Part shown: piece after piece, positions 1 through 64,000 of the stretch
How the letters are laid out: each line of letters opens with the position of its first letter
How positions within the stretch are numbered: position 1 is the stretch's first letter
NCBI RefSeq assembly: GCF_021869535.1
Contig: NW_026262581.1
Span: 125,240,001 to 125,304,000 of the forward strand
Direction of reading: 5' to 3'
Source: Mytilus californianus
Taxonomy: Eukaryota
Length of the DNA: 64,000 bases
Translations under genes and position numbers: made by a program
The notes under the pieces: model-generated
What the model was told of the DNA's origin: nothing
Databases searched by the model: none
The model's input: the letters and a program-made list of their open reading frames with translations, nothing else

Positions 1-195
1 TAGATTTTGGATATTGGACCATAGTAGGTAATTAAATAAATGTCCAATTTCAAATATTTCAGTTCTTTGACCACATTCATTTTGTGTCACAAACCTATGC
101 TGTGTCAAATATTCAACCACAATCCAAATTCAGAGCAGTTTTAAGCTTAAATGAAGTGTCCATACTTGCTCAACTGTTCAGGGTTTGACCTCTGC
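1..195 (+). mobile_element. 3' part of a HINE-like element (same family as 5715-8594), truncated just before its 3' subterminal repeat
   Basis: Closely similar to 8383-8560 (cctatgctgtgtcaaatatt...cagggtttgacctctgc); similarity stops at about 195. Confidence 0.7.
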
Positions 196-2462
196 AGGAA
201 AATCCGGTTTGGTGTCACTCTGACAGCCTCTTGTTACAATTTTTTGTGTTTTTGCCTAATACATGTATATTGAAACTAAAATAGATAGATGGAAACTTTA
301 AAATTATCATTAAGACAAGATCTACAAATAAGTCAAATATTGCAAAAATAGTTACAAATAAGTTGATACTTCTGAAATTGTTGCCCTTTTCTGACAATAT
401 TTTTCCAATTTTTTTGCGTTTTTTTGTCTATTGTCTTGAATACTATAATAAATAGAAAAAACCTTTAAAAAAAGCAAAAATGATCAGAAATACAAATTCT
501 GCAAATCAGAATACATATATATGAATTTGTCAGTTGCCTTCTTATAAGAGTTATTGTCTATTTTTGGTGTGCAATAAAATTATTCTTAGGTAGATGAAGA
601 ATAATATAACTTTCAAAAGGGCTTTATATGAACATCAAGATAGTTTTTTTTTCTGTTTGACAGTCCTTGTATCACATCCGTACCGACATTAAGTCCAGAA
701 ATTATTGAAGCATGTTTTTAACATTTTTTATACACTCAAACTTCTCAATTCAATTTTATCGAAAAATTATATTAAATGCATGTGGTTTTTATTTCACATC
801 TATATTTAAATGTCAATGGTTTCAGAAAAGATGTCACTCAAATGGATTGAATTTCTACTTTTGACCATATTTTGGGGACATTTGTGACATTTTTATCACC
901 CTTTTTGCAATATTTTCAGGCGGAAACCCAGTTGAAATTAAACAAAAGAAATGGAACTCCTTGTTAGAGAAGGTAAAAAAGGACAAGTTGGTAAATTTGA
1001 ATTGTTTACATTTGTTTCTATGGGCTTTAAAAGTTTAATGAATGTGCCTAATTTAGGATTTTATGCGTCTTACGTATGTGTTTTTACTTAAATTATGGTA
1101 TGGAGTTTCGAGATATTTGTAAACTTTTAAATTATAGACAAATTTTCACAAAACAGTCGATTGTGGTAGGTGCAAATTCATGTGGATCTTTTTTGTGCAT
1201 AAGCAAAAATTCCGCCGAAAAAAATTCCAAAGAAAGATAATAGATTGATCTTTTTTAAAGCCTTAATTTGCATCTCTATCCCCGGCGACAGTTTTTTTGG
1301 AGAAAATCCCCATAATGGGCAATAAATTCATCGAAAAGAGAAAGTCGAGTACACCTTTTCATATTCCGGTGTGTTTGAGTTGACTATTCTGTCTTGCAAA
1401 CGTATAAAAGAAAAATAATTGATACATCATCTCGCTTCAGATTCTATTATTTTTTTATATATTTAGGCTCTAGGTTGATATAACATTAAAAATTTACAGT
1501 ACTAAAAAAATGAAATATATGGGATAAGTGAAATACCTTTCGAATGAGTCATAACAACAGAGTAGGTGTGTTCGAATAACAAATTTTTACTAAAAGTACT
1601 TGACGACAGACTTTTCAAGTGGATCTTAAAAATGCATAACTGTGTGTGTTATCTAGGGTAATTAGTCTTCAACCTCTGAAAATTTTTAGTCTGCCCTTCC
1701 ACGAATTATTTAATTAGAATTTTTTTAAATATTTTTGAACTTTCGAAAATTCCCCCTGACAACCGATCAGACAACAGTTTTAGGTTGACCAAATGCATAA
1801 AAGTACATTAAATGATGCTCAATAGCTAGAGTAGATACATTTGTCTTTTAAAATACAACTGGCATATTTCGTAATGATGCTATGTGGATAAATTTATCGG
1901 TTTTCAAGCGCTAAATTGACAGCGCGTCATCACTACAATGGCTTCCATTTTAATATTTATAAAAATTAGGTGGCTAATGGGGAGATGATTTTGACAAAGT
2001 AGAATCCAGACTGTTTTGTATCAAATAAATGCAAATTGTTTCCTTGGTAACACCTAAAAGAGATTCTATTTTACCTTTGTAGATCAAATCTATGGAAGTT
2101 GCTGTTTCCATACATATGCACATACATGACACAACAGTAAGCCTTATTTGTTAGGAGGCAAGGCAGGACTTTGAATCTACAACCCTGAAAATTAAGATCT
2201 ACAACGCTGGACTTTGCATCTACTTCGCCGAACTTTATACGTACTGTGCTTGACTTTCGATCTTCAGCGCTAGACTTTAAAAACACAACTCTTTAGTATC
2301 TGTTTTAGACCAACAAGACTCCATATAAAACTAATGTCAAAACCAGAAACAAGTTATAATGACAACCACTATACAGAAAGTTCATGAATGTTGACGGTTG
2401 CATCCGATTGATACATAGCTAGTTGAAAATTTTATTCGACAGTAAGTCAACATTGTTTATAT

Positions 2463-2855
2463 AATAACTAATCGAAGAATTCAAATAGAGAAAAATATTC
2501 AACGAGTGACCGAACAACACATTAATTCACGAATGCGCGTAGCGCATGAGTTAATTATCAGTGTTGTTCTGTCACGAGTTGAATATTTTTCGATATTTGA
2601 ATTCTTTGATTAGTTATTCTTTTTATTACATTGGCAAATGGCTTTTTTTAATGAAATTAATGTAGAAAATGTAAGGAACTATATCTTTTTTCTACGCATT
2701 CACAATTTGTTTTGATCCGACGTTATCGACGTCTTGACAACGCCTATTGTTGTATGACGTCAGAGAGTGAAATAACCACGTTTATTTCACATGTGAAATT
2801 ATCGGTTTTTATTTGACTGGGAAATCAATGTAATTCATTGCTACCAATGTAATAA
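2463..2855. mobile_element. Fold-back MITE-like element
   Basis: Imperfect inverted repeat with about 75-bp arms (2463-2618), followed by a segment bounded by a perfect 12-bp IR ttattacattgg/ccaatgtaataa (2623-2634, 2844-2855). Confidence 0.55.
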
Positions 2856-3329
2856 TCCAGAATATCACAACCGATACCAGACAATCTTAACCTGACATAC
2901 TTTATATTATATTCAGCTTAATAAAATTAAATTCATAAGAAATTAAAAAAATACTGTTATTATACGTTTATACTGATTAAGAAGAACACTTATATACTGA
3001 ACTCCCTGAGCTGGCCGCACTTACCTGCGGGAGAAAAGTCATTCAGATGTCATTTTAAATAACATTGGTCCGAGTAATGAACAAGACAAGCTCTCATTTA
3101 GTTATCTATGGAATTAAAATTTCCTGTTTAACAAAATATATACAGATTGACAATAAATTGATGAAAGTCGACCTACCCTATCTATATTTTTGATATTTTG
3201 TACCAGAAAATCTCAACAGGAAGTGCCAGTAAACTTTTTTCTCGATTAAACATTTGGTTGAGATTTGATGGTTTACCAGGGATGATATTTGTTTTTCTCG
3301 ATTTAATGTCATTTCGGAGCCTTTTATAT

Positions 3330-3455
3330 GGTGGTACGGGTTTTGCTCATTGTTGAAGGCTGTATGTTGTCCTATAGTTGTTAACTTCTTTGTCATTAGG
3401 TCTCTGGTGGAGAGTTATCTCTTTGGCAATCATGCCACATCTTCTTATTTTTATA
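3330..3455 (-). repeat. Copy of a short dispersed repeat (gatgtggtatgattgccaatgagacaact... family)
   Basis: The same sequence recurs at about 5522-5715 (+), 11493-11580 (+), 43112-43176 (-) and 59080-59185 (+). Confidence 0.75.
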
Positions 3456-4170
3456 TTTATGTCTTTAAAAAAAAACCAGAGACATTTATACCTCTGGAGG
3501 AAACCACTGAAAATAAATTTAGAAATAGATACTGCACCGAAAAGCCTCCAGAGGCACAAGGTCTCCACTGGAACAATATTTTGAACTTGTTATGTATCCA
3601 GCTATTTTTTTTAAATGATAAAGACATATCAGATTAATTTACATAATAAACTCCTAGTTTATCAAATAAATAAATCATCAAGTAAACTGAGCTATAAATA
3701 TTTTACAAGTTAAATGTGTTTATAGTAAAATTTTAATTTTCTTTTATAAATTAATCAAATTTCTGCAAAATCAGTGGAAAATTTAATTGTTTTTAATTGG
3801 TATATTTCAAAGGGAGTTAAAATGATCATATCCTACTTTCTGAAAATCTGAATTATTGATTTTCAAGAAAGATTGTGTTTTAAATTTAGAACTATTGTAT
3901 TTAAATAGACCAAAAGTTTAAGACTATTGACTATCACAACTTCAATTATATATCATTGATATATAATAGTCCCTCATAAAACAACTTGTCAAAATCAACA
4001 CAGTTAAAAAAAATTTTAACTTGTATGTAGATGTCCATTATTCTCCAAATTCTTTTGCAACTAGATAGCCTGTATTGATTACCTGGTATTTCCCCAATAA
4101 AATGAATAACTGTATTCATTCAGGTCATTTATCTTCCTTTACAAGATTTTTTATCATAAATTTATTACAT

Positions 4171-5111
4171 TTTTATTCCCCTACCGACGAAGTCAAAGGG
4201 GACTTTAGGTTTGCACTCCGTCCGTCTGTCCATCCGGCAAATCAGCTTTCCACACTTTTTTTCTTCGTTCTTGAAGATATTGATTTGATATTTGGTATAT
4301 AGTTTTGCCATGACAAGTTATAGATCAAGTTCGAATTTTGTTCCAGTCTGATGATTTAGTCCAGAGTTATGGACCATAACTCTGGACCATATCTAATGTT
4401 AGAGTACTATGTTAAACCATATTTCTGTACAAAGGGAGATAACTCATTTTTTAAAAGACATTCTTTGGTAAATTATTTGAAGATTTTTTTGGCAGATTTG
4501 TTTGTTATTTTGTATAAACGAATTTTCTGAATGCTGTATATATCAAAAAAAATTATAAAGAGAAATCCTTTAATTAGATAATAATCTATTTTTATTAATG
4601 TATATATTTCAATACATTACATTGTGTAGATACAAGTTGTTGACATTTTATAGATAAGTTACAAACCTATATTAGTTTGTGACAAATGAAAGAAAAAAAT
4701 ATTTGGAACTATTAATTATATCTCATTATAATTTGAAATAGATATACACTGTATTACATCATATCTAATTCTAGAGAACTATTAATCATATCTAATGTTT
4801 TTTTCATCATGCTTATAAGATATTGATTGATAATTGGTATATAGTTTTATCATGACAAGTTACAGATCAAGTTCAAATTTTTGTTTCCGTTTAATAATTT
4901 TGTGCAGAGTTATGGTCCTTGGACTTGAAAAATTCACTCATATAATCAGTTTTCAACACTGTTTTTAGTCATGCTTGAAGATATTGACATGATATTTACT
5001 TTTTGTTTACACCATGACAAGTTATAGAACAAGTTAGCATTTTGTTCCAGTATAATGAATTTTTACCCGTTAGGGGACTATTGCCATGCAATACTTTAAG
5101 AATGCTTGTTT
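4171..5111 (+). mobile_element. Non-autonomous Helentron/DINE-like (HINE) element, interrupted at about 4388-4799
   Basis: 5' ttcccctaccgacgaagtcaaaggggact (subTIR+IR), tccg/tctg microsatellite, internal tandem units, 3' taggggact + attgccatgcaat hairpin. Same family as 22897-23302 and 23408-24162. Confidence 0.7.
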
Positions 5112-5770
5112 TTATGTCTGTTGTCTTATCAAGGGTATACAGCTGTGTGTTTAGTGTGTTTAGCCATCCATTGAAAATTCACACTTGTAAGTCAAATGAA
5201 ATGGTGGAAGGAGAATTTTCACATGTTGTATTATAACTCCATAACCCAATGGCATAAACTTTGTCTTTGATATATCAACCAATAAAGATGAACTCTTTTC
5301 CATATAATAATAAGAGACTCATGTCACAAAATACAAGGCATAGTGATGCTTATCTGGTTGCAGCAATATCCAGTGTATAATATATTTCAGAAGGAATAAG
5401 GGTGTGAGAATCCATATCTTCTACACACTGACTTATGGTATGAAGTTTCCATCTGGAAAATTTCTGTTGGCCTTAATCTCATTTTCATGGTATTTAGAAA
5501 AGAAAAATACTGTTCAATATAAAAATAAGGAGATGTGGTATGATTACCAATGAGACAACTATCCACCAGAGTTAAAATGAAGTGAAGTGGTAAATAAGCA
5601 ATTATAGGCCACCTCGCGGCCTTGAACAATGAGAAAAACACATACCATATAGTCAGCTATAAAAAGACAGGATATGAAAAATGTGAAACAATTCATACGA
5701 GAAAACTAACGGCCTTTTTATACGACCGCAAAAATTAAAAATTTTTTGGTCGTATATTGGTATGACGTTG

Positions 5771-5771
<1 letters not shown>

Positions 5772-5813
<42 letters not shown>
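5772..5813 (+). repeat. (CGT)14 microsatellite
   Basis: Counted directly. It produces the poly-D and poly-V ORF artefacts in the ORF track. Confidence 0.95.
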
Positions 5814-5814
<1 letters not shown>

Positions 5815-5829
5815 CGGCGTCGTCCGAAG

Positions 5830-6430
5830 ACACATTGGTTTTCGCACTCTAACTTTAGTTTAAGTGAATGGATCTCCATGAAATTTCACCATAAGGTTCA
5901 ATACCACAAAAGGAAGGTTGGGATTGATTTTGGGGGTTATGGTACCAACAGTTAAGGAATTAGGGGCCAAAAAGGGGCCAAAAATAAGCATTTTTGTAAC
6001 TTTCAGACAATAACTTGTGTGTAAGTGTATGGATCTCTCTGACATTGTACCACAAGGTTCCATATCACAAAGGGAAGGCTGTAATTGATTTTGGGGGTAA
6101 TTGCCTCAAAATTTTAGGAATTAGGGGCCAAAAAAGGGGCAAAAAACAAGCATTTTTCTAGTTTCATGACAATAACTTGTGTGTAAGTGTTTGGATATTT
6201 CTGAAATTGTACTACAAGGTTCCATATCACAAAGGGAAAGCTGGAATTGAGTTTGGGGGTAATTGCCCGAAACGTTTAGGAATTGGGGGCCAAAAAGGGG
6301 CCAAAAATAAGCATTTTTCTAGTTTCCAGACAATAACTTGTGTTCAAGTGTATGGATCTCTCTGAAATTGTACTGCAAGGTACCATACCACAAAGGGAAG
6401 GCTGGGATTGAGTTTGGGGGTGATGAATCA
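5830..6430 (+). repeat. About 161-bp tandem array, about 3.7 copies
   Basis: Motif ata(c/t)cacaaa(a/g)gg at about 5901, 6062, 6224 and 6385. Confidence 0.85.
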
Positions 6431-6613
6431 TAAGGGGGTTCAAAAAATTTGGGGGGGGGGATTTTTTTTTTTTTTTTTTTCTTTTTTTCCTTTTTTTTAC
6501 TTTTAAAATTTTCCATTTTAAGTTGGTTATTTCTGATTTATATTTAAAAGCAAATAATAATGATATGGTAGGAGATACACACCAAACAGGATGTGTAAAT
6601 TATTATATAATAA

Positions 6614-6834
6614 GTATTGTGCAATAGCAAGAAATTTTCAATTGCACAGTATTGCACAATAGCAAGAAATCTTCAATTGCACAGTATTGCGCAATAGCAA
6701 GAAATCTTCAATTTAACAGTATTGCGCAATAGCAAGAAATATCCAATAGCACAATATTGCGCAATAGCAAGAACTTGTCAATTGTACAGTATTGCGCAAT
6801 AGCAAGAAATATTCAATTGCACAGTATTGTGCAA
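6614..6834 (+). repeat. 35-bp minisatellite, about 6.3 copies (gtattgcgcaatagcaagaaat.ttcaattgcaca)
   Basis: Units start at 6614 + 35n and are contiguous, with no spacers. Confidence 0.9.
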
Positions 6835-6879
6835 AAGAAGATACTTCGTATAAATTGCTTATTTCTTGATCAATTTCAA

Positions 6880-8400
6880 TGGGGTTTTATTCTTGAATTC
6901 TTGGGGTTCTTTAATATGCTGAATCTAACCGTGTATTAAGTTTTTAGATTTTGGGCCCCGTTTTTAAATTGGTCCACATTGAGGTCCAAAGGGTCCAAAA
7001 TTAAACTTTGTTTGATTTCATCAAAAATTGAATTATTGGGGTTCTTTGATATGCCAAATCTAACCGTGTATTTAGATTTTTAATTTTGGGTCCTGTTTTT
7101 TAAATTTGTCTACATTAAGGTCCAAAGGGTCCAAAATTAAACTTAGTTTGATTTTAACAAAAATTGAATTCTTAGGGTTCTTTGATATGCTGAATCTAAA
7201 CATGTGTTTAGATTTTTGATTATGGGACCAGTTTTCAAGTTGGTCCAAGTTGGGGTCCAAAATTAAACTTTGTTTGATTTCAACAAAAATTGAATATATG
7301 GGGTTCTTTGATATGCTGAATCTAAACATGTATTTAGATTTTAGATTTTTGGCCCAGTTTTCAAGTTGGTCCAAATTGGGGTCCAAAATTAAACTTTGTT
7401 TGATTTCAACAAAAATTGAATATATGGGGTTCTTTGATATGCTGAATCTTACCAAGTATTTAGATTTTTTATTTGTGGGCCCGCTATCAAATTGGTTCAT
7501 ATTGAGGTCAAAAGGGTCCAAAATTAAACTTTGTTTGATATCATCAAAAATTGAATTATTGGGGTTCTTTGATATGCCAAATCTAACCGTGTATTTAGAT
7601 TTTTAATTTTGGGTCCTGTTTTTCAAATTGGTCTACATTAAGGTCCAAAGGGTCCAAAATTAAACTTAGTTTGATTTTAACAAAAATTGAATTTTTGGGG
7701 TTCTTTGATATGCTGAATCTAAACATGTGTTTAGATTTTTGATTATGGGACCAGTTTTCAAGTTGGTCCAAGTTGGGGTCCAAAATTAAACTTTGTTTGA
7801 TTTCAACAAAAATTGAATATATGGGGTTCTTTGATATGCTGAATCTAAACATGTATTTAGATTTTAGATTTTTGGCCCAGTTTTCAAGATGGTCCAAATT
7901 GGGGTCCAAAATTAAACTTTGTTTGATTTCAACAAAAATTGAATATATGGGGTTCTTTGATATGCTGAATCTTACCATGTATTTAGACTTTTTATTTGTG
8001 GGCCCGCTATCAAATTGGTTCATATTGAGGTCAAAAGGGTCCAAAATTAAACTTTGTTTGATTTCATCAAAAATTGAATTATTGGGGTTCTTTGATATGC
8101 CAAATCTAACTGTGTTTTTAGATTTTTAATTTAGGGTCCCGTTTTTTAAATTTGTCTACATTAAGGTCCAAAGGGTCCAAAATTAAACTTAGTTTGATTT
8201 TAACAAAAATTGAATTCTTTTGGTACTTTGATATGCTGAATCTAAACATGTGTTTAGATTTTTGATTATGGGACCAGTTTTCAAGTTTGTCCAAGTTGGG
8301 GTCCAAAATTAAACTTTGTTTGATTTCAACAAAAATTGAATATATGAGGTTCTTTGATATGCTGATTCTAACCATGTATTTTGATTTTGGACATTGGACC
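6880..8400 (+). repeat. Satellite of 126-136-bp monomers organised as a 523-bp four-monomer higher-order repeat
   Basis: gggtccaaaattaaac at 6991, 7127, 7253, 7379, 7514, 7650, 7776, 7902, 8037, 8173, 8299. Spacings cycle 136-126-126-135. Confidence 0.9.
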
Positions 8401-9169
8401 ATAATAGGTAAATTAAAAAAATTGAAGTTCTTAGACCACATTCTTTCTGTGTCAGAAACCTATGCTGTGTCAAATATTTAATCACAATCCAAATTCAGAG
8501 CTGTATCAAGCTTGAATGTTGTGTCCATACTTGCCCCAACTGTTCAGGGTTCGACCTCTGCGGTCGTATCAAGCTGCGCCCAGCGAAGCATTTTATTAAG
8601 TTTGTGATGACATTACAATATATGTAATTGTTACTATGTGACCTTGACCTAATATCCTGGTTCATTCATTGATCATCATTAAGGTTTCCATAAAGTTTCT
8701 CCATTATTTAAAATAAATATAAATATTATAACTATCATTTTAGAATGATACTAAATTATACATGATAATATTTGGAGCAAGGCTTATGTTCACTTGTGCT
8801 TGCAGATATTGCTGTGATAATTTAATTGCACAATGAGGATACAGATAATGCATACTTTATTGGGATTAACTTTATTTGGACTGAATTTCTGTCCTTAATT
8901 TTTTCTCAACAAATTTAGTGAAATTTATGTGGACCAAAATAATTTCAATTAGAAAAGTCGTGTTAGCTGGGTTTTATGTTGTACGATTGCAGTTATTAAC
9001 CAACTTGCATAATGATGAGTTGCATGTAATTAGTAATCAGTTTAAAATGGAGTTTATGATTTATTCTGGTTGATATACTTGAAATAAAATGACAGGATTT
9101 GGACCTTTCTTTTCTGTTATGCTTTTAGACAATAATTGTGTCTTACACATATCTATTTTTAGACCATTG

Positions 9170-10107
9170 GAATGTTCTTCTTATTTTACAATGTGTACAT
9201 ATATCCAAGTAAGGCTGCAATGACATTATATATAGTCTTAGCACCACTTTTCTGCACAAATTTTTGTCTGTTTTAGTAACTTTGACATTGGCCTTACAAA
9301 TAGTGACATCACATTGGATGCCTTGGGCTGTTTTCTGCTCTTTGGTCGGGTTGTTGTCTCTTTGACGCATTCCCTGTTTCCATTTTCATTTTACATGAAA
9401 ATTCATTGAGATCTTCTTTATTATGTGACCATGTTTCGAAGAAAGGTTGCAAATCCATATGTAGTATATGATTAAGCATCAGAAAACCCCTTTTCAGCAC
9501 AAATTGCAGTCTATCATAAGTAACAATGACTCGTGACTTGCACATATTGACCTTAAAAGCAAGAGGGATTGAATTGTTCTCATTATATCCTCGTCTCATG
9601 GGTTTTCGTGCTATTAAGAATGCATTGTGACGTCACAATTTCAATTGAAAAAGCATGCATAGTACGAATTGATATGACGTACAAAAACATATGATATGAC
9701 TATATATGACCATATATCCAAGTAAGTTAACAATCCCAATGTAGTATTTGATGAAGCATCAGGAAACATCTTTTCTGCACAAGTGTTGGTTTATTTTTAG
9801 TAATAATTACCGTCTTTTGAGGTATTGATAACAAAGTAAGGTTGCTATCTTAGATTTAGTTTTTGATTTAGCATCTGGAAACCACTTTTCTGTACAAATT
9901 TCAGTGTTTTTATATTAACTATGACCATGACTTTTACCTGGTAACCTAAAAATCAATACAGACCTTCCTCTCATTATATGTGACTTTATATTAAAGTATC
10001 AGAGCATCAAGATATGAAAATTACTGACAGAAAAACAGACAGGTAAAAAAACAATATACACCCCCCGATCCCCCCTCCCCCTCCTACTTTATAGGATGGG
10101 TATAAAT
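9170..10107 (-). mobile_element. Degenerate HINE-like element with internal tandem units (family also at about 32700-33720)
   Basis: Repeated cacttttctg(c/t)acaaattt...atgacc motifs at about 9245, 9495, 9770 and 9885; head-like tttatacccatcc...gggtgtata on the minus strand at about 10050-10107. Confidence 0.45.
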
Positions 10108-10676
10108 ATCTTGGCACTAGAAGGACAATGCATAAAAACTGTTATACTCTACATTGGTGAAAAGGCTTCCATTCTTACTTATGTTCAGTTAAACTTACAT
10201 ATTTGTATTGGTAAATCAATAAACTTGACATCAGTATTATTGTCTGAACATTTTTACCTTTTTCATAAATAAAGAAAACTTTTTATAATTATGAAACCAG
10301 CCATCTTATTATCAAGCAGTATGGCATTTCAATTGAACCCAATCTTTTAAAAACACATTGAGGTATCGGACTTCAATTTTAAACAATTTTGAAAATTGTT
10401 TTGAGTGTAAATGAAACAAGGACAAAGGATTTGGTCAAAGCAAATGGTTCACCCTTTTTTTATCAACTCCATTTTTGTTCAAATGTAAAAATAAACTGGT
10501 TGCTTGTGGCAAACCTCTATCACAAAATAAATTGAACACATTAATATAAGAATGTTATTTTACTATTTCATAACAGACATTTATCAAAATGACAAGTTTC
10601 ACACTATTTAGGTTTCAAAACATATAAAATAATAGTGATAACTATAACAATATTGCTGCATAGTTCTTAGTGTTCA

Positions 10677-10719
10677 TCATTTCATAAATCTGTATCCATA
10701 CCTACACACCATTAACACA
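10677..10719 (-). CDS. TMEM14C: TMEM14-family terminal coding exon (SVLMVCRYGYRFMK*)
   Basis: Acceptor tttatttatttcag, phase 2, TGA at 10679-10677. Completes the last hydrophobic helix (SLLMV-like). Confidence 0.85.
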
Positions 10720-11102
10720 CTGAAATAAATAAAAATATTCATTTTATGATGCATTAACTAAGGATATATCAACAAGAGTTATCTTTTTAGTTGACCATAT
10801 ATTATATAAATGCAATATAAAAAATAATGATATGTGGTATGGTTGCTAATGATACAGATAACTTGTGGGTAAGTAATTTTTATATAATATTTGATTATTT
10901 GTATATAATAACAAATCAAAACATGAGCTATGGTGTGCTTTTTAACAGAATATCATTATAAACTCACTAACAAAAGAAATAAAGCTATTATTGAAATCCA
11001 TATTGATCAGAAATTTGGTTGACTTGCTTGCAAACTTTGTTAGCATTGTATTTAAAATTGACATCTGCAGACAATTGATTGATGGAGTTTCACTCATACC
11101 AC

Positions 11103-12214
11103 CAGGCCTCTACAATAACTTTTTTTCCAACTTGTCCAGTAGGACAAGTACATACCAAAACTTACTTGTCCGAATGAAATTGTAACTTGTCCAACAAAAA
11201 TCTTAATAATAATCTTTTTTGCATTTTAAGTTGATTCAAGGAACAAAATGAATTAAAACAATAGAACAGAATTTGATTTATATCTTTTGAAATACCTTTT
11301 AAAAATATGAGTCGAGAACAACTGAATCTAGTCATGTCATAGGACTTATGTTCTAGTTTTCATCAATGCCAAAGTCTCATCAGACTCTACACATGAGGCA
11401 CCGTCTGATAGGCCTGTCAATTTCCACTCATTGGATTTGTATCCTGGTTTTTTAAGTTGAAAAAAGTTTCTTCAAATTCAATCAATAAAAAAAAAGAAGA
11501 TGAGGTATGATTGCCAATGAGACAACTCTCTGCAAGAGACCAAATGACAAAGAAATTAATAACTATAGGTCACCGTATTGCAAGTATTGTTTTTTTCTTC
11601 TATATATGATCAAATATGATTTGGGAATTTTATGGTAAATAATTTCTTCATTTTTATTTAAAAAATATTTTTGTTAAAAAAAATACGGTATGGTATTTAT
11701 TATAAAGCAACAGAATAAGGTAGGAAAACGAGGTACTGATTTGTCTTGGTCCCGAAATGTCTCCTGCGTTGCCAAACTGTCTATTAATCATGTCTATTAA
11801 ATATGTCTCCTACGGTGCCAAATTGTCTATTAAACTTGGAGCCGAATCGTTTCCGAGCTGGTGACGAACTGTCTTGTAAAGTTACCTTATCTACAAAGCG
11901 CATCGCTGATTCGGATCAGTAAGACTGGTTTCCGAGAATAGTACATGTATGCCTTTTACCTGTTAAAAAGTACCTGACAAAGAACCAGTTTTAAATTATC
12001 GATTGCAAGTAAACATGTCAAATTAATACTTGTGTTTTATCTTCTTTTTTTGTTTTTTGTTTATAATTACTTTGTTCATCAAAGTTGGATTAAATTTATT
12101 TTCTGCATAATAATTTAACTTGTCCCGTCGGACAAGCTTGATATAGCTTTTACTTGTCCGACCTTTTTTTCCTCTGGTACCGGACAATCGGACAAGCGTT
12201 ATTGTCGAGCCCTG
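11103..12214. mobile_element. Non-autonomous TIR element (hAT-like) with 5-bp TSD, in TMEM14 intron 3
   Basis: TIRs caggcctctacaataac / gttattgtcgagccctg (15/17 match). ACCAC direct repeat at 11098-11102 and 12215-12219. Subterminal cttgtcc-N4-ggacaag palindromes at both ends. Confidence 0.75.
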
Positions 12215-12604
12215 ACCACATCTTCTTATATCTATTTCAGTCTGTTTACAATAAAGATTTGATAACGACACCATTATATTTGTCACTGGACCATTTTACA
12301 TATTAATTAATAGAATGCTTTGAACATTTAGGTAAGTTCAGTATTGTTAAAACCTTTCTAATATGTCATTAACACAGAAATATAAACATTTGAAGTTTTC
12401 TTCAGGCTAGTTTCATTTGTTTATCAATGCTGCCTTGTTTAGTTCATACTTCTTATTTGCCACTTTTGCTCTGGAAAGTGAATTGGTCATACTTTTCCCT
12501 TAATAGATACGATTGTACATATTGACTTTTATCAAAAAATAGAGTCCACCTATTTATAAATCTATATATAAATATACCTTTCTATCTTTAAAACAATAGC
12601 TTAC

Positions 12605-12692
12605 CTTAAGCCAGCTACTAATCCTGCTGGCATAAATTTCCCCGAGTTCATAAATCTATATCCCATTACCCCTGTCAGTAAGGCACTGGTGA
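12605..12692 (-). CDS. TMEM14C: TMEM14-family coding exon 3 (VTSALLTGVMGYRFMNSGKFMPAGLVAGL)
   Basis: Below the ORF-track cutoff; read directly. Acceptor tttgtag, donor AG|GTAAGC, 88 nt, phase 1-2. Contains the signature MG.RF..SGKFMPAG. Confidence 0.92.
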
Positions 12693-13623
12693 CTACAAAG
12701 TATATAATTATTTATATTACAATTTCTATTTATATATTTATATATATATCCCTTAACTCATTGATAGTTCCCTATCCACAATTATCTGAGCTACTGCAAC
12801 AGTTTAACTAGTTAATTCAATTACCAATTCAAAAAATTAGAAAAGCAAAGATCTACATCATTGGATATTTTTACCCTTTAGATATTTAACTGCATGTTGA
12901 TCAACAACACAAAAGGACTTGGGTTTTTAGTTAGTTGTTGAAATACACTTCATAGGATTGAAGGAACTAATGATTGAAGATGAAGTGAATGAATAGACAC
13001 ACTACTATTAATCAACTAGGTCACCTGCTCCCCTGTTTGAATATATATGACAAAGCCAAAGTCACTGTTTTCCTATGGAAGTTCCCCAAAACCATTCAGA
13101 CAAGCAAAAATAAAACAGGAGGTGCAAATATTCATATTTGTTCTATGAAGAAAATAAATGGCTAGCAGACGAAAAACCTATTGATATGCACTACAATTGT
13201 TTTTTCTTCAATTCAAGAAAAATAAGATGCACCTTATATTTAATGATCTTTTAATCCATTGTGATTGGTGATTGGTTGATTGGTTATTTTATTGACTGGT
13301 TGATTGATTTGTTGATTGTTTGATTGATTAACTTACTGGTTGGTTGATTGATTGGTTGATTCATTAACCAATCAATACATATCAAGAAGACAATGAATAT
13401 TCAATTATTTGGACAACTGAGGAACAACACATAAACATGATAAAAGAGTATGTGCTCCTGGTTGTGATTATTTCTTTCATGTTCATGTTCTGTAACATTC
13501 ACACATGCATAATACAATATAACTCCAACTGAGTTTGCTTAAATGTACATTCCCAAAAATGAAAGGAGAGATTCTTAGTATCAAAAACTTGTTCTTGTGA
13601 TAATACAGTTACAAAATACCCAC

Positions 13624-13725
13624 CAAGAGAGAGACCAATGTTTTTAGGATCCTGTGATGTCTGGTAAGCACCAACTCCCATTAATCCACCACAAACCACA
13701 CCAGCAGCAAGAGAAGGAATACTTC
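13624..13725 (-). CDS. TMEM14C: TMEM14-family coding exon 2 ([34 protein letters not shown])
   Basis: Acceptor ttcatag, donor G|GTGGGT, 102 nt, phase 1-1. Contains the GS.PSL.AG and GAYQ.SQDP motifs typical of TMEM14. Confidence 0.92.
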
Positions 13726-14132
13726 CTATGAATAAAACAATTCTCAATTAAAAACTGAATAAACTTAAAATAAAAAATATCAGCAGTTCTTGATGTTGTG
13801 TTAATACATATTTATTGAATGGCAAAAATTTGTTGTATTTTCAAGATAAAAGATTATCCCAACAAACATGACAAACATATAATTCTTTATATATCACAAC
13901 AATGCTGTGTTGCTTATGTGTTTTTAATTGATGATAGTCCAATATTATAAAGTCCCATTCCCTGTAATCGATCTCTCTTAATACTTTCGTTAAAGTAGCC
14001 ATTGTAGTGCAGTGAATGTTTGGACTTTGATTTTTAAGAAAAAGATTGCTATTAATTTCTCCCTTCATTCTATGTTTTTCTTTTAACAATAGATTTTTTT
14101 TTATGGACTGATAATATTTTTTATTAAAAAAC

Positions 14133-14263
14133 CACAGGCACTTTTCTCTGTTTAAAAAATCCTATATTAAGGTCCATTGATTAAGGCAGAGACATATAAT
14201 TGTATTATATGTCTCTGATTAAGGTATATAGGATTTTTTTTTTCAAAGACATTAGTGCCTGTG
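14133..14263. mobile_element. Small fold-back MITE (cacaggcact TIR family) carrying a nested 31-bp hairpin insertion
   Basis: cacaggcact/agtgcctgtg ends and inner aaaaaatcctatat/atataggatttttt IR. Confidence 0.6.
14187..14217. mobile_element. 31-bp hairpin micro-MITE with 7-bp TSD
   Basis: cagagacatataa-ttgta-ttatatgtctctg flanked by attaagg at 14180-14186 and 14218-14224. Confidence 0.7.
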
Positions 14264-14710
14264 TAAAAAACACTGATAAACAAAAAGTAGAGTAATTACA
14301 ATATAGATATTAATACATTTAAGAGAGACAAAGCACTTGACAGTTAACATTGTCATAAAAACACAGATTAGAAGATTAGACCTTGTCCTAGATTTTGACT
14401 TTTGATATGCCAGAATCCATGTGCAGGTTACATGAAAGACTTGAATGGAACCTCAAAATTATGCATATGATCCATGTCATGTCAGCTGTTGGTATTCATA
14501 TTATCAAGTTTATTTGAGGTCCTTGTTAGTCAGTCCACGATATACACATCGACATGTGTATATACTCCAGTCACACTCAAATAAATTGTCAAATGACAAA
14601 AAAGCTCAAGAGGATGGACGTGTTTGTTTCACATTTTCAAATGGGGATATTAATGTGTGTCATTCTTATTGAAGACGATTTTGATGTAGGAAATGGCCGA
14701 ATATATCAAC

Positions 14711-14783
14711 CTGCTCTAATATAACCAAGCAATCCGCCTGCTGTCACTGTTAAAGCGTAAGCAATGCTGACAAAATCGGTCAT
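14711..14783 (-). CDS. TMEM14C: TMEM14-family transmembrane protein, coding exon 1 (MTDFVSIAYALTVTAGGLLGYIRA+G); an in-frame upstream ATG at 14807 would add MSTNQKEN
   Basis: ATG at 14783, donor G|GTTGAT at 14710. The peptide matches the TMEM14 N-terminal pattern (D..Y...V..GG..GY..AGS). Four exons join in frame to a 101-aa, three-helix protein. The paralogue letter (C) is tentative. Confidence 0.9.
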
Positions 14784-14851
14784 GTTTTCCTTCTGGTTTG
14801 TCGACATGGTTATCTTCCCCTTGTCACAATCAGGGGACATAATTAAACACC

Positions 14852-14893
14852 ATGACAAGTGCAAGTTCAAGTTTCCCAGTGAAAACAAAACAG
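14852..14893 (+). CDS. PSMG3: Proteasome assembly chaperone 3, coding exon 1 (MTSASSSFPVKTKQ)
   Basis: ATG at 14852, donor CAG|GTAAAC, 42 nt, phase 0. Joins in frame to the 18149 exon. FPVKTKQ corresponds to the PAC3 N-terminal strand. Confidence 0.8.
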
Positions 14894-16210
14894 GTAAACA
14901 GGTTAGACTAAGACAATTGATAGTCTTCAGCATAATATAAACTCTTTGTGTAAGGTTTATGAATCTTAGGAATGCTAAAATAAAGGCAAACTGTTCTTGA
15001 TATTTCTATGGAAGACAATTACTGTCATGGTCATGCTCAACAAACCACTGTGTTCTTTCTTCAGGTTGAGGCAATTTTTTTTTGTATATCAATGGTTATG
15101 ACTAAAAGCATATTAAATATCATGTATCAAAATAAATAAAATACAGGTTGTTCCTCCTTAGCACTAAGCTCACTCTATTCCTGTGCTCTACCTCATATTG
15201 ATTAATGTGTTACAGTGTACGTTGGGTTTTAAGAAACTTTGTGTTGAAAGACACAGAATTGTCTGAAGTATTTTTGTTTATCAATCTAATTAAAATTAAA
15301 TCTTTGCAGTCACAATGCGTTCAAGCATAAAAAAATGAGCAAATGCAGAGATTTAATTTTAATTATATAGTGTGATTATTTGTTCATATTTTTTTTCTTC
15401 ATTGTCATTGCTTTCTCCTGATGTGACCATGCATAATAATTTTGTACTTATTGATTTTGTTGCAATGTGTAGCAAATTTCCAGACAAAAAATAATTCATT
15501 AGAAAATGAGAACACTTTACAACAAATATTTAACCAAATAAGCATAGGAAAATTCCGCTTAGTTGATTAAAATTCAATCAGAAGTAACCTCACAATAATG
15601 TTTTGAAAAAAGAGATTTTATATGAAATATATACTTTATCTAAAAATCTGGAAATAAGGAGAAGTTCAAAGATAATAAATGCAAATTAGCCATACATATA
15701 CCATGTATACTTATTTTGAGTGGTATAGTTTATAGATGTTATTTGTATTATCTGGTTCTGTCCTGTCCTTATATAACAGTTATTGTAAAACTGTGTTGTT
15801 TTCTTGTATGTTTCTCAATTGATGTCGAATCTTATTGTATTTGTATGTAATGTGATAAAAGCTCTTTATAGGGCCCTTCAATTGGAAAATAAAATATTCT
15901 TATTCTTATTCTTATACTTTGGCAAAAAATTGTAGATGATGAATACTTATTGCATAACTTCAATGGGAAACAATTCCAATGTTGGTGTTACTACATGTAG
16001 GTTCTTAGGTGATATAAGAATTAAATCATTTGGAGGATTTTTATGGATGCTACCTAAACACTGACATATTAAATATGCTATATAGATATAATCAAAGTAC
16101 TGAAGTACTGAACATCAGATAACCGCAAGTTCTGGTGGACAGTCACAGGCACTTGTCTCAGAAAAAATAAAATATCTCTATACCTGAAAGTTAGGTTAAG
16201 GTACATAGAT

Positions 16211-17191
16211 TATTATGCCCCCGCCGTAGCGGAGGGGGCATTAAGTTTTACCCTTGTCCGTCCGTACGTCCCGAAATTGGTTTCCGTTCTCTAACTTGAG
16301 TTTGCCTCAACCAAATGTTATGAAACTTATACACAATGCTTATTACCATAAAACACAGATCAAGTTTGAATTTTGGTGGTGTCACTTTAACCAATCTAGA
16401 GTTATGCCCCTTTATAAAAGGAAAAATTGCAAAATTTTTATTTTCTTCTAAATATCAAGTTTATATAATATATTTTTTAAATTGGAGTTATCTTCCTTTG
16501 ACCATGATTATAGTTGAATCAACTACAATCAATGCTTTATACAACGCAATGTTTAATTTTGACTTCCACTGATAAAACACAGATCAAGTTGAATTTGGGT
16601 AGTGTCACTTTAACCATTATTGAGTTATGCCCCTTTATAAATAGAAAGATTGCAAATTTTTTAGTTTCCATTCTGTAACTGAAGTTTTCCCCAGCCAAAC
16701 ATTATGAAACCTATACACAATATTCATTACCACAAAACTCAGTAAGGATCAAGTACAATTTTTTTGTTTCAGTTCTCTAACTTGAGTTTGCCTCAACAAA
16801 ATGTTATGAAACTTATACACAATGCTTATTACTACATAATACAGATTAAGTACGAAATTAGGTGGCAACACTTTTACCATTCTAGAGTTATGTCCCTTTA
16901 TAAACATAAAAATTGCTGAATTTTTTAGTTTGTCTCAACCAAATGTTGTAAAACTTATACACAACCGTTCTAGAGTTATGCGTGTTTACAAATAGAAAAA
17001 TTGCTGAATTTTTAGTTTCTGTTCTCTACTTAAGTTAGCCTCAACCAAATGTTATGAGACTTACACACAATGCATATTACCACAAAACTCAGATCAAGTT
17101 CAAATTTGGGTAGCGTCACTTTTACCGTTCTTCAGTTATGTCCCTTTATAACTATATGATATGCAAGCGGGGGCATCATCTGTGTCCACAT
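16211..17191 (+). mobile_element. HINE-like element (atgcccccgc subTIR family) with internal tandem units
   Basis: 5' atgcccccgccgtagcggagggggcat, tccg microsatellite, repeated ccaaatgttatgaaacttatacacaatg units, 3' gcgggggcat. Second copy at 51760-52348 (-). Confidence 0.75.
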
Positions 17192-18148
17192 TTATTTTTT
17201 CTGAGACAAGTTCCTGTGTGGATGATGAATAAATGACAGAGAATTCAACCTCACCGTAATAATTATTATATTGTAGTGATATAATCATGGGACAATCATT
17301 TGTTATCAGTATAATCTGGTTTGTTGTTATATATTATATTAATATTTGTACAACAGTTATATATATAGCAGATCATCTTAATAACCCTACCGGCAAATTT
17401 TCATCCATTTATACCATCATTCTATTCTATTACAATGTATTCTAATGATAGTGCAGTGCAAGTGCATGGTGGACACTCTTCTGTAATAATTCGTTTTTCT
17501 AATAGGTTTGATTTTAGTAGGCATTCATATTTCTCCCGCTAATGAATATGTATTGATGAAATTAATATATAACAAGCGATAAGTGATATTCATCCGCAAA
17601 CACAATTTTTCGGTACGTGTGCATAGATATTAATGATTTTTTTACTTATATATATATATTTCTCAGGACAAAACATTTTCATATTTATTTATGTTCTTAA
17701 AAAATATTTTCATGAGTATTCATTGAAGAAATGAATTTATTACAAGAGATGAGGAATGTTATTTTGCACTCGATGATATCCGCGTATTTATACAAAACAC
17801 GTTCGGTTATCAGTCAAAAACGCAAGTCATGTGGGTAGAAATGTCTGCGGCAACATAACACAGGAATGCCCTCAAGGTCATCCGCTGTAAAAATTGAAAC
17901 CCTTTAAGTAGTAAGTATACAATATAAGATTGTGTACAAAGGGCAATAACCCTAACTCTAATTCAATTTAACAAACACTGGAAGTCTGAAATATAAATAT
18001 TGAAAAATAAAGACTGAATTAAAATGAAAACTATAACTCTTTTATCCATGATGAAAAAAATAAAATAAAAATACTATCTTTTCAGGAATGAAAAATAGAT
18101 ATTCAAAATTCTTTAGTCTTGATAAAGGTTTAGTTAAATTTGTTTCAG

Positions 18149-18250
18149 ACAACAGAATTAATTGGTGGACACAATACACAGGTTCTCTGCAGCCATTTTA
18201 GTGATAAGCTATTTATTATAGTCACACAGCTTAACAAGATTGGAAATTTG
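18149..18250 (+). CDS. PSMG3: PSMG3 coding exon 2 (TTELIGGHNTQVLCSHFSDKLFIIVTQLNKIGNL)
   Basis: Acceptor tgtttcag, donor TTG|GTAAGT, 102 nt. Aligns by eye to human PAC3 KTEVVCGVPTQVVCTAFSSHILVVVTQFGKMGTL (recalled sequence). Confidence 0.9.
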
Positions 18251-18913
18251 GTAAGTTAAATTCATACCACTGAGTATAGATAAACTATATGTGTAAGCAG
18301 TACAAAAAACTGTATATTGAAAATAGAAATATCAGCACATTGTTAATACATGTAATAAAAAGGAATACTGAATATTATTGCTAGTTTCAATACATGGGCT
18401 TGATAACTCAGAATTTATAACCAGGGTAAACCTTTGCCATCTCTTGGCGTCTACAGTGCATCAGAAATTCCTTTACAATTTAAAATCAAGGCATAAGAAA
18501 ACACGCATCAATTATTTCAGGGGATAACCAAATTTATTAGCCTTAGCATGCACCCCTTTTAAAATTTAAGTGTTGAAAATAAGCTGATGGCCTATGTAAG
18601 TATGATTTTTGTAATGGATAATCCGCACCAGAAAGAAGGCTGAATGCTGAACCAGTTGATGATATTTGTTGACTAAAACATAAATATTTAGGTTATTAAG
18701 CATAATTTTATTTTAATACCATCTTATCTGCTATAAGAAAATATTTTTATACATTACTAGTCTGATACAATATCTTTGATATTTTTCACTAGGAATAGCA
18801 TCAAATGATTCATCCAGAAGTCTTAGATGCTCACCACTTGTATTAAATGAAACAAAGTATTACACAGAAAGCACTTGAAATAATAGTTGGTTTTGATTTT
18901 ATTTATTGAATAG

Positions 18914-19000
18914 ATAGAAGTACAAAGAGATGTGGTGTTAGACGAAGAAGCAGGAAGACAACCAATGTATTCAACACGAGTTCTACTAGGCGTTGATGAG
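18914..19000 (+). CDS. PSMG3: PSMG3 coding exon 3 (IEVQRDVVLDEEAGRQPMYSTRVLLGVDE)
   Basis: Acceptor ttattgaatag, donor GAG|GTAATG, 87 nt, phase 0. Carries the PAC3 motif T.VLLG.DE. Confidence 0.9.
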
Positions 19001-19314
19001 GTAATGTAAAGACGCATAAAGCCATGGTAACTTAAGCTTTCTTTTTGTGTACAAGGGCAAGAAGTTGTTTTTATCACAAAACTCAGTATTTTTAGCAGAC
19101 TTTACCGTTTTCACCACCTAAAAAAACACCTCCAAACACAAGAACCTGCTTCTTTTATTACAAATCCATAAAATTCATAAAATCATAACTTGGCTAAATA
19201 TTTTTGCAATTTAGATTTTAAATGTAGGAGATTTTGGCTGTTCCTGTTTAGGCCTTCAATAGTTTTGATGGTTTTTAATGTTTTGATATGTTTGACTTTC
19301 CAAACACTTACCCT

Positions 19315-19600
19315 GACCTGGTCAAATGAAAAACTTTTGTATTGGTATTTGCTGCAGCATTAAGGAGTAAGAGCAAAGACTGGTCAGCTTGGAGTCAGAA
19401 TAATGTGTCCAGGTAAGGTGATATGTCTTCCTGCAGACTTTTACCTTGTGAACTGCCACGTTAAAAATCCGGCTCAGCTTGTCGGTCTAGTACAAAGCAG
19501 GGTTAATATTCGTATTACATTAACATGTTCTCGTCCTGAATATGCATATTAATTTGCTGCTGGACGTTAAGCAGCCATCCCTCATCATCATCCTCAAAAC
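19315..19600 (+). mobile_element. SINE fragment resembling mollusc Nin-domain SINEs
   Basis: ggtatttgctgc..gcagcattaaggagtaagagcaaagactgg...aataatgtgtcc...ggtctagtacaaagc... with a (cat)n-like tail. Family name is from recall. A diverged inverted fragment lies at about 21580-21710. Confidence 0.5.
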
Positions 19601-19638
19601 ACTGATGATGACATGCACACTGAAATCTGTATCATACA

Positions 19639-20470
19639 TTTATTGTCCTCCGCGTAACGTGCTGCGGGGACATGAAAATAGCAGGTGTCCATCCGGTTTT
19701 GTAAGCGCTCTCACATGAACAATTCCTGCAAGATTTTTATGAAACTTATATCATAGATTTATATCAGCAATATCTTGGAGGAGTTCGAAAATCAGTGCGG
19801 ATAAACAATTTTAAAAGAGTTATGCCCCTTGGACACATTAATTTTATGGAAAATTGCATCGTTAGCGCTGTCATGTGTACAATTCTTGTTAGACTTTTAT
19901 GAAACTTATATCATAGGTTTATATTAGCAATGTCTTGGACAAGTTCGAAAATCAGTGCTGATCAATTATTTTTAAAAGAGTTATGCCCCTTGGAAACATT
20001 AATTATATGGAAAATTACATTGTTAGCACTCTTAATTTGTACAATTCTTGCCAGATTTTTATGAAACTTATATCATAGGTTTATATGAGCAATGTCTTTA
20101 ACGAGTTTCGGAAATCAGTACTGACCAATTATTTTAAAAGTGTTAAGCCCCTTTAAAACATTGATTTTATGGAAAATTGCATTGTAAATGCTCTCGCATG
20201 TACAATTTTTGCAGATTTTTATCAAATTCATATCAAAGGTATATAACAGCAATGTCTCAGACAATTTTAAAAATAAGAGCCCATCGAATATTTTTAAAGA
20301 GTTTCCCTTGGAAATATTAAATATATCGGAAATTGTTCTCAAGTCTTCAACTCTCTAGTAAGATCATTTTAAAAAGTTTTAAAGAACAAAAACATTTTTT
20401 TTTTGTTATTGTCCTTGGACAGAACAGTTAAAATATGTGCAAGACGGGGGACATTGGAACTCTGTTCTCT
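19639..20470 (+). mobile_element. HINE-like element with about four 160-bp internal repeats
   Basis: 5' tgtcctccgc...gcggggaca, 3' gacgggggaca. The unit ttttatgaaacttatatcatag recurs at about 19735, 19894, 20057 and 20217. Confidence 0.7.
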
Positions 20471-21579
20471 TATATTGCTATTGATTTGATAAAAAGATTA
20501 ATTTGTTCTGTTGTTTGTTTTCCATGTAGGCCTAATTTTATTGCTTTTATATACTGTAAACAGGGAAACTTTTGCGGCAGTTTTATTATTCGCTAATTTA
20601 GCGGTAAGAGGTGAAACGCAAAAAATAAAAGGAACTGGTGCGAATTTTTCAAGGAAAATCAATTTAAAGGATGAGGACCATACATGAACCTATACCAATA
20701 GGTTTATGAACTGGAGCAATTTATAAAAACAATTTTACAGACTTTTTTTAATAAATAAAGGGCAGCATCAGAAATCAAAACTTTAACTCATGACAGTCGA
20801 ATTCAAATGAAAGTCATCTCGAGCAAGTGCAAATTATTGATATTGTTATTAAACAACACCCGTGACAGTTAAGTTAATGACACATTTTAATAATTTTTGA
20901 ACTAATTACCATATTGCATCTGCTACAGAGATTATTATGATCAAAAGATTAATTACTTGAAATCCTCAAAGCTTAAGTAGACAATTCTTCTCTTTTATTT
21001 GTTTTTGTGTTTTTACAAGCAAACATAAATATAGAGGTTTAATTTAACTTACTAGTAATATCAATCAAATAACTTTATATTTTAAATTCATGAACTGACA
21101 ATATCTGTTCACTTTGTCCAGACACTTGATTTACGATACATGTACCACTTTTATAAGTGTTTCAACGTCATTTATTAAAATTTGTAAAGGACCCTTTCAT
21201 TGTGAATTTAAAACATCACGAATTAAGATTCAGATGACAAATCGCGAAAAAAGACGGCCCAAAAATTTGCTGGTTTACAGTAGACGACTTTTAGATACAT
21301 GGATTTTACGATACATTTCCTTTGTCACAAAGCTTATGTTTGTATTACTTCACAGCATGAACCCATTTTTCAATGACTTTGTTTATGCTGATTGACCGCA
21401 GGTCATTCGATGTAACTCATTCATAAAAACAACTGGGCTAGGATTGTTGGTTGATCAATGAGTGCTGAATATCCATGACCAAGTATTTTATGCATATTTG
21501 GGACAATAACATATGTCAAAAGAATAAAGCCTGATTTGTACTAGTTAATCCTACATGATGTGTAGATTTTTAAAAATCA

Positions 21580-21710
21580 AGCTTGCAAAGCATAGTCATT
21601 GACCTCACTCCTTATACTGCATGCTATAGAGAAACTGCAAATACTTACTTTGAGGTCTTTGGTTTGACCTACCAGGAGATCAAGACATGACCTCTTGCAA
21701 TTGCATACTA
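21580..21710 (-). mobile_element. Diverged SINE fragment (same family as 19315-19600)
   Basis: Reverse complement reads ggtcaaaccaaagac...gtatttgcagtttctc..agcatgcagtataaggagtgagg. Confidence 0.45.
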
Positions 21711-22896
21711 CAATTTATAAACCACAGAAGAGTTTCCTGCTTTCATTGAAGATTATTTAACTCTAATATTACCACAGCAACATATACATGTATTCTATAC
21801 ATTTACATAAGCGATAGATTCTTATATCAGCTTTGAATTCTAAAATATTTTACACCTGCAATGACTTGTTTACTTTTCTACACCAAGGCACTTTTTTGCT
21901 GAACCATTGAAGTTTCATTCAGCCTCACATTCATACAATTATTTAAATGTGAATCCTTAGAAAAAAACTTGCTCTCGACAATTACCACCAACGATTCATT
22001 TCTAAGTACTAAGTACTGACCCTGAAAATCTGTGCACAAAAGTACTATGGGAATTGCACATGGTTGTGTCGTTCTGCACCGTTAGTGAAGTTATTCTATG
22101 AAATCTAATTAGGTAATAGATTATAAGGGAAGATGACTTCTTTATCAACAGATTCTGTACTTTGCAGGTGTTCTTTGATTATTTTGTATTGAATAAAAGT
22201 ATATGTACATTTTATTATTTTTCATTATGGAGTGAACGCCATCTGTAAAGGATAATACTATTTTTATAAAAAACAAATTTGTTGACTAGTTTTTATAGTG
22301 AGATTTGACTCTGTACCTTTGTGCTATTCTACAATTAGGATAACTGGGGGAAGAATTAGTACTTATACTAACAAATCTAATCATCCCATGTGCCTGTCAT
22401 AATTCCCACATCTTTTCAGTAAGTGGCATTTTGTCTAAATGATTTTGTATAATTAATTTTCTTAATGTCAGTCTTATCTACCATTGAAGTTAAATATTGA
22501 CATGTTGATGGCTTTTTGTTTGATGGTGTTGTTGGGTTGCTTTCTCATTGATGTTCACCCCTAATCTTATTTTAATGATAAGAAATGGCTGTAAGAATTT
22601 GTGGATTGTCCGTGTATGCTGATGTAGAAAATAGAATATCTTTCTATTTACTCTATCTATGGTATATATATGCTAATTGATGACAATGTATGTCATGACT
22701 TGTCTCCCATCTACCTCCTTGCTATATTAAATCTTATTGTTATGAACAGATGAGGACTTGTTCTTGTTCTTGGCAGATTTTACCAACAATGATCATCCTA
22801 ATACTTTTAAAATGAGTCAATATCAGCCATTTAAGTAAAACTGATGGAAAAAAAGAAAGAAAATAAAGATAAAGATTTTCAAGAAATTCAGAAATA

Positions 22897-23302
22897 AAAC
22901 AAGCATTCTGTGAGTATTGCATGGCAATACATAGTCCCCTACCGGTTAAAATTTCATTGTATTGGAACAACGTTCTAACTTGATCTATAACTTGTCATGG
23001 TGTAAACTATATAACAAATATCAAGTCAATATCTTCAAGCATGACGAAAAAAAGTGTTGAAAACTGATTATTTAAGTGAATTTTCTTAGTCCAAGGACCA
23101 TAACTCTGCACAAAATCATCAGACCGGAACAAAATTCGTAATTGATCTGTAACTTGTCATGATAAAACTATATACAATTTTCAAATCAATATCTTCAAGC
23201 ATGAAGAAAAAAAGTGTGGAAAACTGATTTGCCGGACTGACAGACAGACAGACGGAGTGCAAACCTAAAGTCCCCTTTGACTTCGTCAGTAGGGGACTAA
23301 TA
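22897..23302 (-). mobile_element. HINE-like element (agtcccctac family), minus copy
   Basis: Reverse complement of the 23408-24162 element, with both termini present. Confidence 0.8.
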
Positions 23303-23407
23303 ACATGTCATATATTTCCTTCTCATAAAATACAACCACAGCTATTGCAAAAAAGATTACTGATTGGTTGAATTTGCATAAAATAAAAAATGCTCTCAAC
23401 ATCAGTG

Positions 23408-24162
23408 TTTATTAGTCCCCTACTGATGAAGTCAAAGGGGACTTTAGGTTTGCACTCCGTCCATCTGTCTGTCTGTCTGCCTGTCTGTCCATCCGTCAGT
23501 CAGGCAAATCAGTTTTCCGCACTTTTTTTCGTCATGCTTGAAGATATTGATTTAATATTGGGTGTATTGTTTTATCGTGACAAGTTACAGATCAAGTTCG
23601 AATTTTGTTCTGGTCGGATGATTTTGTGCAGAGTTATGGTCCTTGAACTTAGAAAATTCACTCAAATAATCAGTTTTCCACAATTTGTTTTTGGTCATGC
23701 TTGAAGATGTTGATTTGATAATTGGTATATAGCTATATCATGACAAGTAACAGATCAAGTTCGAATTTTGGTCTGGTCTGATGATTTTGTGCAGAGTTAT
23801 GGTCCTTAGACTTAGAAAATTCACTCAAATAATCAGTTTTCCTCACTTTTTTTGGTCATGCTTGATATTGAATGGATAATTGGTATATAGCTTTATCATG
23901 ATAAGTTACGGATCAAGTTGGATTTTTGTTCTGGTCTGATGATTTTTTTGCAGAGTTATGGTTCTTTGACTTATAAAATTAACTTAAATAATAAGTTTTC
24001 CACACTTTTTTTCATCATGCTTGAAGATATTGACTTGATATTTGTTATATAAATTGCACCATGACAAGTTATAGATCAAGTTAGCATTTTGTTCCAGTAC
24101 AGTGAATTTTTAACCAGTAGGGGACTATGTATTGCCATGCAATACTCTCAGAATGCTTGTTT
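23408..24162 (+). mobile_element. HINE-like element (agtcccctac family), plus copy
   Basis: 5' agtcccctactgatgaagtcaaaggggact, (tctg) microsatellite, about 150-bp tandem units, 3' cagtaggggact + perfect hairpin gtattgc-cat-gcaatac. Confidence 0.8.
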
Positions 24163-24310
24163 AAAATAAAACTTAATGTTCATAAATACTGGCTGATTTT
24201 GATGCAATATCTTTAAATTATAATCATGGGAACAATTGAGGATTGCCTGTCTTAGTCCTGAAATATTTTTAAGTCTTCAAAACCTACATGAATATCTTTG
24301 TCTTTTTCAG

Positions 24311-24457
24311 CCTTTGACCCATGTTCTTGCCAAAAATTTGCTCTCCAAAATAGACAGCACAAAACCAGTGATACTTGGAATGTCGTTGCAAGACACATCT
24401 AGAGATACAGTTGTTGCAATTAGTAATGTAGTCAAAACTGTTGTAACTGGTACTTAA
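24311..24457 (+). CDS. PSMG3: PSMG3 terminal coding exon (PLTHVLAKNLLSKIDSTKPVILGMSLQDTSRDTVVAISNVVKTVVTGT*)
   Basis: Acceptor tctttttcag, TAA at 24455-24457. Matches PAC3 PL.HV.AKNL. Assembled protein is 125 aa. Confidence 0.9.
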   Translation, partial: PLTHVLAKNLLSKIDSTKPVILGMSLQDTSRDTVVAISNVVKTVVTGT

Positions 24458-24686
24458 ATCAACTTGAGGATGTTGGTACCCAGTATACGCCCACTACCAC
24501 CAGTGGTCATCAGATGATAGTCAGTCTTTGGGTCGGATAGTAATCACCTTTATATGAACTATAACCAATTACAACTATGAAATGGCCGGGTGTATGATAA
24601 CAGACTGTGTTCTAAATTTCTAAATAGCTGTACAAAAACACATTTTAGCTGATAAAGTTATCTTTCTTTGTACAGTTACATGCAAA

Positions 24687-24692
24687 AATAAA
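24687..24692 (+). promoter_or_regulatory. Candidate polyadenylation signal of PSMG3
   Basis: AATAAA about 230 nt after the stop codon, followed by T/GT-rich sequence. AATAAA is common by chance in this AT-rich DNA. Confidence 0.4.
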
Positions 24693-25185
24693 GTTTTAAG
24701 GTGTATAATGAGTTTGTTTTTTGGGGGAGGGACAAAGTATACAATTTTAGAGTTATAACCACCTTTTCTCAAGAATCCTATATATGGTACTGCAAATTCA
24801 GAAATCAGTGTTCATTTGTTATTGCAATTGATGTACATTGTACAACTAACAAAAATGTGAGATTAATTATGATTTTGGATGGTTTTATTAACTGTTCATG
24901 CACTTAATTAAAAATCTTGTCTTGTCATTGGTTGAATATCCATTGCTTAGGAAGTTGATAACCAGTAAGAACGACTTGGTGTTCTCTTTTTCAAACATTT
25001 AAGAGATATTGGTATACATCAATGAGATAGCGACCTAATACTGATTTTTAAGGAATTTCAAGCTGTAAGGTCAAGGCCTTAAACTTATTTCCTATAATAT
25101 TCACTATCCAAATAGCCATATTTCAAAAAAATCTTTTTATCGTAAGAATGTCTTTTAAATTGTAGTACTGGAATATTAATTACAT

Positions 25186-26101
25186 TAGTGTAAATTCAGA
25201 AACTATTGTGAGGTTTTTATTAATGCGAATAATGCGACTGAGTGAGTATCTCAATAATATTGCATTCTGATATTTGATACATACCGTATAGCGGGTTATT
25301 TTCGCGGGTGTAAAATTTCACGATTTAGGGGCAACAAAGTGTACAAAAAATTTTGGCGGTTTTTATTTTGGCGGATTCTTTAATCCCAATTAAATATTTT
25401 AGCGGATACTAAAATGGTTGCAGTCAAAAAGTTGTAAAAAATTGACAAAGAAGCGTCTATTGTTATGGTTAAATGATTGTTTTACCTGCATGACGTCTTA
25501 TTTATTGATAATATTTTGATACAGTTAACCAATACCGCTACTTAAATATGTGTCACAGGTGTACAAACTTCTTGTAAATGTTACAGTTGGTTAGTTACAA
25601 AATTGACTGGACCTTTGATGTACTAATTAGATTATTAAATTATCATGAGTGACTTGCAACTCTTATATAATTTGACATTAATCAATAAGGATAAAATACC
25701 TGACAAAGTACCTTACACTCTTATATTATTAATTAAACTATTATGTAACCAATTAAGTAATTAATACCTGACAGCCAGTGAACACTGGCATTTTGCATTT
25801 ATGTATTTTAAATTAACATGAATTATTATTGATACGACGAACGGGAAATAAATAAATATTCTACAAAACGCTTTAGTTATTAGAAAGTACCGAAAGTATG
25901 CATAAATTTTCATGGAATTTAATTTCGCATTTCCCCTTACCAGCCAAAATAAGCGAAAATAAACACCCCGCGAAAATAACCCGCTATACGGTATATCTGT
26001 ATGCATAGTTTACTGAAATTGCAATGATTAATCTCACATTTTTGTCCATTCTTCAAAAATCTCAATAAAAAATGTACGCAATAATTTCGGAATTTACAGT
26101 A
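25186..26101. mobile_element. Outer about 200-bp MITE (tgtaaattcagaaattattg TIR) split by the 708-bp MITE
   Basis: Halves 25186-25283 and 25992-26101 join to match the uninterrupted copy at about 59958-60155. Confidence 0.7.
25284..25991. mobile_element. Tc1/mariner-type MITE, 708 bp, TA TSD
   Basis: Perfect 25-bp TIR ccgtatagcgggttattttcgcggg; TA at 25282-25283 and 25992-25993. Confidence 0.85.
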
Positions 26102-26352
26102 TATAATCCAATAATTGTAAGTAGATACAGAGGGCATTTGTTTTGTTGTTGAAATTTACAAGTTAACTTATAAATGCTGTGCCCTGAGGTAAGGCATTGG
26201 GTTGAGTGCTCACAAACATGTTCAACCAAGCCTCATTTTTTATGTGCCTGTCCAAAGCCAGAGTTGTTCTCCTTTCGTTTGGTGTGTTTGAGCTTTTGAT
26301 TTTGCCATTTGATAAGGGACTTTCCGTTATGAATTTTCGTTGGAGTGCAGTA

Positions 26353-27140
26353 TTTTTGTCTCGCCTGCGGAAAGCGATACATAGGGATTGCTTTTGTGGT
26401 GACAGCGTCAACAATTGTTTTCTGCTTAAGTTAGTTTGATAGGAACTACTTTTGATAGATCATTGATATTTAATATAAAGTTGCATTACTATCAGTGCAT
26501 ATCAGTTTGACGACTATTTTGAGGCCCTGCCCCCTAGGACATGATCCAGTGACTGAATTAATTAGCCATTTGCAATGTTAAGTTTTCTGCTTAAGTTAGT
26601 TTGATAGGATCTACTTGTGATAGATCAATGATATTTTGTATGAAGTCGCATTACTATCAGTACATATCAGTTTGACGACTATTTTGAGGCTCTGTCCCCT
26701 AGGACATGGTCCAGTGACTTTGAATTAATTAGCAATTTTCAATGTTAAATATTCTGCTTTAGTTAGTTTGATAGGATCTACTTGTGATAGATCAATGATG
26801 TTTTGTATGAAGTTCCATTCCTATCAGTTCATATCAGTTTGAAGACTATTTCGAGTCCCTGCCCCTTTGTCATGGTCCAGTGACTTTGAATTAAATAGCA
26901 ATTTTCAATGTTAAGTTTTTCTGCTTAAGTTATATTGATAGGAACTACTTAAAATAAACAACGATATTTTCTATAAGGTTACATTACTGTTTGTACATCT
27001 CAGTTTGTCAACCATTTTCAGGTCCTGCCCACTAGATAATGGTCCAATGACTGAATTAATAAGCAATGTTGCTGTCCATCAGATTGTCTTTTTCTGAATT
27101 TTATGCCAATAGGCGAGGCATATCTCTGTGTCAACAGTTT
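26353..27140 (+). mobile_element. HINE-like element with four 165-167-bp tandem units
   Basis: 5' tttttgtctcgcct...agcgatac, 3' aggcgaggc. Unit starts (tctgctt) at 26421, 26586, 26753 and 26920. Confidence 0.7.
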
Positions 27141-27305
27141 ATTGTTATTTTACTTTTTGTTATCCAGTGGTTGATGTTATTACTGACCACTATAATCAAT
27201 TTTTGGATTATTACTTTTACAATCCTGTGACTCTTTTCACAAAAATACTTACGATTATAAAACACTTGTAAAACATGAGCAGTTCAGTATAACTTAATGG
27301 ATGTT

Positions 27306-27359
27306 AAGTGACCCTCATTTTTGATCGTTTGCAAGTGACCCTCATTTTTGATCGTTTGC
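27306..27359 (+). repeat. Perfect 27-bp tandem duplication
   Basis: aagtgaccctcatttttgatcgtttgc x2. Confidence 0.95.
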
Positions 27360-28860
27360 ACAAAGTAATACAAGTATGACACAATACACCATTGTGTGAA
27401 CCATGAAATGGGAGGATGAAAAGTAGCTTTGTTATATACTCTTCATTAGTTATGCTGTATTCTAATCTTGCTATTTTTCAACTTTGTTGGAGCCAGTGAT
27501 ATTGTACGACTCTTTTAATAATTTGAGGGAATTCTACTGCTATTTTGATTTTGACTGATTAATAAGTTCATAGCTGATTACATGGAAATAAAAACTTCTT
27601 TACACCATCAGTTGAATATTTATTATTTAGTATGTTAAGTGAATCAGAAAAAAATATTTTAAAAATATTACCCAATAAAAAAAAAACATGACATGAATTG
27701 CAGATATAAAATTAATGTTGTTTATCAGGAGAAGTTAATAGTAAGGATGAACAATTGTCGAAAATGATGCTGATAATGATACTCCAGTGCTGAATACAGA
27801 TAAAAACACACCAGATTCTTAACTATCATGTATATATGCAAAACCATGAAAATCCATTATCAATTAAGATTTGTGAAACATGTACTATAAACAAAACATT
27901 TTAGTGTACTGACTTCATTCAGATCATTTAACTTGCAGGGGGCATATGTTATCTCTGATGTGTTACTAATGTTCAAGGAAAAGAAAACATTGATTCTCAT
28001 GCCTGTGATGATTTAAGTTTCAAATGATAAAAAATGTAAACAAAAGGTGTTTATTCTGTAAGATATGTGTCTAACTACTCAAAAATAATCACCCACCATT
28101 ACTTTGACCTCTATCTCCTTAAAGTTCAAATTCTTTTTTGAAATCAGATCAAAGATCAAGTGAGAAAGTCAGTTTTTTGATAGAATTAATTGGATGTTTT
28201 GTAAAGTTTGATAGCAATGTCTGTCTATTTTTTAATCTGATGTGTAGTGATGAAAGCAGCTTTTCATTTTCCAGACAATCAACAAGGTGGTCTGATATAT
28301 TTAAACACAACATCAGGAACATCTCCAGACAATCTTCTGTTCCCTTCCTTTCAACTTTCAATCAGTCAAATATTTGTCACCTTTATATACTTTTTCACTA
28401 CTCATTTTTGCATCCCCAGTTATCTTTCTTTGCACACTTTACAAAGTTTGATTAATGACTTCTGAAAAAATACAAGTCAAATGCATTGCTGTACAAATAG
28501 AATTCACTATACTATGACAAACATTAATGACCGCATTATCCTTTTTAATTTGAAATAAGGGTTCCACAGAAACGTTTTATTTGCCAACAGTGGAGCTTGG
28601 TTGATAAATCTTATTTTTCCTTATAAGATAAGATAAATTTTATTTCCAATAGAGGACCCATTATAGGCATAGTCAGTACATTGATTTTTTATATCACACA
28701 ATTGCATTAGACAATACACAAGAAAATAAAAAAAAAAAAAGAAATACAACTGAAAAAAAACATGAAATATAAATTGTGTTAATAATACATGTAGTCACGT
28801 AAACCAGTATGTTTAGTGTTTATTGACCATGCACCAGAAGCAGCATCACATCCATTATAA

Positions 28861-29392
28861 AACTAGAGTCTCTCAAGAGCCTGTGTCGCTCACCTGTATT
28901 TACTGATGCTTTGGAAATCATGTAAAATAAGGTTAAAATCATAATTAATAGTATTAGATATTAGATATTATAATGATATCTAAGATAATAACAAACTAGA
29001 GGCTCTCAAGAGCCTGTGTCGCTCACCTGTATTTACTGATGCTTTGGAAATCATGTAAAATAAGGTTAAAATCATAATTAATAGTATTAGATATTAGATA
29101 TTATAATGATATCTAAGATAATAACAAACTAGAGGCTCTCAAGAGCCTGTGTCGCTCACCTGTATTTACTGATGCTTTGGAAATCATGTAAAATAAGGTT
29201 AAAATCATAATTAATAGTATTACATATTAGATATTATAATGATATCTAAGATAATAACAAACTAGAGGCTCTCAAGAGCCTGTGTCGCTCACCTGTATTT
29301 ACTGATGCTTTGGAAATCATGTAAAATAAGGTTAAAATCATAATTAATAGTATTACATATTAGATATTATAATGATATCTAAGATAATAACA
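28861..29392 (+). repeat. 133-bp tandem repeat x4, nearly identical
   Basis: Units start at 28861, 28994, 29127 and 29260; I saw only two variable sites. Confidence 0.95.
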
Positions 29393-30344
29393 AAAAACTG
29401 CAAAATTTTTGTAAAATTACTAACTCAGGGGCAGCAACCCAACAACGGGTTGTCGGATTCGTCTGAAAATTTCAGGGCAGATAAATCTAAATCTGATGAA
29501 CATTTTTGCCACATGTCAGATTTGCTCTAAATGCTTTAGTTTCAGAGATATAAACCAAAAACTGCATTTTACCCCTATGTTCTATTTTTAACCAAGTCGG
29601 CCATGATGGTTGGAAGGCGGGGTCATCGGACAAATTTTTTAAACTAGATACCCTAATAATGATTATGGCCAAGTATGGTTAAATTTGTCTCAGTAGTTTC
29701 AGAGAAGAAGATTTTTGTAAAAGATTACAAAAATTTACAAAAAATTGTTAAAAATTTACTATTAAGGGCAATAACTCCTAAAGGGGTCGATTGACAATTT
29801 TGGTCATGGCAACTTATTTGTAGATCTTACTTTGCTGAACATTATTGCTGTTTACAGTTTATCTCTATCTATAATAATATTCAAGATAATAACCAAAAAC
29901 TGCAAAATTTCCTTAAAATTACCAATTTAGGGGAAGCAACCCAACAACAGAATGTCAGATTTGTCTGAAAATTTCAGGGCAGATAGATCTTGACCTGATA
30001 ATCAGTTTTACCCTATGTCAGATTTACTCTAAATGCTTTGGTTTCAGAGATATAAGCCAAAATTTACATTTTACCCATATGTTCTATTTTTAGCCATGGT
30101 GGCCATCTTGGTTGGTTAGTGGGGTCAACAGACACATTTTTTAAACTAGATACCCTAATGATGATTGTGGCCAAGTTTGGTCAAATTTGGCCCAGTGGTT
30201 TCAGAGGAGAAGATTTTTGTAAAAAGCTAACGACGACGGACTACGACAACGACACCGACGACGACGACAACTAAGGACGACGGACGACGGACGCCAAGTG
30301 ATGAGAAAAGCTCACTTGGCCCTTCGGGCCAGGTGAGCTAAAAA
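28861..30344 (-). mobile_element. HINE-like element (gctcacctg subTIR family) whose 3' terminus is repeated four times
   Basis: Head (minus) tttttagctcacctggcccgaagggccaagtgagc, (cgt/gac) microsatellite at about 30230-30295, two long internal units, tail caggtgagc + aggctct-tg-agagcct hairpin. Confidence 0.8.
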
Positions 30345-30353
30345 GCTTTTGAG

Positions 30354-31726
30354 TCAAGTCCTTCCTCGTGGCTGATGCATATGAACAAGTAGTATTGTAC
30401 AGATAGGATAATAGTGGAATGACCTAATATTTTTCAATGTTGAGTTATATCCTAAATGGGTCTCAGCCAAAAAAGCAATATCATATTTGTCTATTGACTT
30501 AATGAACAAGGGGTCACAAGTTTTGTCATAGCCCTTTGCAATGAGTCCCCCAACATTCCAAAAACACATTTTTAAATTTGAAAATGACATATGGGTTATT
30601 ATATTTTAACCTTTGCTAAAAAAAAAAATATACTTACAAAAGAAAATAATATAATAATACTTGTCTATCGTTTTAGAATAGACAAAATTGAAATTGAAAC
30701 TGATAAGGTTCTATATATATATATATCTATGACCTTTGATTCTTTTGTAAAATATAATGTTACATATACAAAAAAAAAAACAATATTGCCTTGATTAACA
30801 AAATCAGTATTGAAATTCTATTGTATAAATTAGTAATTAATGTCAGGATGGAGTTGTTTGTCTTCCACAACCTCTGGAACCTCTACCACGTCCTCTATTG
30901 ATACGAGAGTGACTACGATCATGTCGGGTGGGTAATGGAACACCCAATGTTGAGTGAATGGCTTGTTTAATATTGCTAGCTAACTGAGCAATTCCCTTTG
31001 TGCTAAGATAAAATTTATCCTCTGCAAGCATTTCTGGTGTAGGATTTCCACCAAAAGCCATATTGCTGTGATCAACAAACATAACATTCACTTCCGAAAA
31101 ACTCTGCTTCATAAGGGCATTAATAATTTGACTATTCGTATTATGAATAAGTGAATCACTCCTAGCCTATCAATATTTTCACCATTTTGACACTTGGTCA
31201 TTAATTAAGCTTTGTGTTTATTATATAATTAGGAAATAAAAAAAAAACAATTGTATATGTATGAAAGTAAATTGAACAGTAAGTTAATATAAGTATTAAG
31301 CTTCATCTATGTAGTCCTAGGTGTTGTGAGTGAAACTATGATTTTCATCGATACCCATTTTTGTTGCATTGATAAGATTATATCACCTAGCTCTTTAACA
31401 CAATCTTGTGGTGATTTAGATTTTAAATCATTAGTTAACACATGAAGTACCATTATATCTGGAGGATGATTAAACTTTGAAATGCATTTTCTGGTGTCAT
31501 CCAGAGTGTATGCAGTAAATTTGGTGATTTGCGCTGCTGTGGTTAGTTTATCTTCATTGATTCCTTGGATATTTGAAGTACAGACTAAATAAACAGTTGG
31601 CTTAACTGATTCTCTTGTAAGGTTAGGCTTTGTTTTAGAATCGTCAACTGAAGCCTTCGTGAGACGGAGTTCATCTAAAGCATCAGATAAATGTGTTTTG
31701 AGAGAAAGAGCATATATAAACTTCAA
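30354..31726 (-). mobile_element. Decayed non-LTR retrotransposon: ORF1 fragments (SGNH-esterase-like) and the start of ORF2 (AP endonuclease)
   Basis: ORF2 start FWNVGGL...DIAFLAETH (APE motifs WN..GL and L.ET). ORF1 pieces VCTSN...LHVLTNDL...IVSLTTPR and DKFYLSTKG resemble SGNH blocks (G.S, GTND, D..HL). Interrupted and truncated; clade (CR1/L2 group) uncertain. Confidence 0.75.
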
Positions 31727-32934
31727 TGCTTTCTTGATATCACAGGCTGCAGGTCAAATTATCTGGTTTAACAATTGGCCCGAGTAACACCCCAAGTATT
31801 GTACATATATGCAAATTAATAGATTGATCAGCTGAAATTTTTTGACTTTCTTCCATTAAAATTAAATGAAACCCTAAATTTGGTATAAATATTGATATAT
31901 TGCCAGCATTACCTCACTAGGTAGTTTACCAAGACCCCAAATTTGGAACTCTGGTGTAGGCTCTTCAAGAATGTACCCAGCTGGGCCTTTTGGCCCGGAA
32001 AGTCTCAGGTGATGCAGTGCCTGGCATTTGTTTCTAGTGTGAAAAAATGCTTTGCTGTAGGGATCTTTTAAGAATTAAAATTAGGAAGGGGTAGTCTCTC
32101 CAGATTCAAAATTTGGACTCCTGTTTAATCTTATCGTCCAATTCTCACTTTGCAAACATGCTGCAGCAATCAACTTCTTTTAATATACCAGTTCCTATGA
32201 TACCTTAGACTTGCTACATGTCCCTTCCTTATTATGTTTTTTTTTTCAATTTTGCCCATTTAATAATTTTACTGCTATAACTAAGAGATTACCATTATAC
32301 TGACATCTGCCCTTTCTCCAAGGGCAATCAGTATACTGGCAGTTTTCAGTAAACATATAATTAGTAAGAAAGAAATAAAAGAAAGGGAATTGTAGCAAGT
32401 CTAATGATACCCATACACAGATTAATCATTATAATTCCAGTTCATTATGTAATGGCTAATGTTGCAACGTTTGTTAAAATTTGTTTTTTACTTTGCAAAA
32501 AAACAAGTGAGAAATAAAAATTGTGATGTGGAGGAACAGGCAACATTGCTAAAAAAAAAAAAAACCAACAACTAAAAGATGAGTTTACAATGCACTACAA
32601 AGAAAACTTCAGATTGAGCAATTTGAATCTAAACAACAACATGGATAAACTCATGTGCTCTGTAGAAATAAGCCAATTCTGCTATATTTAGTCACATGAA
32701 ATTTTACCTAAGACCTAGTGACTTAAAGTCAATTGGGATCTTCTTCTCATAATATATGACCACATATCTAAGTTAGTTTGCAATCTGGTTTTAAATATTT
32801 GATAAAGCATCAAAAAACCTCTTTCCTGCACAAATTTTGGTCTATTTTTAGCAACTATGACCATGACCTTAGACATACTGACCTCAAAATCAATAGGGAT
32901 CTTCCTCTCAATATATGTGACCATATGTTTAAGT

Positions 32935-33551
32935 ACGTTGCATTCCCCTTAATATATAGAGACAGATCAGTTTTCAGTAAACTTAAACTCAGTGCCCATT
33001 CCCTAGCAATTGAAAGGGGGTGTTATACCAACATCGAAAGAAGTAAACGCATTTGCTTATCCTGTAATAGACAAGAAATTGAGGATAAATACCATTTCTT
33101 CTCAGTCTGTCCATGCTATATATCATTGAGGGACACCTATATACAAAATATTAATAAAAATCTTAATTTCAATTTTATTAAATTGCAGTCAGCTATAACA
33201 CTGGGGCATATGACCACACTTTTAAATAGCAGTGTTCCAGTCATTATAAAAATCACCATAAAGTATATTAATGATTGTTTTTTTATTGAGAACATCTGTA
33301 TAACTTATATTTCTTTTAATATGTATCCTAATTTTTGTTTTTGTTTTTTGTACATGAACATTAATGATGTGTTAACTGTCGATACACACATATTAATGGT
33401 CTTTTTTTTTTCCCCTGTGAATACCACTGTCACTCTAATATAATTATAGTCAATTTAACTATTGTCAGTTTATTGTCTCAATACTGTATGCCATAACCAT
33501 TTAATGTAAATGTGTTTGTGCTAATAAATATTGTCTATTGTCTATTGTCTA
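32935..33551 (+). mobile_element. 5'-truncated LINE 3' end (ORF2 C-terminal Cys/His domain, 3' UTR and repeat tail)
   Basis: KLKLSAHSLAIERGCY...RICLSCN..EIEDKYHFFSVCPCY..LR is a typical ORF2 C-terminus. It ends aataaa + (ttgtcta)3 and sits inside a HINE-like tandem unit. Confidence 0.75.
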
Positions 33552-35287
33552 TATATATTAAATTTAACATCAACAAACCACTTCCCTGCACAAATTTTAG
33601 ACTATTTTTAGCAACCATGACCTTGACAGACTAGTATCCTCAAAATCAATAGGGATCATCCTCTAATAATATGTGACCATATACACAAGAAGGGTTGGAA
33701 TCTGATATAAAGTAGTTGATTCAGCATCTGGAACCAAGCAGATTGACAGACTGTTTGACAGATGGGTTAAGAACTGTATGATCTTATATACCACTGCTAC
33801 TTTGTAGTATTGGGTATTATACATAGTGCGATAACCCACTAATATTTTACTGACTTGCAATAACCCACTATATTTTACTGACAAGTCTTATTTATTCAAT
33901 CTTTCCCATTCAAATGCAACTATCAATTGCTGGCATCTGATGCTGATGAATATTTGATAGCACAATAGTAAACTCCTTGCCACAACAAGCAGTGCATGAT
34001 TAATTTTTTTCAAATTATACCTCTCATACATTCCCATAAGAATCAAAACAAAACAGGTATTCAATTTAAATTTTATTTTATTTTAGCACTTTTATGATGA
34101 CTGTTTACAGCCAGTTTTTTAATGAAACATGATCAACAATTATTACAACATTTTACAAGGGCAGTACAAATCTTACCAATCAGTTAAGAAAAAAAACTGC
34201 ACACTCATTGCAATCAGTTGGTAAATCATATCCAAAGATTCCATGTCTGATTACCAAAGATCAAAAGAAAAAAACATGTAAAATTATTACTTACTTCATA
34301 CAAAATGAAATTTGATTCTCATAATATCATTGTTCTTTATTCAATTTCAATTTAAATTTTAAACGTGTTAATTTTTTTTAATGTGGTTTTCAAGTATTCA
34401 ATTTCAAGAATACTTTAGATTAAATTGTTCAAAAAGATATAATCATATTGTGAGATCAATACTGTCCTTGTACAAATAAGCACCATTCTGAACATATAAA
34501 ATAACAAACTGAAAATCAAAACAAGTTACAAACAATGAACATGCTGTGCCTAGTGCAGCATTATACGGCAGCTGCCTACGGAAAGGCTCAAATTAGAGAA
34601 TTTTCCCTTGATTGTATGTAACATTTCCTACTGAATGTTACTCCTAATGGATTCCTAGATCTTAATTTATACAGGTCATTAGTTATTTTATGAGCAATCC
34701 ATCAATCAATGATATACCCAAAAACCAACTCAATATTTTTGAACTTTCTCCCTTTCAAACAGTAATTTTGACATGATTTATTAACTTTGTAAACGTATGT
34801 GACAATTTTTTTTCAAAATTTAAATCACTGATGCATTTTAGCTTTAAAAGGGTAGGTTTAATGATGAAAAGTATTTAACAGTATAAAACAAAGAAATGCA
34901 CGAACTATCAACCTATACAATTATTAATTTTGCTTCTCACAATATGAACCTTTATCATTATACAACCACAAATTTTCCTGCATATACAAAAAACTAATTT
35001 TTCTGGTATATAAATGGAAAGAATAAATAAATCTCATGTCTTTCAACAACAAAAATAACAAACTTTTGGCATGCAAAAACAAACATACAAAATGATTTGT
35101 TCACTGGGTTTCAAAATGAGAAAAAATATACAACAAGCTCATATAGCACTTATACACATAGCATAATTTAAACAAAAAAAAAACAACTATGATGACAGTC
35201 CTAGCTTTCAGCTAAATACAAACTGTGATATTCTATTCTAAATAACCAAACACAATAGCTTTTCTTTAAAGGAGGCATACTATCCAT

Positions 35288-36109
35288 AAAATTCGTAAGG
35301 GTTCCGCGGAACCCAGTGTCTCGCCTACTTTTTCTGTTAATCACAGGCTAAACAAAAATGAGGAAGTAAATCAATAAAAATATTCCTCTTGATACTATCT
35401 TTTGATTGTAAGAAGCTTCTGTCCAAGTCCAAATCCAGGATAGTTTATGAATCTAATAAATGTTTAAAAACTTTAACTGCAGACTGAATGTAATGTTAAC
35501 TGGAAGAAAACAAAATTTCCTTCTAGATACTAGCATTTGATCATAAACAAGCTTCTGTCTAAGTTTGGTAGAAATCCAAAAAAGTATTAGAACGTTATTA
35601 AAATTTTAAAAACTTTAACCACAGAGTGAATGTGTTGTTTCCTGGCAGAAAATCTAAGTCCATTTAAAAGTACAATAAGGAAAAAATGGATTTATTTTTT
35701 TACAAAATTTACTTCTAGATACTATCTTATGATCATAAACAAGCTTCTGTCCAAGTTTGGTACAAACCCAGGACAGTTTAAGAAAGTTATTAAAATTTTA
35801 AAAACTTTAACCACAGAGTGAATGTAATATTTCCCGGCAGAAAAACTAAGTCCATTTATAAGTAAAATATGGAAAAAATGGAATTTTATTTTTACAAAAT
35901 TTACTTCTGGATACTATCTTATGATCATAAACAAGCTTCTGTCCAAGTTTGGTAGAAATCCAGGATAGTTTAAGAAAGTTATTAAAATTTCAAAAACTTT
36001 AACCACAGAGTGAATATTTGTGGACACCGCCGACGACAACGACGACGCCGACGGAATGTAGGATCGCTATGTCTCGCTTTTTCGACTAAAGTCGAAGGCT
36101 CGACAAAAA
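35288..36109 (-). mobile_element. HINE-like element (gtcgagcct/aggcgagac family), copy 1
   Basis: Head (minus) tttttgtcgagccttcgactttagtcgaaaaagcgagac + (cgt) repeats; about 180-bp units; tail aggcgagac + palindrome gggttccgcggaaccc. Confidence 0.8.
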
Positions 36110-39100
36110 TGAATCTAATTTGAATACACAATAAAATGTTTGAGACTTTTTGCTTGGCCTTACCAGTTCTTTAATTAATTTTTGTCAGTCTTAAAAAAAG
36201 TTTATCTGATTTTCTGCATGGCAGACAATTTCATTATGTACAAAGATTACAAAATTTACAAAACCTCGTTTTTTTCACAAAAAAATTGAAAAGATTATGA
36301 AAACAGCTTTTAGTATTAGTTTTAGACTCCATAGCCACTTCCAGCTAATCCCAAAGGGATGAAATTTTAACTTACAAGGTATCTGGTTCCTGATGCTAAA
36401 GTGCAAAATTAAAGCAAAACATAAGAAACTGCCAAGATGACTGCAGCTGATAATTTGAGAAACATCTAATTTGCAGAATTAAGATAACAACTATAGAGTG
36501 CACTGAATTCACAAATATTTTAATTTGTCACATAAAAGACACAAAATTTGACTTTTTAGAAAGTTCATAAACAAAAAACTGAATCTTTACTACTTTTAAA
36601 ATTTGGCACTTCTTGTATAGAAAATTAATCACTAAGTATATATTAACTGATAAATCATTTCTTTTGACATTCAACTTGACAAAGGGATATCTGATTAGAT
36701 GTATGAAAGCTAGAAATGTCTATGGTATGATTCAAAGCTGTTTATTTATAATAGGACCGATGATGTCTGTCTATGTAATGGTGGATCTTTGCATATTTTC
36801 CAAATTAAGTTGTCAGAATGTGATAAATGCTGTCCATTCTTAGTACTGTTACTATTCATAACAATGTTGTATAGATATTTTTGCTGAGCTGATTTCAGAA
36901 AAGCCTGATCTAACAATGTACCCCCTGTTTGCTTTTAAAGCTACAGCTGGGGTTTGATAAACCAGATAAAGACCTTAACTATATCCAATGATATTCTTCA
37001 AAGAAGTACCTATTGCAATCAAAGATAAGCCACATTTCCAGGTACAAAATACATCTGTAGATGATAGATAAGTCACCCAATTGATGTCACAGATGTATAT
37101 CACTCCATCAGCCGTACCCCCATGTTCTACCAGATGTGAGAATTTACATGCCTGACAAAACCAAAACTATTTTTCCCTGCTAAAAACAACATTGTTATGT
37201 ATTGTAAATATTTTTGTTTTTATAGAATGTTTTGAAAGTCTGTAAAATCATTGAGTGTACCAGTATGGAGTGGGTATGATTAATTGGAATGATCAGATTC
37301 TGTCTGAACTATCAGTGATTATAGATTGAAATCCAAACATTCTCATAGACTTACTGGATAAAGTTCTGTGTCAGAGAGATCTGGAAAAGATCTTAAATTT
37401 ACAGATAACTAATCAATGGTTACAACTGAAACCTAGGTTTTGAAGGCTGCAGACCCAAACCTCCATTATGACACTTAAACCAAACAGTACAGAAAGCTCT
37501 AAAATGACCTAACAGGGTCAATGATTCTTTTGATTTGTGGTACATGTATTATCATTTCTTTAAATTAGAAAAAGACCCTTTTAAAAATTTAATATCCTGT
37601 ACACAAGGATCTATTAAAGTGAAGAGTATCAAACAAGAGGCATTGTATACACAACGGTATAGATTTCTAACCTTCATACCTATCAGATTTCCCTGGAACC
37701 TACCAAGAAACACTTCATATTTAAGTACCTCTGCCTCCCTTGCTCTTCATGTGTTACTCAAGTAACTATCAAATAGATAAAAAATATCACATCGTTTGAT
37801 GATTAAAATGATTTGGGAATCCTGCTGATGATGAAAATCAGATAAATAAAGACTTTTTTCATTTTGTTCATAGCATGACAGTCCTCTTAAATTAATCTTA
37901 TCACTTGTTTAAAACATTACAAAGTCAATCCATTCATAAAATATAACTTCACATCAGCATGGTACAACAGTTCAAACTACTTCAATCACATCAAAAACTT
38001 ACTCAATAGGAGGATATTTCATTTATAACCTTTGTACAGCTAAAGATTGCTATCAAACTGATATTGTCTTGCATGCATATATTTGTACACTTGTGATGAT
38101 TGACAATTCATCTACAGGATAATTTGACAAACTCTGTGTCCAGCTCTAATGTTTTGGCCTTAAAACATGTTGGTTTTTAAATTTCTACATGCATTACACC
38201 CTGTTTTCAAGTAGCAGAAAACAGAACCACTAAATTTATTTACATCAAAATTTTTAAGGAGCAGATTGCCAGAAAATTTAAGTTTGTGAGATAAAAGTAG
38301 GATTTTTATAAAAACTAGAATTGAAAAGGTTGTGGGAAGAAAACTAGGTTAGACATTTCTCCCCAACTTACAAGAGAACTAAAGTTAGGACATATAGGAA
38401 AACATATAAAACATACTTAAATACTAACCACTATACTTAATATTACATAATAAGTTAAGTATTAAATTAATGATGTGTGTAAGCTGCCTTTAAAACACTA
38501 TGATGGATGTCTCAATGATATGATACATATACTTAGTCCTCAAATCTTTTATGAACCCTACTAAAATTGTCAACAGCAATGTATAATATTCTTTTAAATC
38601 AAATATAATGACATCAATTACATATTTAATGTAACGAAAACATTGGTTTTTTTACAGATGTATTCAACTTACGAAGAAAAATGAAAATTCTCTTTCTGGA
38701 GTAACCAAGTCTAAATACTTGAAAACAGAAACAAACCACAACTATCACTTTCTGTAAATGTTCATGCATGACTATTCCAAAAGAATCTTTAAGTTTTTAA
38801 AATTTCTTGTCATCACAACTGAGATAATATTACTGTTTTGAAGAATTACTGTTCATGTATCCATGTTTTTTGTATGGTTTAACTGCCAAATATTCAAGTT
38901 TCACTACAAGGCCCTTAGCAAAAAGATTCTGCTATGATGCTAACCAATATGTGTTCTTTGTAAGACTTTTTACCCTAGATGTTAAACATAACTTATTTAA
39001 GATAGTGTGATATAAAATTTTGTATACATGTAAAATGGCTTACAGACCAGTATCTAATGATCTATCTTGGTGAAACTTTAGTAAATATTATTAACATGTG

Positions 39101-39680
39101 TCAACATCTACTAAAGAAGTAACTCAAGTCCAATAAATATTTTGGAAACAAATTGTCTAAACAAGTTTTGTTATTTTTACAAAATATAGAAAATCTCTGA
39201 TTATCTGGGTAGACCACCGAAGATGTAATCCTAAACAATCTTTTTTCTTCAAATTGTTTGTGAACTTTATTGTGATGAAAGGTTGTTATTAGGTGTCTCC
39301 TAGATTAAACTGTTGGTGAGAATGTTTCTGATCTGATCACTAACGTAAAACTTTAAAAAACGTACAGCACTAATTGTTTATGTACATGCTTTTGGATTAC
39401 GGCAATGTCAACAATTTCATATACCAATACCGGGTTTTTTTCAAATACAATAAAACAGAACTTTTCAGTGTAAAATAATTCTACTTAGGGCCAAAAAATT
39501 CAGAATAAAAAGAAATCCTGCTTACCATCCCTTATAAAAAAATGGTTCAGTTGATATACAAGTTTAAATTTTGTTCAACAATATACATAAATCTAACAAT
39601 TAAGCAAATAAAACAATAACAAAACAACAAACAAACAAATGACTGGATTTGAGCAAAGAGTAAGAATCTGAGACAATGTA

Positions 39681-40864
39681 TCATACAACTTCACTTATGT
39701 TACTTTTTTTCTGAATTTCTTCATTAATGGCATGAAGTGACTTGCAAAGATGAATAAATCGTGGACGGTTGGTCGGTTTCTTACTCCAACACAATCGCAT
39801 TAACTCGTACAAAGCTTTAGGAGTTTTATCCGGACATGCCAGGACTTTGCCGTCCTTTATAAACTGAACAACTTCTTCGTGAGACATACCATAATATGGT
39901 TGTAGAGCGTAAGAAAACACTTCCCATAATACAATACCAAATGACCAGACATCAGATTCTGATGTGAATTTGTTATAAAGTATTGATTCTAAGGGCATCC
40001 AGCGAATAGGAATAGCGTCATGATCGCTGCCCTTATAATATTCCATACTATGAACACTTCTAGCTAAACCGAAGTCTGATATTTTAACAATCAAATTTTC
40101 ACCAACTAAACAGTTACGGGTGGCTAAGTCTCGATGAACATAACCATTATCTGATAAGTATACCATCCCAGTACATATCTGCATGATGATATTCATTTGT
40201 TGATTAGTTCCCACATGGTGGAATAGTTCTGAGGATTTTTTATCCACACTATTACGTCTAATTATGTAATTACTTTCTGAACTACAAAGTCTCAAAAATC
40301 CATTCAAATCACCGTTTTCCATAAATTCAAATAATAAACACATAGGCTTGCCTATTGCACAAATGCCCAATAATTTAACAATGTTTCGATGATCGAATTC
40401 AGCCATCAATGAAGCCTCTCTTTCAAAATCTTGTTGGAGATCTTCACTAGCATCATCTTTCAACATTTTTACAGCAACAAAACAATCCTCTGAATCTTCA
40501 ACTAGGTTCTTGGCCTTAGCTTTGAACACACGTCCAAAAGCACCTTGACCTATGTCACATAAGTATACAACATCATTTCTAGGATATTCCAAGGTTTGTA
40601 ACTTGGGGTTAAGTTTAATATCAGCCATCTTGTGATAAGAAATATTTGGCTGAAGTTTGTCCACATCAATGTCAAGGTCATCTTGTGGTGTTGAATTGTA
40701 TTTTATACTATGTCTCTGTCTAAAGATTTGGTAGCATAATATGCAAATGAGAGCAACAACAAATATTCCAACTGCTGTTACGGTAGAAACAATAGCAATG
40801 GCTTCTGTTGTCATAGTTGGTTTTTCTTCTTCCACTCGTCCTGTGGGTATTCGGATTTCTCCAT
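39681..40864 (-). CDS. MUSK: MuSK-like RTK terminal exon: transmembrane helix, juxtamembrane region and complete tyrosine kinase domain
   Basis: Acceptor ttttacag at 40866-40865. TM AIAIVSTVTAVGIFVVALICILC; LNPKL..LEYPRN; GQGAFGRVF; VAVK; HRDLATRN; DFG; DAIPIRWMPLESI. These are MuSK/Nrk-type rather than Ror/Trk-type motifs. TGA at 39683-39681. Confidence 0.95.
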
Positions 40865-41028
40865 CTGTAAAACAGTAATATACCGGTAAGCAATAAATTA
40901 TTTATTCAGATATTTTTCAATAATTTTTTTTTAAGTCTTTTTCCTCCATTTTATCATACGAATTTCTCAAATTAGAAAGGTTGTCAGTGGAACATATTTT
41001 TGTTATGTCTTAAAAGCTTTTTTGTCTT

Positions 41029-41076
41029 TGGGTAATTTGGTGTTCATATGTGTGGGTAATTTGGTGTTCATATGTG
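41029..41076 (+). repeat. Perfect 24-bp tandem duplication
   Basis: tgggtaatttggtgttcatatgtg x2. Confidence 0.95.
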
Positions 41077-42970
41077 TTATTGACAACTTCTCTACACTAA
41101 GGGTTATTTAGAGTTTGACATATACTTGACATATTGTATAGACATTTTTGTTTGTGAAAATAGTATGTTGATCTTTTTATATTTTGTTTCATTCAGTTGC
41201 TGTCTCATGGACATAATACCATAAATCTTCTTTTATTCATAACATTTATAATATAAATGTAGGGTATTGCTCTACATTTTAGTATGAATTTGTGTACATT
41301 TTTTCAAAACCTAGACAAATTAATGAGCATCCTTAGTTTTGCATTCTACAACTTTTGTCGCAGCTGAAGTCTCAGGATAGACAAAAACCAAATGTGGCTG
41401 GACTGAGAATGCCTAATTAAATAATAGCGATCTGTTTTTTTTTTTTTTTTAATTTAAAGGGTTTATAAATCTATGAAAAGTAGGTCAACCTGATCTTAAT
41501 GTGAACCACATCTATAAACACCTATCACAAACTTTGTATTATTGTGAAGGCATCACAAACTATGCACACACCAATAATTTATTTTTAATTTCAAATGCCC
41601 AAGGAATGCAAATACAAACTAAACAATATACAAAAAACACACCGAAAATCAGATGAATGTCTGTAAAATATCTGTATTTTGAAATGACCGAAATTAGCTT
41701 GAAAAGAGAAAAAATGTGTACCCAGCCTACATAGTGACAACGGGGGACCATAGAAATTGAAAGAAAAATCTACATGTCTTATCTTTATCTTTTATAAAAT
41801 TTTGAATTCCTAAAATTCCATGGGCATCTGGTAGACCAACTGTCCATTTGATGCCAATGACAGTCAGAAGTAAAACAAAATAACATCGATCATATGGATA
41901 CAAATATATATAATCAAAAGATTAAATCTATAGATAAAGTATACTAGGTGGTTGGTAATGTAAAAAATAATATAGAATTTAATGAAGCTTTCCCCAACAG
42001 TGATTTTAAAAGAGCTGTAAAACTCGTAAAAGCTATTATTAGGACATAAATTTGTCTTATCATTAGTGGAAAACTTTGAAAATAAATAAAACAGGTCTAC
42101 AACATAAAGACTATCTGTAAAATACATAAACACAGTCTGATTATAATCTGAATTTTATGTTGTTTTTATCATATAAAATAGTAATATACTATGTTAATTC
42201 TTCCTAATCTTCCATTTCACATCATAAATTTAATAGTTACTGGGATTTACTAGTTCCTGCCATTCAGTTTATCAATGTAATATTTTTGTATTTTTTTTAC
42301 TTTATGTATTTGACTGAAGGTTGTCTTTTAGATTTGTTGCACCTGTCTAAGATTTTCTCAGTACTTTATCCAATTCTTCCTTTAACCCCCACAAGTATAA
42401 GATACACATTGAGGGCGTTAGCCTGAATGGGTGTATATAATTTACAAGAAGATATTATTATTAATGCAGAATGATAGTTTTCAATGATTTAGGAGGGGAG
42501 TCTTTCAGCGATTTGATCAAATGTTATTGAAAAGCATGATAAATGCAGGGTATCCAATTTCATTGAACGACATCTTGGTGTAAGTAAGAAAGTGGTGATT
42601 TATCAACATTGACAAACAAACAATATTATTCAGCTGTGGATTTTAAGACCATTGCAAATTTTGCAATGAATATACAGTGGGGGAAAATCTGAACATTTTT
42701 CACCCACTGCAGAGAACTTAATCTTGAAAACAGTTCTCTTAAATCTTTAAATATCTTTGATAGCCACATTTAGATTGAATCCAACTTCTCTACTAAGACT
42801 CACGGACAAGAAATGTAGTAATTTTGTCTTTAAAAATTCATTTATCCATAAAAAGGATAACAGAGATTACAAAAATATTGGACAGTATAACAGACCCCAC
42901 CAACCATAAACACTCCCCCGAAAGAAATAGATGTACAAACAATGATAGCCTGACTAAGTACAGGACACAA

Positions 42971-43007
42971 TGTGTGTGTGTGTGTGTGTGTGGGGGGGGG
43001 GGGGGGG
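42971..43007 (+). repeat. (TG)n microsatellite joined to a poly-G run
   Basis: Read directly. Confidence 0.9.
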
Positions 43008-43362
43008 ATTAAACCAGTTTAATATGAACACAAACCTCCCCAATTGATAAGACTATATATTGACAATTAGAGTGATAATATAGTTGCTATGGACATATCA
43101 TTGCTAACCTTTTACATCATTTGGTCTATGGAGAGTTGTCTCATTGGCAATCCTACCACATCATCTTATTTTTATATGGTCTTTTCAATGTTGAAATACA
43201 GTCTCACTATCATATACCCCATATCTTTTTTAATTAATTTTATATCAGATATTCCAAATGGATATTTGAATAACATCTCCATTTAGATCACTGTCAAAGT
43301 ATACTGATGCGGAGAAACCTGCAACAATATGTGACAAAAAAGTTGTGTAGATAAGAACCTAC

Positions 43363-43605
43363 CACATTTAGGAACATCACATCTCTCCCATCTTATGATT
43401 CTATCTTGTGTATAACACCAAGGAGAATCCTCCTCAGATCCAGGATTTCTACAATAATTTTCTGCTCCCTCGAGACTGGGGAAGACATCTGGTGGTCTCT
43501 GATGATTATGTGGATTCTGTGATTCCCAAGCCTGGCAAGCTATTCCTGATTTAGTAGAGTTCACTGTACCATTATACCACTGTCCTGTTCCTTTGTAGCA
43601 GGAAT
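43363..43605 (-). CDS. MUSK: MuSK-like RTK, Kringle domain exon
   Basis: Acceptor tttgttag, donor TGTG|GTAGGT, 243 nt, phase 1-1. Has 6 Cys and the motifs CY.G.G..Y.G, NYCRNP, PWCYT. Confidence 0.95.
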
Positions 43606-44088
43606 CTAACAAATACAAAAACACTATGTTAACACTCATCATTCAAACTTTTTCAGAATTTACTTCTTTTGGGCACTATCATCTTCAATATGCATGAAAT
43701 ATTTGCCACAGGAAATTGAGCCCCAATAATCAATTAATCTTGGTTTCCAGTTTTGATAGCTATATGTAGGCAGTGCAGGAAAAAGGAAATTCATTATACA
43801 CTGCTGTGTATCCTAAGATCAATCTGTAAATAACCTCAGGTATCACTGGAAGTCTACATGAGTTGAAATCTTACACTCATTTACGGCTCATCAAATTTTA
43901 CAAATACTCTATTCTAATTTCTATCAATCAATAATCTTTCAAAAAGTGGTTTTTGATTCACAAAAATATATTTATATTAAATCCTTTCTACAGAATTTTA
44001 AATATGTATTTTTATTGCAGTTCTTCATCTCCAAATTGCACACTCCCCCTTTTGTGTGATTTTGAGACAATTATCAACATTAACATAC

Positions 44089-44261
44089 TTTTGGTTTCTT
44101 CAGGTTTCCTTACAAACATAGGGATATCTACACACTTCATGGTAGGATCTAGTTTATCTGGAAGTGTTTCACATATTGGTAATTTATATCCATCCATAGA
44201 ATGGACAACCATCAGCCATGCATCAAAACAAAGGAGTTCCTTCACTGCTAAACAACTTTGT
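44089..44261 (-). CDS. MUSK: MuSK-like RTK, Frizzled CRD second exon (QSCLAVKELLCFDAW...LPICETLP...KCVDIP)
   Basis: Acceptor tctttgcag, donor AAAA|GTATGT, 173 nt, phase 2-1. Pattern C..V...C...W...LP.C..LP is typical of MuSK/Ror CRDs. Confidence 0.9.
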
Positions 44262-47200
44262 CTGCAAAGATATATAAGATGGTGAAAAAACTTGTCAGTT
44301 CTTTATTAAAATTTGTAATACATGTATACACACTAGAAAGTTGTTATTCGGATAAATTATTCCATGATATCATGAATACAGAAAAATGATCGACTTAAAA
44401 AATTTAGGATGGAGTATTTCAGCAAAAGCATGATAAATATACAGGATAATGGCATCATAGTGTAAATAGTCATAAAAATCTCTATTGGGTGAAAAAGCTC
44501 CTATTAACAACCTTTGAATTAATATTGAAATAGAGAACTGTGGAAAACTCTTATGTTTGATGTACTTTAAATATTATGTATTAGGATTATGTTTCAGTAT
44601 GTCAGTGTATTGTGTTGAACATAGCCTTCTACTCAAGCCTTGTATACCAGAAGAATGGACCTATTTAGAAAGCACTTGTACTATTTATATTGGATATAAT
44701 TACATCATTTTTGGTCCTTTTCAAAGATGAATGAGGCCAAGTTTGCTGTGTGTGGTCTTGCTATATCTTGTACTTATATGAATGAAAAATCTTTTATTCA
44801 AATTCATCACAAGGCCAGAAGAAAATTATTTCAGATCTACATTTGTAAAAATCTGTGATCAAAAGTTGTTTTCCATCATGCTTTAAAGGAGTAAAAAGTT
44901 GCTTGCACTTTTTGGTATAATTAATTCAAAATAAAGATTGAATCAAACAGTTAATACAGTTTTTTTCTTATTAAATACAAGAAGTTTGAAGGCCAAAGCA
45001 CATATGCAAGACAACTTTCAAGAATAAAAAATACTGATATCTGACAGGCAAATGTCTTTTGAACATCTGAGGAATACTATTTGACAGATTCATTTATAAT
45101 ATTATTTGATCTTTGAATTCAAGGAAACAAAAAAATATGGCATTATATTTCCTTGTCCTTTAGTGTCAAACTTAGACTGATCAAAGAATTAAAGTTCTCA
45201 AGTACAGTTGAAATTGGAATAATGAAACATTTTGAGATTTCTCAAATTCAGATACCAACCATTGGATGGATGTAACACTATGAATTTCTCAATCAACTGT
45301 CAAAATTTAGACATTTTACATAATTTTCTTTTCTTCAAAACAATCTGATATCAGTTCCTCTGTCTGATGATAAAATGTAAAACTGATTTATGGTTACTGT
45401 TGCTTTTTACCTTTAATAGAACACAGGGATGATAGAACTATTTTTTACTTTAAACATCCTGATATGTAGTGGTTAAAGTACAAAAACATTTACCATCTTA
45501 TCATTTAACATGTAAATATACATTTGGTACAAAAAACAATGCCAGTTAGATGATTTATTGGTAATTCACTGAATAAAGTTTTATTATTTATTACAATAAT
45601 AAAGATGACATAATTTATATAATTCTTTGATGTGTGCTTAAAAATTTCCTGTATGCATAAATCATTGAAAATGCACTTTCCATGAAAACAAATCTTCCTT
45701 ACATATATCAAATAAAAAAATCAAATGTTATTTTTGCCTGCTACAATGAGGAATAAATCTGCCTGGATACTTTGTAATGGAGAATTTTCATTACATCTGA
45801 AATTGCTTCTATTCAATATGTTGATATATATCTGTGTCCTAACTAGATTATTATGTGTTTCTCCAAGAGGTCCATTAAGGATGCCTTGATAAATACAGTT
45901 GTAAAAGTAAATACATTATCAGTTGATCAATTATCCCTAATTCATTTCATATTTGCATATCATTTCATTCTATACAAAAAATATACACTGAGAGGAACAA
46001 TCTAGTTTTGTATGCAATCTAACAGGTCGTATAAAACAGGTGCTATAAAACCACAGTTACATACTGCTTTAGTTATGCACTCAACATATCTTACTTTTTT
46101 CTCATGAAATTAGAGAAATCAACTTGTTAAACTTATTATTAGGTTTATAACAGAAAACAGATTTATGGGTCATTTGGTTTTTCTATGTGATAGTGTTGAT
46201 TGCAATGGCCTTTTCTAATTTACAAGGAAATCAAACTTATTACTCTACATCAAATAAGGAGACACCCAGATTTAAATTTGTCCACAACCTCTTATTCTTC
46301 TCATTTACCAAGTGAGAAAATAATTTTTTAAACAGTTGCTTGGTTATCTTGCTTTACAATATTTTATATTCACAACTTTTTTAAGAGTATTAACACTAGT
46401 ATTTAATTACTGCATCAAAAGCTTTTTCTGGACTAATTTTTGGGTTCGTTTTATTTGTTTTTCCACTATAAGAGAGACAGAAGATACCAAAGGAATAGTC
46501 AAAGAAAACAGACAATACCATGACAAAAAACGAAAAAGAAAACAACAAAAAGACAAACAACAGTCTTCAAAACACTAAATAGAAAGCAAAAGCAGATCCT
46601 GCTCCTCATGTGGTACCTATCACATGACAAATACAAATACTTACAAGATTAAACATGGAATGTTCAGTTACTGACAAAATTCTAGTTTAAAAGTGACTGT
46701 GCTTCTCAAAAAGGGGAACCTTGTTAGTGACTACTATTTCATTTTGCCTTTAGAATAATCAGAGATTTGGTGTACTTGCATTGCTTGCTTGTCAGAATTG
46801 ATTAATTGCTTAACATCCCATAAAAAATTCAGGACAAGGCCTATCTGCACTGAAACAAAAATCACTAGCTTTCTTGAATAGTGAGTTCTTTGCTTCTTTA
46901 AATATATAGGGAGTGTGCCTCAGATAAAAAAAAAGATCTTCCAGGTGCAACACATATCTAAGTCCTTACATTCTAAAACCACAAGTTACCAAAGATTCTT
47001 TATCATTAGAAAAAGCTTTTGTATGAAAGTTGTATTTATAAAAGGAATGGTGGTGTACATGATTCTGGAAACAAGACAAGAATTATCTTTACATGTAAAT
47101 ACCATTTTATCTTATTGATAGAAACATTTAAAGTTTATAGATAAATAGTTATTCCACCTTTATACTCTTGCCTTATTTTAAACTCTGACATGAAAAGTTG

Positions 47201-48520
47201 CTAATTTGAGAACATTTTATCTCTATGAAATCTTATGATTGCAGGTGCAATATTGAACTAAGCATTAAAACCTTATTTTTAACCAGTAGGGGTCCCTAAT
47301 GAATAAAAATATTTATAAATAATAATGTTAAAAAAACATATTTTCAATCTTTAAGATTAAAATTTTTATGTTTTCTTTAGTTGAAACAGAGTTCAGTTCA
47401 TGCATGTTTATGATCATATTAATTATTACCTTCAGATGTGGAGGTTAAACAAAATCAAAAATTACTAACTGAAACAGCATTGAAACCCTTTTATTCTATT
47501 TTACAATACATTAACAGCTTTCCTGTTCAATGATCAAATAAAGTCAATCAGCCTACACCAAATAATTACAGTCAATCATGTAAAAACATTCTACAAATTA
47601 TGTAAACAAATTTTTAAGTACTACATAATTAAACTTTTTAACCTTCATATATGCAGCCATCAATCAATGTGTCGTCTTTGTGAGAATGCAGTGCAGCAGA
47701 AAAGTAAGTTTAATTTGTGTACATGTCAGGTATACACGAACAATACCACTTTATACCATGGAGAGATTTTATATCACAGAGGTGATGAAAACACGATTAT
47801 CTTAATCGCTTTAAAACAGATATTGTAATTCTAATCCCAATGTTATAAGTATAATATGCTTTATATTATTTTTATTTTCTTGTTATTGGAATTTTTTCTC
47901 TTTTGTTCCATTGTTAGAGTGGGCCGTGGGTTTCTTGTATTATCTCTATAATCATGTTTGTCATCTAATTTATAATGGGGGATAACATTATTCATGTGTC
48001 ACCCATACATAGTTTATATTAATTTATGAATTTTTATCTGTATGACAGGATATATTATAAATATAAATATGGGTAATATATCGCTTTCAGACCTCAATTA
48101 AATCTGATAATAGAAGATTAATATACTATCTTTTGATACTATCTTACTTAATGCTTTCCATAGGAGTCTAACGCACCTTAAATTCAGTCTGATGAGTCTT
48201 GATATTCAATTACTTTAAAATTATTATTTGGTTTGAACAGATCATAGTATAGATAAGAATTTTTTAATTAACATAGATATACATAGGGACAAAAACTCAT
48301 GAATTCAATTTATCATTTCTACACTTATTCTTGACTTTCTTATACAATTTTAGCTGTAAATAGCAAATACTTATTATTTTTATTCATAAACTTAACTGTA
48401 TTCTGGCTTCCGATTACAAGTTGATCATTTTTAGTAAAAACAGTAACAGGACATACCTTGCATCTATTTGCTTACATATATGTATTGGTATCGCATGCTA
48501 AAATCATATCCAATATTTAC

Positions 48521-48775
48521 CTGCACATATGTATTGGCTTGGCCTCTCCATTTTCATGATGACAGCTTGGGTATACATGGTTACAGAAGACTTTCTTTGC
48601 ATTAGACAGACATCTGTCACTCAAGGGGTTTAAGTTTTTCTTGATATCATGAAGCATGTCTATAACATCTCTGTCCAACTTCTCAAATGATACATTGACA
48701 ATCTTGTGGATTTGACCAGAATCTATTTCTGCACTGCAAAAACTTCCATTGTAAGGTACACACTGCCCAATTGGT
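48521..48775 (-). CDS. MUSK: MuSK-like RTK, Frizzled cysteine-rich domain, first exon (PIGQCVPYNGSFC...VFCNHVYPSC...IHMC)
   Basis: Not in the ORF track. Acceptor ttttttcag, donor AG|GTAAAT, 255 nt, phase 2-2. Has 6 Cys here plus 4 in the next exon, giving the 10 Cys of a Fz CRD. Confidence 0.9.
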
Positions 48776-49100
48776 CTGAAAAAAGCATAGGGGAACTTAA
48801 AAGCTAATTGCTATTCTATATGACTTGTTTACATTTATTAAATAATCTCAACGAAAACGAGATATGCGAATGCAAATAGAAATACTTGGTTGATATCATT
48901 GGCCATCATTGACTTATCATAAGTGGTAACAATTAAACTGACCTAATCACAAACTAATAAGCAAAAGTTCCAAAGTCATTGAACCATGACTGAGGGGGCG
49001 AGACCAAATAATCTCCAGGGAAATAAAATGTGCTAATGATTAAACAACTGCATACAAAATAGCATTGCCCCACCATTAGTGGTTCTCCTTAAAGTAAAAC

Positions 49101-49141
49101 CATAGATGTATAAACCCATCAGATGGGTTTATACATCTATG
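49101..49141. mobile_element. 41-bp perfect hairpin micro-MITE with 7-bp TSD
   Basis: catagatgtataaacccatc-a-gatgggtttatacatctatg flanked by gtaaaac at 49094-49100 and 49142-49148. Confidence 0.8.
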
Positions 49142-49463
49142 GTAAAACTGACCTAATCACAAACATTATTATTGATGATGCAGATGACACTGCTGTAGAA
49201 AACAAAATGCCTAAGTCTTTCCTGCAGGACTTCTTTGAAGTGAGACAAAACCATTATTTGGTTTCTTGGTTATAAATATTCTAATTGGTTCCAAATGGGC
49301 CTTTTTGGAATCTTTGCTATGTATTTTCCAAAAAATGACCATATGATATTGAGATATTAATCTTCACAGTGTTACATTATAAAGGTATCTGTTCAATTGG
49401 AACTCCATCCCATTTAAACCCATCTCTTTGATACTGAGATATTAAATCTTCACAGTGTTACAT

Positions 49464-49523
49464 CATAGATATATACCTATACCTATATTTTATACCTATA
49501 TTTTATGGGTTTATACATCTATG
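49464..49523. mobile_element. 60-bp micro-MITE of the same CATAGAT family with 7-bp TSD
   Basis: catagat...atgggtttatacatctatg flanked by gttacat at 49457-49463 and 49524-49530. An empty-site copy of the host sequence lies at about 49345-49430. Confidence 0.8.
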
Positions 49524-51759
49524 GTTACATTATAAAGTCAACTCTTCAATTGGAACTCCATCCCATTTAACCCATCACTATCCCAAATTTTCTAGTATGC
49601 CCAGGTTTTTATTCCATCATCCTTGAAAATATGAAGAAGTGATAATTTGTGGCAGAAAAAATTGAAATATTACATCATCACATAATAAAGAGACAATCTG
49701 CAAGATGGTACACATTGTTAGACATAAATGTTTGCAGGTTCACATATGACAAGTTATTTTCCTTCTATTTATCAAACAAAAGAAAACAAGATGACAACTT
49801 GATGTCTTCATTGTAAATTCCATAATCTTCTTTGGAATTTCTTTCTATTGTCATGAACAGGAAGTTCATTTCAAGAGTTCATATTATGTCACAATTAATT
49901 ATTTGAGGTCCCATAACTCTGTCAATTCTAATAAAACTGCATTTCACTGGACATGTGTTTTTCAGAGATAATCAGTATTACATTCCAAGATCCTACATTT
50001 TTAGAAGTAATATGTCTGAGAAAAATATTTAGTTTTTTTTTGGTTTCTTAACCATTGTTAACCTGTTGTTACAAATCAAATATTTACCATTTTTAATTTT
50101 CAAACTTATATAGTATAATGTTAATGCAGGGAATTTAGGTCTTTTATAAAATTGTCTACATTTATTGTCATGTAGATTTCAAATTTTGGGGTGTTAAGGA
50201 ACTGTAAAACATCATTGTCAATCCTGTCACCTTGAGTCATGGATGAGTTCCATTATTATTTCAATCCTATTCATTTATGTTGTTCTAGAACTTGGCTTCA
50301 ATTCAAAATTAATAAACAACAAAAAGTTTGTCATTCTAAGCACCATGAAATGTGTCTGCCTTAAATGAAGTGTTTCAGGAATTAACTAAACAATATTTCT
50401 ACATATCTGTTTGACATAATAGCATATAAATTTTCTGAGAATGCTAAAAGATTTGCCATTTCAACCTAATATTCTATTTTATTATAATCAAATGCAGGAA
50501 GAAGCTGCGCTAAGCAGAATGTTATATCACTCCCTTTATTCAAAACTTTCTGTTCCACAATCTTATCTTCCTAAAGGGAAATATCTTATAAAATAACTCA
50601 TTAATGTTAAAGGGAAATAACTCTTAAAATAACTTGTAAATATATCAAAGATATGTTCAAATTACATTTCTGAATTGTTGAAAGTTAGAAATAATGTTTT
50701 ACAAAAACATTAATAATACTAAATATCAATATCCTCTTCAGAAAGTATTGATTATTTAGTTGTTGTAGGTTTGTATTTTTGTATTTTATGTATTTCTATG
50801 CAATGTACTTAATTGAGCCTTTACCGATTGTTATAATTGCATTTGTGCTAACAAAATTTTGTCTATTGTCTCTTTTTTGGGGTCTCATAAATAGATGTAC
50901 TTATAAATACTCATCTCTATTGAACATAAATGTAAGTAAATCATTTTTATTACTCAATTTAATGAAATTACAAAAATTCTCAAAATAAATGTTATTTACA
51001 CCTGTTTTATATAAAACCATTTAACTTTATATAATCCTTGAAAAAACAAACAGGTGGAGAGAGCAATAAATTTTATGTGTCATGATATAATTTTACATGT
51101 GTTTTACATGTGTAAGTAAGTACAAAATGACCGTAAATAATGGAGACAAATGGTTGCAAATTAAGTATAATTTCAATAAGCCCTTGTTTTAAAGGCAAAT
51201 AACATTATTCATGTTTGGAATTAATTATTACATGTACGAAAGTGACATGTTCTGTACTGATAAAAAACAATCTAAATGAAGACAAATTGTCTTGATCAGA
51301 ATCATGTGTAGTACCCCTATTATTTTCCAATAAATCACAATGTTTGTGTTTTGTTGATTTCTTATAATTACTGACACATGTTTTATATGACTGTCAATTT
51401 ACAAGCATTTCTTTTATACCTCAAGAGGCTACTTAACTCCTTAGTCCAAAAATATTTTACTCTCAACCAAATCAACATAGTGATTAATCCTATATGTTTG
51501 AAACATAAAAGTTAATATTTTATTACCAATATAATCTTTATTAAATATGAATAACTAATCCTTAAATTACATGAGAAATAATGCATGTAAACTGTTGAAC
51601 TAAAGTCTGCCAATATTTCACATAAACCAAATCAGTTTTGTTCCAGTCACACTTACTCATATTTTGTGTTTAATATAAGTAAAATACATTTGTGATGGAT
51701 ATGAATAATAGAAACAATTAACCCAATAAAATAAATTAAAAAATTAAAAATAAATGGGG

Positions 51760-52348
51760 AATGTGTCCATGGGACATAGATGATGCCCCCGCTTGCATAC
51801 CATATAAAGTTATAAAGGGACATAACTGAAGAACGGTAAAAGTGACACCACCAAAATTCAAATTTGATCTGTATTTTGTGGTTATAAGCATTGTGTATAA
51901 GTTTCATAACATTTGGTTGAGGCAATCTAAAGTTAGAGAACGGAAACGAAAAATTCAGCAATTTTTCCATTTATAAAGGGCATAACTCTAGAACGGTTAA
52001 AGTGACGCCACTCAAATTCAAACTTGATCTGTATTTTGTGGTAATAAGCATTGTGTATAAGTTTCATAACATTTGATTGAGGCAATCTAAAGTTAGAGAA
52101 CGGAAACGAAAAATTCAGCAATTTTTCCATTTGTAAAGGGGCATAACTCTAAAATGGTTAATGTGACGCCACCAAAATTCAAACTTGATCTGTGTTTTGT
52201 GGTAATAAGCATTTTCATGTTTTGTATAAGTTTCATAACATTTGGTTGAGGCAAACTTAAGTTAGAGAATGGAAACCAAATTTTGGACCTACGTACGGAC
52301 AGAGAAGGGTAAAACTTAATACCCCCTCCACTACGGCGGGGGCATGAA
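51760..52348 (-). mobile_element. HINE-like element (atgcccccgc family), minus copy
   Basis: Reverse complement of the 16211-17191 family; intact 3' hairpin (tgtcccatggaca on the minus strand). Confidence 0.8.
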
Positions 52349-53880
52349 AAATATCTATGGTCTTCAATAATAGATGAGAATCTGTACCAGATACAAAGCT
52401 ATAAGTCACCAAAGTTTGTGACAAGAAGTTAATATAGAGACTACCACAGACCTGCCATCAATATTATATCTTTCAAGGGCCATAATGATATAATAAAAGA
52501 CAACCACTGAGGATGTTCCCGACTTGAAACACGCACTTAACATGTTACTCTCCCCCTTTTCTTGAAGTATTTGATAAGTCTGTGTTCATTCCATCACTCA
52601 AATTTTCTGAATATTTCCTATCAGTCCTTAAGTTTGAATGTGTCTATTTGTTATTACAAGGATTTAGTGGGATCAATGTTAAACATAAAAACTTCCTCCA
52701 GACAGATTAAATAAACTTACATAATGAGAATAACACATAAAAATAAATATTTACAAATGTTTTAACAAGGCTTGTTACTCAGCCATGGTGAACTTAAAAC
52801 TTTCCCACCATTTTCCTTCCTCTCAGTTAATTCGACAGTATTTCGGGGTAATCAGTATTTTCTGATAAGTAATTTTGATACAAAAAGATTGCATATACCA
52901 AATAATTTATTTTATGGCTACTATTTCAAAGTATTTCAAAGTTAAATGAAGTTATCTTTCACAGAGCAGGAAGTCTGCACTTAAAATGCTTGTCACATAA
53001 TACAACCCAAGTGGCATCTCTTACATTTTACATGATATAACAAGTCTGTGAAGAGATAAGTCACACAATTTATGTGGCATACAGGAGACAAAAAGATGGT
53101 ACTAACATTGTCTCCAAAACTAAACATTATGAAAATATTTCTAAGTCTATTGAATGTGGAATTTCAATAGAAGAAAGAGGTTTTATTTCCAATTATGGGC
53201 CCCCAAATGGCAAAAAACATTTGATATTACAATAAAAACATCAATAAGAATCTTGGGTTCCCATTTTTAATAAAACTGCAGACTAGGACTCTTAATTCAA
53301 AAGTGACTAAAAGGTGTATGCTGATATTTTGTTTGATTAATTCATGCAATTTAAGTTCTATACAAATAATATGAAAATGAATTTCAATGTTGCTGTAACA
53401 GAACAGGACCTACTTAAAGAGCAAACAGTTTAATTTACAAACCATAAATAATGCAAAGTATAGTGACAAATCTTAAAAGAAAGGGATTTAGGGCTTGAAA
53501 TACTATATTTCTATATTTTCTTCTAAATCACATTATGTAGCAAGTAAAAAGAAATACTGTGAATTCATTTTTATTTGAATGGTATTAACATTAGTTGACT
53601 TTAAGTTTAAAAGTAAACCACAAATATAAGTGTTCAACAATTTCAAATTTCTTATAGATTTGTTTGCAGAATTTGAAAAAAAAACATGAAATCAAATATC
53701 CTCAAAAATACAAATTTTCCTTCGTCAACAATAATTGGTTACCATGAACATGAACGTATTCACAGTATCATGGGATCTGTCTTTCATTAACAAACAGGTA
53801 GGTGCAAATATAAAGCTAATAAATGTGCAATTAAGCAATCATCAAACTGCTAATTAATAATGAATTAAAGTTCTACTTAC

Positions 53881-53893
53881 TTGTACTTGGTTC
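53881..53893 (-). CDS. MUSK: MuSK-like RTK 13-nt microexon (G-T-K-Y-K linker between Ig2 and the Frizzled CRD)
   Basis: tttcttctgcag|GAACCAAGTACAA|gtaagt. It converts phase 1 to phase 2 exactly as needed to join the 57723 and 48775 exons. Confidence 0.8.
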
Positions 53894-53942
53894 CTGCAGA
53901 AGAAACAATAAACAAAATCAGTATTATATAAACAGACAACAT
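53881..53942 (-). CDS. MUSK: Putative alternative first coding exon encoding a signal peptide (MLSVYIILILFIVSSAGTKY), sharing its 3' end with the microexon
   Basis: ATG at 53942 in ccAacATG context, 62 nt, stop-free, in frame with the CRD exon through the same GTAAGT donor. Has a hydrophobic core and small residues (VSSA|G). Confidence 0.65.
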
Positions 53943-56900
53943 GTTGGTCACAACAGATCTCACAGCACAAAATATCGCAAATGAAACACCGTTTGTAATC
54001 TTGCAGAATTTTTTCGTTGGTAGATTTTTGGATTAAATTTCACTTTTTGCTCTTTGAAAAGTTTTATAACCCTTTTATTGGTTATAAAATCCTCAAAAGC
54101 TGTCAAATGTTTTATTGTTTTATGTCCACTTAAGCCAAGTAAGCATTCCAGCAAATAGAAAAAAATAAGTAAATGTCTCATGTAAGTGTTAAGTCAGCAC
54201 TATTGTCTTATTTCCTCTTATTTACAAAAATTCTCTCCATTTATTTCCTACAATTGTACCAGCACACTCAAGTAGATACAATGCTTTTCTCTCACAAACT
54301 ATGTGAAATTGAGTATGAAATAGACGTGTGAATTCTTCCAACTTTTTGTGTCGAATGTCTCTTTCAAGTCTAAACTAGTAATTACAGTTTTATAATAAGA
54401 CAAATTCCAATCCTGTGCACACACAATTGAAACATTAAAATCTGATTAGTCAAACTTTAACATAACAATAGATCAATTTAAGGTTCTCATAAAAATTTTG
54501 ACCAAATCCTTTAAGTCAACAAGAATTGAAATTATAAAAGTCCCGCTAGACCATATAATTATATTGAAGCTTATATATTGCCTCTTCTTGTTTATCTTTG
54601 GATGTAACTAGTCATTAAGATTTTCTTTATCTTTTCAAAAAGTTTTCGTCCTATCTCCATGAAATCAGATCAGAGTGGTGAATGAACAGTTTGGCTTAGC
54701 TGACAGTCGGAGTTTCTAATGTCAACATGCTGAGGAATCAGAGATAAGGCCCTATGGCTCTCTCTGATAGCAATGGAAATCGTTTACTACTATCTCTCAT
54801 GCTCCCATTGAGAAGGCACTTGGATACATATAAATGTTTTCACAAATGTTTCAAGATAAATATCAACCATTACCAATTTTTTCTTCCAATTTGTACATCA
54901 TACAAAACAGCTATTTTGATATATTGAAAAAATTATCAGTATCACCTGTTTTACTTGTTTTCATTTAATCTACTTGAGTTCTGCTATGTTTAAGTTGATC
55001 TTGAAAACTTCAGTCAAGTATTCTATGTTTCTAATTTGTTCTACAGATTTAAAATATTTTTTTGTATTTCGCACTTTTCATGAAGTTGCCACTCTCACGT
55101 CAGATATATTCTTGATAGGTCAAAATATTGAAATATTTATCATCACAAATGTAGCTTTTAGTCTGATAATCACAATCTTAGAATTATATAATTTCCCAGA
55201 AATTCTACAATTTAGTATCTTAAATCTGTGTTCATCTCTTTAATGATAACAATTTTCAAGGTAAGAAATCCAGGTACTGAGGCACAATGAAGACAAAATA
55301 AATAAAATAATGCATATTCCTGCCAAATTTTCTGATATGCAGTCTCTTAAAACACTGATAACAAAGTAAAAGATCCTCTGATAAAATAGAAAAAAAATCA
55401 CATTTCTTATGAAAAGCTACTTTCCATTCAAAGCACTCCTGTAATGTAAGTAAATGCAAGCATTCCACTGAGTTGATAATATCTAAACTATAAATCCATT
55501 AAGTCCAGATACAATTCTTAAATTGTTCAAATTACTTTCAAAATTATGCAGAAAATTTACTTTAAGCCATACTGCAGTAATTTTACTTTCTGATCAATTT
55601 ATTTGTTCCAATCTGTTTTAATAATCTTTTTTTTTTTCAATAAAAGAATTAAAATTTCTTTGCTTTTTATCAAGCTCAAGTTAAAAGTAATTTTCTCTCT
55701 TTTTCCCATCGAACACACACAATTTTCATCAGAATTGTTTCTGGTTCCCATGTGAATATTGAATGAGATTAAACTAGTCTTTTGTTTCCTTTGTGTCAAT
55801 TTATTATTACTCATCACAGAGTTTGATACACATCATCACAAACATTAATATGTCCCTGCCCAAAACCAAAACATATGCCTAATGGACCATTTAATTGAAA
55901 ACTGACCCTATGGACATGATGACTGACCAATGGACAATACTTATCATACCTGATTATCACTATAAAGACTTTTATGTTACTTTAATGGAGCATTATATTA
56001 CAGAATCACAATAAGATCAAAGGTCAAACAGCTTAATAACAGTAGACTGCTGTTAATACATTAGAAAAGCATGTCCAACACTAGAAAAGGGAGGGGGAGA
56101 CATAGAAATGAGAGGATAACAAAATAGAATTAATCAAAGGAAAAGGGAGCATGGAAATAGGGGAGAGACAACTTCATTATATGGCTACAGCAGTTAATAT
56201 CAGGAAATATTGAATAGGAATAATGGAAGTAAGCAAAATGAAAATATTGAAAGGGAACAGATTCCAAAAATGAAATGGCAACCAAAAATATATTCATACT
56301 ATTCTATACTTAGTTGAATAAGAAGATAAAAAAATATGGAGTTAGTGTAACATAAGAGAGCATGTATCAGATTAAAATCTATTTATCTTTTAAATTGAGG
56401 GTGGGCATAAATAATCTTCTGAACTTTTTTATAATATTATTGTGTATTAATTACATTGCTACAGTAACATCATCACTAACGTGTTAAGAATCTACTCTGT
56501 TTCAAATAAAATATTCATTGCTCTAGCAAATTTTGTAGAAAATATTTGACATTTTATTATTAAACATTATCCTTCATACTTTCGTGCTTATAAAATTAAT
56601 TATAAAGGATTTTATTCATTTGTTATTCAAAACTGATTAAATTTTCTCATCTAAATATCAATTCATTTCCATTGCTACATTCAATTACAAGTATCTAGAA
56701 CAAGAACAAAATAGTAAACAATGAAATAAAATTAATATCCTGAGGATAAAATAAAGTGGTTAGGAGAAAAACTATTATGAAATGGAATGGAAACAAAGAA
56801 GCATTAACAGATGTACGGAGACAAAGGGAAATCTTCATAACAACATCACATGAATCACAATATTTCTCAACTACTGACGCCTCTGGTCTCAAAAGACAAA

Positions 56901-57099
56901 GACTGAATAAACAATGATACACAGATTTGGTAAACACTCAGATTCTTACAAATTTAATGTGATTCTTTAATTGCTTACTGAATGCATTTGCAATAACTCT
57001 ACTTCTAAAATTCTGACATATTTTGGGAGTATTTTAAGTTTAAAGAGTAAATAATGGTTTTCTTATTTCCAGTAAAATAAAAGTCATGTGACCTTCTCT

Positions 57100-57344
57100 G
57101 AGGGGGATGACATGCTGTTGGGATGTGGGATATAGGGGCACAAAAATGGGGATATGGGGCACAAAAATGGGGATATGGGATATAGGGGCACAAAAATGGG
57201 GATATGGGATATAGGGGGTAAAAAAGTGGGGATTTGGGATACAGGGGGTAAAAAAAAGTAGGATCTGGGAAAAGAAGGGGAAAACAAGTAGGAATTGGGA
57301 AAAAATTGCAAAAAAAAGTGAGATTTGGGAAATGAGCACCCCTC
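57100..57344 (+). repeat. G-rich degenerate minisatellite (ggggatatgggatataggggcacaaaaat, about 21-32-bp units)
   Basis: Read directly. Bounded by gagggg / cccctc, so probably a MITE relic. Confidence 0.75.
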
Positions 57345-57722
57345 TTCTATAATGCTCTTTACAATAATGACAACTTTTAACCATGAAAGATGTTGTCACT
57401 GAGGATGGAGAGAAAGGGATTATGGTCAGAGATTAGTTTTATCTAATGGCCTATCTATGCCATCATATAACTGTTAATTCAGAAATATCTATGTGTTTAA
57501 TATTGCTATAATTGAACAAATGTTGAAAATTCAAGATTAAATATTACAATTTCAGGAAATTTTGCAAAACCTATTGAATAAATTTTTTTTTCAATAATAA
57601 AAATTATTGAAAACCATCTTATTTTAAACAAGTCCATCTAATTTTAAAACAAATAACATATGATGTCGAGAATAGCTGGACTTGAAAAAAAAAGGGGAAG
57701 TGAAAATTAATTGTATACCTAC

Positions 57723-57915
57723 CAGAACACATCATTGTAACCTGGACATCTTGTCTGACTATGGCAAGTTTACCAGGAGGTGATTTAGGCTTGTTGTATG
57801 CTCTACATCCGTACCTACTGGTCTCTGTGACATTTTTGATAAGGAGTCGTGACAGAACATCATTGCCTTGTACAGTTGTGTAGATAGAGATCCCATCAGG
57901 AGGTGTGCTACCAAG
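57723..57915 (-). CDS. MUSK: MuSK-like RTK, second Ig domain, second half (LGSTPPDG...SRYGCRAYNK...VTMMCS)
   Basis: Not in the ORF track; read directly. Acceptor ccttttcag, donor TCTG|GTAGGT, 193 nt, phase 0-1. Supplies the second Ig cysteine (Y.C.A.N). Confidence 0.85.
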
Positions 57916-58049
57916 CTGAAAAGGACAGATCTTTCTAAAACATTTGCTTAAAACAAGACACTATGATAACAGGAGTGCACACACTGAAATGTCTTGCTTG
58001 CTTTACTGACCATTGATTTTATGTTGAGTCCTAAATATAAAGCTTTACT

Positions 58050-59003
58050 ACAAGTATCACATTAACTTAACATGATCCTAGAAAATGAGGTCAAGGTCAG
58101 ATAAACCAAACCGGCAATACTTGTACACCTTACAATCATTCCATACACCAAATATAGTTGACCCATTGCTTATAGTATCTAAGAAACAAACTTCACCATG
58201 AAAACTTAACATTGACCAATGAACCATGAATATGAGGTCAAGGTCAGATGATACCTGCCAGACAGACCTATACACCTGACAATAATTCCATACATCAAAT
58301 ATAGTTGACCTATTGCTTATAGTTTAAGAAAAACAGTTCAAAACACAAAAACTTAACACTGAGTAATGAACCGTGAAAATGAGGTCAATGTCAAATAAAA
58401 CCTGCCAGACTGACATGTACATCGGAAAATATTTCCATACACCAAATATAGTTGACCTATTGCATATAGTATTAGAAAAAAAGATCAAAACACAAAAACT
58501 TAACTTTAAAAACACTGAACCATGAAAATGAGGTCAAGGTCAGATGACACCTGCCAGATGGACATATACACCTTACAATCATTCCATACACCAAATATAG
58601 TAGACCTATTGCTTATAGTATCTGATATATTGACTTGACCACGAAAACTTATCCTTGTTCACTGATCCATGAAATGAGGTCGAGGTTAGATGAAAACTGT
58701 CTGACAGGCATGAGGACCTTGCAAGGTATGGACATACTAAATATAGTTATCATATTACTCATAATAAGAGAGAAATTAACATTACAAAAAATCTTAACTT
58801 TTTTTTCTCAAGTAGTCACTGAACAATGAAAATGAGGTCAAGGACAATGGACATATGACAGACAGAAACTTCATAACATAAGGCATCTATATACAAAGTA
58901 TGAAGCATCCAGGTCTTCCACCTTCTAAAATATAAAGCTTTTAAGTAGTTAGTTAACACTGCCGCTGCCAGATCACTATCCCTAAGTCACAGGCTCGACA
59001 AAA
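58050..59003 (-). mobile_element. HINE-like element with about six 147-bp tandem units
   Basis: atgaggtc unit marks at 58085, 58232, 58379, 58528, 58674 and 58832; head (minus) ttttttgtcgagcctg at about 58988-59003. Confidence 0.65.
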
Positions 59004-59751
59004 AATGGTATTAAGTTCTAAACTGAAAGAGGGTATCAGAAATCAAAATTATGGAATGAATACTGTTTATACATATAAAAATATGTGGTATGATTGCCAA
59101 TAAGACAACTATCCAACAAAGTTTAAATGAAGTGGATGTAAGCAATTATAACCAACTGTACAGCCTTCAACAATGAAAAAACATTTATTTGAAATGACAT
59201 ACTGTACAGGTCATTTATTCAAATGAAAGTTATAATTTTATTTCTTATTGGAGACTTACATTTTAGCAATACTTTATTTATACATCCTATAATCTAAAGT
59301 TACAAAGTATATAAAATCAGAAATTGCGTTCCTGTCAGATCTGAAAATTGTTCACACATCACAACTCTTATAATGTCAAGCTGCTTAACAAATATAAAGT
59401 CATTCTGTTGAATGGTACTGAAGAAATGTGTGACAAGAAGATTCAACATATAGAAAAATTCAAAGTATCAGCCAATAGGAAAGTGCTCACAGGTTTTAAC
59501 TCTTCACTGTCAAGCTGGTGACCAAATATGAAGTCATTCTGTTCAGTAGTTCATGAGAAAATTATGACAAAACTATTTGCTTGACAAAAAGAAATACAAC
59601 AGAAAAGTAAAATTTCAAAGCTTCAGGAAAGCATGTATTGCTGAACTGGTATTTATGCCTCTATTTCAAGAATATGGGATTTTTTTATGTGGTCAGCAAA
59701 AAATGATTGCCACAGGGTTTCTCTTGAACTACATATTTTTATCAGCTATAC

Positions 59752-59879
59752 CTCTACTCCATTTTTGCTCCAGATCATTGTTGGTACTGGAATCCCTGCT
59801 ACATTACAGACCAGCTGAACTGGGTTCCCACACTTTACAGTTCGGTTATATGGTATCAGTCCAACAAACTTGACTGGCA
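59752..59879 (-). CDS. MUSK: MuSK-like RTK, second Ig domain, first half (VPVKFVG...LVCNVAGIPVPTMIWSKNGVE)
   Basis: Acceptor ttttcag, donor GAG|GTATAG, 128 nt, phase 1-0. Contains the C...G.P.P...W.KNG Ig motif. Confidence 0.88.
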
Positions 59880-59957
59880 CTGAAAACGTATTTATTTGAA
59901 AGTGATAAAACAGTTGTTTTTCTTTAATATTTGGCAACATTCACAAATAAATGATAT

Positions 59958-60155
59958 AAATGTAAATTCAGAAATTATTGTGAGGTTTTTATTAATTGAA
60001 TAATGTGACTGGGTGAGCATTGATATAATAAGTACTTGCATTCTGAATATATCTGCATGCATATTTTCCAGAAATTGCAATAATATTCTCACAATTTTGT
60101 CCATTCTTCAAAAATCACGATAATAAATGCATGCAACAATTTCTGAATTTACAAT
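59958..60155. mobile_element. About 200-bp MITE, uninterrupted copy
   Basis: TIR tgtaaattcagaaatt / aatttctgaatttaca; homologous to the split element at 25186-26101. Confidence 0.7.
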
Positions 60156-60374
60156 ATTTGTTACTAGTTACAGCTCTTTGCTTCAAAAGTACTTTCATTT
60201 AGTAAAAATGATTGGATGTCCTTCAGCTAAACTTTTATAATAAATATATCCTGGGAGATGGACATAGCTTTATCTTGAAGTAATATAAATTATAACTTTG
60301 ATGTACATATAATACATCTTATGAGACTATGAGACAACACAGTTTCTTTTCCACGGTTGACCCAATGAACTCAC

Positions 60375-60686
60375 CTTGAACTTCTAAGAACACTTTGTGA
60401 GATATTAGTGTTTCGTTGCCATGTTTGACTTTGCAAAAGTATTCTCCCCTGTCCTTCACATGCACGTGTATAATCTTCAAACTTCCTGTCTTCTTATTTA
60501 TGTCATACTTAGCATGGCCAGTATCTTCATCTCGGCTAAATCTATCTTTTATTCTCTCACCATCCTTGAACCATTTATACAGTACATGATGATGGGAATT
60601 TGTACGTTTGTTAGCTCTACAGTGAAAGGTATGGCTGTAGTCAGCTGAAACAGTGGCATTTTTTGGTGGCTTAATAATTTCTAATT
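60375..60686 (-). CDS. MUSK: MuSK/Nrk-family RTK, Ig-like domain exon (most 5' exon found)
   Basis: Acceptor ccttttcag, donor CAAG|GTGAGT, 312 nt, phase 1-1. Has I-set Ig hallmarks FHC...YKWFKDG...DRGEYFC. The upstream signal-peptide exon was not found in the window. Confidence 0.85.
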
Positions 60687-61269
60687 CTGAAAAGGATAAA
60701 AAATATAAATAATTTAGAATATTGTTTTTAGTATCATAAGTATCATAAATGGACATTAAGGATCAGGTATCAATAATTTCTAAGTGGTGACCTGTAGTTG
60801 TTTATATCATTATTCTTGGGTGTTAGCTGGATAGTCCTCTCACCTGAAATCAAATCACATCTCCTTATTTTCATATTAAAAAATAAACAATTTCTTCAAC
60901 CAGATCAAAGGCAAAAAGCCAAATAACTCCATAAAGAAGCTATTCAAACTAAACTGTCATCTTTAAATTCTATTTGACATAAGAGTTCAAAAGTTGAGAA
61001 CTATTTCAACCAAAGGAGAATACCTTCCACAAGTACTCTATTTTCAATCTTAAATTTACTTTGCAACAGGTGTTCCAATTAGCGTATAGTTCCATAACTA
61101 CTGGTAATAATTTAGCTTATATATAGTACCTTTTTTACCAACAGGTGATTTCCCATGAGGGACATAACATGAAAATTGTCTTAATTTTTTCAACAAATCA
61201 TTATAAAAAGGGATATGTGGTGTGTTTGCCAAATGCTATAACTATCAACACAAAAGGGCAAGGATGTAA

Positions 61270-61934
61270 AAAAAATTCGTAAGGGTTCAGCGGAACCCAG
61301 TGTCTCGCCTACTTTTGCTGTTAATCACAGGCTCAACAAAAATGAGGAAAAAAATTAATAAAAATATTCCTCTCTATACTATCTTTTGATTGTAAGTAGC
61401 TTCTGTCCAAGTTTGGTTTAAAATCCAGGATAGTTTATGAATCTAATAAATGTTTTAAAAACTGAAACTGCAGACTGTATGTAATGTTAACTGGAAGAAA
61501 AACTAAGTCCATTTATAAGTAAAATATGGAAAAAATGGAATTTTTTTTTTACAAAATTTACTTCTGGATACTATCTTATGATCATAAACAAGCTTCTGTC
61601 CAAGTTTGGTAGAAATCCAGGATAGTTTAAGAAAGTTATTAAAATTTCAAAAACTTTAACCACAGAGTGAATGTAATGTTTCCTGGCAGAAAAACTAAGT
61701 CCATTTATAAGTAAAATACGGAAAAAATTGAATTTTTTTTTTACAAAATTTACATTTGAATATTATCTTATGATCATAAACAAGCTTCTGTCCAAGTTTG
61801 GTAGACATCCAGGATAGTTTAAGAAAGTTATTAAAATTTCAAAAACTTTAACCACAGAGTGAACGACGACGCCGACGGAATGTAGGATCGCTATGTCTCG
61901 CTTTTTCGACAAAAGTTGAAGGCTCGACAAAAAA
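61270..61934 (-). mobile_element. HINE-like element (gtcgagcct/aggcgagac family), copy 2
   Basis: Highly similar to 35288-36109 but with fewer internal units. Confidence 0.8.
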
Positions 61935-64000
61935 CTACAGTTGACCATTATTTATATGATTGATTAATTGTAAGTGTTTAACACTACTTTCAGCACTATT
62001 GGCTATATTATGTTGGTAGGAAAACTGGTAAACCTAGTCAATTAACATAAACACACATGCCACAAAATCAGACACAAGTTAAATTAAATTCTTATCATTA
62101 ATATCAAGATATTTCAGTTGATTTACATTTATACTCGAAAAAACAGAAATGTTTATTGTCTATTTGTACTAAAAACAACTAAAATATTTCCAAAGAAAAA
62201 ATCCTCCCTATTTTCTCCACACTTTAAGATGTTCAGTTCAAGAAATATCTATTTATTTTGGATATTTAACTATTTGTATATATGCCTGTGAAATTTTATA
62301 AAATGAATTTTGGCAGGTGTGTGCTAAAAGCTTTTAAATGAAATCATTTGAAAAATGGTTAATAAGAAGGTTCCCAACTGTTAACCAGGGTAACACTATG
62401 TACACCTCTCTGAGATTAAATTATCATCTGAGTAAAGCATCAAACTGTTGACAGCATGGACCAATACTTTACCAAGCAGAAAATATCGTGCTTGATCAAT
62501 CAATCTTTAGGGTAATTTCTAGGGGCTGATTTAGAAAAAAACTCACAAATTCACAATTAATTAAGGGTCCTTGGTGGGCAGCATGACATTCACATACACA
62601 AAACATTACACTATGATTTTGTAATGAAAAAAAGAATGTTTCATTGATAACAATACAATGGTAGATAACTCCTATTTACTTCATGTCATGTATTGATGCA
62701 TTCAGTGAATATCAAGTTCAGAGTTGACATACATATGTAGTCAAAAGATATTTCAAAACAGAGGCCTTGTTGAAGGGTTTTCTTGATGTTTTACATAATG
62801 TCAATTTGAACACCCTACTATGTCAGCTTTCTAGGAAAATTGGTAGAAACATTGTTTCATTGGGTTCAGCATTCCCTTTTAATCATCCAATTTATAACCA
62901 ACTGATGGCCATATCGTTTGTATTATCTATCACCTATGATTTTGTCTTTTCACTTGGTTTTAATTAAGTTAGGTGCATATAAGAACTAATAAATCAACCA
63001 ATTATAACAAAATAACACATATTTGATATTAGCAGCCAAGGTTCATCTAATGGGCAGCATCCGCTGAGTTAAATCTGATTTTCCTACCCAGTTTCAGGGA
63101 TTCCAATGTTTTTACATATGGTACATGAATAAGGAACCAGCTTGTAATTCTTATTACAATTATTATTAAAGTTTTCTTGCCAAACGCTGAGAGAAAAATA
63201 ACTCTTATTTTAGAGTTTAGGATTAATTCTATAGCTGACCTTCAAGCGAAAAATATCCAATGAAAAAAAGAGATGGGTCTATACAAAAAGATCTGTACTA
63301 AAGGCCTTTATACTATAATAGGGATATTTGAAAGTTCTATTCAGATAGTTTATCGTGAATTGTAAAAGTAAATAACATATCTATCTACTCAAATTTGTTC
63401 TGAATATGTATGTTACAATACAAAACTCTTCATAAATGAACATCACTCAAAAGGAATAAGTAAAACTATAAATTAAAACTTTTCACAAATATTCAACAAC
63501 AAATTCATGATCAGAATTTCAAATAGATATCTGAATAAGAAAAAGATATAGCATTTGCAATTATGGCACAATGAATAACACCTTAAAATGCAAATATATT
63601 ACTTTCTTTTCAATCTGATTTTAATTTAAAAGTGAAAAGATTTTCAGAACAGGGTATATAAACATAGGATAGGTGATTTTTCTGTCTCATTAAGTTTATT
63701 ATGCTAATATTCTGATAAACCGGGTAGATTTTTATTTCATTTTATAGCTTCTTTGAAGTAAAGAAAAGAAATATTCTACACAAACAACCTATCCATATTT
63801 CACTTTCTACATGGACTATAAAATACTTCAAAAAGAAAATTTTATGACAAACGACCCTATGATACTTAAAGTTCATATGTCTTTTCAAATTTCCTTCATT
63901 AAAGCATTCTTTTGGTTGGGATTTTTACTTTGCAATTAAATGCATATAAATTTAACAATTTTGTAGAAGAGTGTCATAGTATTCTCATTTATTCCTTTTT

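What the first reader, a model, noticed from the sequence alone, without database searches (positions are those of the whole stretch)
53881..53942. Dual-use exon: a microexon's polypyrimidine tract is also an in-frame signal peptide, which would give an Ig-less Nrk-like receptor from the MuSK locus
Seen: on the minus strand, ccaacATG TTG TCT GTT TAT ATA ATA CTG ATT TTG TTT ATT GTT TCT TCT GCA G|GA ACC AAG TAC AA|gtaagt reads MLSVYIILILFIVSSAGTKY(K), in frame with the CRD exon (PIGQC...). The same T-rich bases form the splice acceptor tract of the 13-nt internal microexon. Established: vertebrate MuSK has Ig domains before its Fz CRD, while Drosophila Nrk has only Fz-Kringle-TM-kinase. Inference: an internal promoter gives a 638-aa SP-Fz-Kringle-TM-TK receptor (62+255+173+243+1184 nt), and upstream transcription gives Ig-Ig-Fz-Kringle-TM-TK. 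Both architectures from one gene would suggest a simple route by which Ig-less Nrk-type receptors arose. Caveat: T-rich acceptor tracts tend to encode hydrophobic residues, so part of the signal could be coincidence. The well-placed ATG with A at -3 and the VSSA|G cleavage-like site argue against that.
Basis: partly seen in the sequence, partly recalled or inferred. Interest (0 to 1): 0.85.

Follow-up and report, generated by a model that had tools for sequence, protein, structure and literature searches.

The report
Mussel receptor exon with two uses
A 62-base stretch in a mussel MuSK/Nrk-type receptor gene appears to serve both as a 13-base internal microexon and, read from an upstream ATG, as a first exon encoding a signal peptide, and the same layout recurs in oysters, clams and squid.

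Summary
It is 621/638 identical to Mytilus edulis RefSeq XP_071144710.1, which starts with the same MLSVYIILILFIVSSAGTK.

The 13-nt microexon is also real as an internal exon. It is required for frame between the Ig2 and Fz exons. Four Mytilus annotations and RNA contigs from another mytilid carry the Ig2-microexon-Fz junction.

One such ORF is weak evidence: 5.6% of pyrimidine-rich pseudo-acceptors have an in-frame ATG plus a hydrophobic run. However, every molluscan lineage whose DNA or RNA I could read has one upstream of the homologous small exon:
- Saccostrea, where it is not annotated as a start
- Pecten, where it is less canonical
- Dreissena and Mya
- squid

Squid RNA contigs from at least six runs carry the Ig-less ORF.

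No Mytilus transcript or start-site evidence could be obtained. M. galloprovincialis and M. trossulus RefSeq list only the long form.

Verdict: a probable hybrid first/internal exon (about 0.65). Hybrid exons are a known class, and both protein models are already in RefSeq. The conserved dual use and its bearing on Ig-less Nrk origins appear undescribed. The scan also noted the microexon separately on this same stretch (s1-312264).

The parts
53881..53942 (-). Hybrid exon in its first-exon form (62 nt of CDS): ATG at 53942-53940, 16 signal-peptide codons, then the 13 shared bases
   Evidence: Sequence. The spliced model is open for 638 aa and 621/638 identical to M. edulis XP_071144710.1. The ATG and ORF are kept in 4 Mytilus genomes.
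53895..53942 (-). The 16 codons MLSVYIILILFIVSSA. The same bases form the pyrimidine tract (77% Y, 68% T in -25..-4) and the acceptor CAG of the microexon
   Evidence: Best 8-mer mean Kyte-Doolittle hydropathy is 4.1, with A at -1 and S at -3.
53881..53893 (-). 13-nt microexon GAACCAAGTACAA (phase 1 to phase 2), donor gtaagt
   Evidence: Required for frame between 57723 and 48775. The junction CSGTK(N/Y)KPIGQC is present in four Mytilus annotations. Dreissena and Mya have homologous 13-nt exons.
54063..54081 (-). CCAAT (54081-54077) and TATAAA (54068-54063), 139 and 126 nt upstream of the ATG: a candidate core promoter, weak evidence only
   Evidence: Identical in 4 Mytilus genomes, but introns are about 90% identical overall. 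TATAAA occurs about 100 times per strand in the window; there are 11 CCAAT-TATAAA pairs in 128 kb. There is no ATG in the 204 nt upstream of the start in the window.
60375..60686 (-). Ig exon (312 nt, phase 1-1): the second Ig of the Mytilus long form
   Evidence: Pfam Ig_3/I-set; boundaries.
59752..59879 (-). First half of the next Ig domain (128 nt)
   Evidence: Pfam Ig_3/I-set partial match.
57723..57915 (-). Second half of that Ig domain (193 nt), donor CTG|gtaggt, ends in phase 1
   Evidence: Matches M. galloprovincialis XP_076083572.1.
48521..48775 (-). Frizzled-type CRD exon 1 (255 nt), starts A|CCA ATT GGG CAG TGT
   Evidence: Pfam Fz.
44089..44261 (-). CRD exon 2 (173 nt)
43363..43605 (-). 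Kringle exon (243 nt)
   Evidence: Pfam Kringle, E=1.2e-24.
39681..40864 (-). Last exon (1184 nt including the stop at 39683-39681): juxtamembrane region, TM helix and tyrosine kinase
   Evidence: Pfam PK_Tyr_Ser-Thr, E=4e-92. The best solved relative is the MuSK kinase.

Best explanation
Window 53942-53881 (minus strand) is a hybrid first/internal exon of a Mytilus MuSK/Nrk-family receptor tyrosine kinase gene.

Long form. When transcription starts far upstream, beyond the window, the spliceosome uses the T-rich tract and CAG at 53895-53894. It includes only the last 13 bases (53893-53881) as a microexon. This joins the last Ig exon (ending at 57723) in frame to the Frizzled-CRD exon (starting at 48775). 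The product is the long Ig-bearing receptor, 1362 aa in sister species.

Short form. When transcription starts in the preceding intron, within a few hundred bases of 53942, the same T-rich bases become coding. ATG 53942 opens a 16-residue signal peptide, MLSVYIILILFIVSSA|G. Its end coincides with the acceptor, and the shared gtaagt donor splices to the CRD exon. The product is a 638-aa Ig-less SP-Fz-Kringle-TM-kinase receptor with the architecture of insect Nrk.

Basis for each step:
- Shown: the sequence, the frames, both gene models in public annotation, and conservation of the ORF across molluscs.
- Shown in squid only: RNA that carries the Ig-less ORF.
- Inferred for Mytilus: the intronic promoter and actual use of the ATG.
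For: (1) The exact model is verified: 638 aa, open, 621/638 identical to M. edulis XP_071144710.1, which begins MLSVYIILILFIVSSAGTKNK.

(2) Internal use. The microexon is needed for frame. The junction ..VTMMCSGTKNKPIGQC.. is in XP_076083572.1, XP_063408717.1, CAG2253374.1 and VDI16111.1. Spliced RNA contigs of another mytilid read ..ITMMCNPSIKQKQVGQC.. (1266 aa in 4.8-7.1 kb Logan contigs). Orthologues in scallops, oysters, Solemya, Mya and Babylonia are SP-Ig-Ig-Fz-Kr-TM-TK.

(3) First-exon use. The ATG and frame are kept in four Mytilus genomes. The only two variable sites in 51 nt are synonymous TTG/CTG changes.

(4) Recurrence in lineages whose flanking DNA is no longer alignable:
- Saccostrea: MQVNMLNLLLLFIIVYFVSA|D upstream of a 25-nt exon. 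It is not annotated as a start, so there is no ascertainment bias.
- Dreissena: MMELNVLVPFLFFMCCAANRKPA|E upstream of a 13-nt exon.
- Mya: MELKCVVFILFFMCCLPPMATT|D upstream of a 13-nt exon.
- Squid: MDTLLKWIFLFFFFICPFAGKT|E.
- Argonauta: MDILLNWMFFLFFIPLLLANHT|D.
- Pecten: a 45-codon open frame with Met at -43 and a hydrophobic run.
The Met sits at -16 in Mytilus; Saccostrea has Mets at -20 and -16. It sits at -22 in Mya, squid and Argonauta, and Dreissena has Mets at -23 and -22. All have a purine at -3.

(5) Chance is 5.6% per pseudo-acceptor, or about 5e-7 for five independent lineages.

(6) In Dreissena and Mya the 22 nt before the AG are only 18-23% T, so the hydrophobic ORF is not merely the pyrimidine tract.

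(7) Squid RNA contigs from at least six SRA runs (25 contigs) run unspliced through the putative acceptor and are spliced downstream. They encode only the Ig-less protein.

(8) In Dreissena, Mya and octopods, long and short models diverge exactly at this junction.
Against: No Mytilus transcript, CAGE or RACE evidence was reachable. The visible Logan members of the Mytilus protein cluster are all genomic exon fragments, and 7 of its 22 members could not be viewed.

RefSeq for M. galloprovincialis and M. trossulus gives a single long product and no short isoform. The M. edulis short model comes with an upstream 744-aa model that ends by reading into the intron. That is the pattern expected when a predictor fails to bridge a 13-nt exon and takes the next in-frame ATG.

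Conservation within Mytilus is uninformative, because the introns are about 90% identical throughout. T-rich tracts encode hydrophobic residues for free, and 5.6% of pseudo-acceptors look similar.

The 16-residue peptide has no basic n-region and is at the short end for eukaryotic signal peptides. SignalP was not run.

The squid contigs all begin at a (CA)n repeat, so their true 5' ends are unknown, and they carry upstream ATGs. The Pecten ORF is atypical, with a 25-residue charged n-region.
Confidence: 0.65

Rival explanations
1. The segment is an internal microexon only. The gene makes only the long Ig-bearing receptor in Mytilus. The upstream ATG and hydrophobic ORF are an unused by-product of a strong pyrimidine tract, and the M. 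edulis 638-aa RefSeq model is an annotation artefact of failing to bridge the 13-nt exon.
For: Four Mytilus annotations give only the long form. The M. edulis locus is split, and the upstream model ends in intron read-through whose frame is not conserved with the window. Dreissena copy B shows the same split pattern: a 237-aa 'hemicentin-like' model plus a 653-aa model. 5.6% of pseudo-acceptors mimic the feature. Identity within Mytilus is uninformative.
Against: This reading needs the same accident (in-frame ATG, no stop, hydrophobic core, purine at -3, Met at -16 or -22) to occur in every lineage examined. That includes an oyster where nobody annotated it, and Dreissena and Mya where the sequence next to the AG is not T-rich. 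Squid RNA contigs carry exactly this ORF as the only product.
Confidence: 0.22
2. The segment is a first exon only. The Ig exons upstream belong to a separate gene encoding a secreted Ig protein (as in the M. edulis RefSeq split), and 53942-53881 is the sole first coding exon of an Ig-less Nrk-type gene.
For: M. edulis RefSeq has two models, XP_071144698.1 (744 aa) and XP_071144710.1 (638 aa). Dreissena has an equivalent pair. Frame compatibility of 57723 with 53893 has a one-in-three chance of arising by accident.
Against: Spliced RNA contigs of another mytilid (1266 aa), of oysters (854-855 aa, dozens of contigs) and of a scallop (862 aa) join Ig2 to the CRD through a short linker. Four Mytilus annotations use the microexon. 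The read-through tail of the 744-aa model is in a different frame in the window (GRYTINFHF... versus GTYILPLFSS...), so it is not a conserved coding end.
Confidence: 0.08
3. The short-form RNAs are incompletely spliced long-form pre-mRNAs (retention of the intron upstream of the microexon) and not products of an internal promoter. The ORF is then seldom or never translated.
For: The squid contigs extend about 650 nt upstream, contain upstream ATGs and stop at a repeat, so no start site is defined.
Against: The octopus gene spans 714 kb, so a retained intron would be enormous. Contigs from six runs pass the acceptor without a branch, and no long-form contig sits in that protein cluster. Retention also would not explain why the ATG, the frame and the hydrophobic core are conserved across molluscs.
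Confidence: 0.05

Closest known systems
Hybrid first/internal exons (HIT-index class; Fiszbein et al. 2022, PMC8769537; NAR 2024, PMC11797052)
   Same: One exon with a single 5' splice site is used either as an internal exon through its 3' splice site or, extended upstream, as a first exon from a nearby start site. [quoted passage not shown] Here the flanking introns are 3.8 and 5.1 kb and the donor is gtaagt.
   Different: The internal form is only 13 nt. The extension is coding, and its codons are the acceptor's pyrimidine tract, so the switch replaces three Ig domains with a signal peptide. The layout appears conserved across bivalves and cephalopods. First-exon use is not yet shown by start-site data in Mytilus.
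Drosophila Nrk (neurospecific receptor kinase; ECD structure 7ME4, bioRxiv 10.1101/2021.04.29.442059)
   Same: The short form has the same SP-Fz CRD-Kringle-TM-kinase architecture without Ig. The best contiguous solved match of the mussel ectodomain is 7me4 (150.6 bits, residues 22-250). That 7me4 is fly Nrk is from my own knowledge. Insect orthologues of 630-660 aa are the top non-mollusc hits.
   Different: In the mussel the Ig-less protein would be one isoform of a gene that also encodes an Ig-bearing form. Insect genes appear to encode only the Ig-less form.
Vertebrate MuSK
   Same: The kinase domain is closest to MuSK among solved structures: 410-453 bits, against 289 for Trk and 232-258 for ROR1/2. 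The long Mytilus form has three Ig domains followed by an Fz CRD, like MuSK.
   Different: The mussel protein keeps a Kringle domain. The long form has about 420 aa of Cys-rich and low-complexity insert after Ig1. Known human MUSK splice variants concern exon 10 in the CRD (PMC4213890, abstract), not an Ig-less form driven by an alternative promoter.
RefSeq models XP_071144710.1 (M. edulis, 638 aa) and XP_076083572.1 / XP_063408717.1 (M. galloprovincialis / M. trossulus, 1362 aa)
   Different: No single annotation lists both as isoforms of one gene, and none notes that the start codon and signal peptide lie inside the acceptor tract of the microexon.

Membership tests
MuSK/Nrk branch of the ROR-family receptor tyrosine kinases | Extracellular Frizzled-type cysteine-rich domain | tested here: met
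   Pfam Fz matches the 48775-48521 exon (E=1.7e-6, below gathering on the single exon). It passes on the full proteins: 37.1 bits against a cutoff of 32.1.
MuSK/Nrk branch of the ROR-family receptor tyrosine kinases | Membrane-proximal Kringle domain | tested here: met
   Pfam Kringle, 86.8 bits, E=1.2e-24.
MuSK/Nrk branch of the ROR-family receptor tyrosine kinases | Single TM helix followed by a tyrosine kinase domain closest to MuSK | tested here: met
   PK_Tyr_Ser-Thr, E=4e-92. The hydrophobic segment AIAIVSTVTAVGIFVVALICILCY is read directly from the last exon. PDB ranking is MuSK 410-453 bits, then Trk 289, then ROR1 258. No phylogenetic tree was built.
MuSK/Nrk branch of the ROR-family receptor tyrosine kinases | N-terminal Ig domains (MuSK-type) versus none (Nrk-type) | tested here: met
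   Both are encoded. Ig exons lie at 60686-57723 (Pfam Ig_3/I-set) and join in frame through the microexon. The short model lacks them.
Hybrid first/internal exon | Used as an internal exon through its 3' splice site | tested here: met
   Frame requirement. Four Mytilus gene models carry the junction. Spliced RNA contigs in another mytilid carry it too. No Mytilus junction reads were seen directly.
Hybrid first/internal exon | Used as a first exon from a start site just upstream, sharing the same 5' splice site | not testable with these tools
   No CAGE or RNA-seq reads are available for Mytilus. Indirect support comes from the M. edulis RefSeq model, ORF conservation in six further lineages and squid RNA contigs.
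Cleavable N-terminal signal peptide | Hydrophobic h-region of at least 7-8 uncharged residues near the N-terminus | tested here: met
   LSVYIILILFIV; best 8-mer mean Kyte-Doolittle hydropathy 4.1.
Cleavable N-terminal signal peptide | Small neutral residues at -1 and -3 of the cleavage site | tested here: met
   S-S-A|G: A at -1 and S at -3. This is a heuristic only.
Cleavable N-terminal signal peptide | Positively charged n-region, and a positive call by a trained predictor (SignalP) | not tested
   No K or R precedes the h-region. SignalP is not available in this tool set.

The most novel reading that the evidence does not exclude
The two-promoter design built on this hybrid exon was already present in the ancestral conchiferan mollusc, and perhaps in the ancestral protostome, MuSK/Nrk gene. 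In that design an Ig-bearing MuSK-like receptor and an Ig-less Nrk-like receptor come from one gene, and the Ig-less signal peptide is written into the microexon's acceptor region. On this reading the Ig-less Nrk of insects descends from the internal-promoter isoform after loss of the upstream Ig exons. Long Ig+Fz+Kr forms persist in a mite and in amphioxus.
Probability: 0.3. Interest if true: 0.75.

Novelty: new member of a known kind. Interest (0 to 1): 0.6.

Why it matters
If the short form is made, a single promoter choice switches a Wnt/agrin-type receptor between a form with an Ig-domain ectodomain and a form without one. Ig domains mediate ligand and co-receptor binding in vertebrate MuSK; that is established knowledge and was not tested here.

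It would also be a clear case of the same nucleotides being constrained both as a splice-acceptor tract and as signal-peptide codons, apparently maintained since bivalves and cephalopods diverged.

It gives a concrete, testable path for how Ig-less Nrk-type receptors of insects could arise from an Ig-bearing MuSK-like ancestor: keep the internal promoter and lose the upstream exons.

There is a practical point for annotators. The locus is annotated inconsistently: split into two genes in M. edulis and Dreissena, long-only in M. galloprovincialis and M. trossulus, and short-only in Argonauta. Recognising the hybrid exon would reconcile these models.

Tried and rejected
(1) Conservation among four Mytilus genomes as a test of the ATG and ORF. 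The introns are 85-98% identical wherever they align, so the microexon region (0.94) does not stand out. This is uninformative.

(2) Promoter motifs. CCAAT and TATAAA lie 139 and 126 nt upstream and are conserved in Mytilus. TATAAA is common in this AT-rich DNA, and the motifs are absent in the other lineages. I kept this only as a weak lead.

(3) Looking for Mytilus short-form transcripts among Logan proteins. The visible cluster members are genomic exon fragments, and 7 of 22 members could not be displayed.

(4) Genomic DNA for Octopus bimaculoides (gene range 714 kb) and Babylonia (169 kb) was not delivered. Look-ups with non-longest isoforms P0121 and P0123 failed and were repeated with P0154 and P0156.

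(5) Cross-lineage DNA alignment of the flanks. Between Dreissena and Mya, and between Mytilus and Saccostrea, nothing aligns colinearly except about 21 nt inside the signal-peptide segment.

(6) The idea that the M. edulis 744-aa upstream model is a real secreted Ig protein. Its tail is intron read-through in a frame not shared with the window, so I treat it as a probable artefact.

(7) Literature searches for mollusc MuSK/Nrk isoforms found nothing relevant. The scan's own notes only repeat the microexon observation.

(8) SignalP, a phylogenetic tree of MuSK/Nrk/ROR, and structure prediction were not run. The first is unavailable, and the others would not bear on the question.

Full report
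**What is in the sequence.** Stop-to-stop frames and Pfam scans of the minus strand show one receptor gene. It has an Ig exon, a second Ig domain split over two exons, an Fz-type CRD, a Kringle, and a last exon with a TM helix and a tyrosine kinase.

The exons are 53942-53881, 48775-48521, 44261-44089, 43605-43363 and 40864-39681, that is 62+255+173+243+1184 = 1917 nt. Every internal boundary is AG/GT, and the product is 638 aa with no internal stop. The upstream exons are 60686-60375, 59879-59752 and 57915-57723. Joined through the 13-nt microexon 53893-53881 to the same downstream exons, they give an open 832-aa partial protein. The exon ending at 57723 ends in phase 1, and the CRD exon needs two bases from upstream. 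The two cannot be joined directly, so an intervening exon of length 1 mod 3 is required. The 13-nt exon meets this.

**Public gene models.** A search with the last exon returned a 638-aa M. edulis RefSeq protein, XP_071144710.1. It begins MLSVYIILILFIVSSAGTKNKPIGQC, and the window's short model is 621/638 identical to it.

The same 90% cluster holds four long models:
- M. galloprovincialis XP_076083572.1 (1362 aa)
- M. trossulus XP_063408717.1 (1362 aa)
- M. edulis CAG2253374.1 (1383 aa)
- M. galloprovincialis VDI16111.1 (1251 aa)

All four read ..DVQVTMMCSGTKNKPIGQCVPYNG.., which means they use the microexon. The window's long partial model is 810/832 identical to residues 531-1362 of XP_076083572.1.

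M. edulis RefSeq instead splits the locus. XP_071144698.1 (744 aa) carries the upstream part and ends ..MMCSGTYILPLFSSPAILDIIHYLF, which is read-through into the intron after 57723. XP_071144710.1 starts at the ATG of the finding. In the window that read-through is in another frame (GRYTINFHF...), so the tail is not a conserved coding end.

The Mytilus long form has three Ig domains, Fz, Kringle and kinase. About 420 aa of Cys-rich and low-complexity sequence follows the first Ig. Those exons lie beyond the window end.

**Is the microexon used?** Support comes from the frame argument and the four annotations. In addition, Logan contigs of 4.8-7.1 kb from another mytilid (86% identical kinase) encode uninterrupted 1260-1266-aa proteins. 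These must be spliced RNA. They read ..DVQITMMCNPSIKQKQVGQCVQYNG.., that is Ig2, a short linker one codon longer than in Mytilus, then the CRD. Orthologues in scallops, oysters (many RNA contigs of 854-855 aa), Solemya, Mya and the gastropod Babylonia are all SP-Ig-Ig-Fz-Kr-TM-TK. I consider internal use well supported, at about 0.9.

**Is the ATG and signal peptide more than chance?** On its own, barely. I took 928 pseudo-acceptors from the window and four other mollusc loci. Each had YAG, at least 68% pyrimidine in -25..-4, and no AG nearby. In the same frame:
- 17.5% have an ATG 14-45 codons upstream with no stop
- 5.6% also have an uncharged 8-mer with mean hydropathy of at least 2.0
- 1.6% also have small residues at -1/-3

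Alignment of the window with the M. edulis, M. galloprovincialis and M. trossulus loci shows the ATG and the frame kept. The only two variable sites in 51 nt are synonymous TTG/CTG changes. But the whole 9-kb interval is 85-98% identical wherever it aligns, so this has no discriminating power.

**The comparative result.** Protein models from other molluscs come in long and short versions that diverge exactly at this junction:
- Dreissena: ..VVVTPNN|ETSQSYRAQGVC versus MMELNVLVPFLFFMCCAANRKPA|ETSQSYRAQGVC
- Mya: ..GIWLL|DTSKSSVGLC versus MELKCVVFILFFMCCLPPMATT|DTSKSSVGLC
- Octopods: ..NIRPS|DADKRSNHGYC (Octopus) versus MDILLNWMFFLFFIPLLLANHT|DADKRSSHGYC (Argonauta)

I then read the DNA:
- Dreissena has ATG..CCTGCAG|AAACCAGCCAAAG|gtaact.
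- Mya has ATG..CTACAG|ACACAAGCAAAAG|gtaaat.

Both have a 13-nt microexon, the same length as in Mytilus. In both, the signal-peptide ORF is contiguous with the acceptor.

To avoid ascertainment bias I examined two lineages with no annotated short form:
- In the oyster Saccostrea the small exon is 25 nt. The open frame directly upstream reads TMQVNMLNLLLLFIIVYFVSA|D. It has a Met at -16, as in Mytilus, a second Met at -20, and the same VSA ending.
- In Pecten the small exon is 37 nt, or 34 nt with a NAGNAG acceptor. The frame upstream is open for 45 codons, with a Met at -43 and a hydrophobic run CFVVWIIVIL. It is present but not canonical.

Between Dreissena and Mya, and between Mytilus and Saccostrea, nothing in 900 nt aligns colinearly except about 21 nt inside the signal-peptide segment. 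These are therefore effectively independent samples. At 5.6% each, five lineages give about 5e-7.

Met positions cluster. A Met lies at -16 in both pteriomorphs (Saccostrea also has one at -20), and at -22 in Mya, squid and Argonauta, with Mets at -23 and -22 in Dreissena. All starts have a purine at -3. In Dreissena and Mya the 22 nt before the AG are only 18-23% T, so there the hydrophobic ORF is not simply the pyrimidine tract.

**RNA evidence, in cephalopods only.** Twenty-five Logan contigs of about 3.6 kb encode the Ig-less 650-682-aa protein. The six I read come from six different SRA runs. Each has about 650 nt of non-coding sequence upstream of ATG GAT ACC.. and fully spliced downstream exons. 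They run through the putative acceptor (..aaaacag|AAGCG..) without a branch. No Ig-containing contig is in that cluster. All begin at a (CA)n repeat, so the true 5' end is unknown. The octopus gene spans 714 kb, so an intronic start site is far more economical than intron retention.

**Family placement.** Among solved structures the kinase is closest to MuSK (410-453 bits), ahead of Trk (289) and ROR1/2 (232-258). The ectodomain's best contiguous match is 7me4 (150.6 bits), followed by human ROR2 CRD-Kr. The preprint describing the fly Nrk ectodomain states that its CRD is most similar to the MuSK CRD. Insect orthologues are 630-660 aa and Ig-less. A mite protein (913 aa) and amphioxus MuSK-like isoforms carry Ig+Fz+Kr. 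This is compatible with an Ig-bearing ancestor.

**How it most likely works.** With upstream transcription, the T-rich tract and CAG at 53895-53894 act as the 3' splice site, and 13 nt are included. With transcription starting in the intron shortly upstream of 53942, there is no upstream donor. The tract is then read as codons 1-16, the predicted cleavage falls at the former splice junction (VSSA|G), and the shared gtaagt donor joins the CRD exon.

This matches the described class of hybrid first/internal exons (PMC8769537, PMC11797052). The steps shown are the sequence, the frames, both models and cross-mollusc conservation of the ORF. RNA is shown in squid only. The Mytilus promoter, its use and cleavage of the peptide are inferred. 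CCAAT at 54081-54077 and TATAAA at 54068-54063, together with the absence of any ATG in the 204 nt upstream, are weak leads only.

**Verdict.**
- dual use, about 0.65
- microexon only, about 0.22
- first exon only, about 0.08
- retained-intron RNA, about 0.05

The two proteins are already in RefSeq, and hybrid exons are a known class. Neither literature search found a description of the following: the two models belong to one gene, they pivot on a 62-nt exon whose acceptor tract doubles as signal-peptide codons, and the arrangement recurs across bivalves and cephalopods. I rate it a new member of a known kind, of moderate to good interest.

Noticed in passing
L001:1-6248 and 10001-22877 (M. 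edulis); window 57722-57622: M. edulis RefSeq splits this locus into a 744-aa 'uncharacterized protein' and the 638-aa kinase. The 744-aa model ends by reading into the intron after the Ig2b donor. The corresponding read-through in the window is in a different frame, so that C-terminal tail is probably an annotation artefact. Dreissena has the same split pattern (237-aa 'hemicentin-1-like' plus 653 aa).
   Followed up: partly
beyond window end (>64000, minus strand upstream); P0136 residues 1-530: The mytilid long form carries an extra N-terminal signal peptide, a third Ig domain and about 420 aa of Cys-rich and repetitive acidic sequence (..EHLDVKS.GNE.SVE.. repeats). Other bivalve orthologues (about 860 aa) lack this. 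RNA contigs of another mytilid (1266 aa) show it is expressed. Pfam finds no VWC domain there.
   Followed up: partly
window 54361-54960 and 55761-55960: These intronic blocks are 93-98% identical across four Mytilus genomes, which is higher than the neighbouring exons' flanks. No explanation was sought.
   Followed up: no
window 51760-52360 and 50660-50860: These stretches are absent from the aligned M. edulis, M. galloprovincialis and M. trossulus introns. The first holds repeated ORF pieces (..LLNFSFPFSNFRLPQ.NVMKLI..), which looks like a lineage-specific repeat or transposon insertion.
   Followed up: no
window 7075-8459 (minus strand): Tandem copies of a unit of about 525 nt, each open in one frame (..KSKYMVRFSISKNPIYSIFVEIKQSLILDPNLD..). 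It appears to be a satellite or repeat-protein-like array of unknown nature.
   Followed up: no
window 30357-31753 (minus strand): ORF fragments that look like a decayed non-LTR retroelement. There is an AP-endonuclease-like N-terminus (..WNVGGL..AFLAETHL..) next to an SGNH/GDSL-like segment. Judged by eye only.
   Followed up: no
L011:14465-14488 (Mya arenaria): The Mya long model includes an extra 24-nt cassette exon (GHSGIWLL) between the Ig2b exon and the 13-nt microexon. It is absent from the Dreissena long model.
   Followed up: no
L012:43641-43646 (Pecten maximus): A NAGNAG acceptor (cag|tag) at the small pre-CRD exon explains scallop isoforms X1 and X2, which differ by one residue. The oyster RNA contigs of 854 and 855 aa differ by one extra residue at the corresponding junction, among other substitutions.
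   Followed up: partly
L001:32431-32877; window ~14700-14900: A PAC3/PSMG3 gene lies downstream of the kinase gene in M. edulis, in line with the scan note on a TMEM14-PSMG3 head-to-head pair in this window. Synteny is conserved.
   Followed up: no
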